This document shows, one piece after another, positions 1 to 64,000 of a stretch of 64,000 bases of DNA. The position numbers and the translations under genes were made by a program. A model generated the notes under the pieces. The model ran no database searches. It was not told the origin of the DNA and worked only from the letters and a program-made list of their open reading frames with translations. Each line of letters opens with the position of its first letter. Position 1 is the stretch's first letter. Origin of the DNA: an uncultured Gemmatimonas sp. (GTDB lineage: Bacteria > Gemmatimonadota > Gemmatimonadetes > Gemmatimonadales > Gemmatimonadaceae); the NCBI GenBank assembly GCA_964621045.1, contig CAZUKU010000018.1:3061-67060 (forward strand), in the 5' to 3' direction.

Positions 1-959
1 GCGAAGGGCGGATCGTGATGTTCGATCCCGCCACCGCCACGCTCACGCCCGTGGGCCGGCAAGGCTACGGGCCGCGCGAATGGTCGCGGGCGACTGCATT
101 GCTGCCGCTCGCCGGTGATTCGAGCATCCAGGCGAACCCCGTCGATCGCCGCTGGGTGCTGTTCGACGGAGACCGGGTGTCCCATGTCCTCCCGCCGGAC
201 GCTCCCGTCATCGCGGCTACCCGTGGTGTCGCGAGGGGAGCCGACCGGTTCGGGCGCGTTCTCACCCTGGTGAGCTGGAATACGGCCGACGAGGAAGGCG
301 ATCCCACGCCGCAGCTGGATTCCCTGGCCGCGGTGCTCTTCGACCGCGGGTCCGGACGGGGAGACACGGTGGCCATGCTGCGTTCACCTCCGGGTGAGGA
401 AACCCGCGGCCGGATCCGCGCCTCGAGTGAACCCGCGCTCGCCGTGGGAGAAGAAGTCGCGCTGTTCGTGGACGGCTGGCTCGCGGTGGCGCGCCTCGAT
501 CCCTACCGCATCGACTGGCGTGCGCCCACCGGCGAATGGACGCTCGGCGCTCCGCTTCCCGTTCCCGTGGTGCCGCTCGACACGCGGGAGAAGGAGGCCT
601 ATCTCGCACGAAGCCGCCGCACCATCGCGAGGCTCGACGACATGCCGCCCGAAGTCCGTGACATCTTCATGCGGCGATTCACGGAGTTCCCGGCCACCAT
701 TCCTCCCTTCCAGCCACTCGCCCTGCACGCCGGCACGGACGGCCGGCTGTACATCCGGCGGACGCCGACCGCGGATGCACCGGAGCCGCGCTACGACGTC
801 ATCGACCGTACGCACGGACTCGTGCATCAGCTCCGGCTGAAGCCGGAAGAACGCCTCGTCACCGCCACGCCGCGCGCGCTCCATGTGGTCTGGCCGGACC
901 CCGACGGCGTGGAACGCCTGCGACGGTATCCGCAGGTCGATCCGCAGCACCATCCGTGA
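1..959 (+). CDS. Beta-propeller-like exported protein, 5' end cut by the window edge; paralog of 6404..7558
   Basis: ORF 15..959. The frame stays open back to base 3 (EGRIV...). It aligns from about residue 65 of the 384-aa paralog: ENRIVAADLRAGTVQPVGRKG vs EGRIVMFDPATATLTPVGRQG; DGWIAIARVLPYRVDW vs DGWLAVARLDPYRIDW; DGLQRLRRHP vs DGVERLRRYP. Confidence 0.6.
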   Translation, partial: EGRIVMFDPATATLTPVGRQGYGPREWSRATALLPLAGDSSIQANPVDRRWVLFDGDRVSHVLPPDAPVIAATRGVARGADRFGRVLTLVSWNTADEEGDPTPQLDSLAAVLFDRGSGRGDTVAMLRSPPGEETRGRIRASSEPALAVGEEVALFVDGWLAVARLDPYRIDWRAPTGEWTLGAPLPVPVVPLDTREKEAYLARSRRTIARLDDMPPEVRDIFMRRFTEFPATIPPFQPLALHAGTDGRLYIRRTPTADAPEPRYDVIDRTHGLVHQLRLKPEERLVTATPRALHVVWPDPDGVERLRRYPQVDPQHHP

Positions 960-970
960 CCCGGACGAAA

Positions 971-1000
971 CGTCCGCCGGTACCGCCTCTCCGGCGGGCG
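971..1000 (+). terminator. Candidate intrinsic terminator after the first CDS
   Basis: cgtccgccgg / taccgcctct / ccggcgggcg gives a 10-bp stem with one mismatch. It starts 12 nt after the TGA at 957-959 and is followed by ctgtatcttt. Confidence 0.35.
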
Positions 1001-1086
1001 CTGTATCTTTGCAGGGATAGGCACGATCGGCTCAGGGGGTCGGATGGCGGTCTCGCCGGTCTCTCACCTCCAGCGTTTCCTTCCGC

Positions 1087-2367
1087 ATGACGCGATTGCG
1101 ATCCACCGTCAGACGGGTAGTGGTCACCGGCTTCGGTGCCGTCACGCCGCTCGGCCTCACGGCCGCCGCCACTTGGGATGCCGCCGTACGCGGCGTGAGC
1201 GGTGCGGCACCCATCACCCGCTTCGACGCATCCGGGCACACCACGCGGTTCGCCTGCGAGCTCAAGGGATTCGATCCGCTCGACCACGTGGATCGCAAGC
1301 TGGCCAAGCGCATGGACGTGTTCGCGCAGTACGCCATGGCCGCGGCCAACGAGGCGATCGCGCACGCCGGGCTCGATACCGCCACACTCACCGATGCGCA
1401 GCGCGCGCGGATCGGCGTGATCATCGGCAGCGGCCAGGGAGGCATGGAGACGTTCCAGCACCAGGCCGTCACGTGGCACACGAGCGGGCCGGGGCGGCTG
1501 TCGCCGTTCTTCGTGCCCATGATCATCTGCGACATCGCCGGCGCGTGGGTGGCCATGCAGCACGGGCTGCGCGGTCCGAATCACTGCGTGGTGTCGGCCT
1601 GCGCCACGGGCAACGACAACATCATGAGCGCGCTCGACTCCATTCGCGCCGGACGCGCCGACATCATCCTCGCCGGCGGCGCGGAGTGTGCGATCACGCC
1701 GCTCGGCGTGGGCGGATTCGGCGCCGCGCGTGCGCTCTCCACGCGGAACGACGAACCGGAACGCGCGAGCCGGCCGTTCGACACGGCGCGCGACGGGTTC
1801 GTGCTCGGCGAAGGAGCCGGCGTGCTGGTGCTGGAAGCGCTCGAGTCGGCGGAATCACGCGGCGCGACGATCCATGCGGAAGTGCTGGCCGTGGGCGCGG
1901 CGTGCGATGCGTATCATCTCACCGCGCCGCACCCGGACGGCGTGGGCGCGCGGCTCGCGATGGAAGCGGCGTTCGCCGAAGCGGGGATCGCGCCCACGGA
2001 CGTGGACACGATCAACATGCACGCCACGAGCACGGGGCTCGGCGACGTGGCCGAGTGCAGCGCGGTGCGCGCGGTGCTCGGCGAGCATACGGATCGCGTG
2101 ACGGCCACGGCCACGAAGAGCATGACGGGGCACATGCTCGGCGCGGCCGGCGCGGCGGAGGCGATCCTGTCGGTTCTGAGCATCACGCACGGGATCGTGC
2201 CGCCGGTGATCAATCTCGAGGCGATGGATCCGGGGTGCACGGTGCGCGTGGCGGCGAATGTGCCGGAGCGGCGGACGGTGCGTGTGGCGGTGAGCAATGC
2301 CTTCGGGTTCGGGGGGCATAATACCGCGGCGGTGTTCGCGGCGAGGGAAGTCGGGGATTCGAGGTAG
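1087..2367 (+). CDS. fabF: Beta-ketoacyl-ACP synthase II
   Basis: ATG at 1087. N-terminus RRVVVTGFGAVTPLG, active-site Cys context VVSACATG, MHATSTGLGD, C-terminal NAFGFGGHN. Length is 426 aa. Confidence 0.93.
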   Translation: MTRLRSTVRRVVVTGFGAVTPLGLTAAATWDAAVRGVSGAAPITRFDASGHTTRFACELKGFDPLDHVDRKLAKRMDVFAQYAMAAANEAIAHAGLDTATLTDAQRARIGVIIGSGQGGMETFQHQAVTWHTSGPGRLSPFFVPMIICDIAGAWVAMQHGLRGPNHCVVSACATGNDNIMSALDSIRAGRADIILAGGAECAITPLGVGGFGAARALSTRNDEPERASRPFDTARDGFVLGEGAGVLVLEALESAESRGATIHAEVLAVGAACDAYHLTAPHPDGVGARLAMEAAFAEAGIAPTDVDTINMHATSTGLGDVAECSAVRAVLGEHTDRVTATATKSMTGHMLGAAGAAEAILSVLSITHGIVPPVINLEAMDPGCTVRVAANVPERRTVRVAVSNAFGFGGHNTAAVFAAREVGDSR

Positions 2368-2402
2368 GGGCGGGTACTCGGGGCGATCCGTCGTTGAGGA
2401 GC

Positions 2403-2616
2403 GGGATCGGCCGCACGAGGTCGCAAGCGGCGGGTCGTTAGTCGCGAGTCACGAGGGTGCCTGGCGACTTACAGCCCCGAGACCCGGCGCCGGTGCTCGC
2501 TCCACGCGCCCTCGAGGGCGAAGAAGCGACAAAGCTGGCCAAGGGGGCCCGAGTCGCAGGCACCCTCGAGACTCGAGTCTAAAGACCCGCCGCTTGCGAC
2601 CTCGCACGGCCGATCC
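2403..2616. repeat. Long-hairpin intergenic repeat element, copy A (MITE-like)
   Basis: About 65-nt arms are inverted repeats: gggatcggccgcacgaggtcgcaagcggcgggtcgttagtcgcgagtcacgagggtgcctggcgact (2403-2469) and agtcgcaggcaccctcgagactcgagtctaaagacccgccgcttgcgacctcgcacggccgatcc (2552-2616). The same element, in the same orientation, recurs at 33017-33221. Confidence 0.85.
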
Positions 2617-2703
2617 TGCATCCGGGCAAATCCTCGCGAAAAGCCCCCACGGCGCAAACCCGGCCGCCCGGGACTAACTTCCGGCAGCCAATTGCCCCCG
2701 CCG

Positions 2704-5469
2704 ATGAAGGGCCATTCCCCTGCCCCGCCGAGGTCCGACGTGTCGAACCCCAGGTTCCCCCGCATCCTGTTCCTGATCGCGATCCCCGTCGCGATCTTCC
2801 TCCTCCCGACGCTGAGCGGACTGCTCGTCGACTTCTGGTGGTTCCGGGAGGTCGGCTACGAGGTGGTCTTCACCCGCTCGCTGGTCACGAAGCTGCTGCT
2901 CTTCGCCGGCACGGCCGTGGTCGCGGCGCTGGTCTTCGGCGGCAACCTGGCGTTCGCGCAGCGGGGCGCGGTGCCGGAGCCCGTGCTCGTGAAGATCGGC
3001 GACGCCACGCAGACGGTGGACCTCACCGGCGTGCTCCGCCGCTTCACCCGTCCGGCCACCATCGTCATCAGCCTCATCGTGGCGCTCGGCGCCACGGCGC
3101 TCTGGGACACGCTGCTGCTGTACCTCAACCGCACGCCGTTCGGCACGACCGATCCCGTCTTCTCGCGCGACATGGGCTGGTACGTGTTCACGCTGCCCGC
3201 GCTCTCCGCCCTGCTCGGCGTGGCGCGCAGCCTGGTCACGCTGAGTCTCATCCTGCTCGTGCCGCTGTACTTCTTCCGCGGCGACGTGGTGATGCTGCCG
3301 CGCGGGCTCCGCATCGAGCCCACGGCCGGCCGCCACCTCGGCGTGCTGCTCGCCACCTGGTTCCTGCTCGCCGGCATCGAGCTCTGGTTCGTGGACTCGG
3401 CGATGCTCCTGTACTCCGGCACCGGACCGCTCACGGGCGCGAGCTACTCCGACCTGCACGCCACGCTCCCCGCGTTCCGGGCGCAGGCGGTGGTGGCGCT
3501 GCTCGGCGTCCTGCTCGTGCTCCTGGGCGCGTTCCGCGCGCAGCTCGGCTGGTATGCCTTTCTCGCCGTTGGCGCGTATGCCGTGGTGGGCGTGCTCGGC
3601 CGCGGCGCCGCGCCGTGGCTCGTGCAGAAGTTCGTGGTGGCGCCCACCGAGCTCACGCGGGAATCGCCGTACCTCGCACACCACATCGAGGCCACGCGCC
3701 GCGCCTGGTCGCTCGACGGCGTGGAAGTGCGCGAGCTCGCCGGCGAAACGGCGCTCACCATGGCGCACATCCGCGCCAATGGCCCCACGATCGAGAACGT
3801 GCGCCTCTGGGACCGCGCGCCGCTTCTCCGCACGTTCAAGCAGCTCCAGGAAATCCGCACGTACTACGACTTCGTGTCCGTGGACGACGACCGCTACTGG
3901 ATCGACGGCAAGTACCGCCAGGTGCTGCTCTCCACGCGCGAGCTCAACTCCGCGTCGCTCCCCACGCGCACGTTCATCAACGAGCATCTCACCTTCACGC
4001 ACGGCATGGGGCTCACCATGAGCCCCGTGAACGAAGTGACGCCCGAAGGGCTGCCCGTGCTCTTCGTGCAGGACCTGCCGCCGCGGGCCGTCCGGTCGCT
4101 GCAGGTGAGCCGGCCGCAGATCTACTACGGCGAGCTCACGTCGTCGCACGTGTTCGTGAACACCAACCAGCGCGAGTTCGACCACCCGTCGGGCGAGGCG
4201 AACGTGTTCCGCGCCTACACCGGCACCGGCGGTGTGCCGGTGGGGAACATCCTGCGCCGGTCGCTGCTCGCGCTGCACTTCGGCTCCACCAAGATCCTGC
4301 TCTCGGGCGACATCACGTCGGAGAGCCGCATCCTGTACAACCGCAACATCCGCGAACGCGTGCGGAAGGCGCTGCCGTTCCTCACGCTCGACCGCGATCC
4401 GTACATCGTGCTCGCCGAAGACGGCACGATGCACTGGATCCAGGACGCGTACACCACCACCACGCGGTATCCGTATTCGTTCCGCGCGAACGACGGCACG
4501 AGCTACATGCGGAACAGCGTCAAGATCGTGATCGACGCGTACAACGGCACGCTGCGGGCGTTCATCTCGGCGCCGGACGATCCGATCGTGCAGTCGTGGG
4601 CCAAGGTCTTCCCCGGCATCTTCCAGCCCATGACCGCGATGCCGGACGATCTCCTGGCGCACCTGCGGTATCCGGACGACCTGTTCCGCGCGCAGTCGGC
4701 GCTGTACACCACGTACCACATGGACACGCCGGAGGAGTTCTACAACCGCGAGGACCAGTGGCAGATCCCGAGCGTGGACCGCTCCGACGGGTCGGTGCCG
4801 TTCATGCGGCACATCATCATGCGGCTCCCCGACGAGCCCGCGGCCGAGTTCATCTACATGGCGCCGTTCACGCCGCGCGGCAAGGACAACCTCGCCGCGT
4901 GGATGGTGGCGCGGAACGACGGCGAGCACTACGGCAAGCTGCGCGTGTACCGGTTCCCGCGGCAGAGCCTCGTGTACGGCCCGCGGCAGATCGAGAACCG
5001 CATCAGCCAGAACACGGAGATCTCGCGGCAGATCGCGCTCTGGGACCAGCGCGGGTCGCAGGTGATCCGCGGCGACCTGCTCGTGATTCCGATCGAGGCC
5101 GCGCTGCTGTACGTGCAGCCCATCTACACGCAGGCCGACGGCGGCCGCATCCCCGAGCTCAAGCGTGTGGTGATCGCGTACGCGGACCAGGTGGTGATGC
5201 GCGAGACGTTCGAATCGGCGCTGTCGGCGCTGTTCGGCGGACCGGACGACGGACCCGTGCGCATGGCGGTGGACGTGGGCGCGGGCGAGGAAGAGCCGGC
5301 GGTCGCGGTGAGCGCCACGCTGCAGACGCTCATCAGCGACGCGCGCCGCCGCTACCAGGCCGCGGTGGATGCGCAGCGCGACGGTGACTGGGCGCGGTAC
5401 GGCGAGGAGCTCCGGCAGCTCGGCACGCTGCTGGAGCGGCTGGAGGCGACGCGGACGGCGCAGCCGTAG
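2704..5469 (+). CDS. UPF0182-family large membrane protein
   Basis: ORF 2692..5469 (TTG at 2692, first ATG at 2704). About 920 aa with a multi-TM N-terminal third and a large soluble C-terminal part. Motifs such as [24 protein letters not shown] and [20 protein letters not shown] match the UPF0182 family as I recall it. Confidence 0.8.
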
Positions 5470-5486
5470 CGAGGAGATCCGGGCCC

Positions 5487-5918
5487 ATGCGGCATCCCAG
5501 CCCCGATTCCGCGGCCGTGCGCCGCCGGGGGAGCACGCGCGTCGTGGTCGCGATCGTGCTGCTCGCCGCATGCGCTCTCGCCGTCTTCGGCGTCCTCGCG
5601 TTCGGTCTCACGGAGAAGGCACAGCCCCCGCGCGCCCTCGGGGTCGACAGCGTGAACCTGTCGGCCGCCGATTTCCTGCGCCATTATACCAGTCAGGTGC
5701 GGGCCGAGCGGGAGGCCGCGATGCTGTACCTGCTCGGCGTGCAGGACGCCACCGAAGGCCGGTCGTGGTGCGACTACGGAACGATCAAGTCCATCACGCT
5801 GCGCGAGTTCGTGTTCGAGCACTTCCGGAAGCAGTCGCCGCAGGCCCTGCAGCGCCGGGCCGCCCACGTGATCGAGGAAGCGCTGACGACCAGTTTCCCC
5901 TGCCGGAGCGGATCATGA
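5487..5918 (+). CDS. Rap1a/Tai4-type periplasmic immunity protein (membrane-anchored or lipoprotein)
   Basis: ATG at 5487, preceded by GAGGAG at 5471-5476. N-terminal hydrophobic anchor with a lipobox-like VLLAAC. Rap1a-like pattern [18 protein letters not shown]...[36 protein letters not shown], with two conserved-looking Cys. Sits directly upstream of, and overlaps, a Tae4-type gene. Confidence 0.7.
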
Positions 5919-6403
5919 CGCCGACGTACAAGAAGCTTCGCGATCATCACTACTCCTCCGACCATACCCGGAGCGGTTATGTGTCGGCGGAGGATCTGTA
6001 CAAGGAGATCGGCTACACGCTGGAGGAGCTGGTCAAGCAGAACGCGGGGTACAGCAATACCTGCGCGGTTCGCGTGAGCCTCGCGCTGCTCAAGGCGGGG
6101 GTGGCGTTCAAGGGGCGGCTGCCCGTCAAGGCCGGCCCCTTCAAGGGCAAGATGATCGAGCCGGGCGCCAAGCTGCTGGCCGACCAGCTCAAGCTGCCCT
6201 CGGTCATCGGCAAGCCGAAATACCTCAAGCCCGAGGACGCGTCGGCGAAGATCGGCATGAAGCGGGGCGTGGTCTTCTTCTGGAAGATCGTCGATTACGG
6301 CGGCGGGCACATCGATCTCATCGAAACCGTCACCATGGAACAGCAGTGCAACTCGAACTGCTACTTCTCGTGCAAGGAAGTGTGGTTCTGGGAGTTGCGC
6401 TGA
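5915..6403 (+). CDS. tae4: Tae4/Ssp1-family peptidoglycan amidase (T6SS-type effector), 162 aa, no signal peptide
   Basis: ATG at 5915 overlaps the upstream TGA (ATGA at 5915-5918), with GGAG 6 nt upstream. Catalytic Cys context [14 protein letters not shown] (tgc 6062-6064). His context [11 protein letters not shown] (cac 6308-6310). CxxxC pair QQCNSNCYF and a C-terminal VWFWELR. This parallels Salmonella Tae4 (NACPIRMSYVL ... GHVTLWNGSICSDQC ... LWILP). Confidence 0.8.
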
Positions 6404-7558
6404 TCAGCGCCAAGGGTGCCGCCGGAGCCGCTGCAGGCCGTCGCTGTCGGAGACCGCGACATACACGGCCCGCGCGCCGAAACCCACGATGCGTTCCTCG
6501 AGCGGCAGCGTGATCCGGCCGGTCACGATTCCGCGACGGTCCACCACGTCGTAGCTCCGCGCCATGCCCTCGGCGGAGGGCAGGCGCTCCACCAGCAGCC
6601 GGCCATCAGGGGACGCGAAGAGCGCGCCCGCATCGAAGCGGCTTGCCGGCTCCACGAACGGCGGCACGAAATCCAGCCAATTGCTCGTCTCCTCGATCGC
6701 GGAGGTGGGCGGCCATGTGCCCAGACGGTTCGCCATTTCGAGATGTGCGCGCTTCTCCCGGTCGGTCATCGGCACCGGACGCGCCTGCAACACCGGCCCC
6801 GTCGTGCAGCCGCCGGCGGGCGCGCACCAGTCCACGCGGTACGGCAGCACGCGGGCGATCGCGATCCACCCGTCGGGGAAGGCGATGAACTGGTCCATGG
6901 CATTCATGGATATGCTGTACCGGGGACGTGTGCCCGCGGCCGCCCCTCCAGCCCGTTCGGCACCGGCTGCGGACGTTCCCGGCGGCATGATGAGGGAGCG
7001 CACCCGCGCGATGGTATCCTTGCGCGCGGTGCGGCCGTCGTACCGCACGAGCCAGAGTGAATCCGGTATCTGTCTCCTGTTCCCGTCGCTCGGGAGCTCG
7101 GCAAAGATCAAACGGCTGCTCCCGTCCGCTCCCAGGAGCCGCCCCCACGCCATGGACGTCACCACCGGATCGCTGCCGGTGTGTGTGCCCACGATCCTGT
7201 CGCCGTCGAACACGAGCCAGCCGCTCGCGTTGAAGTTCCGCATGATCGTGGAGTCCCCGCCCATGGCCCAGAGCCGGACCACCTGGGTGAACTCGCCGGG
7301 CCCGCTTCCCTTACGGCCCACGGGCTGCACCGTGCCGGCGCGCAGGTCGGCCGCCACGATGCGGTTCTCCTTTTCGTCGGTGATCAGCACCCGGCCGTCG
7401 CGCAGTTCGCGCACGCCGGCGATCACGCTGAACTCCTCGGCAAGGCGGGCATCGGCCGGCGGCAGCGTGATCGCGGTCTGCGCGTGCAGGGCCTGGCACG
7501 GGAGCGCCAGCATGAGGCCGGGCATGGTCAGGCGGACAAGGCGGCAGCCGATCGACAT
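6404..7558 (-). CDS. Exported beta-propeller-like protein (paralog of 1..959)
   Basis: ATG at 7558. Signal peptide MSIGCRLVRLTMPGLMLALPCQALHAQ and an NHL-like GSGPGEF motif. Shares blocks with the first CDS. Its stop codon abuts the tae4 stop. Confidence 0.65.
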   Translation of the reverse strand: MSIGCRLVRLTMPGLMLALPCQALHAQTAITLPPADARLAEEFSVIAGVRELRDGRVLITDEKENRIVAADLRAGTVQPVGRKGSGPGEFTQVVRLWAMGGDSTIMRNFNASGWLVFDGDRIVGTHTGSDPVVTSMAWGRLLGADGSSRLIFAELPSDGNRRQIPDSLWLVRYDGRTARKDTIARVRSLIMPPGTSAAGAERAGGAAAGTRPRYSISMNAMDQFIAFPDGWIAIARVLPYRVDWCAPAGGCTTGPVLQARPVPMTDREKRAHLEMANRLGTWPPTSAIEETSNWLDFVPPFVEPASRFDAGALFASPDGRLLVERLPSAEGMARSYDVVDRRGIVTGRITLPLEERIVGFGARAVYVAVSDSDGLQRLRRHPWR

Positions 7559-7700
7559 GGCAGAGGGGGTTCAGTTGAACCAGGCGGCGCAGCATCAGTG
7601 CGCTGGCACTAGAGATGGGGGCGCAACAGGATCGAAGCAAGTTCAGCAGTGGGCGGCTATAGGCGATAGCCAACCGCCCATGGCCTATTGCCGTAGTGCG

Positions 7701-7753
7701 CTTCGCTCCATTTGGCCGTTCGGCCGGTTCCCGTTTGGCCATTCGGCCGGGCA
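7701..7753. repeat. Left arm (core) of the large inverted repeat flanking the tandem array
   Basis: cttcgctccatttggccgttcggccggttcccgtttggccattcggccgggca is the reverse complement of 8066-8117 except for a few bases near the outer end. Weaker similarity extends outward to about 7676. Confidence 0.85.
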
Positions 7754-7832
7754 CACTTCGGACACGGACGACAACCGCGATGGTGCCCTCACGGACGGTA
7801 CAGGGATGCCGGGACCGTGCGCCGGCCCGGGT

Positions 7833-7992
7833 GGGCAATAGGCTATAGGCCATGGCCGATCGCCCCACCCGAGGGCAATAGGCTATAGGCCATGGCCGAT
7901 CGCCCCACCCGAGGGCGATAGGCTATTGCCCATGGCCGATCGCCCCACCCGAGGGCAATAGGCTATTGCCCATGGCCGATCGCCCCACCCGG
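7833..7992. repeat. Four head-to-tail 40-bp tandem repeats
   Basis: The unit is gggcaataggctataggccatggccgatcgccccacccga. Copies lie at 7833-7872, 7873-7912, 7913-7952 and 7953-7992. Copies 3 and 4 carry ggctattgcc instead of ggctataggc. Each unit contains small palindromes (ggccatggcc; gggcaata..tattgccc). Confidence 0.95.
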
Positions 7993-8065
7993 ACGGTGCT
8001 CCTTGCCGGCATCCCGCCTGTTCCCGCAGGGCTGCCCCGGTCTCTCCGTGCCATTGTCCGCAGCC

Positions 8066-8117
8066 TGCCCGGCCGAATGGCCAAACGGGAACCGGCCGAA
8101 CGGGCGATGGAGCGAAG
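8066..8117. repeat. Right arm (core) of the large inverted repeat
   Basis: tgcccggccgaatggccaaacgggaaccggccgaacgggcgatggagcgaag is the reverse complement of 7701-7753. Similarity continues to about 8140-8160. Confidence 0.85.
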
Positions 8118-8233
8118 AACAACAGCGGCAATGGGCAATGGGCCATAGCCCATGGCCTACCGCACAGGCCGAGCCACTGGCGCGGCTCGGGCACGCTGTT
8201 TACTCTACCTGTCTGCCGGCAACGCCGGCACAC

Positions 8234-8307
8234 GGGCGTGTAGCTCAGCTGGTTAGAGCGCTGCTTTCACACAGCAGAGGTCCGGGGTTCGAGTCCCTGC
8301 ACGCCCA
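8234..8307 (+). tRNA. tRNA-Val (anticodon CAC)
   Basis: 74-nt cloverleaf. Acceptor GGGCGTG/CACGCCC plus discriminator A. D arm GCTC-AGCTGGTTA-GAGC. Anticodon arm CTGCT-TTCACAC-AGCAG. T arm CGGGG-TTCGAGT-CCCTG. CCA is not encoded. Confidence 0.93.
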
Positions 8308-8318
8308 TACAACGACTC

Positions 8319-8350
8319 GCGCGGGTGGATACCTCGTTATCCACCCGCGC
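8319..8350. terminator. Perfect 13-bp hairpin between tRNA-Val and the convergent hflX (likely bidirectional terminator)
   Basis: gcgcgggtggata-cctcgt-tatccacccgcgc. It begins 12 nt after the tRNA 3' end. The hflX TAA stop (8337-8339) and its last codons lie inside the hairpin. Confidence 0.6.
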
Positions 8351-9599
8351 TCGTCAATTCCACCCCCGCCTGGCGCAGCCGGCCGGCCAGGCGGTCATCC
8401 ATGCGCACGGTCACGACCAGATCGGCGCCGTCGGCCTTCTGGTCCACCACCTCGCCGTCCCGGTGGAGCGATGCGAGCACCGCCCCCTGATGCGCGCCCA
8501 CGCGCACCTTCATGAGCGGGCGCAACTGCCGGATCGCCGTGACCAGCGCGGCCCGGAGCGGCTCCAGCCCGCCCGGCGCATGCGCCGACACGAACAATGC
8601 ATCGGGCACGAGATTGTGCACGCGCTCCCGGAACCCTTCCCGCTCCGCCATCGGCAGCGCGTCCATCTTGTTGCACACCAGCCGCACCGGACGCGCCTGC
8701 AGGCCGAGATCGGCCAGCACGTCGTCCACCACGCCACGATGCTCCTCCCATGCCGGATGGCTCACGTCCACCACATGGAGCAGGAGATCGGCCTCGCGCG
8801 CCTCGGCCAGCGTGGCCCGGAACGACGCCACGAGATGGTGGGGCAGCTTGCGGATGAATCCCACCGTGTCGGTGAGCAGCACGCTGTAGCCCTCGCCCAC
8901 GTCGATCTCGCGCGTGAGCGGATCGAGCGTGGCGAAGAGCCGGTCCTCCACGAACACGCCGTCGTCGCGCGCGAGCGCGCGCAGAATGGACGACTTGCCC
9001 GCGTTCGTGTAGCCCACCAGCGCGGCCTTGAACTGCGACTTCCGCTGCTGCCGCTGCACTTCGCGCGCCCGCTCCACGTCGACCAGGCGCTCCTTCACGA
9101 TCTTGATGCGGTGCTGGATGAGCCGCCGGTCGGTTTCGAGCTGCGTTTCACCCGGGCCGCGCATGCCGATGATGCCGCCGCGCGTGGTATCCAGGTGGGT
9201 CCACATGCGCGTGAGGCGCGGCAGCGTGTACTCGAGCTGCGCCAGCTCCACCTGCAGCCGCGCTTCGGCAGACCGCGCGCGTGTGGCGAAGATGTCGAGA
9301 ATGAGCTCGGCGCGATCCATCACGCGCGTGTTCGTGGCCGTCTCGATGTTGCGCGCCTGCGCGGGCGAGAGCTCGTCGTCGAACACGATGAGCGTGGCGC
9401 CGAGCTCGCCGATGCGGAGCGTCAGCTCGTCGAGCTTGCCGCTGCCGAGATACGTGCCCGGATGCGGCCGGTCGATCACCTGCGTGAGCGTGCCCACGAC
9501 CTCGGCGCCGGCCGTGTCGACCAGGCGCGCGAGTTCCTCGAGATGTTCGTCCATCTGGTGGCGTTCGCTCCCGCGCTTGCGCGGCGCGCCCACGAGCAT
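8337..9599 (-). CDS. hflX: GTPase HflX
   Basis: G1 GYTNAGKSSILRAL, DTVGFIRKLPHHLVASFRATL, G4 NKMD. HflX-type N-terminal domain. Length is 420 aa. Confidence 0.92.
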   Translation of the reverse strand: MLVGAPRKRGSERHQMDEHLEELARLVDTAGAEVVGTLTQVIDRPHPGTYLGSGKLDELTLRIGELGATLIVFDDELSPAQARNIETATNTRVMDRAELILDIFATRARSAEARLQVELAQLEYTLPRLTRMWTHLDTTRGGIIGMRGPGETQLETDRRLIQHRIKIVKERLVDVERAREVQRQQRKSQFKAALVGYTNAGKSSILRALARDDGVFVEDRLFATLDPLTREIDVGEGYSVLLTDTVGFIRKLPHHLVASFRATLAEAREADLLLHVVDVSHPAWEEHRGVVDDVLADLGLQARPVRLVCNKMDALPMAEREGFRERVHNLVPDALFVSAHAPGGLEPLRAALVTAIRQLRPLMKVRVGAHQGAVLASLHRDGEVVDQKADGADLVVTVRMDDRLAGRLRQAGVELTSAGG

Positions 9600-9672
9600 C
9601 GCCTTTTCGACCGGCGGGGCGAGAGAAATCGGTTCCCTGGAAATCGTCAGGACTCCTGGCGGGCGGACGCGG

Positions 9673-10191
9673 TCAGCGCTCGACGCCGGATACGGTGTTG
9701 AAACGCCCGGTGCGATCGTACGGCCGCGTGAAGTTGCCGAGCGGGGTGACGACGGTGAAGTCGCCGCGCACGCGATAGTTCACGCTGCCGGTGGAAAGGA
9801 TCTGCCGTCCGGCCTCGCCGAGTCCGCGATAGGTGAAGCGGATGGGGAGGCGTACCATGGACGTGTCGCCGCTCGGCACCACGAAGCGCGAATCGAGCGC
9901 GCCGTTGCCGAGCTGCACCGAGTCGACGTCCACGCGATAGGTCATGCGCGTGGCGTCGAGCGAATAGCGGTTGGGATTGTAGATCGAGAGCACGACGTCC
10001 ACGTTGCCGCCGTCGATGCCGAGGCCGGCCACGCGCACTTCGCGCAGCTCGACGTACGGTTCGGCGAAGGTGGCTCGGCCGAGCGTGGCGCACGCCGCGA
10101 CCGTGCCCAGTGTGACGGCGAGCACGCCGGCGCGCGCGACACGCGACCGGATGCCGGTGGTTCCTGCTCTATTTCGCGTCGTCCACTTCAT
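9673..10191 (-). CDS. LEA_2 / NDR1-HIN1-like (WHy-type) lipoprotein
   Basis: ATG at 10191 (MKWTTRN...) and lipobox TLGTVAAC. The beta-rich body (VELREVRVAGLGIDGGNVDVVLSIYNPNRYSL...VRLPIRF...NYRVRGDFTV) is typical of the LEA type-2 fold. It overlaps the rarA 3' end by 23 nt. Confidence 0.5.
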   Translation of the reverse strand: MKWTTRNRAGTTGIRSRVARAGVLAVTLGTVAACATLGRATFAEPYVELREVRVAGLGIDGGNVDVVLSIYNPNRYSLDATRMTYRVDVDSVQLGNGALDSRFVVPSGDTSMVRLPIRFTYRGLGEAGRQILSTGSVNYRVRGDFTVVTPLGNFTRPYDRTGRFNTVSGVER

Positions 10192-11536
10192 GGGCTGCTT
10201 CTCCAGCGGGGTGGGACGGATCGGCCGGCGCGTCGGCCAGCCGTTCGCGCATGGTCTGCCACCAGGCGAGCCGTTTGGCGATGTCCTTTTCGAATCCGAA
10301 CGGACCGGCTTCATAAAAGGTACGCGACGCGAGCTCCGGCGGCAGATAGTCCTGTGGCAGGTACGCCTCGGGCACCTCGAATGCGTACTGGTACCCGGAG
10401 CCATAGCCGAGTTCCTTCATGAGCTTCGTGGGCGCGTTCCGGAGGTGGAGCGGCACGGGCGCGGCCGGTGTGGCGCGCGCGGCCTCGAGCGCGGCCTTCC
10501 AGGCGGCATACACACGATTCGACTTGGGCGACGTGGCCAGGTACACGGCCGCTTCGGCGAGCGCGAGCTCCCCTTCGGGCGAGCCGAGCCGTTCATACGT
10601 TTCCGCGGCGGCGATGGCGAGCGGCAGCGCATCGGGGTCGGCGAGCCCGATGTCTTCGGTGGCCATGCGGATCATGCGGCGCGCGATGTAGCGCGGGTCT
10701 TCCCCGCCCTCGATCATGCGGGCGAGCCAGTAGAGCGCACCCTGCGGATCGCTGCCGCGGAGCGACTTGTGCAGCGCGGAGATGAGATTGTAGTGCTCCT
10801 CGCCGCTCCGGTCGTAGCGCGGCATGCGGCGCTGCGCGGCCTGCACGATCTGTTCGGCGGTGATCTCCGCGCCGTCTGGCACGAGCGCGGCGGCGGCCTC
10901 GAGCACGCCGAGCGCACGGCGCGCGTCGCCGTCGGCGAGCTCGGTGAGCTGCTGCATGGCGTCGTCGTGCAGCGACAGCGCGCGCGTGCCGAGTCCGCGA
11001 TCACCGTCGGTGAGCGCGCGGCGCACGAGCACGGCGAGATCGTCCGGCGCGAGCGGTTCGAGCACCACCACGCGCGCGCGGGACAGGAGCGCGCCGGTGA
11101 GCGCGAACGACGGATTCTCGGTGGTGGCGCCCACGAGCACGACGGTACCTGCTTCCACGTGCGGCAGGAAGGCGTCCTGCTGGGCACGGTTGAAGCGGTG
11201 GATCTCGTCCACGAACAGCAGCGTGCCGCGGCCGAGCTCGCGCCGCCGCGCGGCGTCGGCCACCACTTCACGCACGCGCGCCACGCCGTCGCTCACCGCC
11301 GAGAAGGACACGAACTCCGCGTCGGTGGCGCGCGCGAGCAGCCGCGCGAGCGTGGTCTTGCCCACGCCGGGCGGGCCCCAGAGAATGAGCGAATCGATCA
11401 CGCGCCGGTCGATCGCCGCGCGGAGCGCGGCGCCCGGGGCGAGCAGATGCGCCTGCCCCACGAACTCGTCGAGCGCGCGCGGCCGGAGCCGCGACGCGAG
11501 CGGTTCGGACACCTGACCGGAGAAGAGGGACGTCAT
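10169..11536 (-). CDS. rarA: Replication-associated recombination protein A (AAA+ ATPase)
   Basis: ATG at 11536 (MTSLFSGQVSEPLASRLRP). Walker A GPPGVGKTTLARLLA, Walker B LLFVDEIHRFN, MgsA C-terminal block EEHYNLISALHKSLRGSD. Confidence 0.92.
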   Translation of the reverse strand: MTSLFSGQVSEPLASRLRPRALDEFVGQAHLLAPGAALRAAIDRRVIDSLILWGPPGVGKTTLARLLARATDAEFVSFSAVSDGVARVREVVADAARRRELGRGTLLFVDEIHRFNRAQQDAFLPHVEAGTVVLVGATTENPSFALTGALLSRARVVVLEPLAPDDLAVLVRRALTDGDRGLGTRALSLHDDAMQQLTELADGDARRALGVLEAAAALVPDGAEITAEQIVQAAQRRMPRYDRSGEEHYNLISALHKSLRGSDPQGALYWLARMIEGGEDPRYIARRMIRMATEDIGLADPDALPLAIAAAETYERLGSPEGELALAEAAVYLATSPKSNRVYAAWKAALEAARATPAAPVPLHLRNAPTKLMKELGYGSGYQYAFEVPEAYLPQDYLPPELASRTFYEAGPFGFEKDIAKRLAWWQTMRERLADAPADPSHPAGEAAHEVDDAK

Positions 11537-11540
11537 CGCG

Positions 11541-12068
11541 TCAGTCCGGCACGAGCGCGAGACGTTCCACGGCGAGCTCGAGCGCGCGGTCGAGCTCCGG
11601 CGCATCACCGAGCGGCGCGTGGTCGGCGTCCCAGACGGGAGTGGGCGCGGCTTTGCGCTCCTCGAACCCCATGCCTTCGAGCAGATACACCCAGCGATCG
11701 GAACGCGCGTAGATCACGAGCGCGAGCGACGACGTGAGCGTGAGCTGATCGTCGGGCGTGTAGATGCTGATCTCCACGCCGCCGTACGTGGCGAGCGGCA
11801 ACTGCAGGCGGCCGAGCACCTCGCGCACATCGGGAAGCGGCAGCAGTTCGCCGCGCCACACCCGTCCGTCGCGGCGCGATTCGATGCAGACATCCACCGC
11901 GGGATCGAGCTGCGCGGTGAGCGCGTGCAGCACGTTCACGACGCGCTCGGACACGGCCCACGCGAACAGCTCGTGCACGCCGCCCCGGCTCCGCACCATG
12001 AACCACTCGGGCACCGGGCGAAAGCGCGGTACCCGGAGCATGGAGTCGTCGGAGTCCGGCGGGATCAT
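11541..12068 (-). CDS. Hypothetical protein (175 aa)
   Basis: In-frame ATG at 12068 lies just downstream of the cca stop. High-GC3 coding look. No motif I recognise. Confidence 0.45.
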   Translation of the reverse strand: MIPPDSDDSMLRVPRFRPVPEWFMVRSRGGVHELFAWAVSERVVNVLHALTAQLDPAVDVCIESRRDGRVWRGELLPLPDVREVLGRLQLPLATYGGVEISIYTPDDQLTLTSSLALVIYARSDRWVYLLEGMGFEERKAAPTPVWDADHAPLGDAPELDRALELAVERLALVPD

Positions 12069-12109
12069 GGCGTCAGGAATCGGTGGAGTGGCGTCAGGAA
12101 TCGGCTGAG
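12068..12109. repeat. 21-bp tandem duplication at the cca / downstream-gene junction
   Basis: tggcgtcaggaatcggtggag (12068-12088) and tggcgtcaggaatcggctgag (12089-12109) differ by one base. Unit 2 contains the cca stop (tca at 12094-12096). Confidence 0.9.
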
Positions 12110-13368
12110 TGCAGGCGACGGGCTTGGGCCAGGAGCGCGTCGATCGTGTTGCGCGACGGATCCTCGAGCACGAAAGCCACGAGGGCGTGCAGGAGACGGC
12201 CGAGCGCCGGGCCGGCCGGGAAGCCGGCGCGGCGGAGATCGTCCCCGTCCACCGCAAGATCAGCCACCTGGAGCGGATCGCGGAAGGCGATGCGCAGCAT
12301 GCGCCGGTGGAACCGCCGCCACGCCGCCGGGCCGGGTGCGGGCACACCGAGCTCGCCGTCGGCCCACCAGAGGGCGGCGGCGAGCCGGCCGAAGGCGGAT
12401 ACCCGCAGCCGGCCGATACGGGCCACCCACTGCCGGATTTCACGGTCGGGGATGGCCGGCGCTTCGCCGAGCCGGGTACCGATTTCGGCACCGAACTCGT
12501 TCCAGTTTCCAACAATAGAAAGAATAGTCGTGGTTTCCAGGTTCGAGAATTTCAGCGCCTTGAGCGTCTGCTGCACGGTGCGGGGGTCCAGACCCGACAG
12601 GAGCGCCGCCACCCGCAGGATGCGCCGGAGCGGCCGCCGCACCGCGCCGCCGGGCTTGGGCAGGGCGTCGATCGCGAGGAGACAGCGTTCCGGAACGTCC
12701 GCGAGCGCGGGCACGAGCGTGGCGAACGCTCCACTGGTACACCACAGACGGAACGCCTGCGACGGCCGCTCCACCTGCTCCATGGTCTTGTCGATCTCCT
12801 GCTTCACCCGCTCCGCGGAGAGACGCCCGAGGTGCGGCGCGGAGCCGCGGATTGCCTCCCACGTCCCGTCCTCGATGCGGAAGCCGAAGCGCGCGGCGAA
12901 CCGGATGGCCCGAAGCGCCCGGAGACGGTCCTCCCGGAAGCGCGACTCGGCGTGCCCCACGGCGCGCACGAGCCCGCGTTCGAGATCCCCCCGTCCGTCG
13001 AACGGATCCTCGAGCCGCCGGCCGATGGGATCCCAGGCCATCGCGTTGATGGTGAAGTCGCGGCGGGCGAGGTCATCGTGCAGCGAGACGCCGAACTCCA
13101 CCTCGGCGTGGCGGCCGTCGGTGCGGATGTCCCGGCGGAAGGTCGTGACCTCGTGCATGTGCCCGGTGCGGTCGAGCACGCCCACGGTGCCGAACTCGAT
13201 GCCCACGGGGATGGTGCGCCGGAACAGCTTGCGCACCGCCTCGGGACGCGCGGACGTGGCGAGATCCCAGTCCAGGTGCCGGATGCCGAGCAGGGCGTCG
13301 CGCACGGCTCCGCCCACGCACCAGGCTTCATGGCCGGCGGCCACCAGGGTGCGCGCAAGCTCGAGCAC
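12094..13368 (-). CDS. cca: CCA-adding tRNA nucleotidyltransferase / poly(A) polymerase family
   Basis: Head-domain motifs WCVGGAVRDALLG, DWDLAT and RRDFTINAMAW. GTG start at 13368. Confidence 0.85.
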   Translation of the reverse strand: MLELARTLVAAGHEAWCVGGAVRDALLGIRHLDWDLATSARPEAVRKLFRRTIPVGIEFGTVGVLDRTGHMHEVTTFRRDIRTDGRHAEVEFGVSLHDDLARRDFTINAMAWDPIGRRLEDPFDGRGDLERGLVRAVGHAESRFREDRLRALRAIRFAARFGFRIEDGTWEAIRGSAPHLGRLSAERVKQEIDKTMEQVERPSQAFRLWCTSGAFATLVPALADVPERCLLAIDALPKPGGAVRRPLRRILRVAALLSGLDPRTVQQTLKALKFSNLETTTILSIVGNWNEFGAEIGTRLGEAPAIPDREIRQWVARIGRLRVSAFGRLAAALWWADGELGVPAPGPAAWRRFHRRMLRIAFRDPLQVADLAVDGDDLRRAGFPAGPALGRLLHALVAFVLEDPSRNTIDALLAQARRLHSADS

Positions 13369-13400
13369 CGGTTCCGGCGGCTGCAGCGCCGCCTCGCGGT

Positions 13401-14177
13401 CTACCCGCAGAGAACACTCCCGCCGTTCACGTTGAGCACCTCGCCGGTGACGTGCCGGGCGAGCGGGGTGCAGAGGAAGAGGATGGGGCCGGCGATGTCG
13501 TCGGGCGAGGCCACGCGGCCGAGCGGGATGCCGGATTCGATGCGGGCGCGTCCTTCGCCTGCGAAGGGACGGGTCACGGCATCGGTATCCACCCAGCCGG
13601 GGGCGACGGTGTTCACGGTGATGTCGCGGGGCGCGAGCTCCACGGCCAGCGACTTCACGAAGGCGATCATGGCACCCTTGGTGGCGGCGTAGTCGGCGTG
13701 GAAGGCCTCGCCGCGCTGGCCGGCGGTGCTGGACACGAGCACGATCCGGCCGCCGGGGGGCAGCACGCGGGCCGCGGCGCGGCAGCCGTAGAAGACGCCG
13801 TCGAGGTTGAGGGCCATGGTGGAGCGCCAGCGCGCGTCGTCGAGCTCGGCGACGGGGACCGGTTCATCGGGCCAGACGCCGGAGTTTCCCACATAGATTT
13901 CCACATCACCAAGCTCGGATCTGGCGAACTCGAGCAGGGACTCGTTCCCTTCTCGTGTGGACAAGTCGGACTGATGTGGAAAAGCCTTGACACCGAAGGC
14001 GGCGCATTCGTCGGCCACGGCGCGGGCTTCGCTCGTGCGGCTCCGGTAGCCGATGATCACGTCGGCGCCCGCCTTGGCGAGAAGCCGGGCAGTGGCCGCG
14101 CCGATCCCGCGCGAGGCGCCGGTGACGATGGCGCGCCGTCCGGCGAGGCCGAGGAGAGATTCCGCGGGGGAGTTCAT
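13401..14177 (-). CDS. SDR-family oxidoreductase (FabG-like)
   Basis: TGASRGIG cofactor motif, NSG, catalytic YAATK. First ATG at 14177 (the track ORF starts at GTG 14189). Confidence 0.85.
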   Translation of the reverse strand: MNSPAESLLGLAGRRAIVTGASRGIGAATARLLAKAGADVIIGYRSRTSEARAVADECAAFGVKAFPHQSDLSTREGNESLLEFARSELGDVEIYVGNSGVWPDEPVPVAELDDARWRSTMALNLDGVFYGCRAAARVLPPGGRIVLVSSTAGQRGEAFHADYAATKGAMIAFVKSLAVELAPRDITVNTVAPGWVDTDAVTRPFAGEGRARIESGIPLGRVASPDDIAGPILFLCTPLARHVTGEVLNVNGGSVLCG

Positions 14178-14213
14178 GTCATTTATCACTTGAAATGAGT
14201 TCCGTTAACCAGT

Positions 14214-14243
14214 TATCTTATAAAGATATACAAGAATTGCCAA
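14214..14243 (-). promoter_or_regulatory. AT-rich putative promoter/operator upstream of the SDR gene
   Basis: On the minus strand, TTGGCA (14243-14238) lies 15 nt from TATAAG (14222-17). A 15-bp palindrome TATCTT-ATA-AAGATA (14214-14228) overlaps the -10-like hexamer. This is the only strongly AT-rich patch I noticed in the window. Confidence 0.35.
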
Positions 14244-14281
14244 CGGGTTTCTTCACACCCTGGTCCGGACTCGGCGCTTGT

Positions 14282-14845
14282 TCAGATCCGGCCTTCGACC
14301 GCCTCGCAGATCAGGTGCTGGATGCAGAGATGAATCTCCTGCGCGCGGTCCGTCCGTGACGTGGGCACCACCAGCGCGAGATCGCTCAGCTTCACGAGCT
14401 CTCCGCCGTCCCGCGCGGTCAGCGAAAGCACTTCGAGTCCTTTCTCACGGGCGCTCCGCGCGGCGTTGAGCACGTTCGGCGAGTTGCCCGATGTGGAATG
14501 GATGATGAGGATGTCGCCCGGTTTTCCCAAGGCCTCCACCTGCCTCGAAAAAATGTGATCGAAGCCGAGGTCGTTGCCGGCGGCGGTGAGGAGCGAGGTA
14601 TCGGTGGTGAGCGCGATGGCCGCGTAGGCCCGCCGGTTCTGCATGTACCGCACCACGTACTCCGTGGCCATATGCTGGGCATCGGCCGCCGAGCCGCCGT
14701 TGCCGCAGAAGAGCAGCGTGCCGCCCCGTTCGAGCGTGGCACGCACCATGGCCGCCGCCTGCGCGATCTCCGTCTCCAGCCGCTCGGCGGTGCGGCGGGC
14801 GGTTTCGGCGAGTTCGATCAGGGGGGTGATGAGCGGGGTGGGCAT
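14282..14845 (-). CDS. gmhA: D-sedoheptulose-7-phosphate isomerase (SIS domain)
   Basis: FCGNGGSAADAQH and HSTSGNSPNV motifs. Length is 187 aa. Confidence 0.85.
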   Translation of the reverse strand: MPTPLITPLIELAETARRTAERLETEIAQAAAMVRATLERGGTLLFCGNGGSAADAQHMATEYVVRYMQNRRAYAAIALTTDTSLLTAAGNDLGFDHIFSRQVEALGKPGDILIIHSTSGNSPNVLNAARSAREKGLEVLSLTARDGGELVKLSDLALVVPTSRTDRAQEIHLCIQHLICEAVEGRI

Positions 14846-14880
14846 GGCGGGACGGGAGAGAGTGGCTGGATTGTTGGCCG

Positions 14881-15630
14881 TCAGCGTCCGAAGAGGCGTT
14901 TCACGCGCTGCCAGGCGCCGCCGGTGGCCAGCGGCGGGACCGGCACGGGATCCTCGTCGCGGAGGAGATGCTCGGCGTTCCGGTGCGTAAGGAGCTCGAT
15001 CTGCTCCGCGTCAGCCCCCTGCTCCTTCAGCCAGTCGCGCCCCGTGGCCAGCGACCGGCGGTCGCCATGGTTGTCCGACGCCAGGATGTCGATCAGCCCG
15101 GCCGCCAGCAGATCGCGCGCGAGATCGCTGGGCGCGCCGCGTCCCATGAGCACGGACACGTCGGTCTGGATCACGGCGCCGATCTTCCGGAACTCGCGTA
15201 CGAGGGGCACGGAGCAGCCGTAGTAGCGTTCGGGGTGCGCGAGGAGCGGCGTGCGGCCGGTGCGGGCAATGCGGCGCAGCTCGCCGAGCGCGCCCCGCGG
15301 GATCCCGCCGATGCTGAACTCCACGAGCAGCGCCTGGGAGTCGCCGAGCGTGAGCGCCGGGTCGGTGAGGTCGGCGCCGGGCTGGTCGAGCATGATCTCC
15401 CACCCCAGGGTGAGCGACGGCCCGTCGTGGGCGGCTGCCCGCAGCTCCTCGAGGATCTCCCGGTGGCGTTCCGCGGGCGCCGAGGCGGCCCTGGACGCGT
15501 TCAGGTGCGGGGTGCAGACCAGCAGCGTCACCCCGTCGCGCCGGAACTGCTCGAGGATGGGGACGCTGACGTCGATGGACGGGGAGCCGTCGTCGACGCC
15601 GGGGAGGAGGTGCGTGTGGAGGTCGATCAG
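14881..15630 (-). CDS. CpsB/YwqE-type PHP-domain protein-tyrosine phosphatase, apparent CTG start
   Basis: The track ORF starts at GTG 15531. The frame is open upstream and encodes L-IDLHTHLLPGVDDGSPSIDVSVPILEQFRRDG, which is the conserved CpsB N-terminus (MIDIHCHILPGIDDG type). The only codon at the Met position is CTG (15630-15628), overlapping the upstream TGA. Confidence 0.7.
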   Translation of the reverse strand: MIDLHTHLLPGVDDGSPSIDVSVPILEQFRRDGVTLLVCTPHLNASRAASAPAERHREILEELRAAAHDGPSLTLGWEIMLDQPGADLTDPALTLGDSQALLVEFSIGGIPRGALGELRRIARTGRTPLLAHPERYYGCSVPLVREFRKIGAVIQTDVSVLMGRGAPSDLARDLLAAGLIDILASDNHGDRRSLATGRDWLKEQGADAEQIELLTHRNAEHLLRDEDPVPVPPLATGGAWQRVKRLFGR

Positions 15631-16025
15631 GGCGCCTCCGGGATCTCCGCGATGCGCCGCATGGCATCGGTGGCGAGCTGCTCGATCCCGTCCGGGGCCG
15701 TGGAGGCGGCCTCGAAGGCGTAGGTCACGAGCGCGTCCACGGCGAGCAGGTCGAGGGCCGACGCGCGGTCGGTGGCCTCCTGCGTGAGCAGGGTGGCGAG
15801 CCGGGTTTCACCGGCGGCGAGGCAGGCGGCGGGTACGTCGCTTGCCGGCCGGGTGGCATGGGGCGCGAGCAGTTCGTGCAGACGGGCGCGGAGCGCGGGC
15901 GGAGGCGGCGGCTCGAGGTGATCGAGCCAGGCGGCCACGGTGCCGGGGGCGGGTACCGCAGCCGACGCGGCCGCCATGGAGGCGGCCGACACCGGCGTTG
16001 CATCTCCAGCGCTCGCGTGCGGCAT
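15627..16025 (-). CDS. Hypothetical Ala/Pro-rich protein (132 aa)
   Basis: ATG at 16025 overlaps the alaS TGA by 1 nt (TGATG). Its stop TGA (15629-15627) overlaps the cpsB-like start. No recognisable motif. Confidence 0.45.
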   Translation of the reverse strand: MPHASAGDATPVSAASMAAASAAVPAPGTVAAWLDHLEPPPPPALRARLHELLAPHATRPASDVPAACLAAGETRLATLLTQEATDRASALDLLAVDALVTYAFEAASTAPDGIEQLATDAMRRIAEIPEAP

Positions 16026-18808
16026 CACGCCCCGGCTCCCGCGGCCGAGCGCACCACGCCATCCGCCGCGGCCAGCGCCTCGTCGAGCCGCGAGGCGTCC
16101 GGCAGGCCGGCCTGCGCCATGTGCGGCTTGCCGCCGCCCCGCCCGCCCACCACGGCCGCGATATCGCGCACGAGGGCGTCGGCGCGCACGCCGCGCTCGC
16201 GGAGATCGTCGGTGACCACGGTGAGAAGCGCGCCCTTGCCGTCGCCGTAGTTCACGCCGAGCACGCCCACGCCGCTGCCGAGCGCGTCGCGCACGGCATC
16301 GCCGAGCGTCTGGAGGGCCTTGGCGTCGGGGACATCCACCCGGCCGGCCACGAGCGCGATGCCACCCACGTCGCGCTTGCCCGCGAGCAGCGATGCGGCC
16401 GCGCCGCCTCCGGCGCCGCCGCTCCGCATGGCGTCGTCGAGCCGCTTTTCGAGCGTGCGCCGCTCGTCGAGCAGGGCGTCGACCTTGCGCTCGAGCACAT
16501 CGAGCGAGCCGGTGCCGCCGCCGAGGTTGACCTTGAGCCGCTGCGCGATGGCCGTGAGCGAGCGGTCGCGTTCGTCGAGCAGCGTGAAGGCGCGCCGGCC
16601 GGTCACGGCTTCGATGCGGCGCACACCGGCGGCCACGCCCCCTTCGCTCACGAGGCGGAAGAGACCGATCTCGGCGGTGTTGCGCACGTGCGTGCCGCCG
16701 CACAGCTCCACGCTGAGCCCGGGAATGTTCACCACGCGCACCACGTCGCCGTACTTCTCGCCGAAGAGCGCCATGGCGCCGGCGGCGATGGCCTCGGCGT
16801 AGGGGCGTTCGGTGGTCTGCACGGGCGCCGCGTGCCAGATCGCGGCGTTCACCTGCCGTTCGATCGCGGCCGCCTGTTCGGCCGTGACGGGGCCATGGTG
16901 CGTGAAGTCGAAGCGCAGGCGATCCGGAGCCACGAGCGAGCCGGCCTGGTGCACGTGCTCGCCGAGCTGCTCGCGAAGCGCGGCGTGGAGCAGGTGCGTG
17001 GCGGTGTGATTGCGTTCGATGTCGTGGCGGCGGTCCCGCGGCACGCGCGCGATGCACGCGCCGAACGTGATGGTGCCGGTGGCGGTGCCGATCGCGGCGA
17101 TGCGTCCGTCGGCTTTCTTCACGTCGGTGACGTCCACGCGCCAGCCGTCGCCCACGATCTCGCCGTGGTCGGACACCTGTCCGCCCGACTCGGCGTAGAA
17201 CGGCGACTCGCGGAGCATGACGGCCACGCGGCCGTCGTCGAGCGTGCGCACGGCGGTGACGTCGGTATGCGCTTCGGTGGTCACGTAGCCCACGAACGCG
17301 TCGCCGGCCTGCTCCTCGCCGGCACGCGACCAGGCGGTGGGGTCGGCGAAGTCGTCGGCGCTCACGGTGAGACCGCGCGCGCGGCGATCCTCCTGCGACT
17401 GCCGGCGCTGTGCGCCGAGCGCGGCCTCGAAGCCGGCGATGTCCACGAGATAGCCGCGCTCGCGGGCCATGAGCTCCGTGAGGTCGACGGGGAACCCGTA
17501 CGTGTCGTACAGGCGGAACACGTCTTCCCCGGCGATCGTGCCGCGCACGGCGGTGGAGCCCTGCGTGGAGTTCGCGGGCGCGAGCTCGTCGAAGCGCTCC
17601 ATGCCGCCGCCGATCGTGGCGAGGAACCGCTCCTCCTCGGCGCGCGTGGTGGCGAGCAGATGCGAACGCCGCTGCTGCAGGTCGGGGTATACGTCGCGCA
17701 TGGTGTCGATGACGGTTTCCACCACGTGCACGAGCGTGGGCTCGCGGCGGCCGAGCAGCCAGGCGTGGCGCACGGCGCGGCGCAGGATGCGGCGAAGCAC
17801 GTAGCCGCGGCCCTCGTTGCTCGGGAAGACGCCGTCGGCGAGCAGGAACGCCACGGCGCGCGCGTGATCGGCGAGCACGCGGTACGACGCGGAATCCACC
17901 ACGCGTCCGTCGGGCGTGCGCGCGGTGCCGTCGCCACTGCCGGGACGCCACGGATACGGAATGCCGACGATCTCCTCGACCTTGGCGATGTAGGGCTGGA
18001 AGAGATCGGTGTGGAAGTTGTTGGTGACGCCCTGCTTCACGGCCGCGATGCGTTCGAGGCCGGCGCCGGTATCCACGCTGGGCCTGGGCAGCGGCACGAG
18101 CGTGCCGTCGCTCTGCCGGTCGAACTGCATGAACACGAGGTTCCAGATTTCGAGGAAGCGGCCGGCTTCGGCGCCTTCCACGAACGCGTCCTGCGAGAAG
18201 TCGGTGATGTCGGTGCGCGTCCACTCGCCTTCGGCGCCCTGCGGCACGGCCCAGTCCTTCGCGAGCGCGGCGAGGTCGACGTAGATCTCCGAGCAGGGGC
18301 CGCATGGACCGGTGTCGGCCATCTGCCAGAAGTTGTCCTTGTGGCCGAGTCCGTAGATGCGCTCCTCGGGCACGCCGGCGATCTCGCGCCAGAGCGCGCG
18401 CGCTTCGTCGTCTTCATAAAAGACGGTGACGCGGAGATGTTCAGGCGGGAGCCCGAGCTCTTCCGTGACGAACTGCCAGGCGAAGCGGATGGCGTCGCGC
18501 TTGAAGTAGTCGCCGAAGGAGAAGTTGCCGAGCATCTCGAAGAAGGTGTGATGCCGGGCGGTGTGCCCCACCTGTTCGAGATCGTTGTGCTTGCCGCCGG
18601 CGCGCACGCACTTCTGCGACGTGGTGGCGCGGCGTCCGAAGGCGGGATCCTCGAGACCGAGGAACACCTTCTTGAACGGCACCATGCCGGCGTTCGTGAA
18701 GAGGAGCGTGGGGTCGTCGCCGGGGACGAGGGAGGCCGACGGTCGAATGACGTGGCCGTGGCGTTCGAAGAACGCGAGGAATCGGGAGCGGATCTCGGAC
18801 GAAAGCAT
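16025..18808 (-). CDS. alaS: Alanine--tRNA ligase
   Basis: MLSSEIRSRFLAFFERHGH..., LLFTNAGMVPFK, an editing domain and a C-terminal DHHA1-like region. ATG at 18808 is preferred; an upstream GTG at 18838 is possible. Confidence 0.95.
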   Translation of the reverse strand: MLSSEIRSRFLAFFERHGHVIRPSASLVPGDDPTLLFTNAGMVPFKKVFLGLEDPAFGRRATTSQKCVRAGGKHNDLEQVGHTARHHTFFEMLGNFSFGDYFKRDAIRFAWQFVTEELGLPPEHLRVTVFYEDDEARALWREIAGVPEERIYGLGHKDNFWQMADTGPCGPCSEIYVDLAALAKDWAVPQGAEGEWTRTDITDFSQDAFVEGAEAGRFLEIWNLVFMQFDRQSDGTLVPLPRPSVDTGAGLERIAAVKQGVTNNFHTDLFQPYIAKVEEIVGIPYPWRPGSGDGTARTPDGRVVDSASYRVLADHARAVAFLLADGVFPSNEGRGYVLRRILRRAVRHAWLLGRREPTLVHVVETVIDTMRDVYPDLQQRRSHLLATTRAEEERFLATIGGGMERFDELAPANSTQGSTAVRGTIAGEDVFRLYDTYGFPVDLTELMARERGYLVDIAGFEAALGAQRRQSQEDRRARGLTVSADDFADPTAWSRAGEEQAGDAFVGYVTTEAHTDVTAVRTLDDGRVAVMLRESPFYAESGGQVSDHGEIVGDGWRVDVTDVKKADGRIAAIGTATGTITFGACIARVPRDRRHDIERNHTATHLLHAALREQLGEHVHQAGSLVAPDRLRFDFTHHGPVTAEQAAAIERQVNAAIWHAAPVQTTERPYAEAIAAGAMALFGEKYGDVVRVVNIPGLSVELCGGTHVRNTAEIGLFRLVSEGGVAAGVRRIEAVTGRRAFTLLDERDRSLTAIAQRLKVNLGGGTGSLDVLERKVDALLDERRTLEKRLDDAMRSGGAGGGAAASLLAGKRDVGGIALVAGRVDVPDAKALQTLGDAVRDALGSGVGVLGVNYGDGKGALLTVVTDDLRERGVRADALVRDIAAVVGGRGGGKPHMAQAGLPDASRLDEALAAADGVVRSAAGAGA

Positions 18809-18844
18809 AAGCGGGGTAATATATGCCCGTCCGGTCACCCGGTG

Positions 18845-19645
18845 TTACTCGTGCCAGGTGCTCGCGCGCGGCACCAGCGCGCGCACCACCTCCTGCACGA
18901 CATGTCCCGGAAACCCGCGGCGGAGGAGAAAGCCGATGAGGCGCCGACGCTGCACGTCGGGCGCATGGGCGCGGAGCGCACGGAGCCGCTTCTCCCCGGC
19001 CTCGCGGCAGAGCGCCGTGTCGTCGATCTGTTCCTCGAGGGCCACGTCCCGTACGGCCGCCTTCGCGACGTCATCGGCGACGCCCTTGCGCCGCAGCACC
19101 TGGCGGATGCGGCCGGCTCCTTCGCCCCGCCGGAAGCGCGCCGCGGCCTCGGCGCGGGCCACGGCGGCATCGTCGAGCAGCCCGCGCTCCTCGAGGCGCC
19201 GCAGGGCCTGTTCGATGTATTCGGGGTGAGGCTCGACCCGGCGGAGCTGCTGCTCGATCTCGCGGCGGGTGCGCCGCGCGCGGGCGAGCATGCCCAGCGC
19301 CCGGTCGGCGCAGGTGGTGAGCCGATGGTTCGCCTCGAGGCGGAGCACGGTAGCGGCATCGAGCTCCTGCCCTTTCCGCAGCGCGCCCGCGGCGGTGAGC
19401 GCCTCGGCGTCCACGAGCCACTCGCGGCCGTCGGTGAGCTTCACGCGGTAGCGGCCGGGCTTTCGCCCATGCTCCGCCACCCGCGCGATGCGCCCGGGCG
19501 TGCCGGCTTCGGGGCCAGTATCGGGAGAAGCCGACGCGGGGAATCCCGAACCAGCCGAGTGCGAGCCCGACCGGCCGGACGGGAAAAGAGCCGAGGGGCT
19601 ACTCACGATGAGCCGTGGTGATCCGGGCACCACTTCACACCGCAA
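18845..19645 (-). CDS. recX: Recombination regulator RecX
   Basis: Sits downstream of recA. Three-helix repeat pattern (ALGMLARARRTRREIEQQLRR...; ALRRLEERGLLDD...; RRGF). The start is uncertain: the track start is TTG at 19645, and GTG at 19480 is an alternative. Confidence 0.75.
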   Translation of the reverse strand: MRCEVVPGSPRLIVSSPSALFPSGRSGSHSAGSGFPASASPDTGPEAGTPGRIARVAEHGRKPGRYRVKLTDGREWLVDAEALTAAGALRKGQELDAATVLRLEANHRLTTCADRALGMLARARRTRREIEQQLRRVEPHPEYIEQALRRLEERGLLDDAAVARAEAAARFRRGEGAGRIRQVLRRKGVADDVAKAAVRDVALEEQIDDTALCREAGEKRLRALRAHAPDVQRRRLIGFLLRRGFPGHVVQEVVRALVPRASTWHE

Positions 19646-19697
19646 GCGACCCCTCGGCCCTTGCTTCCACGATCGCGCATGGCGCGCGCGTCCGGCC

Positions 19698-20741
<1,044 letters not shown>

Positions 20742-20829
20742 GATTCCACCCGTGTTGGTGAAGAGAGGTGCCACGCCCTGGCAACGCGGAATCTACCCCG
20801 CCCCAGAACCCGGCCAAGACCCGAACAAA

Positions 20830-21252
20830 CTACGAAACTTCGCGCCCGTGGACAACCCCCGAGTTTTCCACAATAGCGCCATACCCACCTGCAAGCGAAA
20901 AGGCGTCCTCCACGTGCCGCACCCGGACCCGGTCCCCCTGGACCAGCACGCCGACCACGTCGAACCGGTACTCGGCGCCCGGCGGACCGTGCCGGTCGAC
21001 CCAGGTGAGCGCCGACCGGGAGAGCTCGCGGCGCTTGCGGGCGTGGACCGCCTCCACCGGCGAACCGAAGGCATCCCCCCGGCGCGCCTTGACCTCCACG
21101 AAGGCGATGACGGAGCCGCGGCGCACGATGAGGTCCACGTCCCGGTGTCCGCTCCGGAAGCGGTGGGCCACGAGCTCCCACCCCTGCCGGCGCAGCCAGC
21201 GTGCCGCGATGCGCTCCCCGAGGAGCCCGAGTGCCTGCCGTGCTTTCGTCAT
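20830..21252 (-). CDS. yraN: YraN-family (UPF0102) endonuclease-like protein
   Basis: ATG at 21252. GERIAARWLRRQGWELVAHRFRSGHRDVDLIVRRGSVIAFVEVKAR... is typical of UPF0102. Confidence 0.8.
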   Translation of the reverse strand: MTKARQALGLLGERIAARWLRRQGWELVAHRFRSGHRDVDLIVRRGSVIAFVEVKARRGDAFGSPVEAVHARKRRELSRSALTWVDRHGPPGAEYRFDVVGVLVQGDRVRVRHVEDAFSLAGGYGAIVENSGVVHGREVS

Positions 21253-21407
21253 GGGCCCATGGTAACACGGTCCGGGCCAAACCCCTTCACCATTTTTCGC
21301 GCCGCGCAATCTTCGTATTGCCCAGTCCGGTACACGGCCGCACGTTTCCCACGCTTCCCTGCTCGCGCCTCCGCGGTGTCGTACGCCTCCTCCCTTCCAT
21401 CGCCCCC

Positions 21408-23903
21408 ATGCGTCCATCCCGGCTCGGTTCGGTAACCGCGCTGCTCATCCTCGGGATCACCGTGTACCTGGGAGCCCGCCCCGCCGGGCCGCTGCCACCG
21501 CTCGGCCCGCTGCTCGATCCGGCGAACGGACTGTTCGCCTCGGTGCATACGGCCGAGCTGCCGCCGCTGGCGGGCGGCACGATTCCCGGGCTCCAGGGAC
21601 CGGTGACCGTGCTGTATGACGACCGCGGGGTGCCGCACATCTTCGCCGCCAACACGCTCGATGCCTATCGCGCGCTCGGCTACGTGGTGGCGCGCGACCG
21701 GCTGTTCCAGATCGAGATGCAGACGCGCGCCGGCGGCGGCACGCTCACCGAGCTCGTGGGTCCGGCTGCGCTGCCGCTCGACCAGTCCACGCGCGCGCTC
21801 GGAATGCCCAGGGCGGCCGAGCAGCGCGTGGCGAACGCCGACACGACCACGCCGATGTGGCGCATGGTGACCGCATATGCGACCGGCGTGAACGCGTGGA
21901 TGCGCGGCCTGTCGCGCCGCGACCTGCCGGTGGAGTACAAGCTGCTCGGACGCGACCCGAGGCCGTACGGCGTGGTGGACATGATGCACCTCCTCAACCG
22001 CATGGGCTACACGCTCGCGTCCACCGAAGACGAGCTGCGGTATCTCCGGGCCGCCGCGCGCATCGGCCGGACGGCCGCGGACGCGCTCTTCCCCATACAC
22101 GCGCCGATCGTGGAACCGATCCAGCCCAACGGGCAGCAGAGCCCGCGGCGCGACCGCATCGTGATTCCGCCGCCGGGCGTGCCCGATTCCGCGGCGGTGG
22201 CGCTTGCGGCCCCGTTCGGCGACGTGGACCTGCGCGACGCGCTCGGGCTCCCCGCGCGCGGCCCCGACGCGGTGGGGAGCAACAACTGGGCGGTGGCGCC
22301 CGCGCGTTCGGCGAGCGGACACGCGCTGCTCGCCGGCGATCCGCACCTCGAGCTCACGCTGCCGTCGATCTGGTACGAGGCGCACCTCGTGGTGCCCGAT
22401 TCGCTCGACGTGTACGGCGTGACGATTCCCGGGCTCCCCGGCATCGTGATCGGGTTCAACCGCGACGTGGCGTGGACGTTCACGAACGTGGGCGCCGACG
22501 TGATGGACTTCTACCTCGAGCAGGTGGACGACCCCGTGAGCCCCACGCGCTACCGGCTCGACGGCGAATGGACGCCGCTCGAACGGCGCGTGGAGCGCTA
22601 TCTCGATCCGTCCGGCACGCTGCTCCGCGAAGACACGCTGCGCTACACGCACCGCGGGCCGCTCCGGCAGATCAACACGCGCTGGATCTCGCACCGCTGG
22701 ACCGTGCTCGAGGGGACGGCACGCGAGATGGAGTCCTTCGATCTCGCGGCGCGCTCGCGCACGACGCGCGAGCTGCTCGACCACATGGCGGAGCGGTTCC
22801 TCGTGCCGGCGCAGAACATGCTCGCCGCCGACCGCGAGGGAACGATCGGCATCCGCTCCACGGGCCGCTATCCGATCCGCCCCGATTCCGGACGCGGCGA
22901 CGTGCTGCGCGACGGGAGCACGCGACGCAGCGACTGGATCGGCGACTGGGCGGTGCGCGAATATCCGCAGGCGTTCTCGCCGCCGCAGGGGTTCCTCGCC
23001 TCCGCCAACCAGGAGCCGCTCGACCCGCGCGTGCAGCCGCGCTACCTCGGCGCCGACTGGGAGCGGCCGTGGCGCGCGATCCGCATCAACGAGCTGCTGC
23101 GCGGCCACGATGCCGTGACACCGGATGACATGCGCGCATGGCAGACCGAACCGCGCAGCGCCCGCGCCGATGCGTTCGTGCCCGTGTTCGTGCAGGTGGC
23201 GCGCAACGGGCCGCCGCGTCCGTCCCTGGTGCGCGCGGGGCAGATCCTCGGGGCGTGGGATCGCCGCTATACGCGCGACAACACCGCGGCCGTGCTCTTC
23301 GAGGCGGCCATGACGAACCTCTCGCGGCTGCTCTATGACGAGCTGCGCGGCGGCGAGGGCGACGACATGCCGTCCGGCCCGATTCCCAGCGACATGATGA
23401 CCGCCATCCTGCTCGACGACCCCACGCACGTGTGGTGGGACGTGCGCGCCACCGATGCCGTGGAATCCCGCGACGACATCATCACCGACGCGCTCGAAAC
23501 CGCGTACGACGATCTGATCGCGCGGTTCGGCGCGCCCGATTCCAGCACGTGGCAGTGGTCGCAGCACCGCACGGCCACCATCAACCACTTCCTGCGCATC
23601 CCGTCGTTCAGCCGGACGCGGATACCCATGCAGGGCGGCAGCGGCACCCTCAACCCGTCCACGGGCGCGGGAACGCACGGCGCGAGCTGGCGCATGGTGG
23701 TGGAGCTCGGCGAAGAGCCGAGCGCGCAGGGCACGTATCCCGGGGGACAGTCCGGACATCCGGCGAGCGTTCGCTACGACGACCGGCTCGCCGCCTGGAC
23801 CGACGGACGACTCGACGCCCTGCGCGTTCCCCGCACCGAAGGCGCGCTGCCGGCCGCGCAGCGCCTGGCCCGCCTGGAGCTCACGCCGGGGAGAAAGCCA
23901 TGA
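21408..23903 (+). CDS. Penicillin/AHL acylase-family Ntn hydrolase
   Basis: ATG at 21408 (MRPSRLGSVTALLILG anchor). Nucleophile context GSNNWAV, then LLAGDPHL. About 830 aa. Confidence 0.85.
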   Translation: MRPSRLGSVTALLILGITVYLGARPAGPLPPLGPLLDPANGLFASVHTAELPPLAGGTIPGLQGPVTVLYDDRGVPHIFAANTLDAYRALGYVVARDRLFQIEMQTRAGGGTLTELVGPAALPLDQSTRALGMPRAAEQRVANADTTTPMWRMVTAYATGVNAWMRGLSRRDLPVEYKLLGRDPRPYGVVDMMHLLNRMGYTLASTEDELRYLRAAARIGRTAADALFPIHAPIVEPIQPNGQQSPRRDRIVIPPPGVPDSAAVALAAPFGDVDLRDALGLPARGPDAVGSNNWAVAPARSASGHALLAGDPHLELTLPSIWYEAHLVVPDSLDVYGVTIPGLPGIVIGFNRDVAWTFTNVGADVMDFYLEQVDDPVSPTRYRLDGEWTPLERRVERYLDPSGTLLREDTLRYTHRGPLRQINTRWISHRWTVLEGTAREMESFDLAARSRTTRELLDHMAERFLVPAQNMLAADREGTIGIRSTGRYPIRPDSGRGDVLRDGSTRRSDWIGDWAVREYPQAFSPPQGFLASANQEPLDPRVQPRYLGADWERPWRAIRINELLRGHDAVTPDDMRAWQTEPRSARADAFVPVFVQVARNGPPRPSLVRAGQILGAWDRRYTRDNTAAVLFEAAMTNLSRLLYDELRGGEGDDMPSGPIPSDMMTAILLDDPTHVWWDVRATDAVESRDDIITDALETAYDDLIARFGAPDSSTWQWSQHRTATINHFLRIPSFSRTRIPMQGGSGTLNPSTGAGTHGASWRMVVELGEEPSAQGTYPGGQSGHPASVRYDDRLAAWTDGRLDALRVPRTEGALPAAQRLARLELTPGRKP

Positions 23904-24223
23904 CCATCGCGCGCATGCTGGGAGTGGCGATCGTGATCACGGCCGCCACGTGGTTCATGGGCTGGTGGGCCGTGCCGCTCGGCAGCGCCGGCTATGCCCT
24001 GCTGCGGCGCGGCGCGGACGGCACGGTGCGAGAGGCGACGCTCGGCGCCATGGTGTCGTGGGCCGCGCTTCTGGGGTGGCAGGCGTCGCAGCCCGCGTTC
24101 GGCCGGCTCGGCACCGCGCTGCGCGACGTGTTTCCGGTGCCCACGGTGGTGCTGCTGCTCGTGGTCGTGTGCTTTGCGGGGTTGCTCGCGTGGTCGGCGG
24201 CGCGGCTCGTGCACGGGCGCTGA
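23900..24223 (+). CDS. Small polytopic membrane protein (107 aa)
   Basis: ATG at 23900 overlaps the acylase TGA (ATGA). Three hydrophobic segments (MLGVAIVITAATWFMGWWAV..., AMVSWAALLGW, VVLLLVVVCFAGLLAW). Confidence 0.5.
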   Translation: MTIARMLGVAIVITAATWFMGWWAVPLGSAGYALLRRGADGTVREATLGAMVSWAALLGWQASQPAFGRLGTALRDVFPVPTVVLLLVVVCFAGLLAWSAARLVHGR

Positions 24224-24286
24224 GCGCGCGGTTCTCCGGCCGGCGCGACCGCGTCGTGACCCGCTGCGGCGGGATCTCGCGCGCGC

Positions 24287-25060
24287 CTACCGCCCGCGCT
24301 CGGCGAGGATGACCGCGGGGTCGTCGCTGATGATCCCCTGCACACCGAGCTCCCAGTAGCGCCGCGCTTCGGCCGCCGAGTTCACCGTCCACACGTGGGT
24401 GACGCCGCCGTGCCGCCGCATGAGCCGCGCAAAGGCACCGATCGGGACGGGGAAACCGTGATGCGACGGCGGAATGCACGCGGCCACGAACGACGGGGCG
24501 GGCCCGACGCGTCCGAGCAGCGCGGCGGGCAGCAACCGGAAGAGATCGCGCGTGCAGCCGCCCAGCGCGATCGGGCCGCCGATGAGCGACCGGGTGCTGC
24601 GCGCATCGAAGCCGGCCACGATCACACGGCGCTCCGCGGCATGGCGCGCCACGGCCGCGCGCACGGCATCGGTGGCGGCGGGCGTCTTGATCTCGATGAT
24701 GAGCGGCAGCGTGGGAAACGATTCCAGCACCGCATCGAGCGTGGGGATACGCACGCCCTGGCCGCGCCAGGGGAACGACCGGCCGTCGTCCTTCGTGAAG
24801 CGGTATCCCGCGTCGATGTCGGCGAGGTCGGCGAGCGTGCGCGCGGCGAGCGGCCCGGTGGCATCGGTGGTGCGATCGAGCGCAGGGTCGTGGTGCACGA
24901 CCGCTATGCCGTCCCGCGTAACGTGCACGTCGAACTCGAGCGCGTCCACGCCGAGCGCGACGGCTTCGTGCATGGATTCGAGCGTATCCTCCGGGGAATG
25001 CGCACGGTTCCCGCGGTGGCCGATGACGGGGCGCGCGTCGGGGTCGAGCAGAATGATCAT
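24287..25060 (-). CDS. ugpQ: Glycerophosphodiester phosphodiesterase
   Basis: GDPD motifs IGHRGNRAHSPEDTLES and EFDVHVTRDGIAVVHHD. Confidence 0.85.
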   Translation of the reverse strand: MIILLDPDARPVIGHRGNRAHSPEDTLESMHEAVALGVDALEFDVHVTRDGIAVVHHDPALDRTTDATGPLAARTLADLADIDAGYRFTKDDGRSFPWRGQGVRIPTLDAVLESFPTLPLIIEIKTPAATDAVRAAVARHAAERRVIVAGFDARSTRSLIGGPIALGGCTRDLFRLLPAALLGRVGPAPSFVAACIPPSHHGFPVPIGAFARLMRRHGGVTHVWTVNSAAEARRYWELGVQGIISDDPAVILAERGR

Positions 25061-25185
25061 TCCGGAAACTCACCGAAGGGCCGGCGGATATCGAGGGGCA
25101 TCGGGCGAGGCGTGTTCCGGGACATGCCGTGCATGGGGGCTGAACGCAGCCGGGGCGGCGCCTCCGTGGAAGCACCGCCCCGCCG

Positions 25186-25210
25186 GCCGACGGGCACGAA
25201 GCCCGCCGGC
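25186..25210 (-). terminator. Candidate terminator hairpin after the TonB-dependent receptor
   Basis: gccgacgggc-acgaa-gcccgccggc gives a 10-bp stem with one mismatch. It lies 15 nt beyond the stop (25225-25227). There is no clear U-tract. Confidence 0.3.
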
Positions 25211-25224
25211 ATGTCGTCAGGAAA

Positions 25225-28212
25225 TCAGAACGTGTACTGGATCCGCGTCATCATGAGCCGACCGGTCTCGGGCACGCCCGGGAACGTGCGGATGCGGTTA
25301 TCGAACAGGTTCTGGGCATTCACCGACCAGCGCATCTCCTTGGCGCCGACATTGAAGCGCTTGGAGAACTGGAGGTCGAAGGTGACGAACTCGGGCACGT
25401 TCTCGTAGCAGAAGGTGCCGGCGGGCGCCGGGTTGCACCGGTTCCAGCCACCGACGGCGTTGGGCACGGCCCCTTCGTTGCCCGCCGGAATCGGGAAGGC
25501 GACGTTGGTGGCGTAGACGCCGGAGTTCACCGGGTACGACTCCTGGTACCGCACGCGCGACTCCACGGTGTACGCGCGCACGGCGTCCTCGAAGCGCAGG
25601 CCAAGCGTACCGCGGGACCGGGGAGAGTTGGCCATGAGCGGGGCGCCGTTGCCGCCGGGGATGTCGTCGAAGACGTTCCGGTTCATGAAGCTGTAGGTGC
25701 CCTCGAAGGACACACGGTCGGTGGCCGCGATGCTGGCCGCGAGATCGAGACCGGTGACCCAGAGCTGCCGGTCGAGGGTGCGGTAGGTGGCGTACACGAC
25801 GTTCGGAGCGATGTTCTCGCCGTCGAAGGTGACGACGCCGAGCGGCGCGGGCGCGAACTGTCCGGAGAGGCCCTGGGACAGCGCGGCACCGAGACCGGCG
25901 CCCAGAGCGGCGGCTGCCTCCGGGGAGATGCCCGGCTGCGCCCCCAGGAAGCCCGCCGCGTACTGGCTGATCTCGCCGTTCATGTACGCCTGCAGGTTGG
26001 CCGAATCCTGGAAGAACACGCTGGGCGTGGCGAGGCCGGCCGGCGTACCCACGTCGCCCCGCTGCTGGCGCCAGAGGGAGACGTCGATCGTGGCCCGGTT
26101 GCCGAGCACGCCCTTGTAGCCGAGTTCGTACGTGTTGTTGAACGACGCCTGAAGCGGTCCGATGTCGACCACCTGACCAGGGTTCAGGCCGCCGGCCGTG
26201 CCGAGGAAGGCCACGCGCGTGCCCACCTGGGCGTCCGTGGGGGTACGGGAGCCGAGGTGCGTCACGATCCCCTGGCTGAGTCCGGGGCCGAGCGCCTGCG
26301 CCGTCGCCTGTGCCTGTGCCTGCGGCATCCCGATGCTCATGAAAGCCTGCGTGAGCCCACCGATGATCTGGGGCGTGATGCCGGCCAGCACCTGCGGCCC
26401 CCGCGCCTGGAAGACCGGACCGAATGCCGACGCGGCGCTCGTGCCCACATACTGGCCATTGCTCACGAGCGGCGACTTCATGCACAGATCACCGAACGCG
26501 CCGCCGCAGCCACGCCGGAAGCTCCACCCGTCCTTGGGCCGGTTGCCGAAGGCCCGCACGTCGAACCCGGACCCGCCGATGTTCGGCGCCTGGATGAGAT
26601 CGAGGAAGAAGGAGAAGTTCGCCGGCGTGCTGAACGCGCGGTTGTACGTGACGCGGAGGTTCTGGGTGGGCGTGGGCTTGAACGCGATGGCGAGACGGGG
26701 CGACAGGAAGCTGCCCTCGATCACGTTGTTGCCGTCCACGCGGAGCGCGGCCAGCAGATCGATCTTCGCGGTGGGACGCGTGGTGGACTGCAGGTACGCG
26801 CCGTATTCGGTGACGTTGTCGTCGGCCTCGTTCTGCCCGTTGATCGTGCCGCCCGTTTCCGGGTTGGTGGCGATGTAGTCGAGGCCGTAGGTGAAGGTCT
26901 GCCGGTTCTCCGCCATGTCGAAGCCGTGCTGCAGCTGGAAGGCGGCCACGCGCGACTTGTCCACGATCGGCTGACCGGAACGCAGCAGATAGGTGCCGGT
27001 GGTGGACGCGGCATTCTCGTTGCCGGCGTTGCTGCTGTTCACGAAGGCCTGCGCGAAGAGCCGGTTCCAGCGGAACCGCTGCTGCAGGTTCATGTACGTC
27101 CAGCCCTCGATCTGCGCGGTGCCGTTGGCGCCGGTGAGTTCGAGCCCGGAGCCGGCCCTGGTGTAGCCGAGCGTGGTGATGAGCTCCACGCCTTCGCGCG
27201 GCCGGATGTCCATGCGCGCTTCGCCGGTATACTTCTCGAGGTCGAAGGAACGCAGGTTGGGCTGTCCTCGGCGCTCTTCGGGGGCCGACGCCGGGAAGAT
27301 GCTCGGTTCCGACGGGTCCACGTATTCCCAGTCCTTGCCGCGCATCACCTCGCCCGAGAGCTTGTACGCGAACCGCTCGCCCGTGGCGCCCGCGTGGCGG
27401 AGGCCGGCCCGGATGATCGAGCGTTCACCACCATCGATGCTCAGCGTGGTGCCCTGGGAGTTGAAGGGCGACTTCGTGATCACGTGCAGCACGCCGTTGG
27501 CCGAGTTCGGCCCGTACAGCGCCGACGCGGGGCCGAGCAGCACTTCCATGCGCTCGATGTCGTCGTTGGTGCCGGTGAAGAGGAACGGCACGTTCACGCG
27601 CAGCGACGGGACGCCGGCGAACCGGTAGTCCTGCAGCATGAGCATGCTGCCGGAGAAGGCGTTGTTGAAGCCGCGCGCCACGATGTTGGACTGCACGATG
27701 CCGCCCTGCTGGACGTCCACGCCGGCCGTGGCCCTGAGATTTTCGGCGACGGTCACGGCCGGCCGTTCGGCGATGCGCTCGCTCGAGATCACGAGCAGCT
27801 GCGCCGGGGCCTCGAGGACCTTTTCCGGCTGGTTGCGCGTGCCGGTGACGGCGATCGACGTGAGGATGCTCGTGGCCACTTCCAGGGCCGCGTTCACCGT
27901 GGCGGTGCCGTTGGCGCTCACGACGACGTTCGTGGTGCGTCGCTCCTGATAGCCGATGCGGCGCACGATCACGGTGTAGGAGCCGGCGGGCACGTTCACG
28001 ATGCGGTACGTGCCGTCGTCACCGGTGGCCGCGCCCAGATTCACGCCGGTCACCTGCACCTGCGCGGCCGAAACGGGCGCGCCGGTGGCAGCATCGGTGA
28101 TCCGGCCGCTGATCGTGCCGGTCTGGGCGACGAGGGGAGAGGCCGCCAGAGCCGAACCCGCGGCGAGCACCGAGAGCATCGCGAGACAGCAACGGAGAAC
28201 ACGAAGGGACAT
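25225..28212 (-). CDS. TonB-dependent outer-membrane receptor with N-terminal carboxypeptidase-regulatory-like domain
   Basis: ATG at 28212 with a signal peptide. CarboxypepD_reg-like GTISGRITDAATGAPVSAAQVQV...YTVIVRRIGY, then a plug and a large barrel. C-terminal ...RIQYTF with terminal Phe. Confidence 0.88.
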   Translation of the reverse strand: MSLRVLRCCLAMLSVLAAGSALAASPLVAQTGTISGRITDAATGAPVSAAQVQVTGVNLGAATGDDGTYRIVNVPAGSYTVIVRRIGYQERRTTNVVVSANGTATVNAALEVATSILTSIAVTGTRNQPEKVLEAPAQLLVISSERIAERPAVTVAENLRATAGVDVQQGGIVQSNIVARGFNNAFSGSMLMLQDYRFAGVPSLRVNVPFLFTGTNDDIERMEVLLGPASALYGPNSANGVLHVITKSPFNSQGTTLSIDGGERSIIRAGLRHAGATGERFAYKLSGEVMRGKDWEYVDPSEPSIFPASAPEERRGQPNLRSFDLEKYTGEARMDIRPREGVELITTLGYTRAGSGLELTGANGTAQIEGWTYMNLQQRFRWNRLFAQAFVNSSNAGNENAASTTGTYLLRSGQPIVDKSRVAAFQLQHGFDMAENRQTFTYGLDYIATNPETGGTINGQNEADDNVTEYGAYLQSTTRPTAKIDLLAALRVDGNNVIEGSFLSPRLAIAFKPTPTQNLRVTYNRAFSTPANFSFFLDLIQAPNIGGSGFDVRAFGNRPKDGWSFRRGCGGAFGDLCMKSPLVSNGQYVGTSAASAFGPVFQARGPQVLAGITPQIIGGLTQAFMSIGMPQAQAQATAQALGPGLSQGIVTHLGSRTPTDAQVGTRVAFLGTAGGLNPGQVVDIGPLQASFNNTYELGYKGVLGNRATIDVSLWRQQRGDVGTPAGLATPSVFFQDSANLQAYMNGEISQYAAGFLGAQPGISPEAAAALGAGLGAALSQGLSGQFAPAPLGVVTFDGENIAPNVVYATYRTLDRQLWVTGLDLAASIAATDRVSFEGTYSFMNRNVFDDIPGGNGAPLMANSPRSRGTLGLRFEDAVRAYTVESRVRYQESYPVNSGVYATNVAFPIPAGNEGAVPNAVGGWNRCNPAPAGTFCYENVPEFVTFDLQFSKRFNVGAKEMRWSVNAQNLFDNRIRTFPGVPETGRLMMTRIQYTF

Positions 28213-28393
28213 CACACACCTCGACAGGGGGATGGTCACCACAGGGTGTCCCTGGGGCCCGAAAACGGGGCCGGAAGGGTGCCGTGACCGTTCGTGATCG
28301 GCATCGATCGCGACGGTTCCAGCTTGTGGCCAAACAATCGCGGGCGTGCTGGTCGCCGTCAATACGTTGCGCGTAACGGGACGGGACAGTACG

Positions 28394-30739
28394 TCATCCG
28401 GGCGGGCGGCCGCAGATCCGATCGAGATCGGCTGGTCCCACCAGTACGTCCCGCGGCTTGGACGCGCCTTCGGACGGCGTGAGCACGCCGGCCGCCTCGA
28501 GCTGATCGATGATGCGCGCGGCGCGGCCGTAGCCGATCTTCATCCGGCGCTGGAGGAGCGAGGTCGACCCCTGCCGCTGCTGGATCACGAGTTCGGCCGC
28601 TTCGCGGAAGCGGCTGTCGCGATCGCCGTCGACGTCCGCATCGTCCTCGTCGTCATCCCGCGCATCGAGCGCGCGGATCGCCTCCAGGATGTCCGGCTCA
28701 CCGGCGGGGAGATCGGCGTCCGCCGCGGTGGCCAGCCGCTGTTCGCGCGCGGCCGCGTACCAGCCCATGAGCCGTTCCGTCTCCTCGCTGGAGAGATAGG
28801 CTCCCTGGAGCCGCGCGGCCTCCGAGCGCCCCGGCGGGATGAACAGCATGTCCCCGTTGCCGAGCAGCGATTCGGCGCCGGCCCCGTCGATGATGGTGCG
28901 GCTGTCCACCTGCGACGCCACCCGGAACGCGATGCGGCACGGGAAATTCGCCTTGATCAGCCCCGTGATCACGTTCACGCTCGGCCGCTGCGTGGCGAGG
29001 ATGAGATGGATGCCGATGGCGCGCGCCTTCTGCGCCAGCATCGCGATCGGGGTTTCCACCTCGCCCTGCACCGTCATCATGAGATCGGCCATTTCGTCGA
29101 TCACGACCACGATGTACGGAAGCGGGCCGCCCGTGTACGTGCGATCCTCGAACGCGACGTCGGGAGACTTGGGCGTGCGGAGCGCGGGGCCTTCGCCGGC
29201 CTCGTGCGCCTGCGCGCGCTTGTTGAACTCCTGCAGGTTGCGACAGGCGTTCGCCTCGAGCAGGCGATAGCGGTCCTGCATCTCGAGCACGGCCCACTTG
29301 AGCACCGCGGCCGCGTCGCGGTTGTCGGTGATGACCTTGTGCCGGAGGTGCGGCAGCGTGTTGTACACGCTGAGCTCCACCATCTTGGGGTCCACCATCA
29401 GGAAGCGCAGCGTGCGCGGCGTGTGCCGGTACACGAGGCTGGTGATGATCGTGTTCACGCACACGGACTTGCCGCTGCCGGTGGCGCCGGCGATGAGGAG
29501 ATGCGGCATCTTCGCGAGATCGGCCACCACGGGCCGTCCCTCGAGATCCTTGCCGAGCGCGATGGGAAGCGCGGCGCGGGCGCCCTGGAACTCGCGGGCT
29601 TCCAGCACTTCGCGGAGGAACACCGTTTCCGGCGACGGGTTCGGCACTTCCACGCCCACGGCGCCGCGTCCCGGAATCGGGGCCACGATGCGAATGCTCG
29701 GCGCGCGCATGGCGAGCGCGAGGTCGTCGGCCAGCGCGGCGATCTGCCGCACCTTCACACCGGCCGCGGGTTCGATCTCGAACTGTGTGACCGTGGGGCC
29801 GCTCGTCCGCCCCACGAGCTCTCCGTCCACCTTGAAGGTGCGCAGGGTGGCCATGAGTTTCTCGCCGGCCTGGTCGAGCGCCTCGCGGCCGGCGTCCTCG
29901 CGGCGCGCGGGCGGCGCGGACAGGAGCGCGGTGGACGGCAGGTCGTCGTCCATCGCGTCGTGCGCGCGCGCGTCGTGGTCGATGGCGTGCGGCGGCGTGT
30001 CGGCGAAAAGATCGCCGCTCGCGCCGTCGCTGCGTGCCGGCTTCCGTCCGCGGCGCGCGGCGGGCGACGGCGTGGCCGCGACTTCCTCCGCCACGTCACG
30101 CGCGAGCGACGGATCGATCGCGGGCAGTTCCTCCGGATCCGGCGCGAGACGTTCGGCGAGCGTGGGCCGCGCGGACGGCGCGGACGGCGCGGCGGAAGGC
30201 CCCGTGGGCGACGGCGCCATCACCACGCGAAGCGGATTCCACCGCACGGTGAACACGGTGAGCACACTCGTGGCCAGCACCCATACGATCCACGCGCCGG
30301 CCGCGCCGAGGAACTTGCGCAGATAGTGCGCCACGAAGCTGCCCCACAGGCCGGAGGCGGCGCTCGTCTCGGGCATGCCGCCCCGCGCGAGCGCGATGGC
30401 CACGGGCACGAGCAGAACGACGCCGGCGGCGAGCATGGCGGCGCGCGTGGCGTCGTGGGTGGACGTGGCGCCGAACCATCCCACGAGGCGGAGCGCCACG
30501 AGCAGGCAGGCGGCCGCGATGAGCACCGCGCCCGGCACGCCCACCGCGCCCACGAGCGTGCAACGCACGAACGTGCCCACCGGGCCGAACATGCCGGTGG
30601 CCTCGAAGCAGGCGCCGCTCGGCGGCACGCGCTGGAACACGAGTGCGCCGAGCAGGAACACCGCGAACAGCGCGAGCCCGATCGACGTCAGTTCACGCCG
30701 CAGTGCGGAGCCGCGCACGAGTGACCTGCCGGTCGGCAT
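28394..30739 (-). CDS. ftsK: DNA translocase FtsK
   Basis: N-terminal TM helices, Pro/Ala linker, Walker A AGATGSGKS. Gamma winged-helix STSLLQRRMKIGYGRAARIIDQLE. Confidence 0.95.
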   Translation of the reverse strand: MPTGRSLVRGSALRRELTSIGLALFAVFLLGALVFQRVPPSGACFEATGMFGPVGTFVRCTLVGAVGVPGAVLIAAACLLVALRLVGWFGATSTHDATRAAMLAAGVVLLVPVAIALARGGMPETSAASGLWGSFVAHYLRKFLGAAGAWIVWVLATSVLTVFTVRWNPLRVVMAPSPTGPSAAPSAPSARPTLAERLAPDPEELPAIDPSLARDVAEEVAATPSPAARRGRKPARSDGASGDLFADTPPHAIDHDARAHDAMDDDLPSTALLSAPPARREDAGREALDQAGEKLMATLRTFKVDGELVGRTSGPTVTQFEIEPAAGVKVRQIAALADDLALAMRAPSIRIVAPIPGRGAVGVEVPNPSPETVFLREVLEAREFQGARAALPIALGKDLEGRPVVADLAKMPHLLIAGATGSGKSVCVNTIITSLVYRHTPRTLRFLMVDPKMVELSVYNTLPHLRHKVITDNRDAAAVLKWAVLEMQDRYRLLEANACRNLQEFNKRAQAHEAGEGPALRTPKSPDVAFEDRTYTGGPLPYIVVVIDEMADLMMTVQGEVETPIAMLAQKARAIGIHLILATQRPSVNVITGLIKANFPCRIAFRVASQVDSRTIIDGAGAESLLGNGDMLFIPPGRSEAARLQGAYLSSEETERLMGWYAAAREQRLATAADADLPAGEPDILEAIRALDARDDDEDDADVDGDRDSRFREAAELVIQQRQGSTSLLQRRMKIGYGRAARIIDQLEAAGVLTPSEGASKPRDVLVGPADLDRICGRPPG

Positions 30740-31439
30740 AGGTGGCGACGAGCGGCACGTGGTCGCGCGTCAGGCAGAACGACACGTCGCCGGCGAACCC
30801 GGCGGCGGCGAGCGTATGGGCGTGCGCCGCATCGCGGGCGAGGCGTGACGGATCGGCGGCATAGCGGCGGCCGAGTCCGCGCGCCATGGCCGCGGCATCA
30901 CCGAGCGTGACACCGCGGCGTCCGCGCAGGGCTTCGGCGATCAGCACGCCGGCGCAGACGGCATCCTCGAGCGCGAAGCGGCGATCCTGCCCCGCGCACA
31001 CGATCAGCACATCGGCGCCTTCCTCGAACGCCTCGCGGAGCGCCTGGGCCGTAACCGCGAGATTCGCGAACGCGGCCACATACACACGCCGCGCGCCGTG
31101 CGACGCGAGAAGCGCGCCCGTGCCGTTGGTCGTGGTCATGAGCACCGTGCGCCCTCCCACCCGCGGTTCGGTCATCAGCTCGGGCGAGTTGCCCACATCG
31201 AAGCCGGGGATCGGCAACGAGCGCCGCTCACCGGCCAGGCAGACGTCGCCGCGCGCATAGCGGCCGGCGGTGGACACCACCTCGTCGACATCGGCGCAGG
31301 GCACCACGGCGCGCGCGCCGCTCGCCAGCGCCTGCACCATCACGGTGGAGGCGCGCAGCACATCGATCACCACGACCACGCGCCCCGCGGCCTCGGACGG
31401 CGTCGGCGGGGATTCGCCGAGCAGCACGTCCACGCGCAT
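30693..31439 (-). CDS. ComB-family 2-phosphosulfolactate phosphatase-like protein
   Basis: ATG at 31439 overlaps the accC TAA (TAATG). VVVIDVLRASTVMVQAL...LAGERRSLPIPGFDVGNSP matches the ComB family pattern. The 3' end overlaps the ftsK start by 47 nt. Confidence 0.7.
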   Translation of the reverse strand: MRVDVLLGESPPTPSEAAGRVVVVIDVLRASTVMVQALASGARAVVPCADVDEVVSTAGRYARGDVCLAGERRSLPIPGFDVGNSPELMTEPRVGGRTVLMTTTNGTGALLASHGARRVYVAAFANLAVTAQALREAFEEGADVLIVCAGQDRRFALEDAVCAGVLIAEALRGRRGVTLGDAAAMARGLGRRYAADPSRLARDAAHAHTLAAAGFAGDVSFCLTRDHVPLVATYADRQVTRARLRTAA

Positions 31440-32797
31440 TACGTGGGCTCCCGGAGCAGCTCGGCGCCCTCGAACTCGAGGAACTTGGTATGCACGTCGC
31501 CGCGCAGGAAGTGCGGGTGCTGCATCACGCGCGCGAGGAACGGAATCGTGGTGGTGACGCCTTCCACGACGAAGCTCTCGAGCGCGATCTGCATGCGGCG
31601 GATCGCTTCGGCGCGGTCGCGCCCCTGCACGATGAGCTTGGCGAGCAGCGAATCGTAGAACGGCGGCACGGTGTAGCCCGCGTACACGTGCGTGTCCACG
31701 CGCACGCCGGGACCGCCGGGCGGATGGAACGTGTCGATGCGTCCCGGCGACGGCTGGAAGTTGCGCGACGGGTCTTCGGCGTTGACGCGGCATTCGATCA
31801 CGTGGCCGCGGAAGGCGGGGAGCGACGTGACGGCGAGCGCCTCGCCGGCGGCCACGCGGATCTGCTCCTTCACGAGATCCACGCCGGTGAGCATCTCGGT
31901 GACCGGATGCTCCACCTGGATGCGCGTGTTCATCTCCATGAAGTAGAACGAGCCGTCGGTGTCGAGCAGCATCTCCACCGTGCCCGCACCCACGTAGTCG
32001 ATGGCCTGCGCGCCGCGCACGGCCGCGTCGCCCATGCGTTCGCGGAGCTCGGGCGTGAGGGCCGGACAGGGCGCTTCCTCGATGAGCTTCTGGTGCCGCC
32101 GCTGCACGGAGCAGTCGCGTTCGCCCAGGTGGATGACCTTCCCCTTGGAATCGCCGAGCACCTGAAACTCCACGTGCCGCGGACGTTCGAGGAACTTCTC
32201 CACGTACACGTCGCCGTTGCCGAACGCGCTGAGCGCCTCGCTCCGCGCGAGCTGGAACGACCGCGCGAAATCCTCGGGGTCGCGGGCCACGCGCATGCCC
32301 TTGCCGCCGCCGCCCGCCGCTGCCTTGATGATCACGGGGAAGCCGATCTCGCGCGCGAAGCCGAGCGCCTCGTCCACGTCTTCCACGGGCCCGGGCGTGC
32401 CGGGCACGATGGGCACGCCCACGTCGGCCATCGCGCGCCGCGCGGAGGACTTGTCGCCCATCACGCGGATCTGGTCCGGGGTGGGGCCGATGAACGTGAT
32501 CCCCGACGCGCGGCAGATCTCCGCGAATTCCGCGTTCTCCGCGAGAAAGCCATAGCCGGGGTGAATGGCGTCCGCGCCGGTGATCTCGGCGGCGGCGATC
32601 AGCCGCGGGATCCGGAGATAGGAGTCGCGGCTCGGCGCGGGGCCGATGCAGACGTCGTCGTCGGCGAAGCGCACATGCAGCGATTCGCGATCGGCTTCCG
32701 AATAGACCGCGACCGTCTGGACGCCGAGTTCGCGGCATGCCCGGATGACGCGCAGGGCGATTTCACCGCGATTGGCAATCAGGACCTTTTTGAACAT
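31439..32797 (-). CDS. accC: Acetyl-CoA carboxylase, biotin carboxylase subunit
   Basis: ATG at 32797. [28 protein letters not shown]-grasp domain. Length is 452 aa. Confidence 0.96.
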
Positions 32798-33016
32798 GAC
32801 GTTGGGCAGGGGGCCGTCGCGCCGGCGGCGACGAATGCCGGCCCGGCGGTAGTCCGAGCCGCGCGAGGCGGGTGGTCGCCTGCCGGCGACCGATCGGATC
32901 ACGCCGAATGGTGGCGAGGCGTGGCGCTCACCGCCAGTCGTGGGGGGGAATCCGGGGGACCTGGCGGTGGTGGAGGGGCGAGGTCGGGGGGTGATACGGC
33001 AGGGTGGTGCGGGGGC

Positions 33017-33221
33017 GGGATCGGCCGCACGAGGTCGCAAGCGGCGGGTCGTTAGCCCCGAGTCGCGAGGGTGCCTGGCGACTCCGGCCTCTGGACCCGG
33101 CACCGGTGTTCCATGTCGAGGGGGTCAGGAGCGACGAAGCTGGCCAAGGGGCTCGAGTCGCCAGGCACCCTCGGGACTCATGACTAACGACCCGCCGCTT
33201 GCGACCTCGTACAGCCGATCC
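33017..33221. repeat. Long-hairpin intergenic repeat element, copy B (MITE-like)
   Basis: gggatcggccgcacgaggtcgcaagcggcgggtcgttagccccgagtcgcgagggtgcctggcgact ... agtcgccaggcaccctcgggactcatgactaacgacccgccgcttgcgacctcgtacagccgatcc. It shares the arms and the central ...gcgacgaagctggccaagggg... core with copy A. Confidence 0.85.
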
Positions 33222-33258
33222 TTCCCCTGCCCGGCAGCCGGCCTTCAGTCCCTGCTGC

Positions 33259-34422
33259 CTACGCCCCCGACCCCGGCTTGAACCCCTCGAACGACTGATC
33301 GCTCGACCCGTCCACCCCCTGGATCTTGAGCGCGAACTCGCTCGGGCTCGACGCGTAGAACAGCGCATTCTCGTACGAGATGACCCCCTTGCTGTACCAC
33401 GTCATCAGCGACTGGTCGAACGTCTGCATGCCGTACGCCACGCTCCCCTCGCGAATCAGATCCGGAATGTTGAGCGTGGCCTGCAGGTCGCGGATCTGGT
33501 CCCGCACGGCGCCCGTGTTCACCAGCACCTCGCACGCCGGCACGCGCCCCGGCTGGTCGGCCCGCGGCACGAGCCGGAGCGACACCACCGCGGCGAGCGC
33601 GTTCGCCAGCGCGAACCGCACCTCGTTCTGCTGGTGCGGCGGATAGAACGACAGGATGCGGTTGATCGTGAGCGTCGCGTCGGTGGTGTGGAGCGTGGAG
33701 AACACGAGATGTCCCGTGCCGGCCGCCTTGAGCGCCACGTCGAGCGTTTCGAGGTCGCGGATTTCGCCGATCATGACCACGTCCGGGTCCTGACGGAGCA
33801 CGCGGCGGAGCGCCTGCGCGAAGGTGGCCGTGTCGGTCCCCACCTCGCGCTGGTTGATGTGGCTCCGCACATCGCGATGCACGAACTCGATCGGGTCCTC
33901 GATCGTGATGATGTTCGCGGCGCGGCGTTCGTTGATGTGGTGCACCATGGCGGCGAGCGCGGTGCTCTTCCCCGACCCCGTCACCCCCGTCACGAGCACG
34001 AGCCCGCGCGGCTTGAGCGAAATCTGCTCCAGCACCGGCGGCAGGTTGAGCTCGCGGATGGAGTTCGCCGCGTGCGCGATGGCACGCATGGCGAACGCCA
34101 CCGTCCCCTTCTGCTGGTACACGTTGACGCGGAACCGCCCGATCCCCGGCACGTTGATGGCGAAGTCGGCCTCGCGCATCTCCACGAACTCGCGGAGCTG
34201 CGCCGGCGGCAGCAGATGCTCCGCGAGCGTGCGCAGCTCCTCGGGACGGAGCGGCGGCATGGGGAGGGCGATCAGATCGCCGTGCAGCCGCAGGGTGGGC
34301 GGGCGCCCGACCTTGAGGTGCAGATCGGACGCGCCTTCCGTCACCATGCGCAGCAGGGCGGCCTTCAGGTCGAGACCGGCCGGCGCTGACGAACTGGGTG
34401 GAGCGCCGGAGACCATCGTCAT
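33259..34422 (-). CDS. pilT: Type IV pilus retraction ATPase PilT
   Basis: Walker A GVTGSGKST, Walker B VVMIGEIRD, His box HLVFSTLHT. PilT-type C-terminus. Length is 387 aa. Confidence 0.9.
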   Translation of the reverse strand: MTMVSGAPPSSSAPAGLDLKAALLRMVTEGASDLHLKVGRPPTLRLHGDLIALPMPPLRPEELRTLAEHLLPPAQLREFVEMREADFAINVPGIGRFRVNVYQQKGTVAFAMRAIAHAANSIRELNLPPVLEQISLKPRGLVLVTGVTGSGKSTALAAMVHHINERRAANIITIEDPIEFVHRDVRSHINQREVGTDTATFAQALRRVLRQDPDVVMIGEIRDLETLDVALKAAGTGHLVFSTLHTTDATLTINRILSFYPPHQQNEVRFALANALAAVVSLRLVPRADQPGRVPACEVLVNTGAVRDQIRDLQATLNIPDLIREGSVAYGMQTFDQSLMTWYSKGVISYENALFYASSPSEFALKIQGVDGSSDQSFEGFKPGSGA

Positions 34423-34432
34423 GGGAAGGATC

Positions 34433-34927
34433 TCAGCCGTTCGGGTCGATGCGGAAGAGCGCCTGTCCGTATTCGACCGGTTGCGAGTCCTTCACGCTGA
34501 TCTCGCGCACCACGCCGTCGACTTCGGACTCGAGCTCGTTCATGATCTTCATCGCTTCGATGATGCAGACGATCTGTCCCTTCGCGATCCGGTCGCCGAC
34601 GGCCACGTACGGCTTGGCTCCCGGCTCGGGCGACTGGTAGAACGTCCCCACCATGGGCGACTTGATCTCCAGAAGGGCGGCTCGCGGCGCCTCGACCGTT
34701 GGCGCCTCGACACGTCCCCCCTCCTCGGCAGGACGCGCCGCGGGGACCGGAGGCAACACCGCGGCCGGCGCGCTCATCGGCGCCGCCATCTGGATGGCGG
34801 CCCCCCGCTGCTGCGGGCTCTTCGAGATCCGCAGTTTCATCCCCTTGTCGGACGAAATCTCGATGGAGTCCACGGAGGACTGATCGAGCATCTCGACGAG
34901 CTTCTTCACGTAGCGCAGATCAATCAT
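34433..34927 (-). CDS. accB: Biotin carboxyl carrier protein of acetyl-CoA carboxylase
   Basis: ATG at 34927 (MIDLRYVKKLVEMLDQSSVDSIEI). Pro/Ala linker. Biotinylation motif EAMKIMNE. Confidence 0.93.
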   Translation of the reverse strand: MIDLRYVKKLVEMLDQSSVDSIEISSDKGMKLRISKSPQQRGAAIQMAAPMSAPAAVLPPVPAARPAEEGGRVEAPTVEAPRAALLEIKSPMVGTFYQSPEPGAKPYVAVGDRIAKGQIVCIIEAMKIMNELESEVDGVVREISVKDSQPVEYGQALFRIDPNG

Positions 34928-34998
34928 GTCTGGCGGTCTCGACGACCCAGTCGGGCGAAGCCGCGGCCGGCACCGACGTGCCGCCGCCTCTTCGCAGG

Positions 34999-36087
34999 TT
35001 ACGCGATTTCCAGCAGGTCGCGGCGGAACGCGCTGAGGACCACCGGCCCGTCCTCCGTCAGGAGCACGTCGTCCTCGATGCGAATCCCGCCCCACCCCGG
35101 CCGGTAGATCCCGGGTTCAATGGTCACGACCGCCCCCACGGGGAGGACGGCGTCGGCGGTCCTGGCGAGCCGGGGGGCCTCATGCACTTCGAGACCGATC
35201 CCGTGCCCGAGGCTGTGCCCGAAGGCCTCGCCAAAGCCGCGCGCGTCAATGTACTCGCGGGCCACGGCATCGGCATCCATCCCCCGCAGTCCGGGTCGGA
35301 CCGCCGCCGAGGCCAGGGCGTTCGCTTCCCGCACGATGGCATACACGTCCCGCTGCTCCGCAGTCGCCGCGCCGAGCACCACCGTACGGGTGATGTCCGA
35401 GCAGTAGCCGTCGGCCACGGCCCCGAAATCGAGGAGCACGAAGTCGCCCCGCGCGAGCACCCGGTCGCCCGCCCGGGCGTGCGGGAGCGCGGCCCGCTCG
35501 CCTGCCGCCACGATCGACGGGAACGGAAAATCCTCGCTCCCCGCGTCCCGGAGCGCCTTTTCGAGCACGCCGGCGACCTGCGTTTCCGTGAGCCCGGGCG
35601 CGAGCGCCTCCAGCGTCACGGCCAACGCCGATTCGGCCATGCGGATCGCGCGCCGGATGGCCGCCACCTCGGTGGGATCCTTGCGTTCGCGGAGGGGCTC
35701 CACGAGCTCGTACGTGGGGCGCCACTGCCAGCGCGCCCCCTGCTCCATGAGCCGCTGGAAATCCCGGTGCACGAGGTGCGCGGAGTCGAAGCCCGCGCGC
35801 TGCACGGCCGACATGGCGCCGAGCGACTCCCAGAGGCCGGACCAGAGACTCTGGGCCACGATCACGACGCGCGCGCCGTCGCTCACCTCGTGCTCCACCT
35901 GCGTGGCGTAGCGGAAGTCGGTGAGGAGCACGACGTCCCGCGCCGTCACGACCACGAGCGCGCTGCTCCCCGAGAAGCCGGTGAGCCAGCGGATGTTGGG
36001 CAGGTGGGAGACGAGCAGCGCATCCAGATCCTGCGCCGCGAGCACGTCGCGGAGCGCGCTCACCCGGGCGGGCCGCGGATCGGTCAT
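34999..36087 (-). CDS. pepP: Xaa-Pro aminopeptidase (M24 family)
   Basis: ATG at 36087. Creatinase-like N-domain. Metal ligands in DFGAVADGYCSDITR, HSLGHGIGLEVHE and VTIEPGIY. Confidence 0.88.
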   Translation of the reverse strand: MTDPRPARVSALRDVLAAQDLDALLVSHLPNIRWLTGFSGSSALVVVTARDVVLLTDFRYATQVEHEVSDGARVVIVAQSLWSGLWESLGAMSAVQRAGFDSAHLVHRDFQRLMEQGARWQWRPTYELVEPLRERKDPTEVAAIRRAIRMAESALAVTLEALAPGLTETQVAGVLEKALRDAGSEDFPFPSIVAAGERAALPHARAGDRVLARGDFVLLDFGAVADGYCSDITRTVVLGAATAEQRDVYAIVREANALASAAVRPGLRGMDADAVAREYIDARGFGEAFGHSLGHGIGLEVHEAPRLARTADAVLPVGAVVTIEPGIYRPGWGGIRIEDDVLLTEDGPVVLSAFRRDLLEIA

Positions 36088-36124
36088 GGCACGCCCCGGT
36101 GTGCCGGGGCCGGCGCGGGCGGGA

Positions 36125-36568
36125 TCACGCGTGCGTGGCGCGGAGACGCGCCACGAGCCCTCGGAGCGCGTACTCGTAGCCGTCGGCGCCAAGGCCGGTC
36201 ACCATGCCCACGGCCGCAGGCGCGAGCATGGAATGCCGCCGCTCGGGTTCGCGGGCGTGGATGTTCGTGAGGTGGACCTCCACGAACGGCACGTCGATGC
36301 CGGTGAGCGCGTCGCGGAGCGCGAGGCTGGTGTGCGTGTAGGCGCCGGCATTGATGACGAACCCCTGCACCGCGCCGCGCCAGTCGTGCAGGAGGTCGAT
36401 GAGATCGCCTTCGCCGTTGCGCTGGGCGCAGGTGACGTCGACGCCGAGGGCGCGGCCCACGTCCTGGAGCCGCGCCTCGATGTCCGCGAGGGTCGTGGTG
36501 CCGTAGAGCGCGGGCTCGCGCGTGCCGAGCAGATTCAGGTTGGGACCGTTCAGCACACCGATGCGCAC
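36125..36568 (-). CDS. aroQ: Type II 3-dehydroquinate dehydratase
   Basis: GTG at 36568. VLNGPNLNLLGTREP and VEVHLTNIHAREPERRHS. Confidence 0.93.
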   Translation of the reverse strand: MRIGVLNGPNLNLLGTREPALYGTTTLADIEARLQDVGRALGVDVTCAQRNGEGDLIDLLHDWRGAVQGFVINAGAYTHTSLALRDALTGIDVPFVEVHLTNIHAREPERRHSMLAPAAVGMVTGLGADGYEYALRGLVARLRATHA

Positions 36569-36575
36569 GCCCGTC

Positions 36576-39500
36576 TCATGGATTGGAGAGCCCCTTCAGC
36601 CAGTGGGCGAACTGCGCCAGGTCGGCACTCGCCGACGCGGCGTCGGGCGCCGGAGCGGCATCGCCCGCTCCTGAAGCTATCGCCCCGGACGGCGGCGCGT
36701 CGGCACCGCGCGGCCGGTCGGTGGTGGCCGGGTCGGGGAAGAAGCGGTCGAACGAGAAGGCGGCGGCCTGGGGGGCCGGCGCTTCGGGGCTCGCGGGCGC
36801 CGCGGGCGTCTCGCCCGCCGGCTCCGGCGGCGCGAAGAGCGACGGCCCGGGCTCGATGTGTGCCTCGCTGCCGAACGCGCGGGCGAGCGACTGGGCGGCC
36901 TGCTCCTCCTGCGGCGACGGCAGGTCGCCGAACAGGCTCGCGAGCCCGTCGGCCGGCGTGGCCACGGACACGGCGGCTCCGCCGAAGGCGGGCGTCCGGC
37001 GCGCGACGCGCATGGCCGCGAGCGCGGCGAAGAGCTGCCGGGCCGTGCGGCGCGGCGCGGGCGCCACCAGCGGCACCGCGGCCGGAGTGGCGGACCGGTA
37101 CGGCGTGGACGGACGAACGGGCGTGGCGCTCCGCGGCGTGGGGCTCCACGCGGTGGCCGGCGTGCTGCTCCATGCGGGGGTCGCGCTCCGGACCGGTGTC
37201 GCGGACCGCACGGGCGTGGCCGCGCGTATCGGCGTCACGCCGTAGAGCGGCGTGGGCGCGTGCGGGTCGACCTCGTCGGGCTCGCCGGCGTCGTGCGCGA
37301 GCATCTCGCGCAGCTCGACCAGCCGGCTCGACAGCACGGCATCGTACGGCCGGCGACGGACGAGCTCCTCGTACACGCCGACGGCCCGCTCCACGAAGCC
37401 CTGCGCCACGAGCAGTTCGGCCATCGTCTCCGTCACGAACGCGGGGCCGGTGGACGGCGCCGGTTCGTCGGACGACGCGTCCGGGGCGGATTCGGGGGCG
37501 GGAGATTCGGCGTGGACGACAGGGGCCTCCACATCGGCGGCGAACGTTTCTTCGACGGCTTCCGCCTCCGCGGCGAACGCATCTTCCGCGGCGAACTCAG
37601 CGGCCGCGACGACTTCCACCTCTCCGGTGATCTCCTCGACCACGGCATGGGCATCCGGAACGTCGTCGAATTCCTGCGCCGTCTCCGGCACGAGGGCCTC
37701 GGCCTCCCGCTCCTCCTCGGCCACCGACAGCCACGGGATCTCGACCGCCGAATACGGCGGGTCTTCGTCCACGATCTCGAAGCTGTCGTCGGCCTGGGTG
37801 TCATCGATGGCGTGTTCGGCTTCGGCAGCGTCCACGGCCTCGGCGTCCTCGCGGGCCCAGGCTTCGACCAAGGGCTCCGCGGCGGTGTCCGCGGCCGCGT
37901 CATCCTCGGCGGTGTCCTCCTCGACGACGGGAGCCGCTTCGGCCACGACTTCGGCGGCTTCCTCGACTTCGGCCACGACTTCGCCGACTTCGACAGTTTC
38001 CTCGACTTCGGCCACGATCTCCGCGGCAGCCACGTCCTCGCCAGCGTCACCGGCGGACACCGGCGCGGCTTCACCGAACGCGGCATCCACGGCCAGGATC
38101 TCCACCGGCGTCGCACTCCGCGCCGGCGTGGCCGGCCGGCTCGAGAGCAGATTCGTGTCCGGCCACTCCTGCGCCACCAGCCCTTCCTCGAACTCGTCGG
38201 CTCCCGTCGACGTCGCATCGACCGCCGGGACATCGGACCACGGGCTGCGCTCCGAGGACGCCTCGGACGCCGCCTCTTCCACCAGCCCGGCCTCGGCCGG
38301 CGGAGCGATATCCAGCGGATCGTGGGTCGCGAACGCGCCGAGCGCCGCCGCGAGCGGGTCCACGTTCTCCTCCGTGGACATGTTCTCGGCGTCGATCCAG
38401 GCATCGGCCAGCACATCGGCCGCGGATTCCGGTTCAACGGCCGTCGCGTCCGCCGGGTCGTTCCCGAATACACTCGCCGGATACTCCTCCGGCGCGTCCG
38501 CGGGATCGTTCCCGAACGCACTCGCCGGGTACTCCTCCGTCGCGTCCGACGCCTCCGCGGCCTCACTCCCGAACGCGCCCGCCGGATACTCCTCCGTCTC
38601 GTCCGCGGCCTCACTGCCGGCCGCGCGCACCGGATACTCCTCGGTCGTGTCCAGCACGCTCGCGGCGTCGCTTCCGAAGGCGAGCACCGGATACTCCTCC
38701 GTCTCGTCCAGCGCGTCCGCGGCAGCACTTTCGAACGCCTGGCCCGGATACTCCTCCGTCGCGTCTGCATCGTCGCTCGCCGCCGGCACATCATCCCCAG
38801 CCGGCATTTCCATCGAGAGCACGATCTCCACCCGCCCGTCCCGCGCGAAAGGCTCCGCCGCCGGCTCCGTGAGGAAGTCCGGAATCTCGAGCCCCTCCGC
38901 ATCGTCCGACGCCTGCTCCCCGGGCTGCGCCTCGGCAGCCGGAGCCTCGGCGGCCGGAACCTCGGCCGCCGGTGCCGGCGGCGGAGCGGCAAAGGAATCC
39001 GCCGAAAAATCGATGTCGAGCAGATCGGCATCCCGGTCCACGGGCGTGCCGGCTGCCGGTGTACCGGCGGGCGGGGCAACCGTCTGCGATCCCAGGGGCG
39101 TCAGGAACGCCGGGGTATGCCAGGCCGGCGCATCCGGGGACTCGAACGGGTCCTCGGGGATTTCCACGGGCAGCACCGGCGCGGCGCCGAACGCGGGCGT
39201 TCCCGTCGCCTCGGCCGCGGGCGGCGCGGGCGGATACGACGGCGCCGAGGGCGGCGTCACCGACCGGGGGGTGAACCGCTGGGCCAGCGACGCCAGCAGG
39301 GCCGCGATGTCGTCGTTCCGGGGGTCCGCGTCGAGCACGCGCTCGTACCAGCGCCGCGCCGAGCCGGCGTCGCCGCGCGCCCGCGCGATGTCGCCAAGGT
39401 GCCGGAGCGCGATGAGGTTCTCCGGATCGAGCCCGAGCGCGGCCTCGAAGACGCCCTGCGCCTCGGCCAGGTCGCCGTTTTCATAGAGCGCCTGCCCGAA

Positions 39501-39674
39501 CACGATGTGCCCGCTCATGTGGCCCGGCTGCTTGGGCAGATATTCGCGACAGAGCGCGATGGCCTGGGCCAGCTCGCCGGCCTTGCGGTACTCGTTGGCC
39601 AGCGGCGCGAAGTAGCGACGCGGGTTTTCCTCGAACTTGCTGCGGAGCTCGTCAATCCGGGCGGCGGTGCTCAT
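36576..39674 (-). CDS. Giant TPR protein with highly acidic repetitive centre (about 1030 aa)
   Basis: ATG at 39674 (or 39689). N-terminal TPRs (FAPLANEYRKAGELAQAIALCREYL...ENLIALRHLGDIARARGD...). A long Asp/Glu/Ala/Val/Pro-rich region with EEYP repeats. A TPR-like helix pair TMAELLVAQGFVERAVGVYEELVRRRP. ATPVRS repeats. The stop lies 7 nt from the aroQ start. Confidence 0.75.
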   Translation of the reverse strand: MSTAARIDELRSKFEENPRRYFAPLANEYRKAGELAQAIALCREYLPKQPGHMSGHIVFGQALYENGDLAEAQGVFEAALGLDPENLIALRHLGDIARARGDAGSARRWYERVLDADPRNDDIAALLASLAQRFTPRSVTPPSAPSYPPAPPAAEATGTPAFGAAPVLPVEIPEDPFESPDAPAWHTPAFLTPLGSQTVAPPAGTPAAGTPVDRDADLLDIDFSADSFAAPPPAPAAEVPAAEAPAAEAQPGEQASDDAEGLEIPDFLTEPAAEPFARDGRVEIVLSMEMPAGDDVPAASDDADATEEYPGQAFESAAADALDETEEYPVLAFGSDAASVLDTTEEYPVRAAGSEAADETEEYPAGAFGSEAAEASDATEEYPASAFGNDPADAPEEYPASVFGNDPADATAVEPESAADVLADAWIDAENMSTEENVDPLAAALGAFATHDPLDIAPPAEAGLVEEAASEASSERSPWSDVPAVDATSTGADEFEEGLVAQEWPDTNLLSSRPATPARSATPVEILAVDAAFGEAAPVSAGDAGEDVAAAEIVAEVEETVEVGEVVAEVEEAAEVVAEAAPVVEEDTAEDDAAADTAAEPLVEAWAREDAEAVDAAEAEHAIDDTQADDSFEIVDEDPPYSAVEIPWLSVAEEEREAEALVPETAQEFDDVPDAHAVVEEITGEVEVVAAAEFAAEDAFAAEAEAVEETFAADVEAPVVHAESPAPESAPDASSDEPAPSTGPAFVTETMAELLVAQGFVERAVGVYEELVRRRPYDAVLSSRLVELREMLAHDAGEPDEVDPHAPTPLYGVTPIRAATPVRSATPVRSATPAWSSTPATAWSPTPRSATPVRPSTPYRSATPAAVPLVAPAPRRTARQLFAALAAMRVARRTPAFGGAAVSVATPADGLASLFGDLPSPQEEQAAQSLARAFGSEAHIEPGPSLFAPPEPAGETPAAPASPEAPAPQAAAFSFDRFFPDPATTDRPRGADAPPSGAIASGAGDAAPAPDAASASADLAQFAHWLKGLSNP
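38455..38765 (-). repeat. In-frame coding repeats (about 6-7 copies, 48-57 bp) encoding (T)EEYPxxAFG(S/N)xxA
   Basis: The plus strand repeats ccgg(a/g)tactcctcc near 38479, 38527, 38584, 38631, 38689 and 38746. Protein: TEEYPGQAFESAA / TEEYPVLAFGSDAA / TEEYPVRAAGSEAA / TEEYPAGAFGSEAA / TEEYPASAFGNDPA / PEEYPASVFGNDPA. Confidence 0.9.
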
Positions 39675-39911
39675 CCGGTCAATCCCCATGGGGTGGTGTT
39701 CCCGGCGCGGTCCATGTGCGGAACCTATGTTGCGCCGCTTCGGGAAGTCAATTGCAGACGGGTGCTGAAGTGCCGACGTCACTTGCCTTTACACTCTCGC
39801 GCCCCCTACTTTTCACTGCTTGTCCCCGACATCCGCCGTGGCTCCAGCGTCGAGCCGCGGCCCCTCTGTCGGGCGTGCTGTCAACCTCCCCGTTCGAAGG
39901 AGTCCCGCCCC

Positions 39912-41747
39912 GTGCTGCAATCCATGCGGAGCGCTGCGAAATACGTCTGGATCGTGCTCATCATCGCGTTCGTCGGTGGCTTTCTGCTGGTCGACAGCTC
40001 CGGGCTGATCGGCCGGAGCCCGGTCACGCCGAATACCCTGGTGGCCAAGGTCAACGGCGAGGGCATCCTGTACGTCGTGTGGGAGAACGCCGTCCAGAAT
40101 CTCGAGCAGCAGGAATCGCAGCGGCTCGGCCGCGGCATGACGCTCGACGAACGCCGTCAGCTCGAAGATCGCGCCTTCGACGAACTCGTCAACGACATCC
40201 TGCTCCGTCAGGAGTACGAGCGGCGGGGCATCTCCGTCACGGACGACGAGATCCGCGATGCCGCCCGTGTGAGTCCGCCGCCGGGACTGGAACAGAACCC
40301 GCAGTTCCAGACCGACGGCCAGTTCGATCTCGCCAAGTACCAGCGCTTCCTCACGAGCCCGATCGCCCGGCAGCAGGGCCTGCTGCTCGGACTCGAAGGC
40401 TTCTATCGCGCCGAGATCCCCAAGCAGAAGCTGTTCGACCAGATCGCGTCGGACGTGTGGGTGTCGGACGCGCGCCTCTGGCAGCTGTATCGCGATCGCA
40501 ACGACTCGGCGCGCGTGAGTTACGTCGCGTTCCGTCCGGAAAACGTCACCGCCTCGGACGTGTCCGTCACGGACGCGGAGATTTCGCGCTTCTACAACGC
40601 GAACCGCACGCTGTTCGAGCGTCCGGGGCGCGCCGTGCTGTCGCTGATGTCGGTGGAACGGGCCGTCACCGCGGCCGATTCCACGGCCGCACGCACGCGC
40701 ATCGACTCGCTGCGTGCCGAACTCGTGGCCGGCGCGGATTTCGCCCAGATGGCCATGCGCGAATCCGCGGACTCGATCTCGGCGCTGGAAGGCGGCGAGC
40801 TCGGACGGGGCACGCGCGGCCGCTTCGTCACGCCGTTCGAGGACGCGGCCTACGCGCTGCGTGAAGGCGAGCTCTCGGCTCCCGTGCTCTCGGCCTACGG
40901 CTGGCATCTCATCCGGCTGGACCGCAAGCGGGGCGACACGCTCGACCTTCGCCACATCCTGGTGAACGTGCGCCAGAGCGATTCCTCGGCGTCGGCCACC
41001 GACCGCCGCGCGGATCGGCTGTCCACGCTCGCCGCGAGCTCCACCGAAGCCGCCATGTTCGACAGTGCGGCGGCGGAGCTCGGGCTCACCGTTTCGTCGG
41101 TCGTTGCCGTCGAAAACGAACCGCTCACCTTCGCCGGCCGCTACGTGCCGGGCGTGAGCGCGTGGGCGTTCGGCGGTTCGTCCGTGGGCGAATCGAGCGA
41201 CCTGCAGGATGCGCCGGACGCGTACTACATCGCGCGCCTCGACTCGCTGCGCGAAGGGGGCGTGGCCCCGCTCGACGACGTGAAGGACGACATCCGCCGC
41301 CGGCTGGAGCGCGAGAAGCGCATCGCGGCGCTCGTGCCCACGGCGCAGCAGCTCGTGGCCGCGGCGCGGCGTTCGTCGCTCGCCGACGCGGCGCGCGACA
41401 TGAACCAGACCGTGGAGCAGACCGGCACCTTCGCGCGCGCGTCGCTCGTGCCGGGACTCGGACAGTTCACCGAAGCCGTGGGCGCGGCGTTCGGCCTGCC
41501 CGCGGTGGGCGCGGTGAGCGAGCCGATCACCTCCTCCGATGGCGTGTACGTGCTGCAGCTCGACGCCTTCACGCCGACCGACAGCGCCAGTTTCTCGCTG
41601 GTGAAGCAGGCCTTCCGCCTGCAGACGGCGCAGGCGCTCAAGTCGGAGCGCGTGCAGCAGTACCTCGTGGGTCTGCGCGAATCGGCCGACATCCGCGACG
41701 ACCGCAAGAAGATCCGCGCCGCGCTGCGCCGCCAGGCGCCGGTCTGA
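39912..41747 (+). CDS. ppiD: PpiD/SurA-like periplasmic chaperone with parvulin PPIase domain
   Basis: GTG at 39912 has a strong GAAGGAG (39896-39902) 9 nt upstream; an in-frame ATG lies at 39924. N-terminal TM anchor YVWIVLIIAFVGGFLLV. Parvulin block GGELGRGTRGRFVTPFEDAAYALREGELSAPVLSAYGWHLIRL. Confidence 0.85.
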   Translation: MLQSMRSAAKYVWIVLIIAFVGGFLLVDSSGLIGRSPVTPNTLVAKVNGEGILYVVWENAVQNLEQQESQRLGRGMTLDERRQLEDRAFDELVNDILLRQEYERRGISVTDDEIRDAARVSPPPGLEQNPQFQTDGQFDLAKYQRFLTSPIARQQGLLLGLEGFYRAEIPKQKLFDQIASDVWVSDARLWQLYRDRNDSARVSYVAFRPENVTASDVSVTDAEISRFYNANRTLFERPGRAVLSLMSVERAVTAADSTAARTRIDSLRAELVAGADFAQMAMRESADSISALEGGELGRGTRGRFVTPFEDAAYALREGELSAPVLSAYGWHLIRLDRKRGDTLDLRHILVNVRQSDSSASATDRRADRLSTLAASSTEAAMFDSAAAELGLTVSSVVAVENEPLTFAGRYVPGVSAWAFGGSSVGESSDLQDAPDAYYIARLDSLREGGVAPLDDVKDDIRRRLEREKRIAALVPTAQQLVAAARRSSLADAARDMNQTVEQTGTFARASLVPGLGQFTEAVGAAFGLPAVGAVSEPITSSDGVYVLQLDAFTPTDSASFSLVKQAFRLQTAQALKSERVQQYLVGLRESADIRDDRKKIRAALRRQAPV

Positions 41748-41765
41748 CGGTTCACGGCTCCAGTC

Positions 41766-41803
41766 AAAACGCCCCCGACATCACCGGATGTCGGGGGCGT
41801 TTT
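41766..41803. terminator. Bidirectional intrinsic terminator between ppiD and tatA
   Basis: aaaa-cgcccccgacat-caccgg-atgtcgggggcg-tttt: a perfect 12-bp GC-rich stem (13 bp with the flanking a/t pair), 6-nt loop, A-tract on one side and T-tract on the other. It lies between convergent stops at 41747 and 41843. Confidence 0.88.
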
Positions 41804-41842
41804 CGTATCGGGGGACCGCGGCTGCCGTAACCGCCGCGTGTG

Positions 41843-42109
41843 TCAGCTCAGAAGCCGCTTGGGCTCGGGCCGCTCTTCGTCGCGGGCCACCGGGTCGGCC
41901 GGGGGAGCCGCGCCCACTGCCCGATCCGATCGCGCCGGCGGCACCGGATCGGTGACCGCCTTCTGCGCTTCGTTGAGATTGCGCTTGAACTCGGTGATGC
42001 CCTTGCCGAACGAGCCCGCGATTTCGGGAATGCGCTTGGCCCCGAACAGCAGCAGCACCACCACCAGCAGAATGAGGATTTCGGTGAATCCGATTTGACC
42101 GAGGCCCAT
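41843..42109 (-). CDS. tatA: Twin-arginine translocase subunit TatA/E
   Basis: ATG at 42109. MGLGQIGFTEILILLVVVLLLFGAKRIPEIAGSFGKGITEFK. Confidence 0.92.
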   Translation of the reverse strand: MGLGQIGFTEILILLVVVLLLFGAKRIPEIAGSFGKGITEFKRNLNEAQKAVTDPVPPARSDRAVGAAPPADPVARDEERPEPKRLLS

Positions 42110-42117
42110 GAGAACTC

Positions 42118-42396
42118 CTAGAACAGGGAGCGTGCGATGAGATACGCGATGAGAACGCCCACCAGGCTCAGCAACGAAACGTCGAGCGCGACCGGACCCA
42201 GCGCAAATTTCAATATAATCAGATCGATCGGCAGGGGCCCGACCGACGGCTGCACGCCCGCGGTGATGAACTCCTTCACCGCCCCGGGCGGGAGGAACCG
42301 CCGGGCGAGCTGCGCCATGAGACCACCGGCCACGAAGCCGGCGCACAGTACCAGAATGTGGAACACCGGCCGGTGCTTCGAGGGTCCTTTGGCCAT
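42118..42396 (-). CDS. Small membrane protein, DUF4321-like
   Basis: ATG at 42396 overlaps the upstream TGA by 1 nt. Two TM helices and the PLPIDLIILKFALGPVALDVSLLSLVGVLIAYLIARSLF pattern that I associate with DUF4321. Confidence 0.45.
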   Translation of the reverse strand: MAKGPSKHRPVFHILVLCAGFVAGGLMAQLARRFLPPGAVKEFITAGVQPSVGPLPIDLIILKFALGPVALDVSLLSLVGVLIAYLIARSLF

Positions 42397-43400
42397 CACC
42401 ACCGCCGGTCCACGGCGTAGCCGATCGCGTCGAGCAGGTTCGCCTTCGCTGGCCCTTCGGGCACCGTGACGAGCGCCTCCTCGGCTTCCTGGGCGAACTG
42501 GTCGGCCCGGCGGCGGGCATACTCCAGTCCACCCGAATCGCGCACCAGCGCGATGACCTCGGCCACCGCCTCCTCCTCCGGCTCCGAGGTCGCGAAGAGC
42601 CGCTCCACCAGCGCGCGCGCGGCCGGCGACATCTGCCGGAGCGACGCGATCAGCGGCAGCGTGACCTTGTGCTCCCGGAGATCGAGCCCGCTCGGCTTCC
42701 CCGTCATCTCCGCGGTTTCGGTGTAATCGAGCAGGTCGTCGGCCACCTGGAACGCCATGCCGAGACGCTCGCCGTAGCGCGCGAGCGCCTCGCGGTGCGC
42801 TTCGGCGCCGCAGAGCGCGCCCACCGAGCAGGCGGCCACGAACAGCGCCGCGGTCTTGGAGCGGATGAGCCGCTCGTAATCCGCTTCGGTGAACGCGAGC
42901 GCGTCGAACGCGGCGAGCTGCCGCATTTCTCCGAGCGTCATCGCATCGGACGCCTGCGACACCGCGCGCATGATCTCGATGTCGGCGAGCTTCACGAGCT
43001 CGCGCATCACGCGCGAGTAGAGGAAGTCGCCCATGATCACCGATACCTGGTGACTGAACAGCGCGTTCACCGTGGGCATGCCGCGTCGCAGCACGGAATG
43101 ATCCACGGCGTCGTCGTGAATGAGCGTGGCCAGGTGCAGCAGCTCCACGACCGCCGCGCTGGTGATCGCGCGCGGCTGCATGCGATCCTCCACGGCGCTC
43201 GAGAGCAGCGTGAGTGTGGGACGCAGCAGCTTGCCCTTCATGCCGAGCAGGTGATTGCTCACCTCCTGCACGAGCGGCACGTCGGCGGCCACGATGCGCC
43301 GGATCTCGCCGGGCACGGCTTCGAGCTCCCGGCGCACGGGAGCCTGAATGTCACGGAGCGCGGCGGCGAGCGCCGACGGGGTGCGCGCGGATACGGTCAT
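42396..43400 (-). CDS. ispB: Long-chain polyprenyl diphosphate synthase
   Basis: First Asp-rich motif LIHDDAVDHS and second QVADDLLDY. ATG at 43400 (or GTG at 43403) overlaps the upstream stop. Confidence 0.88.
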   Translation of the reverse strand: MTVSARTPSALAAALRDIQAPVRRELEAVPGEIRRIVAADVPLVQEVSNHLLGMKGKLLRPTLTLLSSAVEDRMQPRAITSAAVVELLHLATLIHDDAVDHSVLRRGMPTVNALFSHQVSVIMGDFLYSRVMRELVKLADIEIMRAVSQASDAMTLGEMRQLAAFDALAFTEADYERLIRSKTAALFVAACSVGALCGAEAHREALARYGERLGMAFQVADDLLDYTETAEMTGKPSGLDLREHKVTLPLIASLRQMSPAARALVERLFATSEPEEEAVAEVIALVRDSGGLEYARRRADQFAQEAEEALVTVPEGPAKANLLDAIGYAVDRRW

Positions 43401-46400
43401 CACGCGCCCCGGTCGAGGGCGGCCAGCCGGTCGGCGACGTCTCGGAAATGGATGTCGGTGGCGTACACCCGTTCAAAATAGCGCCGTGCCTCGTCTCGGC
43501 GCTGCAGGGCTTCGCAGGCATAGCCCAGCAGGTACAGCACCCCCACCCGCTGCTCGTCGTCGAGCCCGGGTTCGTGCAGGGCCCGCGACAGCACGGTCAC
43601 AGCCACCGGGTAGCTTCCCTGCTCGAGGAAACACTGGCCCAGCGCCTCGTAGGCCGGCAGGCGGTGGGTGGGGCTCCGGAGCGCCCGCTGGAACTCCGCG
43701 ATCGCGTCGTCGAGCAGCCCCATCTCCTTGTACGCGACGCCGAGATCGTAGTGGCTCTCGTAGTCCTCGTCCCCGAGGTTCCGCGACACGCCCTCGCGGA
43801 ACTGCTGCAGGAGGCGATCGAAGTCGGCGTCCTCGTCCCCGGTGACGGTGGGCTCGCGGAGCCGCATGCGCGTATCGGGGGTGTCGGAGTCGTCGGCCAT
43901 CCATTCGGCGAAGCTGACGTATCCGTCGTCCACCACCGGCTTGGGCGCGGGCGGTGGCGGCGCGGCATCGCCCAGCGCGGCGCGGGCACGGTCGTCCCAC
44001 GGATCGAGCTCGAGCACCCGCACGTAGACGGGTTCGGCGCGCGGCGCGAGTCCGGTGCGCACGAGCGCGTCGGCGAGGTCGAGATAGCTCTCGCGCAGGC
44101 GGTCGCGGTCGCCGAGGCGCACGGCGAGCTCGACGCGCTTCTGGTGGTGCGGGATGACGTCGGGGGCCACGCGGATCAGATCGTCGGTGACCCGGGCGGC
44201 GTCGCTCAGCGCACCCTCCACCTCGAGGCCGAGCACGGTGGCCGACAGCTCGTCGAGACCGGCGTCGAGCTCTCCGGCCTCGAGCAGCGCTTCGGCGAGC
44301 CGGCGCCGGAGCGCCCAGTCGCCGGGGTGCTGGTCCACCTCCTCGCGCAGCCGGGCGCACCGGTCGAGCGCGAGATGCATGGCCACGGTGGGCGTCCGCG
44401 GCGTGAGGATGGGGTCGAGGTCGTCGAAGTCCGCGTCGAAGGCGGGGGTGTCCGAGGGCTCGAAAGCATCCTGGTCGAGGGACGTAAAGGGCTCGGGTTC
44501 GAGAGACGCGTCGACAGGTTCCGGATCGAGGGGTTCCGGATCGAGGGGTTCCAGATCGAGGGGATCGCTCGTGGCTTCGGCGTCGCCCGGCTCGATCGTG
44601 TCAAGATCGAGGAGTTCGGGGACGGGTTCGGATGCCGACGCCTGCCCCAGCGCGGCGTGCACCACGGCGTCCGGGAGCACGATGGGCGGCAGTTCGCCGG
44701 GGAGGATGAAGTCGTGCGGATCGAGGCGCCGATAGGTGACCGGGGCCGCGGATCGAACGGGCGTGGGAATGCGGACGGGCTCCTCAGGCATGAAATCCGG
44801 GAGCGACTCGACGTCGAGGAACTCGAGCTCGACGGTGGGCGAATACAGCGGGGTGGACAGCGCGTCGTCGAGGGTGCCGATGAGGTCGGCATCCACGAGA
44901 TCGGCGTCGGGCTCGATGAAATCGGCTTCGGTGTCGTCGTCGAGGGGCGGTAGCCCGTCGAGCATCGGCAGTTCGATGTCGGGCTCTTCCACCTCGAGTC
45001 CTTCGATGGCCTCGAGCGGCTCCGCCGGCATGTCGTCGCCGCCGAGCGATTCGAGGGCATCGATGTCGAAGATGACGGGCGCGTGGTCGTCGCCGGGGGT
45101 GTCGAAATCGATGAACGGCAGGGGCTCGTCGGAGGCAGGCGTCTCCGATTCGAGGGCGGACAGATCCAGCGACAGGGCATCGGCCGGGTCGGAGCCCTGC
45201 TCTGCCACATCGTTGACATCCGACGTGAGGTCATGCTTCTCAAGATCAACCCAGACAACGTCTTGACTGTCGTCATCTACGACCGATCCGAAGACGGTCG
45301 TGTCGGGTTCCTCGACGGTTTCCTCGGCTTCGGGGACCGCCTCGAGCTCGACAATCTCCTCGGCTTCGGGGACTGCCTCGAGCTCGACGACTTCCTCGTC
45401 CTCGGCGATTTCCTCAGTCTCGACGGCGTTCTCGACCTCAACGACCTCCTCCATCGCCACGACAGGCTCGGCCTCCACCACCTCCACCACCTCGACCTCG
45501 GCAATATCGGCTTCGGGCTCCGCCTCCACCTCGGACTCCGCGACCTCTGGGCTCTCCCCCGTCTCCACCGCCTCCACGATCTCCTCACCACTCGCCTCGA
45601 CAACCTCCTCCCCGCCGCTCGCCTCGCCGACGAGTTCCTCCACGAGCAGCGGCGCATCCTCCTCGTCGGAGACCAGCCCTTCCAGCGTCTCCGTCCCGGA
45701 CACGTCCGCCGGCAGAGCCGGCTCCAGCCCGAGCGCATCGGTGAGCCCATCGGGCGCATCGGCGATCTCGTCCGGCACCTCCACCGGCTCCGGCAGCAGC
45801 GACGGCGCTTCCACCACCTCCTCGACGGGCACCTCGGCGTGTGTCGCCTCGAGCCCGTCCACGGGCTCGGCGCTGTCCACGTCGTCATCGAGCGACGCGG
45901 GATCGAAGATCAGCAGATCGTCGAGCGAGCTGGTGCGCGCGGGAGCGGGCGGTGGAGGGCTTCCCGGGCGCGCGACGGGAGGAACAGGGGCTACCACGGC
46001 GGCGCCGAGCGGCGGCGTGAGCTCCACCGCCGAGTCGTAGTCCACGTCCAGGAACACCAGCCCGTCCGTCTTGCCGCCGGCCGACCGGCTCGCCCCGACC
46101 TCGGCCTCGGCGGCCACCGGGAGCGCGATGCCGGCGCGCGCGGCGTGCTCCTCCACGAGCCGGCGCACCTCCTCGAGCTCGGGCATGAGCCCCGCCACCT
46201 CGGCGAGCGACCGCATTGCCTCGTCGGTGCGCCCCTCCTGCTTCATGCGGCCGGCGTACTCGAGGAAGTTCCGCGTGGCGTCGCCGCGCATCCCCTTCCG
46301 CGCGCAGACGCGCCCGAGCGTGAGGTAGATCCCCACCCGCCCGGGCGCGTGTCGCAGGATCTTGTTGCAGAGGGCGATCGCGTTGTTGAACAGGCCGACG

Positions 46401-46624
46401 GCGGCGTAGTGATCCACCGCGCGCTCGTAGGAGGCGACCGCTTCGGCCACCCGTCCCAGCCGGAGGGTCAGGTCTCCGACCTTGTTCAGGAGCGCGACAT
46501 CCACCTCTTCGCCGCTTGCGTCCCCCGCCTCGATGGCGCGCATGTAGCTGGCGATGGCCTTGTCGAACTGCTTCTGCAACTCGAACTCGGCCGCTTTCTT
46601 CCTGAACTTGGCGGCGTTCGACAT
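43400..46624 (-). CDS. Giant TPR protein with TPR blocks at both ends and an extremely acidic repetitive centre (1074 aa)
   Basis: ATG at 46624. N-terminal TPRs (KFRKKAAEFELQKQFDKAIASYMRAIE...). About 600 aa rich in Asp/Glu/Val/Pro/Ala. C-terminal TPRs (YDLGVAYKEMGLLDDAIAEFQRALRS...YFERVYATDIHFRDVADRLAALD). Confidence 0.8.
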   Translation of the reverse strand: MSNAAKFRKKAAEFELQKQFDKAIASYMRAIEAGDASGEEVDVALLNKVGDLTLRLGRVAEAVASYERAVDHYAAVGLFNNAIALCNKILRHAPGRVGIYLTLGRVCARKGMRGDATRNFLEYAGRMKQEGRTDEAMRSLAEVAGLMPELEEVRRLVEEHAARAGIALPVAAEAEVGASRSAGGKTDGLVFLDVDYDSAVELTPPLGAAVVAPVPPVARPGSPPPPAPARTSSLDDLLIFDPASLDDDVDSAEPVDGLEATHAEVPVEEVVEAPSLLPEPVEVPDEIADAPDGLTDALGLEPALPADVSGTETLEGLVSDEEDAPLLVEELVGEASGGEEVVEASGEEIVEAVETGESPEVAESEVEAEPEADIAEVEVVEVVEAEPVVAMEEVVEVENAVETEEIAEDEEVVELEAVPEAEEIVELEAVPEAEETVEEPDTTVFGSVVDDDSQDVVWVDLEKHDLTSDVNDVAEQGSDPADALSLDLSALESETPASDEPLPFIDFDTPGDDHAPVIFDIDALESLGGDDMPAEPLEAIEGLEVEEPDIELPMLDGLPPLDDDTEADFIEPDADLVDADLIGTLDDALSTPLYSPTVELEFLDVESLPDFMPEEPVRIPTPVRSAAPVTYRRLDPHDFILPGELPPIVLPDAVVHAALGQASASEPVPELLDLDTIEPGDAEATSDPLDLEPLDPEPLDPEPVDASLEPEPFTSLDQDAFEPSDTPAFDADFDDLDPILTPRTPTVAMHLALDRCARLREEVDQHPGDWALRRRLAEALLEAGELDAGLDELSATVLGLEVEGALSDAARVTDDLIRVAPDVIPHHQKRVELAVRLGDRDRLRESYLDLADALVRTGLAPRAEPVYVRVLELDPWDDRARAALGDAAPPPPAPKPVVDDGYVSFAEWMADDSDTPDTRMRLREPTVTGDEDADFDRLLQQFREGVSRNLGDEDYESHYDLGVAYKEMGLLDDAIAEFQRALRSPTHRLPAYEALGQCFLEQGSYPVAVTVLSRALHEPGLDDEQRVGVLYLLGYACEALQRRDEARRYFERVYATDIHFRDVADRLAALDRGA
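44517..44561 (-). repeat. 3 x 15-bp in-frame tandem repeat (encodes LDPEP-type pentapeptides)
   Basis: ggttccggatcgagg, ggttccggatcgagg, ggttccagatcgagg. Protein: LDLEPLDPEPLDPEP. Confidence 0.95.
45322..45393 (-). repeat. 2 x 36-bp in-frame tandem repeat (encodes VELEAVPEAEEI/T)
   Basis: cctcggcttcggggaccgcctcgagctcgacaatct / cctcggcttcggggactgcctcgagctcgacgactt. Confidence 0.95.
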
Positions 46625-46717
46625 CGGCGCGAGGCGTGCTCCCGTGGGGGTCGCAATACTGGGCTCGTCCGACGGACGACGGCGATCAGTGAGAGAGCGG
46701 GAAGCTACGGCGCTCCG

Positions 46718-47980
46718 TCACGTGTGACAAGCGCGTCCGCGACTCCAGGCTTCTCGACAGAGACGCTCGCCGAACCAGTAAGGCAACGCCCGGTAATCGT
46801 CCACGGCGTGCACCGCGAGATCGGCGGAATACCCGGGAGACAACTGCCCGGTTTCCCCGGCCAGACCGAGGGCGGCCGCGCCGTTCACCGTGGCCGCCAC
46901 CCAAGCCTCCGCGGCCGACAGGCGGAGCTCGCTCACGGCCAAGGTGAGGAGCAGCGGGAAGCTGGTGAGCGGCGACGTGCCGGGATTGAAATCCGTGGCC
47001 AGCGCCACGGCCGCGCCGCCCGCGATGAGCCGGCGAGCCGGCGCCTGACGCCCGGTGCCGAGAAAGAGCATGGTGGCCGGCAGCACGGTGGCCACGGTGT
47101 CGCTCGCGGCCAGGGCCGCGATGCCGGTATCGGAGATCGCGGCCAGGTGGTCCACCGACGTGGCGCCGAGCTCCACACCGAGCGCCGCCCCGCCGCCGTC
47201 GTGCAGCTCGTCGGCGTGCAGCTTGAGCGCGAGGCCGGCCGCCCGCGCCCCCTCGAGCACGCGCCGCGATTCCTCGATGGTGAACACGCCGGGCTCGCAG
47301 AAGATGTCCGCGAACCGGGCGAGCCCCTCCCGGGCCACGGCGGGGTGCAGCTCCTCCTCGAGCGCCGCGATCCACGCGTTCCGCCCGTCGGGCTGCTCGC
47401 GGTATTCGAGCGGGACCTCGTGCGCGCCAAGGCAGGTGGCCGCGATGCGGACGGGAAGCGATTCCTGCAGGCGGCGGATCACACGAAGCGTGCGAAGCTC
47501 GTCCTCCACGGTGAGGCCATACCCGGACTTGATCTCCACGGTGGTCACGCCGCCCGCCACGAGCTGGGCGAGGCGCGGCAGCGCGAGCTCGTACAGCCGC
47601 TCGCTCGACGTGGCGCGGAGATCGCGCACCGAGGAATGGATGCCGCCGCCCCGCCGCGCGATCTCGAGATACGGCACGCCGGTCGCGCGCAGCTCATGCT
47701 CCGCGAAACGCGGCGCGCCGAACACGGCGTGCGTGTGCGAATCCACGAATCCGGGCGCAAGCAGACCGCGGTCGCAGTCCACTTCCGCGGCATCGGGGAA
47801 GGCGCGGCGGAGCTCGTCGTCGGGCGCGACGAGTGCGATGCGATCGCCCGTGATCGCAACGCCGACGCCCGTGCGCACACCGGCATCCTGCATGGCATCG
47901 CCGCGACGGGCGACGGGCGGGCCGGCGCAGGTCACGGTCTGCGCGGCGTTGACGAACAGCGTGGTGGTCATCGATCGCAC
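46718..47980 (-). CDS. hutI: Imidazolonepropionase
   Basis: Amidohydrolase motifs FVDSHTHAVFG and LKLHADELH. GTG at 47980 or ATG at 47971. Confidence 0.9.
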   Translation of the reverse strand: MRSMTTTLFVNAAQTVTCAGPPVARRGDAMQDAGVRTGVGVAITGDRIALVAPDDELRRAFPDAAEVDCDRGLLAPGFVDSHTHAVFGAPRFAEHELRATGVPYLEIARRGGGIHSSVRDLRATSSERLYELALPRLAQLVAGGVTTVEIKSGYGLTVEDELRTLRVIRRLQESLPVRIAATCLGAHEVPLEYREQPDGRNAWIAALEEELHPAVAREGLARFADIFCEPGVFTIEESRRVLEGARAAGLALKLHADELHDGGGAALGVELGATSVDHLAAISDTGIAALAASDTVATVLPATMLFLGTGRQAPARRLIAGGAAVALATDFNPGTSPLTSFPLLLTLAVSELRLSAAEAWVAATVNGAAALGLAGETGQLSPGYSADLAVHAVDDYRALPYWFGERLCREAWSRGRACHT

Positions 47981-47981
47981 C

Positions 47982-48971
47982 TCAGGTCGGACGTTGCGGA
48001 CGGCCCATCACATCGAGCACGCGCGACCAGCGCATGGGCGCCTGCGCCTCGCCGCGGCAGGCGTAGAAGCAGTCGTCGCAGGCGATGGGGGCATACGGCT
48101 GCCACTCGGTCCAGTCCACGTCGGGGGGAAAGTCGGGACAGCGTCGCACCTTCCCCTGCGGGTCCACGTGCACGGTGGTCGTGCCGCTCGGACAGGGCGC
48201 CGTGAGCTCGCCGCGCACCCAGCGCGGGATCTCGGCGAGATAGTGGTCGGAGTTGGTGATCACGCCGCGATTCCGCCGCTTGTAGGCGAGCAGCGCGTCG
48301 ATCGCCTCGCCGAGCGCGCGATGCTGCTCGGCGCGCACGAGGTGCGACGCATTGCCGTTCTTCGCGTCGGTGTACACCGAGAAGTTGACGCCCGCGCCCA
48401 TGCTCGCCGCCCTGTGCACGATCGGCAGGAGCTGATCGAGGTTGTCGTCCTTGATCACGGTGTTGAACCGCACGCTGCCGATGCCGGCCGCGCGCAGCCT
48501 CGGCACGGTGTCGAGCAGCTTGGCGGTGAGACCGGGAATGCCGCGCGCGTCGTCGTGGCGTCCGTCGAGGTAATCGAGCGAGATGTTGAACTGGTCCAGT
48601 CCCGCGTCCCACAGAGCGCGCGCGCGGTCCACGGTGAGCATGGCGCCGTGCGTGATCATCGCGAGATACGAGAACCGCGTGGCCTCGCGCACCGCGGCCA
48701 CGATCTCCTCGAGATCGCGCCGCAGCGTAGGCTCTCCGCCCGTGAACGTGATCATCATCGGGTTGAAGCGGCGCGCGATGTCGGCGAACTCGCGCAGTTC
48801 GTGAGCCTTCGCCGACGCGGGCGTCTTCCAGTAGTCGCAGAAGCCGCAGCGCGCGTTGCACCGCATGGTGACTTCGAGATTCAGCAGCACCGGACGCCGG
48901 CGCATACGCAGCCAGGCATACTTGCCCATGAACAGCGGCACATGCCACGGCCGGTAGCGCGAGCTCAGCAT
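47982..48971 (-). CDS. Radical SAM enzyme of unknown function with Cys-rich C-terminal extension
   Basis: ATG at 48971. CxxxCxxC in [19 protein letters not shown] and a GGEP-type motif [12 protein letters not shown]-terminal cysteines (PCPSG...RRCPDF...[12 protein letters not shown]). It overlaps the hutU stop by 7 nt and ends 1 nt before the hutI start. Confidence 0.75.
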
Positions 48972-50644
48972 GGATCGAGCATGGGCAGGCGCAATCCCTC
49001 GCGCGCCGCCGTGTCGCGTGCCGTGTCGTAGCCGGCGTCCGCGTGCCGCGCGACCCCGATGCCGGGGTCGTTGGTGAGCACGCGCTCCAGCCGGCGCGCC
49101 GCGGCCTCGGTGCCGTCGGCCACGATCACCTGGCCGGCGTGCAGCGAGTTGCCGATTCCCACGCCGCCGCCGTGATGGAACGACACCCACGACGACCCGC
49201 TCGCCGTATTCAGCAGCGCGTTCAGGATCGCCCAGTCGGCGATCGCATCGGATCCGTCGCGCATGGCCTCGGTTTCACGGAACGGCGACGCCACGCTGCC
49301 GGTATCGAGATGGTCGCGGCCGATCACGATCGGCGCCGACACCTCGCCCCGCGCCACGAGCGCGTTGAGCGCGAGCCCGAAGCGCGCGCGTGCCCCCTGC
49401 CCCAGCCAGCAGATGCGCGCGGGCAATCCCTGGAAGTGGATGCGCTCGCGCGCCAGCGTGATCCAGCGCCGGAGGTGGGCGTCGTCGGGGAACATCTCGA
49501 GCAGCAGGTCGTCGGTGCGGTGGATATCGGCCGGGTCGCCCGACAGCGCCACCCACCGGAACGGCCCCTTGCCTTCGCAGAAGAGCGGCCGCACGTACTC
49601 CGGCACGAAGCCGGGAATGCGGAATGCGTCGTCGAGCCCGGTGTCGAACGCCACCGTGCGGATGTTGTTGCCGTAGTCGAACGCGACCGCGCCGCGGTCC
49701 TGCATGGCGCGCATGGCGCGCACGTGCTCCACGATCGAGGCGCGTGCACGCGCGATGTACGTATCCGGATCAGCGAGCCGGAGCGCGGCCGCGTCCTCGA
49801 GCGTGAGGCCGTGCGGCACGTATCCCACGAGCAGGTCGTGCGCGCTCGTCTGGTCGGTGACCACGTCGGGCGTGATGCCGCGCGCCACGAGCGCGGGAAG
49901 CACGTCGGCGGCGTTGCCGAGAAGCCCGATCGACAGCCCGGTACCGGCGGCCTGCGCGGCGCGCAGCTCGGCGAGCGCGGCATCGAGATCGGTGGCCATG
50001 CGATCGCAGTAGCCGGTTTCGAGCCGCTTCTCGATGCGCGACGGATCCACCTCCACGGCGAGCACGGCCGCGCCGTGCATCGTGGCCGCGAGCGGCTGCG
50101 CGCCGCCCATGCCGCCGAGCCCGGCCGTGACCACGAGCCGTCCGGCGAGCGTGCCGCCGAAGTGCCGCGCCGCCACGGCGCCGAACGTTTCGTACGTGCC
50201 CTGCACGATGCCCTGCGAGCCGATGTAGATCCACGAGCCGGCCGTCATCTGGCCGTACATGGTGAGCCCGAGCTTCTCGAGCCGGCGGAACTCGTCCCAC
50301 GTGGCCCAGCGTCCCACGAGATTCGAGTTCGCGATGAGCACCCGCGGCGCGTCGGCGTGCGTGCGGAACACGGCCACGGGCTTCCCGCTCTGCACGAGCA
50401 GCGTCTCGTCGTCGCCGAGCTCCCGCAGCGTGCGCACGATCGCGTCGAACGACGGCCAGTCGCGCGCCGCCTTGCCGGTGCCGCCGTACACCACGAGATC
50501 GTCCGGACGTTCGGCGACATCGGGGTCGAGGTTGTTCATCAGCATGCGGAGCGCGGCTTCCTGCAGCCAGCCGCGGCAGCTCAGGTCGGTTCCGCGCGGC
50601 GCGCGCACGGTGCGGACGCCGAGGGGCAGGTCGGACACGGTCAC
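48965..50644 (-). CDS. hutU: Urocanate hydratase
   Basis: [13 protein letters not shown] and [12 protein letters not shown]. Length is 559 aa. GTG at 50644 overlaps the hutH stop (GTGA). Confidence 0.95.
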
Positions 50645-52185
50645 GCATCACCTCGCAGCAGAACATCCGGGTCGAACACGCCGGCGGCGAGCGCTTCGGC
50701 GAGTCGTGCGATATCGGGCGACGGCGGACGATCGCCGTCGCGGGGAGGAACGAGCGCGCGCACATGCGCGTGCGCGCGTTCGAGCGGCGCGCTGCTCGTG
50801 AGCGGACGGCGCAGATCGATCGCGTCCGCTGCCGAGAGCAACTCCACGGCGAGCACGTGCCGGAGCGCGTGCACGCTCTGCCGCAGCTTGAGCGCGGCGC
50901 CCATGGCCATCGGCACCACGTCCTCCTTGTTGCCGTCAGTGGCGATGGAGTCCACGCTCGCCGGCGACGCCAGCCGCTTGAGATCGCTCGTGAGCGCGGC
51001 CGCGGTCACCTGGGCCATCATCAGTCCCGATTCCAGCCCCGGCGAACCGGCGAGGAATGCGGGCATCCCTTCGTTGAAATCGGGATGCACGAGCCGGTCC
51101 GTGCGCCGTTCGCTGATCACGGCGAGATTCGCGCACGCGATCGCGAGCACGTCGCACGCCATGCCCACGGCCTGTCCGTGGAAGTTGCCGCCGCTCAGCA
51201 GTTCGCCGCTCTCGAACACGAGCGGGTTGTCGGTGGCGGCGTTGAGCTCGCGCTCCACCATGCCCTCGGCGAACTCGAGCGCGTCGAGCACGGGGCCGTG
51301 CACCTGCGGCATGCACCGGAGCGCGTAGGCGTCCTGCACGCGGGGATCGCCCGTGCGATGCGACTCGCGAATCGCGCTCCCTTCGAGCAGCTCGCGGAGG
51401 AGCGCGGCCGATGTGCGCTGTCCGTGCTGTCCGCGCACGTCGTGGATGCGCGCGTCGAACGCGACCGGCGTGCCGAGCAGGGCATCGAGACTCATCGCGC
51501 CGATCACGTGCGCGGCCGCCCACAGCCGCCGGATCTCGGCCACGGCGATCGCCGCCACCGCGGTGTGCGCCTGCGTGCCGTTGATGAGCGCGAGCCCTTC
51601 CTTGGCCGCGAGCGTGAGCGGCGTGAGCCCCGCGCGCGAGAGCACCGTGGCGCCGTCGCCCTCGAAATCGCCCAGCCGGGCACGTCCTTCGCCGATGAGC
51701 ACGAGCGCGAGGTGCGCGAGCGGCGCCAGATCCCCGCTCGCTCCCACACTTCCCTGCTCCGGCACCACCGGCGTCACGCCGGCGTCGAGCATCCCGGTGA
51801 GCAGGTCCACCGCGTCGGCGCGCGCGCCCGCGTGCCCGGTGGCGAGCACGTTGGCGCGGAGCAGCATCATCGCGCGCACTTCGCGCGCCGGCAGCGGCGC
51901 GCCCACGCCCGCGGCATGGCTCCGCACGAGGTTGCGCTGCAGCGCGGCCAGCTCGTCGGGCGGGATCGTGACTTCGGAGAGCTTGCCGAACCCGGTGTTG
52001 ATGCCGTACACCGGTTCCCCCGCGGCCACCGCGCGATCGACCACTGCGCGCGTGCGCGTCATGCGCGCCCGCGCGTCGGGCGCGAGCGAGACCGTGCATC
52101 GGCCGTGCGCCACGGCCTCGAGCAGCGCGATGGTGAGCGTGCGGCCGTCGACCGCGTATGTCATGGGTGTCGGGGCTGTCGTCAT
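50641..52185 (-). CDS. hutH: Histidine ammonia-lyase
   Basis: ATG at 52185. [11 protein letters not shown] and the MIO-forming [15 protein letters not shown]. Confidence 0.95.
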
Positions 52186-55100
52186 CGCACCGTGCGCCGG
52201 TCGTAGTTGAACTTGATCTCCGGCGACGCCTTGAGGGCGATGAAGAAGTTGAAGGAGAAGTTGCCGTTCGGGGCGCGGTTGAACGAGAACGTCGCGTTCC
52301 AGTCGTGCAGTTCGCGCTGCAGGCCGAGCATCAGCGATCCGAAATCGCCGCGCGTCACGTCGTACTGCGCGTTCATCGTCGCGCTCCAGTTGGGCGTCAG
52401 GCCGAACGACAGATTGCCGCTCAGATTTTCCGTGGCGGCCCGGAGATACTGCGGGCCGCCCGGCGTGGTGTTGCCTTCCGGCTCGAAGCCCGGCGGCGGC
52501 GACAGTCGCGCATTGGCTTCGCAGTCGCTGCGCGCGAACGATCCCGGCGGAAGATGGGCACAGACCACCGTGGGATCGAGCTGGATCTGGGTGCCGCCCA
52601 CGGGCGGCCGCTGCCGGTTGGCGTTGTACGTGAGCGAGAGCTGCCACCCCTGCCCCGCCGGCATGACCATGGGCGCGCCGCGCGCGCGCGAGCCGGCGGC
52701 GTTCAGGGCCGCGCCGCCGCCCCGCGTGAAGTCGCTGCGCCGCGCCACGGTGAGCGAGTCCGCCTCGCCGGGCAGCTCGATCTCGCTGTCGCGGCCGAAG
52801 AGGCGGCCCAGGAGCGCCACCAGCCCCGACCGACCGTCGAGCGAGAAGGTCGCCCCCACGTCGGTACGGAACGGCCGGAACACCGCCGTATCGCTGATCG
52901 GATCACCCTGGAACAGATCGTACCCCATCCGGAAGTCGAGATTGGGGAGCAGGTCGGTGCGCGCCGAGATGCTGAAGTTCCGTGTCGTGAACCCGGACCC
53001 GGCCGTATCGGCGCGCACGAAGTCGTACGAGAGCGACGAGAAGTTGAGCGCGAGCAGACGGATCTTCTTCCCGTCCGGCGCTTCCGTGCGGCGCGGCGCG
53101 GCATCGGGGTCGTCGCCGGCGCGCGGCGCAAGCGCGGTGTCCGCCGCCGCGTCCGTGGTGTCGGCCGGCATGTCGTCGCCCGCGCGCGGCTCCGCGCGTT
53201 CCTCCTCCGCCTTCGCCCGCAGCTTGGCCTCGATCGTGGTGGCGAACGTGAGCGTCACCATGCTCTGCGGCAGATTGCCGAGATATCCCTGACGGGTATT
53301 GCCGGTGGCCTGCAGGAAGTCGTCGCTGATCTGCGCCGCCGGCGACAGGCTGTACTGGAGCCCCGGACTCATCGAATGCCGGAAGGCTTCCACCGGCCCG
53401 ATGCCGGGAAACAGTCCGTACAGCGTGGGCGAGGCGCTCACGCCGTATCGCAGCCGCTTCCCCTGCGACACGTACCGCCCGCCACTCTGCTCCGAGCGTA
53501 CGATCATGCCGGCCCGTTCGTCCACGTTCACGAGCTGCACGTTCGGCGACAGGTTCAGCGTGCCCTGCATGAAGCGCGGCAGCTGGAACGACGTGTTCCA
53601 GTCGATGTTCGTGTAGAACCGCTGCGCGAACACGCGCGTGCTCACGATCGACGTGTCACGCGGATCCCGGACGATGCGCTGCTCCGGATAGTCGTCGAAC
53701 CGCTCCGACACGGTGATGCTGTTGTTGATCTGGAAGTCGAAGATCTTGAGCGGCGTTTCCATCCCGAAGTTCGTGTTGCGGCGCGACGCGCGCACGCGCG
53801 TGCTGTCGATGCCGCCCGCCGCATCCTGGCGGTACACCCAGCCGAACTGGATCCCCTGGTCGATGTTGTCCGTGCGCGACTGGTTGAAGCGCACGCTCGG
53901 CGTCCATTCCACCGGGCCGAGCGCGAGCGTCCCCACGGTGAGGTTGAGGTTGGGCAGATCCATGTCCGTCTGCGGACGGCCGGGATACTGTCGGCGCTGC
54001 CCTCCCACGCTCACACGCGCCGGTCCGAAGCGCGTCTGGTAGTTGAGCTGCGACACCATCGTGGCCAGCGCGGCGGACGCGTGGAAGGCGCTCTGGCTCT
54101 GGATCGTGGTGCTCTGCGTCCAGTTGATGTTCGCCGCGAGCCGTGTGTCCTTGCTGAACATCTGGTTGTGGCGCCAGGTGACCGACGTGTTCGTCTGCCC
54201 GCTGTTCTGTCGCTGATATGAAACCGCGGCGTTGCCGTCGATGAACCGCGACAGCCATCGGTAGCGCACGTCCGTGTTGCCGCGCAGCCATCCGGCATCG
54301 AAGCCGCCGCCGCTCCCGCCGGACTTCCAGTCCATGGACATCTCGGCGTCGGCATAGTCGCTCAACGCGAAGAACCAGCCCACGTTCTCCACCATGCGCT
54401 GGTAGTTGGAGCTGTTGCGGAAGAGCTCCCCCACGCCGAAGCGCGGCGTGAGCAGGCCGCTCCGCCGGCCGGTGCGCACGTCCTGGAAGAAGAACGGCAG
54501 CCAGAACACCGGCACCTCGCCGATGTACAGCACGCCCGGCCGCGCCACCACCACGTTCTCCGACACGAACTTGATGTCGTTCGCCGTGAAGTGGAAATGC
54601 GGTTCGGTGAGATCGCAGTACGTGAAGTCGGCGTCGTGGAAGAACAGGCGCCGGCCGCCGGTGAGTGTCGTGTCGTTGTAGATCGTGCCGGACCGCGCGG
54701 CGATGAACAGGCGCTGCCCCGACACCACCGACGTGGAGAACGAGCCGGTCGTGCCTTCCTGCGTATCGAGATCGTAGCGGATCGAGCCCAGGGCCACGAA
54801 ATCGTCGGCGTCGTCCCGCGAGGGATCGCGGAGCACCACCGTATCGCCCGTCGCGACCACGACCTTCGTGGAGTCGTCGTACACGATCGTGTCGCCCACG
54901 AGGATCGTCTGGTCGCGGCGCACCGCCGACGGCTTGCCGTGCATCACGAGCTGCTTCGTGGTCGCGTCGAAGCGGACCTGCTCTCCCTGATACTGCACGG
55001 CGCGGTATCCCGCCCGCTGCAGGAGCTCCCGCATGGTGGAATCGGGTTCGATCCAGTCCACGATCGCACGATCCCGGTTGAGCTGCGCGTTCTCGCCCGC

Positions 55101-55211
55101 GCCGGCCCGCGGTTGCGGCTGCGTGGGACGCTGCGCCTCGGCGATCGCGGGAGCGGTGCCCCACACGACCGCGGCCACGGCGACCGCCCGGATCCAGCCC
55201 AGCACGTTCAT
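52182..55211 (-). CDS. lptD: LptD-like LPS-assembly outer-membrane protein
   Basis: ATG at 55211 with a signal peptide (MNVLGWIRAVAVAAVVWGTAPAIAEAQ). OstA-like N-domain (VRFDATTKQLVMHGKPSAVRRDQTILVGDTIVYDD...). LLTPRFG motif and a very large beta-barrel. Confidence 0.8.
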   Translation of the reverse strand: MNVLGWIRAVAVAAVVWGTAPAIAEAQRPTQPQPRAGAGENAQLNRDRAIVDWIEPDSTMRELLQRAGYRAVQYQGEQVRFDATTKQLVMHGKPSAVRRDQTILVGDTIVYDDSTKVVVATGDTVVLRDPSRDDADDFVALGSIRYDLDTQEGTTGSFSTSVVSGQRLFIAARSGTIYNDTTLTGGRRLFFHDADFTYCDLTEPHFHFTANDIKFVSENVVVARPGVLYIGEVPVFWLPFFFQDVRTGRRSGLLTPRFGVGELFRNSSNYQRMVENVGWFFALSDYADAEMSMDWKSGGSGGGFDAGWLRGNTDVRYRWLSRFIDGNAAVSYQRQNSGQTNTSVTWRHNQMFSKDTRLAANINWTQSTTIQSQSAFHASAALATMVSQLNYQTRFGPARVSVGGQRRQYPGRPQTDMDLPNLNLTVGTLALGPVEWTPSVRFNQSRTDNIDQGIQFGWVYRQDAAGGIDSTRVRASRRNTNFGMETPLKIFDFQINNSITVSERFDDYPEQRIVRDPRDTSIVSTRVFAQRFYTNIDWNTSFQLPRFMQGTLNLSPNVQLVNVDERAGMIVRSEQSGGRYVSQGKRLRYGVSASPTLYGLFPGIGPVEAFRHSMSPGLQYSLSPAAQISDDFLQATGNTRQGYLGNLPQSMVTLTFATTIEAKLRAKAEEERAEPRAGDDMPADTTDAAADTALAPRAGDDPDAAPRRTEAPDGKKIRLLALNFSSLSYDFVRADTAGSGFTTRNFSISARTDLLPNLDFRMGYDLFQGDPISDTAVFRPFRTDVGATFSLDGRSGLVALLGRLFGRDSEIELPGEADSLTVARRSDFTRGGGAALNAAGSRARGAPMVMPAGQGWQLSLTYNANRQRPPVGGTQIQLDPTVVCAHLPPGSFARSDCEANARLSPPPGFEPEGNTTPGGPQYLRAATENLSGNLSFGLTPNWSATMNAQYDVTRGDFGSLMLGLQRELHDWNATFSFNRAPNGNFSFNFFIALKASPEIKFNYDRRTVR

Positions 55212-55254
55212 GGACGCCCGTCCACCGGCCGCGAGGCGGCCGCGCAATCCCCGC

Positions 55255-56004
55255 TCACGCGATGGCCTCGCTCCCGATCGCCTGGCGGCGCTGCTTGCGA
55301 CGGTAGACCACGCGCGACAGCACGATGCTCCCTTCGTACAGGAGATAGAGCGGACCGGTGAGCGCGAACAGGGCCGTGGGATCGCTGCCGGGCGTGATGA
55401 CCGCGGCCAGCGCCATGCAGCCGATCAGCGCGTGCCGGCGGAACCTGACCAGCAGCGGCGGCGTGACCAGGCCGATCGCGGTGAGCGCCAGAATCACGAT
55501 CGGCAACTGGAATGCCGCGCCGAACGCCAGGCACATGCCCACGAGGAAGCCGAAGTACCGGCGCACCTCGAGCATGGGCGTGAACGCCTGCGTCTGGAAG
55601 TTCATCAGGAAGCCGAGCGTCACGGGCAGGACGAAGTAGAACGCGAGGGCCACACCGGCCGCGAACAGCGCCGTGGCGCCCGCCATCACCGGCACCATCA
55701 CGCGCTTCTCGCTGGCGTAGAGCGCCGGAGAGAGAAACGCCCACACCTGATAGCCGATCACGGGGAGCGCCATCATGAGGCCGAACCAGAACGACACCGA
55801 CATGACCACGCTGAACGGATCCGTGGGGCTCGTATACACGAGCTGCACGGAAAGGTGCGCGTGGATCGGCCGCTGCAGATAGTTCAGCAGGTCGATGGAC
55901 TTCGTGGACAGCAGCCCGAACGCCAGGATGAAGCCGCCGCCCAGCGCCATCAGCACCTTGAACAGCCGCCAGCGCAGCTCCTCGAGGTGATCGAGGAACG
56001 GCAT
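55255..56004 (-). CDS. tatC: Twin-arginine translocase subunit TatC
   Basis: ATG at 56004 (MPFLDHLEELRWRLFKVL); an upstream GTG at 56049 is possible. Six TM segments. Confidence 0.9.
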   Translation of the reverse strand: MPFLDHLEELRWRLFKVLMALGGGFILAFGLLSTKSIDLLNYLQRPIHAHLSVQLVYTSPTDPFSVVMSVSFWFGLMMALPVIGYQVWAFLSPALYASEKRVMVPVMAGATALFAAGVALAFYFVLPVTLGFLMNFQTQAFTPMLEVRRYFGFLVGMCLAFGAAFQLPIVILALTAIGLVTPPLLVRFRRHALIGCMALAAVITPGSDPTALFALTGPLYLLYEGSIVLSRVVYRRKQRRQAIGSEAIA

Positions 56005-56069
56005 CTCGTGGGGAGAAGAACTCTGGGTCCCGGATGACACGGACCACACTCGACCGGCGCGCCCCCGCT

Positions 56070-56921
56070 TCAGGGGAGCGACGTCAGTCGCTCCTTGGCG
56101 AGTTCGGCCGCGTTCGACCGGGGATACCGCTGCACGAGCTGCTCCAGCAGCGGCTTGGCGGCCGTGACGTTCCCCTGGTCGAGGAGCAGCAGGGCCCGCT
56201 TGAACATCGCATCCGGCGCCCGCGGGGACTCCGGATACTTGCTCACCACCGCCGCATACGCGGTCTCGGCCGCCGGCACGTTCCGCTCGGCCGCGAACGC
56301 CTCGGCAATCCAGTACTGCGCTTCCGACGCCACGTCGGATCCAGGATAGTTGATCAGCAGGTCGTTGAAGGCGATGCGCGCCGAGGCATAGCTGCCGGTG
56401 CGGAAGTGGGACAGGCCGTCCTGGTAGAGCTGCGTGGCCCCCGGCAGCGCCGGATTGGGTGTCACGCCGGCGGTGGGCGGCGTGGCTGGTGGCGTTCCTC
56501 CGCCAGCCGGCGGCGGCGCGTCACCGGGCGGCACGGTGCCCACCCGCCCCGATGTCTCGATATCCGCCCGCAGCGACCGGATGATGTTCGCGCTCTGGCC
56601 GAGCAGCTCCTGCACCTGCACGAGCTGCTCGTTCACGCGGCGGAGCGCGCCGCGCGTGTCGCCCTCGAACGCCGTCTGCCGGTTCGAGATGCGCGAGAGC
56701 GAGTCGCTCACCGCCTGGAGAATGCGCGCGGTTTCCGCGAGCGCCTGCGCCTGGGCCTGCGCGCTGCGCTGCGATTCGGCGCGCACCGTGTTGATGTCAC
56801 CCTGCAGGATGCGCACGTCGCCGCGGGTCGCGAAGCACCCCGCGCTGCCCAGGAGCAGCACGGGGATCGCCGCGCGCACGGCTCGGCGGCCATGCCGCCC
56901 GAAGACCACGCGCACGGGCAT
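56070..56921 (-). CDS. ybgF: Tol-Pal system protein YbgF/CpoB
   Basis: Signal/lipobox region, coiled coil, C-terminal TPRs (LYQDGLSHFRTGSYASARIAFNDLLINYPGSDVASEAQYWIAEAF...). The start overlaps the pal stop by 1 nt. Confidence 0.85.
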   Translation of the reverse strand: MPVRVVFGRHGRRAVRAAIPVLLLGSAGCFATRGDVRILQGDINTVRAESQRSAQAQAQALAETARILQAVSDSLSRISNRQTAFEGDTRGALRRVNEQLVQVQELLGQSANIIRSLRADIETSGRVGTVPPGDAPPPAGGGTPPATPPTAGVTPNPALPGATQLYQDGLSHFRTGSYASARIAFNDLLINYPGSDVASEAQYWIAEAFAAERNVPAAETAYAAVVSKYPESPRAPDAMFKRALLLLDQGNVTAAKPLLEQLVQRYPRSNAAELAKERLTSLP

Positions 56922-57478
56922 CACGGGGCGCGCAGATCGCCGCCGGCGACGACCTGGAACTCGCCGCGGCGGTTCTGCGCCCACGCTTCCTCGCTCGAGC
57001 CGGACGCGGCCGGCCGCTCACGGCCGTAGCTCATCGTCTCGATGCGCGACGCATCGATGCCGCGATCGGTGAGGTAGCGCCGCGCCTGGTCCGCACGACG
57101 CCGGCCGAGCGCGAGATTGTACTGGTCGGTACCGCGCTCGTCGCAGTGCCCGTCGATGCGGATGCGATGCTGCGGGTTCGCGTTGAGCACGCGCAGCTTG
57201 TCGTCGAGCACGGCGCGCGCGTCGGAGCGGAGTTCGTCGCTGTCGTAGTCGAAGTAGATCGTCTGCAGGAGCGAAGCGCGCGCGGCCTCCACCGCACGAC
57301 GCGCCGCTTCGGCGGCAGCCCGTTCTGCAGCGCCATCGTCCACCGGCGTGGACGGCGGCGCGGCCGGCACGGTCGGCGCGACCGGCTCCGGCGGCGTTGC
57401 GACCGGCTTCTTCTTGCACGCGCCGACAGCGAGCGGCACGGCGAGCAGCATCACGGCGACACGGGTCATTCGGGACAT
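56921..57478 (-). CDS. pal: Peptidoglycan-associated lipoprotein Pal (OmpA-like)
   Basis: ATG at 57478. Lipobox LAVGAC. OmpA-like block IYFDYDSDELRSDA...GHCDERGTDQYNLALGRRRA. Confidence 0.92.
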   Translation of the reverse strand: MSRMTRVAVMLLAVPLAVGACKKKPVATPPEPVAPTVPAAPPSTPVDDGAAERAAAEAARRAVEAARASLLQTIYFDYDSDELRSDARAVLDDKLRVLNANPQHRIRIDGHCDERGTDQYNLALGRRRADQARRYLTDRGIDASRIETMSYGRERPAASGSSEEAWAQNRRGEFQVVAGGDLRAP

Positions 57479-57552
57479 GCGGGCGATCTCCTGGGGGATG
57501 AAGCGGGGTTCACGGAACGGATACCGGGGAACGAACACGAACGGGCTTTCGA

Positions 57553-58893
57553 TTACGGCGTACTCGACAGACGCGGCGACCAGTGGGCAAGACGCGCGCT
57601 CGAGCCGCGCGTGAGCTGTCGCATGCGCGCGGTCTCGATGTCCACCACCCACAACTGCTCCGTACCGCCGCGCGTGGAGGAAAATACCAGATGCCGACCA
57701 TCCGGCGCCCACGTCGGCGCATTGTTGCGACCGTCGCTCGTCACCTGACGAATCGCACGGTCCCGCAGATTGATCGTGAGAATCTGGCGCGTCCCGCCCA
57801 CGTCCGACGAATAAGCCACCAGCCGGCCGTCCGGCGACCAGCTCGGATCGGCCCGATTGTTGCGCTCGCCGAAGGCATCCGCCGTCAGCAGCGACACATT
57901 CGTGCCGTCCGCATCTGCAATATATATCTCGTTGCGCCCGCTGCGGTCGGACTGGAAGGACAGGCGGCGCCCGTCCGGACTCCAGCTGGGCACCATGTTG
58001 ATGCTCCCCCGGGCCACCGTGATCCGGGACGCCCTCCCCCCGTCGAACGGCATGACGAACAGGTCCGTCTGCCCCGCCGTGGCCTCCACGCTCCGGCTGA
58101 ACACCACCTGCCGCCCGTCCGGCGAGATGCGGGCCATGTTGTCGAGCGACCCCTTCTCGTTCGTGAGCGTCCGCTGCGCCCCGGTCACCACGTCGGTCAC
58201 CACCAGCCGGTGCCGGTCGTCGTCGATCACATGGTACACGAGGTACCGCCCCGACGGGTGCCACGCCGGCGACATCCCGCGCGGCGTCACCGCGCGCGCG
58301 TTCGCCCCGTCGCTGTCCACCACCCAGATCCGCCCCTCCCGCACGAAGGCGATGCGCGTGGCCGCGATCCCCTTCTGTCCCGTGACCCACTCCTCGATCT
58401 GGTCGGCCACCGTGTGCACGCCCAGCCGCCAGTTGTCCGTGTCCATGGCCGACGGGAGCGGGAAATCCCCCTGCTGCAGCACCTTCTTCCCCGTCACGTC
58501 GTGCAGCAGCACCCGCAGCCACCCGGAGGGGAGGAGCTGCGCCTGCACCACGCCGGCGGCCCCCGCCCGCGCGAACAGCGGATAGTTGAGCGGCTGCCCC
58601 GGCTCCGGCGCACTGATCGCCGGTACGTGCTGGAAGCGGTCGCTGTAGTCGAGATCCCGTTCCAGGATCGTCTTGATCGAATCGCCCGACGCGCCCATGA
58701 TCGGCAGCACCATGATGGCGATCCGCCGCCCGGGCTGGTATTCGAGCGTCAGGGTGACCCCGGGCTGGCGCTCCTGGGCGCCGGCGCCGGCCGGCGTGAG
58801 CAGCGCGGCCGTCAGCAGGGCGAACGCCACGGCGCCCGCGGCACGACGGCCGCGAACGACGCGGGAGACAATGGACATGGGCAGCGCGGGCAT
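57553..58893 (-). CDS. tolB: Tol-Pal beta-propeller protein TolB
   Basis: Signal peptide. Repeated PD40-type SPDGR..VF/AY.S blades (ISPDGRQVVFSRS, WSPDGRRLSFQSD, WSPDGRLVAYSSD, WAPDGRHLVFSST). Confidence 0.9.
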   Translation of the reverse strand: MPALPMSIVSRVVRGRRAAGAVAFALLTAALLTPAGAGAQERQPGVTLTLEYQPGRRIAIMVLPIMGASGDSIKTILERDLDYSDRFQHVPAISAPEPGQPLNYPLFARAGAAGVVQAQLLPSGWLRVLLHDVTGKKVLQQGDFPLPSAMDTDNWRLGVHTVADQIEEWVTGQKGIAATRIAFVREGRIWVVDSDGANARAVTPRGMSPAWHPSGRYLVYHVIDDDRHRLVVTDVVTGAQRTLTNEKGSLDNMARISPDGRQVVFSRSVEATAGQTDLFVMPFDGGRASRITVARGSINMVPSWSPDGRRLSFQSDRSGRNEIYIADADGTNVSLLTADAFGERNNRADPSWSPDGRLVAYSSDVGGTRQILTINLRDRAIRQVTSDGRNNAPTWAPDGRHLVFSSTRGGTEQLWVVDIETARMRQLTRGSSARLAHWSPRLSSTP

Positions 58894-58897
58894 CACG

Positions 58898-59659
58898 TCA
58901 GCGCATCCCCTTGGGTGTGAAGTTGAAGTAGACCCGGAGGACATCGTCCGTCCACTCGGGAGGCAACGGGCCGAACGCCCGCGCCGAACCGGACGATTCC
59001 ACCGCCGAGCGCGCGTCCAGATCGAACCGGTACTCGCCGGAGGTTCGCTCCACGCGAATGTCGCTCACCGTGCCGTCGCGATGAATGAGGAAACTGACCT
59101 CGGCGCGCAACGGGCGCGTTTCGAAGCGCCGGTCCGGATTGAAGCGGAGCTCCACCTGGCGCACGATGTTGTTCAGATACCCTTGCGACGGGAAGTCGAT
59201 CCCGTCCACGCGCACGGTCGCGACGTCGGCGCCCGTGCCGCCCGTCGTGCTGCCGGCACGCGGCGCCGACGAGGCATCCGTGCGCGGCGGCGTGACGCTG
59301 TCCCGCTGCCCGGCCTGGGACGTCCGCGCCGGCGTGGGCGTGGCCCGGGGCGTCGGACGCGGCGGCGTCCGCGGGGTCACCGTGGGCGCCACGCGCTCCG
59401 TGGGCGGCCGCTCGAGGCCGCTCGGCGCCGGTGCGGCGGCCGGGGGCGTCGTGGCCGGACGCGGATCCACCACGCCGATGTTCTTCGGGCCCGGCGGCGC
59501 CCCCACGAGATTCACCTTGTACACGGGCGGCCGCGCCGGCACCGGACGGCTCTGCCAGAACAGCACCGCCGCCACGATCGCGCCGTGCAGCAGCACCGAC
59601 AGCATGACCGAGCGCCGGATCGGCGCTCCGCCTCCCGGGGCGAACGCGGCCGTGCTCAT
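58898..59659 (-). CDS. tolA: TolA-position protein with TonB-type C-terminal domain
   Basis: N-terminal TM anchor (VMLSVLLHGAIVAAVLF), Pro-rich spacer, TonB_C-like end (YLNNIVRQVELRFNP...VSFLIHRDGTVSDIRVERTSG). The ATGA overlaps the tolR stop. Confidence 0.65.
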   Translation of the reverse strand: MSTAAFAPGGGAPIRRSVMLSVLLHGAIVAAVLFWQSRPVPARPPVYKVNLVGAPPGPKNIGVVDPRPATTPPAAAPAPSGLERPPTERVAPTVTPRTPPRPTPRATPTPARTSQAGQRDSVTPPRTDASSAPRAGSTTGGTGADVATVRVDGIDFPSQGYLNNIVRQVELRFNPDRRFETRPLRAEVSFLIHRDGTVSDIRVERTSGEYRFDLDARSAVESSGSARAFGPLPPEWTDDVLRVYFNFTPKGMR

Positions 59660-60072
59660 CGCCGCACTTCCTCCGGCTCCGCCACGAGCCCGATGTCGGT
59701 GACGCCGCTCGCCCGGAGCGCGCCGATCACCCGCACCACCTGGCCGTACGTCCCGTCCTTGTCGCCGCGCACGTACACCCCGTCGCGCCCGCGCTGGTCG
59801 GCGATGGCCTTGATGCTCCCCACGAACTCCTCGTAGGTGACTTCGGTGCGGTCGATGAAGATGCGTCCGCCGCGATCGATCGAGATCACGAGCCCGCCCT
59901 TGGGCTCGAGCGGCTGCACCTGCGCGGCGGGAAGCGCCACGTCCACCCCGCCCTGCATCATGGGCGCGGCGATCATGAACACCACCATGAGCAGCATCAT
60001 CACGTCGATGAGGCTCACGACGTTGATCTCGCCGTTGACCGCCATGCGGTCGCCGCGCCGCCGCCGCTGCAT
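59656..60072 (-). CDS. tolR: ExbD/TolR-family protein
   Basis: INVVSLIDVMMLLMVVFMI TM segment with the conserved Asp. Length is 138 aa. Confidence 0.88.
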   Translation of the reverse strand: MQRRRRGDRMAVNGEINVVSLIDVMMLLMVVFMIAAPMMQGGVDVALPAAQVQPLEPKGGLVISIDRGGRIFIDRTEVTYEEFVGSIKAIADQRGRDGVYVRGDKDGTYGQVVRVIGALRASGVTDIGLVAEPEEVRR

Positions 60073-60073
60073 G

Positions 60074-60820
60074 CTAGATCCGCCCCTCGCGCACCATCAG
60101 CGCGACGAGTTCCGACCCGAAGCCCTCGAGCGCGCTGTCGTAGCGGTTGAGCCGCGACGCGAACACGTTGTACGCGAACGACGCCGGGATCGCCACCGCG
60201 AGCGCCGCCGCCGTGGCCGTGAGCGCCTGCGCGATGCCGGGCGCCACGGCCGACAGATTGCTCGAACCCGTCTGCACCACGCCCTGGAACGCGTTGATCA
60301 CGCCGAGCACCGTGCCGAAGAGGCCGATGAGCGGACTCACCGAGCCCACCGTGGCGAGCCACGGAATGAACCGGCCGAGCTTTTCCCGCTCCGCGCCGGC
60401 TTCGGCGTCGAGCACGAGCCGGAGCGCTTCCACCTGCGAGCCGCTCAGCCGTGCGTTGCGCTCCGGCGAGGCCGCGAGCGCGGGCTTGGTTTCGTTCAGG
60501 AACTGCACCGCGCGCGCGAACACCACCGTGAACGGGCTCGACGTCGTGCGCTGCGCGGCGAGCATCGCCGCGTCCATCCCCGACGCGCGCTCGAACTCGT
60601 GCACGAAATCATGCCCGTGCCTTTCGGCGCGGCGGAACTCGGCGAACTTCGCGAACATGATCCCCCAGCTCGCCAGCGACAGCACGGCGAGCAGGATCAG
60701 CACCGCGTTGTGCAGCGGATCGTCGGTGATGAGCATGCGCCACGATCCGTCGCCCGTCGCGGCCTCCAGCTGGGCCACGACGGCGAGGGTCGCGGCCGGA
60801 AGAGTGGCCGGGAGCATCAT
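60074..60820 (-). CDS. tolQ: MotA/TolQ/ExbB-family proton channel
   Basis: Three TM segments. Conserved LATVGSVSPLIGLFGTVLGVINAF and GIAQALTATAAAL. Confidence 0.9.
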   Translation of the reverse strand: MMLPATLPAATLAVVAQLEAATGDGSWRMLITDDPLHNAVLILLAVLSLASWGIMFAKFAEFRRAERHGHDFVHEFERASGMDAAMLAAQRTTSSPFTVVFARAVQFLNETKPALAASPERNARLSGSQVEALRLVLDAEAGAEREKLGRFIPWLATVGSVSPLIGLFGTVLGVINAFQGVVQTGSSNLSAVAPGIAQALTATAAALAVAIPASFAYNVFASRLNRYDSALEGFGSELVALMVREGRI

Positions 60821-61785
60821 GCGGCCGCACCGGCGCGTCGCGCCGCGAACCAGCGATAGGTCTCCGCCAGCCCCTCGTCGAGCGAGACCGACGGCGACCA
60901 GCCGAGCACGTCGCGCGCCTTCTGCGTATCGAGCGCCGACCGGAGGAGTTCGCCGGCCCGCGCCGGCGCATGCTCCACGGGTGTCCCGCTGCCGGACGCG
61001 CGCACCAGCGAAGCCGCCAGCGTGTTCACCGACGTCTCCACCCCCGTGCCGATGTTGAACGCGCGCGCGTCGAGGCGGGCCACGGGCGGCAGCGCAGCGC
61101 CGGCGGCCAGCACGTTCGCGGCCGCGACGTCGCCCGCGTACACGTAGTCCCGCGTCTGTTCGCCGTCGCCGTACACCGTGAGCGCACGCCCGTCGAGCAA
61201 CCGATTGCAGAAGATCGCGACCACTCCAGCCTCGCCGTGCGGGTCCTGTCGCGGCCCGTAGACGTTGCCGTAGCGCAGCGCCACCGTGTCGATGCCGTGC
61301 ACGCGACCGTAGTACGCGAGATAGTACTCCACCGCGAGTTTGGCGATCCCGTACGGCGCCTCCGGATCCTTGGCCAGCCGCTCACCGCTCGGCGGCGGCT
61401 CGAAGTCGCCGTAGAGCGCGCCGCCCGTGCTCGAGAACACCACCCGCGTGCGCGGGCTCGCCGTCCGCACCGCCTCGAGCAGGTTGAGCGTACCGAGGAT
61501 GTTCACGCGCGCATCGTACGCGGGGTCCTCGAGGCTGCGCCGCACGTCGATCTGTGCCGCCAGGTGGCACAGCACGTCGAACGCCCCCTCCCGCACGACC
61601 GCCGCCGCCTCCGGCGACCCGATGTCCGCCTCCACGAACCGGACGGCCGGCGACAGGTTCTCCCGCCGCCCGCTCGACAGGTTGTCGAGCACCGTGACCG
61701 CATAGCCGGCCGCCAGCAGACGATCGGCGACATGGGATCCGATGAATCCGGCACCTCCGGTAACCAGCGCGCTCCTTCGTCCCAT
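60817..61785 (-). CDS. NAD-dependent sugar epimerase/dehydratase (GalE-like)
   Basis: ATG at 61785. VTGGAGFIGSH and catalytic YGIAK. The stop overlaps the tolQ start (ATGA). Confidence 0.85.
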   Translation of the reverse strand: MGRRSALVTGGAGFIGSHVADRLLAAGYAVTVLDNLSSGRRENLSPAVRFVEADIGSPEAAAVVREGAFDVLCHLAAQIDVRRSLEDPAYDARVNILGTLNLLEAVRTASPRTRVVFSSTGGALYGDFEPPPSGERLAKDPEAPYGIAKLAVEYYLAYYGRVHGIDTVALRYGNVYGPRQDPHGEAGVVAIFCNRLLDGRALTVYGDGEQTRDYVYAGDVAAANVLAAGAALPPVARLDARAFNIGTGVETSVNTLAASLVRASGSGTPVEHAPARAGELLRSALDTQKARDVLGWSPSVSLDEGLAETYRWFAARRAGAAA

Positions 61786-61897
61786 CAGCTCGCGTCTCTC
61801 GTCTTGGGTGTGATGATGTGCGCAACGCGCAGGAATGTATACGCTCACCCGCCTCGGCACACACCCGGATGACGTCGGGGCGCGCCGGAATTGCACA

Positions 61898-61927
61898 CGG
61901 GCCCCTCACGAACACGTGAGGGGCCCG
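61898..61927 (-). terminator. Perfect 13-bp hairpin after the LysM gene
   Basis: cgggcccctcacg-aaca-cgtgaggggcccg, 42 nt beyond the stop at 61969-61971. Confidence 0.6.
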
Positions 61928-61968
61928 GATGCGCCGCGTCACGAGTGGCGGCGATCGTGTGACGATCC

Positions 61969-63357
61969 TTACGGCGCGCGGCCGATCCGACGTGCCTGCA
62001 TGCCCACCCGGATCGCCGGCTGGTCCTGCTGCATGACGATCGCGGTGGCCCCTTCCGGGCTCACCCGCACCACCCGCACCACGGCCACCCGCGAGCGCGT
62101 GGCCGTTTCCGACACGAGCTCGAACCGGTCGCCCGACGCGATCGCCGGGTCCGGCGCCAGCACGAGATACGTCTGCAGCGAGGGCAGCGGCGTATCGGTG
62201 ATCCACCGCACGGCCGTCTCGATCGGCTCCACCGGGCCCGCCACCGGGGCTTCCGGCGCCTCCACGAAGGGGAGCACCATCTGCGTCTGCTCGATCACGC
62301 CGTAGAGCCGCGTGACGCGGGCCACGGTCACCCCGTTCTGCGGTTCCTCGAGCGTGAGCACGCCCGTGGGCACGACCAGCCGCGCCCCGCGCCCGAGATC
62401 GGCGCCCGGGGTGACGGTCACGTACTTCGTGCCCGGCGTGGCGTCGGCGCCGGCCGGCAGCACCACCTCCACGAGATCCCGCTGCTGCATGCGCTGGAGC
62501 TCGCGGGTCTTCGCGGCGGCCGTGGCATGCGCCCGCCCCTTCACCACACCCGCGCCCTTCCACTCGGCCGCACCGAGCGGGAACGGAGCCGCCTGGAACT
62601 CGCCGATCCGGCGGCCGGCCGGCTCCACGAAGCTTTCCGTGCCGTTCAGCTCGATCGTGCCCTGCATGGTGTCGGCGTTGAACGGCGCCGGCCCGAGGAA
62701 GATCGTGGTGTTGTCGCGACCGCGCGCTTCAGCCACCTGCGGCTGCTTCACCAGGCCGATGCGCGGCGTGGCGCGCGGTTCGTCCGCAGCGGCCGCCGGC
62801 GGGGCCGGAACGAACGGAGCCGCCACGGGCGCGGGTGCGGCCGAGGGCACCGCCGGGGTTGTCGGAGCAGCGGCGGGCGGCGTACTCGCGGGCGGCGTAC
62901 TCGGAGCAGGCGCCGCCGCGGACGTACCGGCAGCCGGTGTCACGGCCTGTGAAGGCGTGGCCTGGGGCGGCGTTTCGGCCATCGCGGCGCGGGCCACCGC
63001 CAGCGGCGGCGCTTCGCCCGGCACGCGCAGCACCTGTCCCACCGCGATGCCCCGCTCGCCGCCTTCGGCCAGCCCGTTGAGCTTGGCCAGGTCGCGCCAC
63101 TTGTGACCATTGCCGTAGTAGCGCGCCGCGAGGCTCCACAGCGTTTCGCCCACGCGCACGGTGTGGGTTCCCGACGAGGAGGCCGTGACCGTGGCGCCGT
63201 CCTGGGCGCGCACATGGGCGGGCCACGCCAGTGCCACGGCCAGCACGAAGGCGAGAATCAGCGGCAACAGGAGCTGCTGCGCTTCGGTGGCGGACTCCGA
63301 CCGACCCGGCACGGCCTTGACGCGCGCCGGTGAACGATGGGAACGGGCTGAAAACAT
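61969..63357 (-). CDS. LysM-domain exported protein with Pro/Ala-rich linker and uncharacterised C-terminal domain
   Basis: ATG at 63357. TM/signal segment. LysM block HTVRVGETLWSLAARYYGNGHKWRDLAKLNGL...VGQVLRVP. Confidence 0.75.
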   Translation of the reverse strand: MFSARSHRSPARVKAVPGRSESATEAQQLLLPLILAFVLAVALAWPAHVRAQDGATVTASSSGTHTVRVGETLWSLAARYYGNGHKWRDLAKLNGLAEGGERGIAVGQVLRVPGEAPPLAVARAAMAETPPQATPSQAVTPAAGTSAAAPAPSTPPASTPPAAAPTTPAVPSAAPAPVAAPFVPAPPAAAADEPRATPRIGLVKQPQVAEARGRDNTTIFLGPAPFNADTMQGTIELNGTESFVEPAGRRIGEFQAAPFPLGAAEWKGAGVVKGRAHATAAAKTRELQRMQQRDLVEVVLPAGADATPGTKYVTVTPGADLGRGARLVVPTGVLTLEEPQNGVTVARVTRLYGVIEQTQMVLPFVEAPEAPVAGPVEPIETAVRWITDTPLPSLQTYLVLAPDPAIASGDRFELVSETATRSRVAVVRVVRVSPEGATAIVMQQDQPAIRVGMQARRIGRAP

Positions 63358-63525
63358 GACGCGGACCTCTCTGGGCGGTGGGATCGCGAGCACGGCGCGA
63401 CCGGCTGGTCGCCGGACACACGTTCTCGTGGAGAGGGACGCTGCACGGGGGGCGGCGGTCACGCCGCCGGCATCACGGCCGGGGCATCGGATATCACGCC
63501 GACGCCCCCCGCGCGAACGTCTGGG

Positions 63526-64000
63526 TCAGAACGGCAGATCGTCGTCCTCGTCCTGCAGGGCGCCGGGGAAGTCGGCGAAATCGTCGCCGCCGCCCGCGCC
63601 GCCCGCCGCGGCCTTTCCGGCCGTGCGTGCCGGCGCCGCGCTGCGCCGCGGACCGTCATCATCGCCGCCGCCGCTCCGGCCGCCGAGCAGGATCAGCTCA
63701 CGCACCTTGATCTCGGTGGTGTAGCGCGTCTGCCCGTCCTTGTCCTGCCACTGGCGATACTCGATCTCTCCCTCGACGTACAGCTTCTCGCCCTTCTTCA
63801 CGTATCGCTCCACCACGTCGGCGAGCGTGGCCTTTCCCTGGTTCCATACCACGCAACGATGCCACTGCGTCTTCTCCTGCTTCGTGCCGGAGGCGTCGTT
63901 CCAGACGTTGCTCGTGGCGAGCGAGAAGTTCGCCACACGCCCGCCGTTGGACATGGTGCGGATTTCCGGATCGGACCCGACATTGCCGATCAGGGTGGCC
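63526..64000 (-). CDS. ssb: Single-stranded DNA-binding protein, 5' end beyond the window
   Basis: OB-fold sequence continues to the window edge (ATLIGNVGSDPEIRTMSNGGRVANFSLAT...). Gly-rich tail ends in the acidic tip DEDDDLPF. Confidence 0.93.
   Translation of the reverse strand, partial: ATLIGNVGSDPEIRTMSNGGRVANFSLATSNVWNDASGTKQEKTQWHRCVVWNQGKATLADVVERYVKKGEKLYVEGEIEYRQWQDKDGQTRYTTEIKVRELILLGGRSGGGDDDGPRRSAAPARTAGKAAAGGAGGGDDFADFPGALQDEDDDLPF

Follow-up and report, generated by a model that had tools for sequence, protein, structure and literature searches.

A horizontally acquired Ssp1–Rap1a-type effector–immunity gene pair on a Gemmatimonadaceae contig

The closest described system for the gene pair reported here is Ssp1–Rap1a of Serratia marcescens Db10, known from structures of the effector (4BI3), the immunity protein (3ZFI) and their complex (4BI8) (PMC3533786, PMC3852654). 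Ssp1 has a catalytic triad, C50/H133/D135, and an active-site disulfide, C146-C150 (PMC3852654). The protein is harmless in the cytoplasm and becomes toxic only when it is targeted to the periplasm (PMC3533786). The Serratia genes run in the order tssB-tssC-rap1a-ssp1-hcp, and the Enterobacterales copies lie within T6SS clusters, adjoining hcp. The Tai4 proteins of Salmonella and Enterobacter, in turn, form a structurally distinct immunity family (PMC3852654). Within the Gemmatimonadaceae, a T6SS of subtype i4b has been recorded on replicon NZ_CP007129.1 (PMC9113992).

Here, we analyze a pair of this kind on a contig whose host is a soil-type member of the Gemmatimonadaceae, using a window of 64 kb (the whole stretch of DNA that was analyzed; Table 1). 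The original prediction proposed a Tae4/Ssp-type amidase with a Rap1a-type immunity protein, encoded by plus-strand open reading frames of 162 and 143 codons. Both frames are in the ORF list, and Pfam profiles, sequence identities and structural models agree on the families. The assignment can now be made more specific than it first was, because the pair is of the Ssp1–Rap1a type.

The 162-aa protein scores 53.4 bits against the Pfam Tae4 profile (PF14113; cutoff, 27), with no match in NCBIfam, and aligns with Serratia Ssp1 (4BI3) over residues 1-161 at 62% identity (E 8.5e-64). Its AF2 model (pLDDT 89) has a two-subdomain papain-like fold and superposes on 4BI4/4BI3 with a TM of 0.96 and an rmsd of 1.1 Å. 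The catalytic residues picked out beforehand can be read in the DNA, Cys50 as TGC at 6062-6064 and His132 as CAC at 6308-6310. Asp134 (6314-6316) completes the triad, and the CNSNC motif near the C terminus yields the disulfide pair Cys145 (6347-6349) and Cys149 (6359-6361). These five residues are invariant over 61 sequences. The effector keeps all 33 of the invariant columns and 51 of the 52 columns with at least 90% conservation, and both its mean distance to the family (unremarkable) and its branch length (average) are ordinary. It is also Lys-rich and devoid of a signal peptide, as had been suggested, with 18 Lys, a pI of 9.2 and an alignment that starts at residue 1 of the signal-less Ssp1. 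Homology identifies the 162-aa protein as a putative Cys50-His132-Asp134 papain-like DL-endopeptidase, of the type that cleaves peptidoglycan at the gamma-D-Glu–mDAP bond.

The 143-aa protein contains the Rap1a motifs that had been quoted for it and scores 54.3 bits against Pfam PF18602 (cutoff, 27.7). In a phmmer search it matches PDB 3ZFI/4BI8 without gaps over residues 51-142 (E 4e-28; ∼55% identity), and the AF2 model of the domain superposes on 3ZFI with a TMt of 0.90 and an rmsd of 1.1 Å over 87 residues. Two cysteines that are invariant in the family, Cys95 (5769-5771) and Cys139 (5901-5903), align with the C78-C122 disulfide of Rap1a, and the domain keeps 21 of the 21 columns with at least 80% family conservation. 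The N terminus is where the protein stands apart. Its hydrophobic segment has a mean Kyte-Doolittle hydropathy of 3.09 (19 residues), the highest of 61 family members; the N termini of the others, mostly Sec- or lipobox-like, range from about 0.4 to 2.6. AF2 places a helix at residues 18-36, at low pLDDT, and a LAAC lipobox-like motif lies inside the segment. We predict a signal-anchor or transmembrane helix or, alternatively, a lipoprotein signal via LAAC. The segment looks like an uncleaved anchor rather than a classical signal, with a topology that would put the domain in the periplasm.

Table 1. Features of the locus and its surroundings, in window coordinates
Feature	Position	Strand	Details
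UPF0182 membrane-protein gene, native housekeeping neighbor	2740..5469	+	Pfam PF03699, 884 bits; stop 17 nt before rap1a start
Block missing at the syntenic site of the three closest relatives	5470..8170	.	∼2.7 kb: rap1a, tae4, 384-aa gene, repeat-rich spacer
rap1a-like immunity gene	5487..5918	+	143 aa; Rap1a/Tai4a helical domain, residues 51-142
Hydrophobic segment of the 143-aa protein, residues ∼18-41	5538..5609	+	23-residue stretch, RRRGSTR just before
Translational coupling signals	5905..5918	+	GGAG 5905-5908, 6-nt spacer, ATGA start/stop overlap 5915-5918
tae4/ssp1-like effector gene	5915..6403	+	162 aa; papain-like (NlpC/P60-CHAP) DL-endopeptidase by homology; no signal peptide
384-aa convergent gene, predicted secreted protein of a large family	6404..7558	-	From ORF list; no significant Pfam match
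Noncoding repeat region	7560..8170	.	40-bp tandem repeat, 4 copies 7833-7992; degenerate copies at 7661 and 8133
tRNA-Val (CAC), right-hand landmark of the insertion site	8234..8307	+	ARAGORN; Rfam 70 bits; same place in L080-L082

How well the two proteins fit each other can be judged from the Serratia complex. When the 4BI8 interface is mapped by alignment, 8 of 13 effector residues and 4 of 12 immunity residues are conserved, and Gln84 of Rap1a, a contact of the catalytic His, is Lys here. Other changes at the interface include R119S and R62M on the Rap1a side and Y17H, D130G and H149N on the effector. Because the interface is only partly conserved, we infer neutralization of the effector by the 143-aa protein from the linkage of the genes and from co-evolution across the family, in which distances among the effectors track those among the immunity proteins (r of 0.81 between the two distance matrices).

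The arrangement of the two genes was partly predicted well and partly misjudged. The ATGA overlap shared by both genes and the GGAG 6 nt before the effector ATG are borne out by the sequence, and such coupling suggests that the immunity protein would be made whenever the toxin is. This −4 overlap is shared by 51 of 60 homologous pairs, Serratia included. The immunity-first order had been called unusual, but a Rap1a homolog lies directly upstream in nearly all of 75 genome loci, again including Serratia. By these comparisons, an immunity-first order with a 4-nt overlap is the conserved architecture of the Ssp1–Rap1a subfamily. Nor does the stand-alone position set the locus apart, as had been claimed; it is the commonest arrangement, with no panel T6SS core gene within 10 kb at 46 of the 75 loci. 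The notion that the effector gene is richer in A/T-ending codons than its neighbors was wrong, since its GC3 is 0.90-0.91 against 0.88-0.96 next door. Its low overall GC (0.61) stems from codon positions 1 and 2, i.e., from amino acid composition.

The codon usage of the pair resembles that of the host. The effector GC3 (0.907) is at the top of 61 copies, for which the family median is 0.41, and both GC1 and GC2 of the immunity gene exceed those of every other family member. In the Rap1a domain, Arg has taken the place of Lys (2 K and 10 R, against family medians of 9 and 5), while the effector has retained its lysines. We take the host-like codon usage and the complete conservation as evidence that the pair has long been resident and under selection.

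The genes on either side of the pair are syntenic with Gemmatimonadaceae. The best named homologs of the upstream UPF0182 gene, whose start was inferred from a 909-aa NCBI call, are from Gemmatimonadaceae/Gemmatimonadota. In the three closest relatives (L080-L082; UPF0182 76-79% identical), the UPF0182 stop is followed by ∼100-160 bp, tRNA-Val and then HflX; homology with the window upstream of the tRNA resumes at ∼8170 (CCACTGGCGC...GTTTACTCTAC motif). The pair is missing from this syntenic site in the relatives, so it lies in an insertion of ∼2.7 kb between UPF0182 and tRNA-Val. No integrase, transposase or flanking direct repeat was found at the insertion, and its GC3 is host-like, not deviant. 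Scans for sigma-70 promoters and terminators gave nothing informative.

The rest of the insertion consists of the convergent gene and the spacer. The stop of the 384-aa gene abuts that of tae4 with 0 nt between them (TGATCA). This gene does have the predicted paralog, at 15..959 (35% identity over 320 aa), and its product is matched by 3,166 cluster representatives at an E of ≤1e-3; a Pfam scan returned only a chance-level DUF5128 (E 0.25), and PHROGs had no match for rap1a, tae4 or the 384-aa gene. The repeat-rich spacer, which is unexplained, is the sole islet-like oddity beside the pair. Its tandem repeat is bracketed by a 49-nt inverted repeat (7716-7764/8055-8103). No Rfam family matched the repeat region, and the tRNA alone was reported by Rfam in 5300-8400. 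Four independent assemblies match the window over 3823-7737 at 100% identity, and two independent Logan assemblies end at 7737, within the left arm of the inverted repeat.

The known carriers of the pair point elsewhere. All 75 genome loci belong to Pseudomonadota or to records labeled “delta proteobacterium,” and the nearest homolog found anywhere is 64% identical. Our searches found no second carrier among the Gemmatimonadota, so lineage-level support is missing. Two high-GC metagenome carriers (L114 and L158) were considered as possible Gemmatimonadota copies and rejected, as their DNA is 88-97% identical to Paracidovorax. We consider it nearly certain that the pair is what its families say it is and that a Gemmatimonadaceae lineage acquired it horizontally from Pseudomonadota. 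The pair is ordinary for its family; the host phylum alone is unusual.

The absence of T6SS genes from the 64-kb window, part of the original prediction, was upheld. None of TssA/B/C/F/L/M, Hcp, Fha, TagF and PppA, used as a tblastn panel, had a match, and Pfam scans from 18.8 kb onward found housekeeping families only. The interval from 8.3 to 18.8 kb was judged from how Pfam annotates the syntenic genes of relatives, and FabF, LysM and SSB were identified by reading the translation. T6SSs are rarely reported in Gemmatimonadota, with a single replicon in plasmid surveys. A plasmid search found no Tae4 homolog on that replicon, the Gemmatirosa T6SS plasmid (1.1 Mb); only four Rhizobium plasmids matched, at 36-38% identity. 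The closest pair (L083), in contrast to the window, is in a cluster with the order tssC-hcp-rap1a-tae4. We also considered whether the large ORFs upstream of pairs with no T6SS nearby might be VgrG. This idea was rejected; among 150 neighboring ORFs, Pfam revealed no recurrent VgrG, PAAR or Hcp, and the families present were RelA/SpoT, MazG, integrases, transposases and assorted housekeeping proteins.

What might such a pair do in this host? Our preferred explanation, to which we give a probability of roughly 0.55, is that it is an intact Ssp1–Rap1a-type (Tae4/Tai4a) T6SS effector–immunity cassette that came from Pseudomonadota and is now a two-gene module just 3′ of UPF0182. A putative T6SS encoded elsewhere in the genome would take up the effector as Hcp cargo and inject it into competing diderm bacteria. 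The immunity partner would be the Rap1a domain, which in Serratia dimerizes and sterically blocks the Ssp1 active site; anchored N-terminally at the periplasmic face of the inner membrane, it may protect the producer and its kin. We favor an orphan pair that uses a T6SS located elsewhere because the effector has no export signal and both genes are intact and look selected, and because the nearest relative sits beside tssC and hcp and a T6SS is on record in the Gemmatimonadaceae. Against this explanation we count the window's lack of T6SS genes, the seeming rarity of T6SSs in the phylum, the lack of another carrier there in our searches, the only partly conserved interface and the chance that a foreign Hcp may not accept the effector as cargo.

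The same absence of T6SS genes, and the sparse reports from the phylum, would also suit a genome without any T6SS in which the periplasm-facing Rap1a-like protein guards against proteobacteria armed with Ssp1/Tae4 and the effector persists through coupling alone. That the immunity gene is the more deeply host-adapted of the two (GC1 and GC2 at the family maxima; Lys to Arg) fits such defense, as does the frequency in the family of pairs with no T6SS nearby. However, where an immunity gene is orphaned, its toxin has usually been lost or truncated, and this effector is unrelaxed in its conserved columns, triad, disulfide and branch length and has held on to its lysines despite the GC pressure that stripped its partner's. 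Defensive retention is thus possible but, in our judgment, doubtful. The same host-like codon usage can be read another way, since high-GC proteobacterial copies exist (Paracidovorax, GC3 0.89; L083, GC3 0.76-0.84) and it could therefore predate arrival. The pair, a singleton in its phylum and missing from the closest relatives, would then be a functionless passenger from another high-GC donor, with decay yet to come. We think this quite unlikely: the frames, coupling signals and conserved residues are all intact, and no recent donor is visible, because the nearest high-GC copies are merely 52-64% identical.

Because the pair looks long selected in a lineage with no T6SS shown, its use may instead have nothing to do with a T6SS. 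The amidase could act on its own population or be released by lysis, vesicles or another contractile system; it could equally be an inhibitor-controlled autolysin or remodeling enzyme, or half of a toxin–antitoxin-like addiction module. A gap of 17 nt to the housekeeping gene before it is operon-like and hints that the pair is transcribed together with native genes, and dae-type domestication in T6SS-less recipients is a precedent. In contrast, no Sec, Tat or lipoprotein signal is present on the effector, and the surroundings contain no accessory gene for a different export route. An endogenous amidase is disfavored because nothing visible would carry the effector into its own periplasm, where alone Ssp1 is toxic (PMC3533786), and we regard this whole set of roles as rather improbable. 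It would be most improbable of all that the pair is truly proteobacterial and was brought here by assembly or binning. All other known carriers are Pseudomonadota, but the contig shows gene synteny with Gemmatimonadaceae on either side of the pair, GC3 is host-like, and independent assemblies from four sequencing runs contain both junctions at 100% identity.

If the genome has a T6SS, the case is routine; if it does not, the locus becomes a test case for what sustains effector genes in the absence of a T6SS. It is unlikely that the organism lacks any T6SS and has nevertheless long kept an intact, codon-adapted Ssp1-type amidase with a newly membrane-anchored Rap1a. If this were true, a T6SS effector–immunity module would be at work independently of any T6SS in a nonproteobacterial phylum, with another delivery system, regulated lysis or kin discrimination, or an addiction module that stabilizes a defensive immunity gene as candidate roles. 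In either case, a well-studied antibacterial effector–immunity family is extended into the Gemmatimonadota, an abundant but little-studied soil phylum, and the locus offers a clean case of a two-gene toxin–antidote cassette that has moved across phyla, with its codon usage adapted and its functional residues all fixed.

Transfers of this kind have a counterpart in the eukaryotic dae genes, Tae-family amidases that moved horizontally into T6SS-less recipients and were domesticated. The Dae proteins acquired secretion signals and no longer have an immunity partner, whereas here the immunity gene was transferred too and the effector has gained no signal. The Tae4–Tai4 systems of Salmonella Typhimurium, Enterobacter cloacae and Agrobacterium tumefaciens (4HFF, 4HFL and 6IJF) share the Pfam effector family, fold and chemistry, and their immunity proteins are likewise periplasmic and block the active site. 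They are far more remote from the pair than Serratia is: the effector model is 38% identical to Agrobacterium Tae4, compared with 16-20% (TM 0.56-0.68) for Salmonella and Enterobacter.

Closer still are the pairs with no panel T6SS core gene within 10 kb in environmental Gamma- and Betaproteobacteria (the 46 of 75 loci, e.g., L005, L010, L011 and L014), two-gene cassettes in varied housekeeping contexts whose effectors are 55-62% identical to that of the window and whose immunity genes come first, with an overlap, as here. As a rule, those copies are richer in AT than their hosts (family median GC3 0.41), whereas the window copy is host-like; several are near integrase or transposase genes, whereas the window copy has no adjoining mobility gene. 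In comparison with Serratia Ssp1–Rap1a, the host is a member of the Gemmatimonadota rather than the Enterobacterales, the pair is not between tssC and hcp, and there is no second immunity paralog (rap1b). A long, very hydrophobic anchor replaces the 26-residue cleavable Sec signal of Rap1a, and several 4BI8 interface residues have changed on both partners. Nonetheless, the two systems consist of the same two families, with the same effector and immunity-domain lengths (62% and ∼55% identity), the same triad, the same disulfides in both proteins, a likewise basic effector with no signal peptide, and the same gene order and 4-nt overlap.

The two genes encode close relatives of Ssp1-Rap1a, the T6SS effector-immunity pair of Serratia marcescens. 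Pfam Tae4 matches the 162-aa protein at 53.4 bits (cutoff 27) and Pfam Rap1a the 143-aa protein at 54.3 bits (cutoff 27.7), which upholds the assignment made in the original prediction, and the pair is far more similar to solved structures than had been assumed there. The effector is 62% identical to Ssp1 (4BI3) over residues 1-161 (E 8.5e-64), and its AlphaFold model (pLDDT 89) superposes on 4BI4/4BI3 with a TM of 0.96 and an rmsd of 1.1 Å. Ssp1 has a Cys50/His133/Asp135 catalytic triad and an active-site disulfide, Cys146-Cys150 (PMC3852654); counterparts of all these residues are there (C50/H132/D134 and C145-C149). Compared with 60 proteobacterial homologs, the effector has the conserved residue at 33/33 invariant positions and at 51/52 with ≥90% conservation, the sole change being K to R, and its mean distance to the family is 0.43 (family median, 0.42).

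The immunity protein aligns ungapped with Rap1a (3ZFI/4BI8) over residues 51-142 (∼55% identity, E 4e-28), and its modeled domain fits 3ZFI with a TMt of 0.90 and an rmsd of 1.1 Å. Both cysteines of the Rap1a disulfide, Cys78-Cys122 (PMC3852654), are kept as C95-C139, as are 21/21 domain columns that are ≥80% conserved in the family. The N-terminus sets this protein apart from its relatives: most of these start with a Sec- or lipobox-like signal (hydropathy ∼0.4-2.6), whereas here RRRGSTR is followed by a 23-residue segment whose hydropathy of 3.09 is the family maximum; it includes a LAAC lipobox-like motif and is predicted by AlphaFold, at low confidence, to be a helix. Read as an anchor or as a lipoprotein signal, this predicted N-terminus would leave the Rap1a domain facing the periplasm, where immunity is needed.

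By homology, the effector would be a DL-endopeptidase cutting gamma-D-Glu–mDAP. Ssp1 cuts this bond in muropeptides, whether monomeric or cross-linked, and its active site is blocked by Rap1a dimers in a heterotetramer (PMC3852654). Ssp1 is toxic only upon reaching the periplasm (PMC3533786). Since the window effector aligns from residue 1 with the signal-less Ssp1, it would be synthesized in the cytoplasm and need an injection machine. Alignment-based mapping of the 4BI8 interface finds identical residues at 8/13 effector and 4/12 immunity positions, with several paired changes. Because this identity is only partial, we infer neutralization by the 143-aa protein from linkage and from family-wide co-evolution, the effector and immunity distance matrices being correlated (r = 0.81).

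Both open reading frames, their overlap, the Cys50 and His132 codons, the CNSNC pair and the quoted motifs had been read correctly, as had the convergent paralogous neighbor (see table). The supposed surplus of A/T-ending codons in the effector did not hold up: its GC3 is 0.90-0.91, compared with 0.88-0.96 in its neighbors, and its overall GC of 0.61 is lowered at codon positions 1 and 2 only, reflecting a Lys-rich composition (18 K, pI 9.2). The stops of tae4 and the convergent 384-aa gene abut in TGATCA (6401-6406) with 0 bases between them, leaving no terminator space.

Features of the rap1a-tae4 locus (window positions)
Feature	Position	Strand	Basis or remark
rap1a-like immunity gene, 143 aa	5487..5918	+	ORF
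tae4/ssp1-like effector gene, 162 aa	5915..6403	+	ORF
ATGA start/stop overlap	5915-5918	+	read from sequence; GGAG six bases 5' of ATG
Effector Cys50 codon	6062-6064	+	read from sequence
Effector His132 codon	6308-6310	+	read from sequence
∼2.7-kb block: rap1a, tae4, convergent 384-aa gene, repeat-rich spacer	UPF0182 to ∼8170		missing from L080-L082, the three closest relatives
Predicted secreted-protein paralogs	6404-7558; 15-959	-; +	35% mutual identity
Non-coding repeat region, ∼600 bp	7560-8170		between 384-aa gene and tRNA-Val
40-bp tandem repeat, internally palindromic, unit GGGCAATAGGCTATAGGCCATGGCCGATCGCCCCACCCGA	7833-7992		4 copies; degenerate copies at 7661, 8133
49-nt inverted repeat bracketing tandem repeat	7716-7764 / 8055-8103		94% complementary

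The immunity-first order and the isolation from T6SS genes, both originally called unusual, are the family norm. We scanned relatives in one genome per species (75 loci): nearly all have a co-oriented Rap1a homolog directly upstream, and the genes overlap by exactly 4 nt in 51/60 full-length pairs. The Serratia order is tssB-tssC-rap1a-ssp1-hcp (rap1a 9621..10004, ssp1 10001..10492), in agreement with the reported SMA2260 and SMA2261 (English et al. 2012). Enterobacterales copies lie within T6SS main clusters. At 46/75 loci there is no core gene of our T6SS panel (TssA/B/C/F/L/M, Hcp, Fha, TagF, PppA) within 10 kb, making the stand-alone cassette the commonest arrangement in the subfamily. Around the loci without a nearby T6SS, 150 neighboring ORFs were scanned with Pfam: no VgrG, PAAR or Hcp family recurred among them, whereas integrases and transposases did, amid unrelated housekeeping genes. 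Ssp1-type cassettes are often far AT-richer than their hosts (e.g., the Delftia gene at L045, GC3 0.42, locus GC 0.67), can be multi-copy (three each in ND3_Bin_17 and Thiotrichaceae NORP103; two each in Aliikangiella, Dentiradicibacter and nzgw582), and in several cases sit near integrase or transposase genes, which suggests mobility of the two-gene unit itself.

From end to end, the window consists of housekeeping DNA. Pfam identifies UPF0182, RecX, RecA, penicillin acylase, a TonB-dependent receptor, FtsK, AccC, PilT, AroQ, PpiD, TatA/TatC, Hut genes, an LptD-like protein and TolB/TolR/TonB-like proteins; HflX, RarA, CCA enzyme and AlaRS were assigned via Pfam annotation of relatives' syntenic genes, and FabF, LysM and SSB were read from translation. 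Two ∼1,070-aa proteins with terminal TPR repeats are also encoded (36576-39782 and 43400-46624, both -), the central part of the latter being long, acidic, repetitive and of low complexity. As originally noted, the 64 kb hold no T6SS component detectable by Pfam scans, annotation of syntenic genes or tblastn with the panel.

The UPF0182 protein has its best named homologs in Gemmatimonadaceae/Gemmatimonadota and is 76-79% identical to those of L080-L082. There, the order is FabF – S51 peptidase – UPF0182 – tRNA-Val – HflX – LEA_2 – RarA and onward, with only ∼100-160 bp between UPF0182 and the tRNA, compared with ∼2.7 kb in the window; homology upstream of the tRNA restarts at about 8170. We found neither an integrase or transposase in this block nor direct repeats flanking it. 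Upstream of FabF these relatives also have a tRNA-Met, and a Peptidase_S51 gene separates their FabF and UPF0182; neither is in window 960-2740, so rearrangement has affected more than one site in the neighborhood. In all four Gemmatimonadaceae genomes, tRNA-Val is preceded by CCACTGGCGC, ∼15-20 nt and GTTTACTCTAC (window 8174-8215), which may be the tRNA promoter region.

The secreted-protein paralogs flank FabF–UPF0182–rap1a–tae4 in inverted orientation, and neither is at the corresponding position in L080-L082. Pfam gives them nothing significant (chance-level DUF5128 only, E 0.25); they belong to a large family, in which 3,166 cluster representatives match at E<=1e-3 and 545 do so at E<=1e-30. 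The repeat region neither recurs elsewhere in the window nor matches an Rfam family. Two Logan assemblies stop at 7737, in the left arm of the inverted repeat, which suggests that the element is multi-copy in the genome.

How, then, would the effector be delivered? T6SS are on record in Gemmatimonadetes, including an i4b system on the 1.1-Mb Gemmatirosa kalamazoonesis plasmid NZ_CP007129.1 (PMC9113992), making one elsewhere in the host genome plausible. This plasmid, the only Gemmatimonadota replicon with a T6SS in plasmid surveys, carries no Tae4 homolog. We favor an orphan pair whose effector is delivered by a T6SS encoded at another site in the genome (probability roughly 0.55). Retention mainly for immunity is a weaker contender. 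The cassette is thoroughly host-adapted and apparently still under selection. That it is a functionless passenger is unlikely, and a T6SS-independent use is similarly doubtful. An artefact is scarcely credible: the block junctions are 100% identical across four independently assembled sequencing runs, and the pair is therefore not chimeric. The cassette would gain interest only if the complete genome proved T6SS-less.

All other carriers found are Pseudomonadota or records labelled 'delta proteobacterium'. The best effector match among 5.8 billion proteins is 64% identical, and the best immunity match is 62-64% identical; a metagenome scan added 80 loci, where high-GC copies are solely Paracidovorax-like (88-97% DNA identity to the Paracidovorax locus L049). 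Neighbor-joining puts the window effector on a long branch of its own, outside any shallow clade. The family is typically AT-rich (median GC3 0.41), and the window effector, at 0.907, is the top of 61 and host-like. The immunity domain has the family maxima of GC1 and GC2 and a Lys-to-Arg shift (K 2, R 10; family medians, 9 and 5), whereas the effector retains 18 lysines. Such composition suggests a long evolutionary history at high GC, with probable purifying selection on both genes and special constraint on the effector's basic surface; some of this adaptation could predate arrival, if the donor itself was high-GC. Altogether, a textbook effector–immunity cassette has crossed phyla into Gemmatimonadota, and its closest known pair (L083, 61% GC) has the order tssC-hcp-rap1a-tae4.
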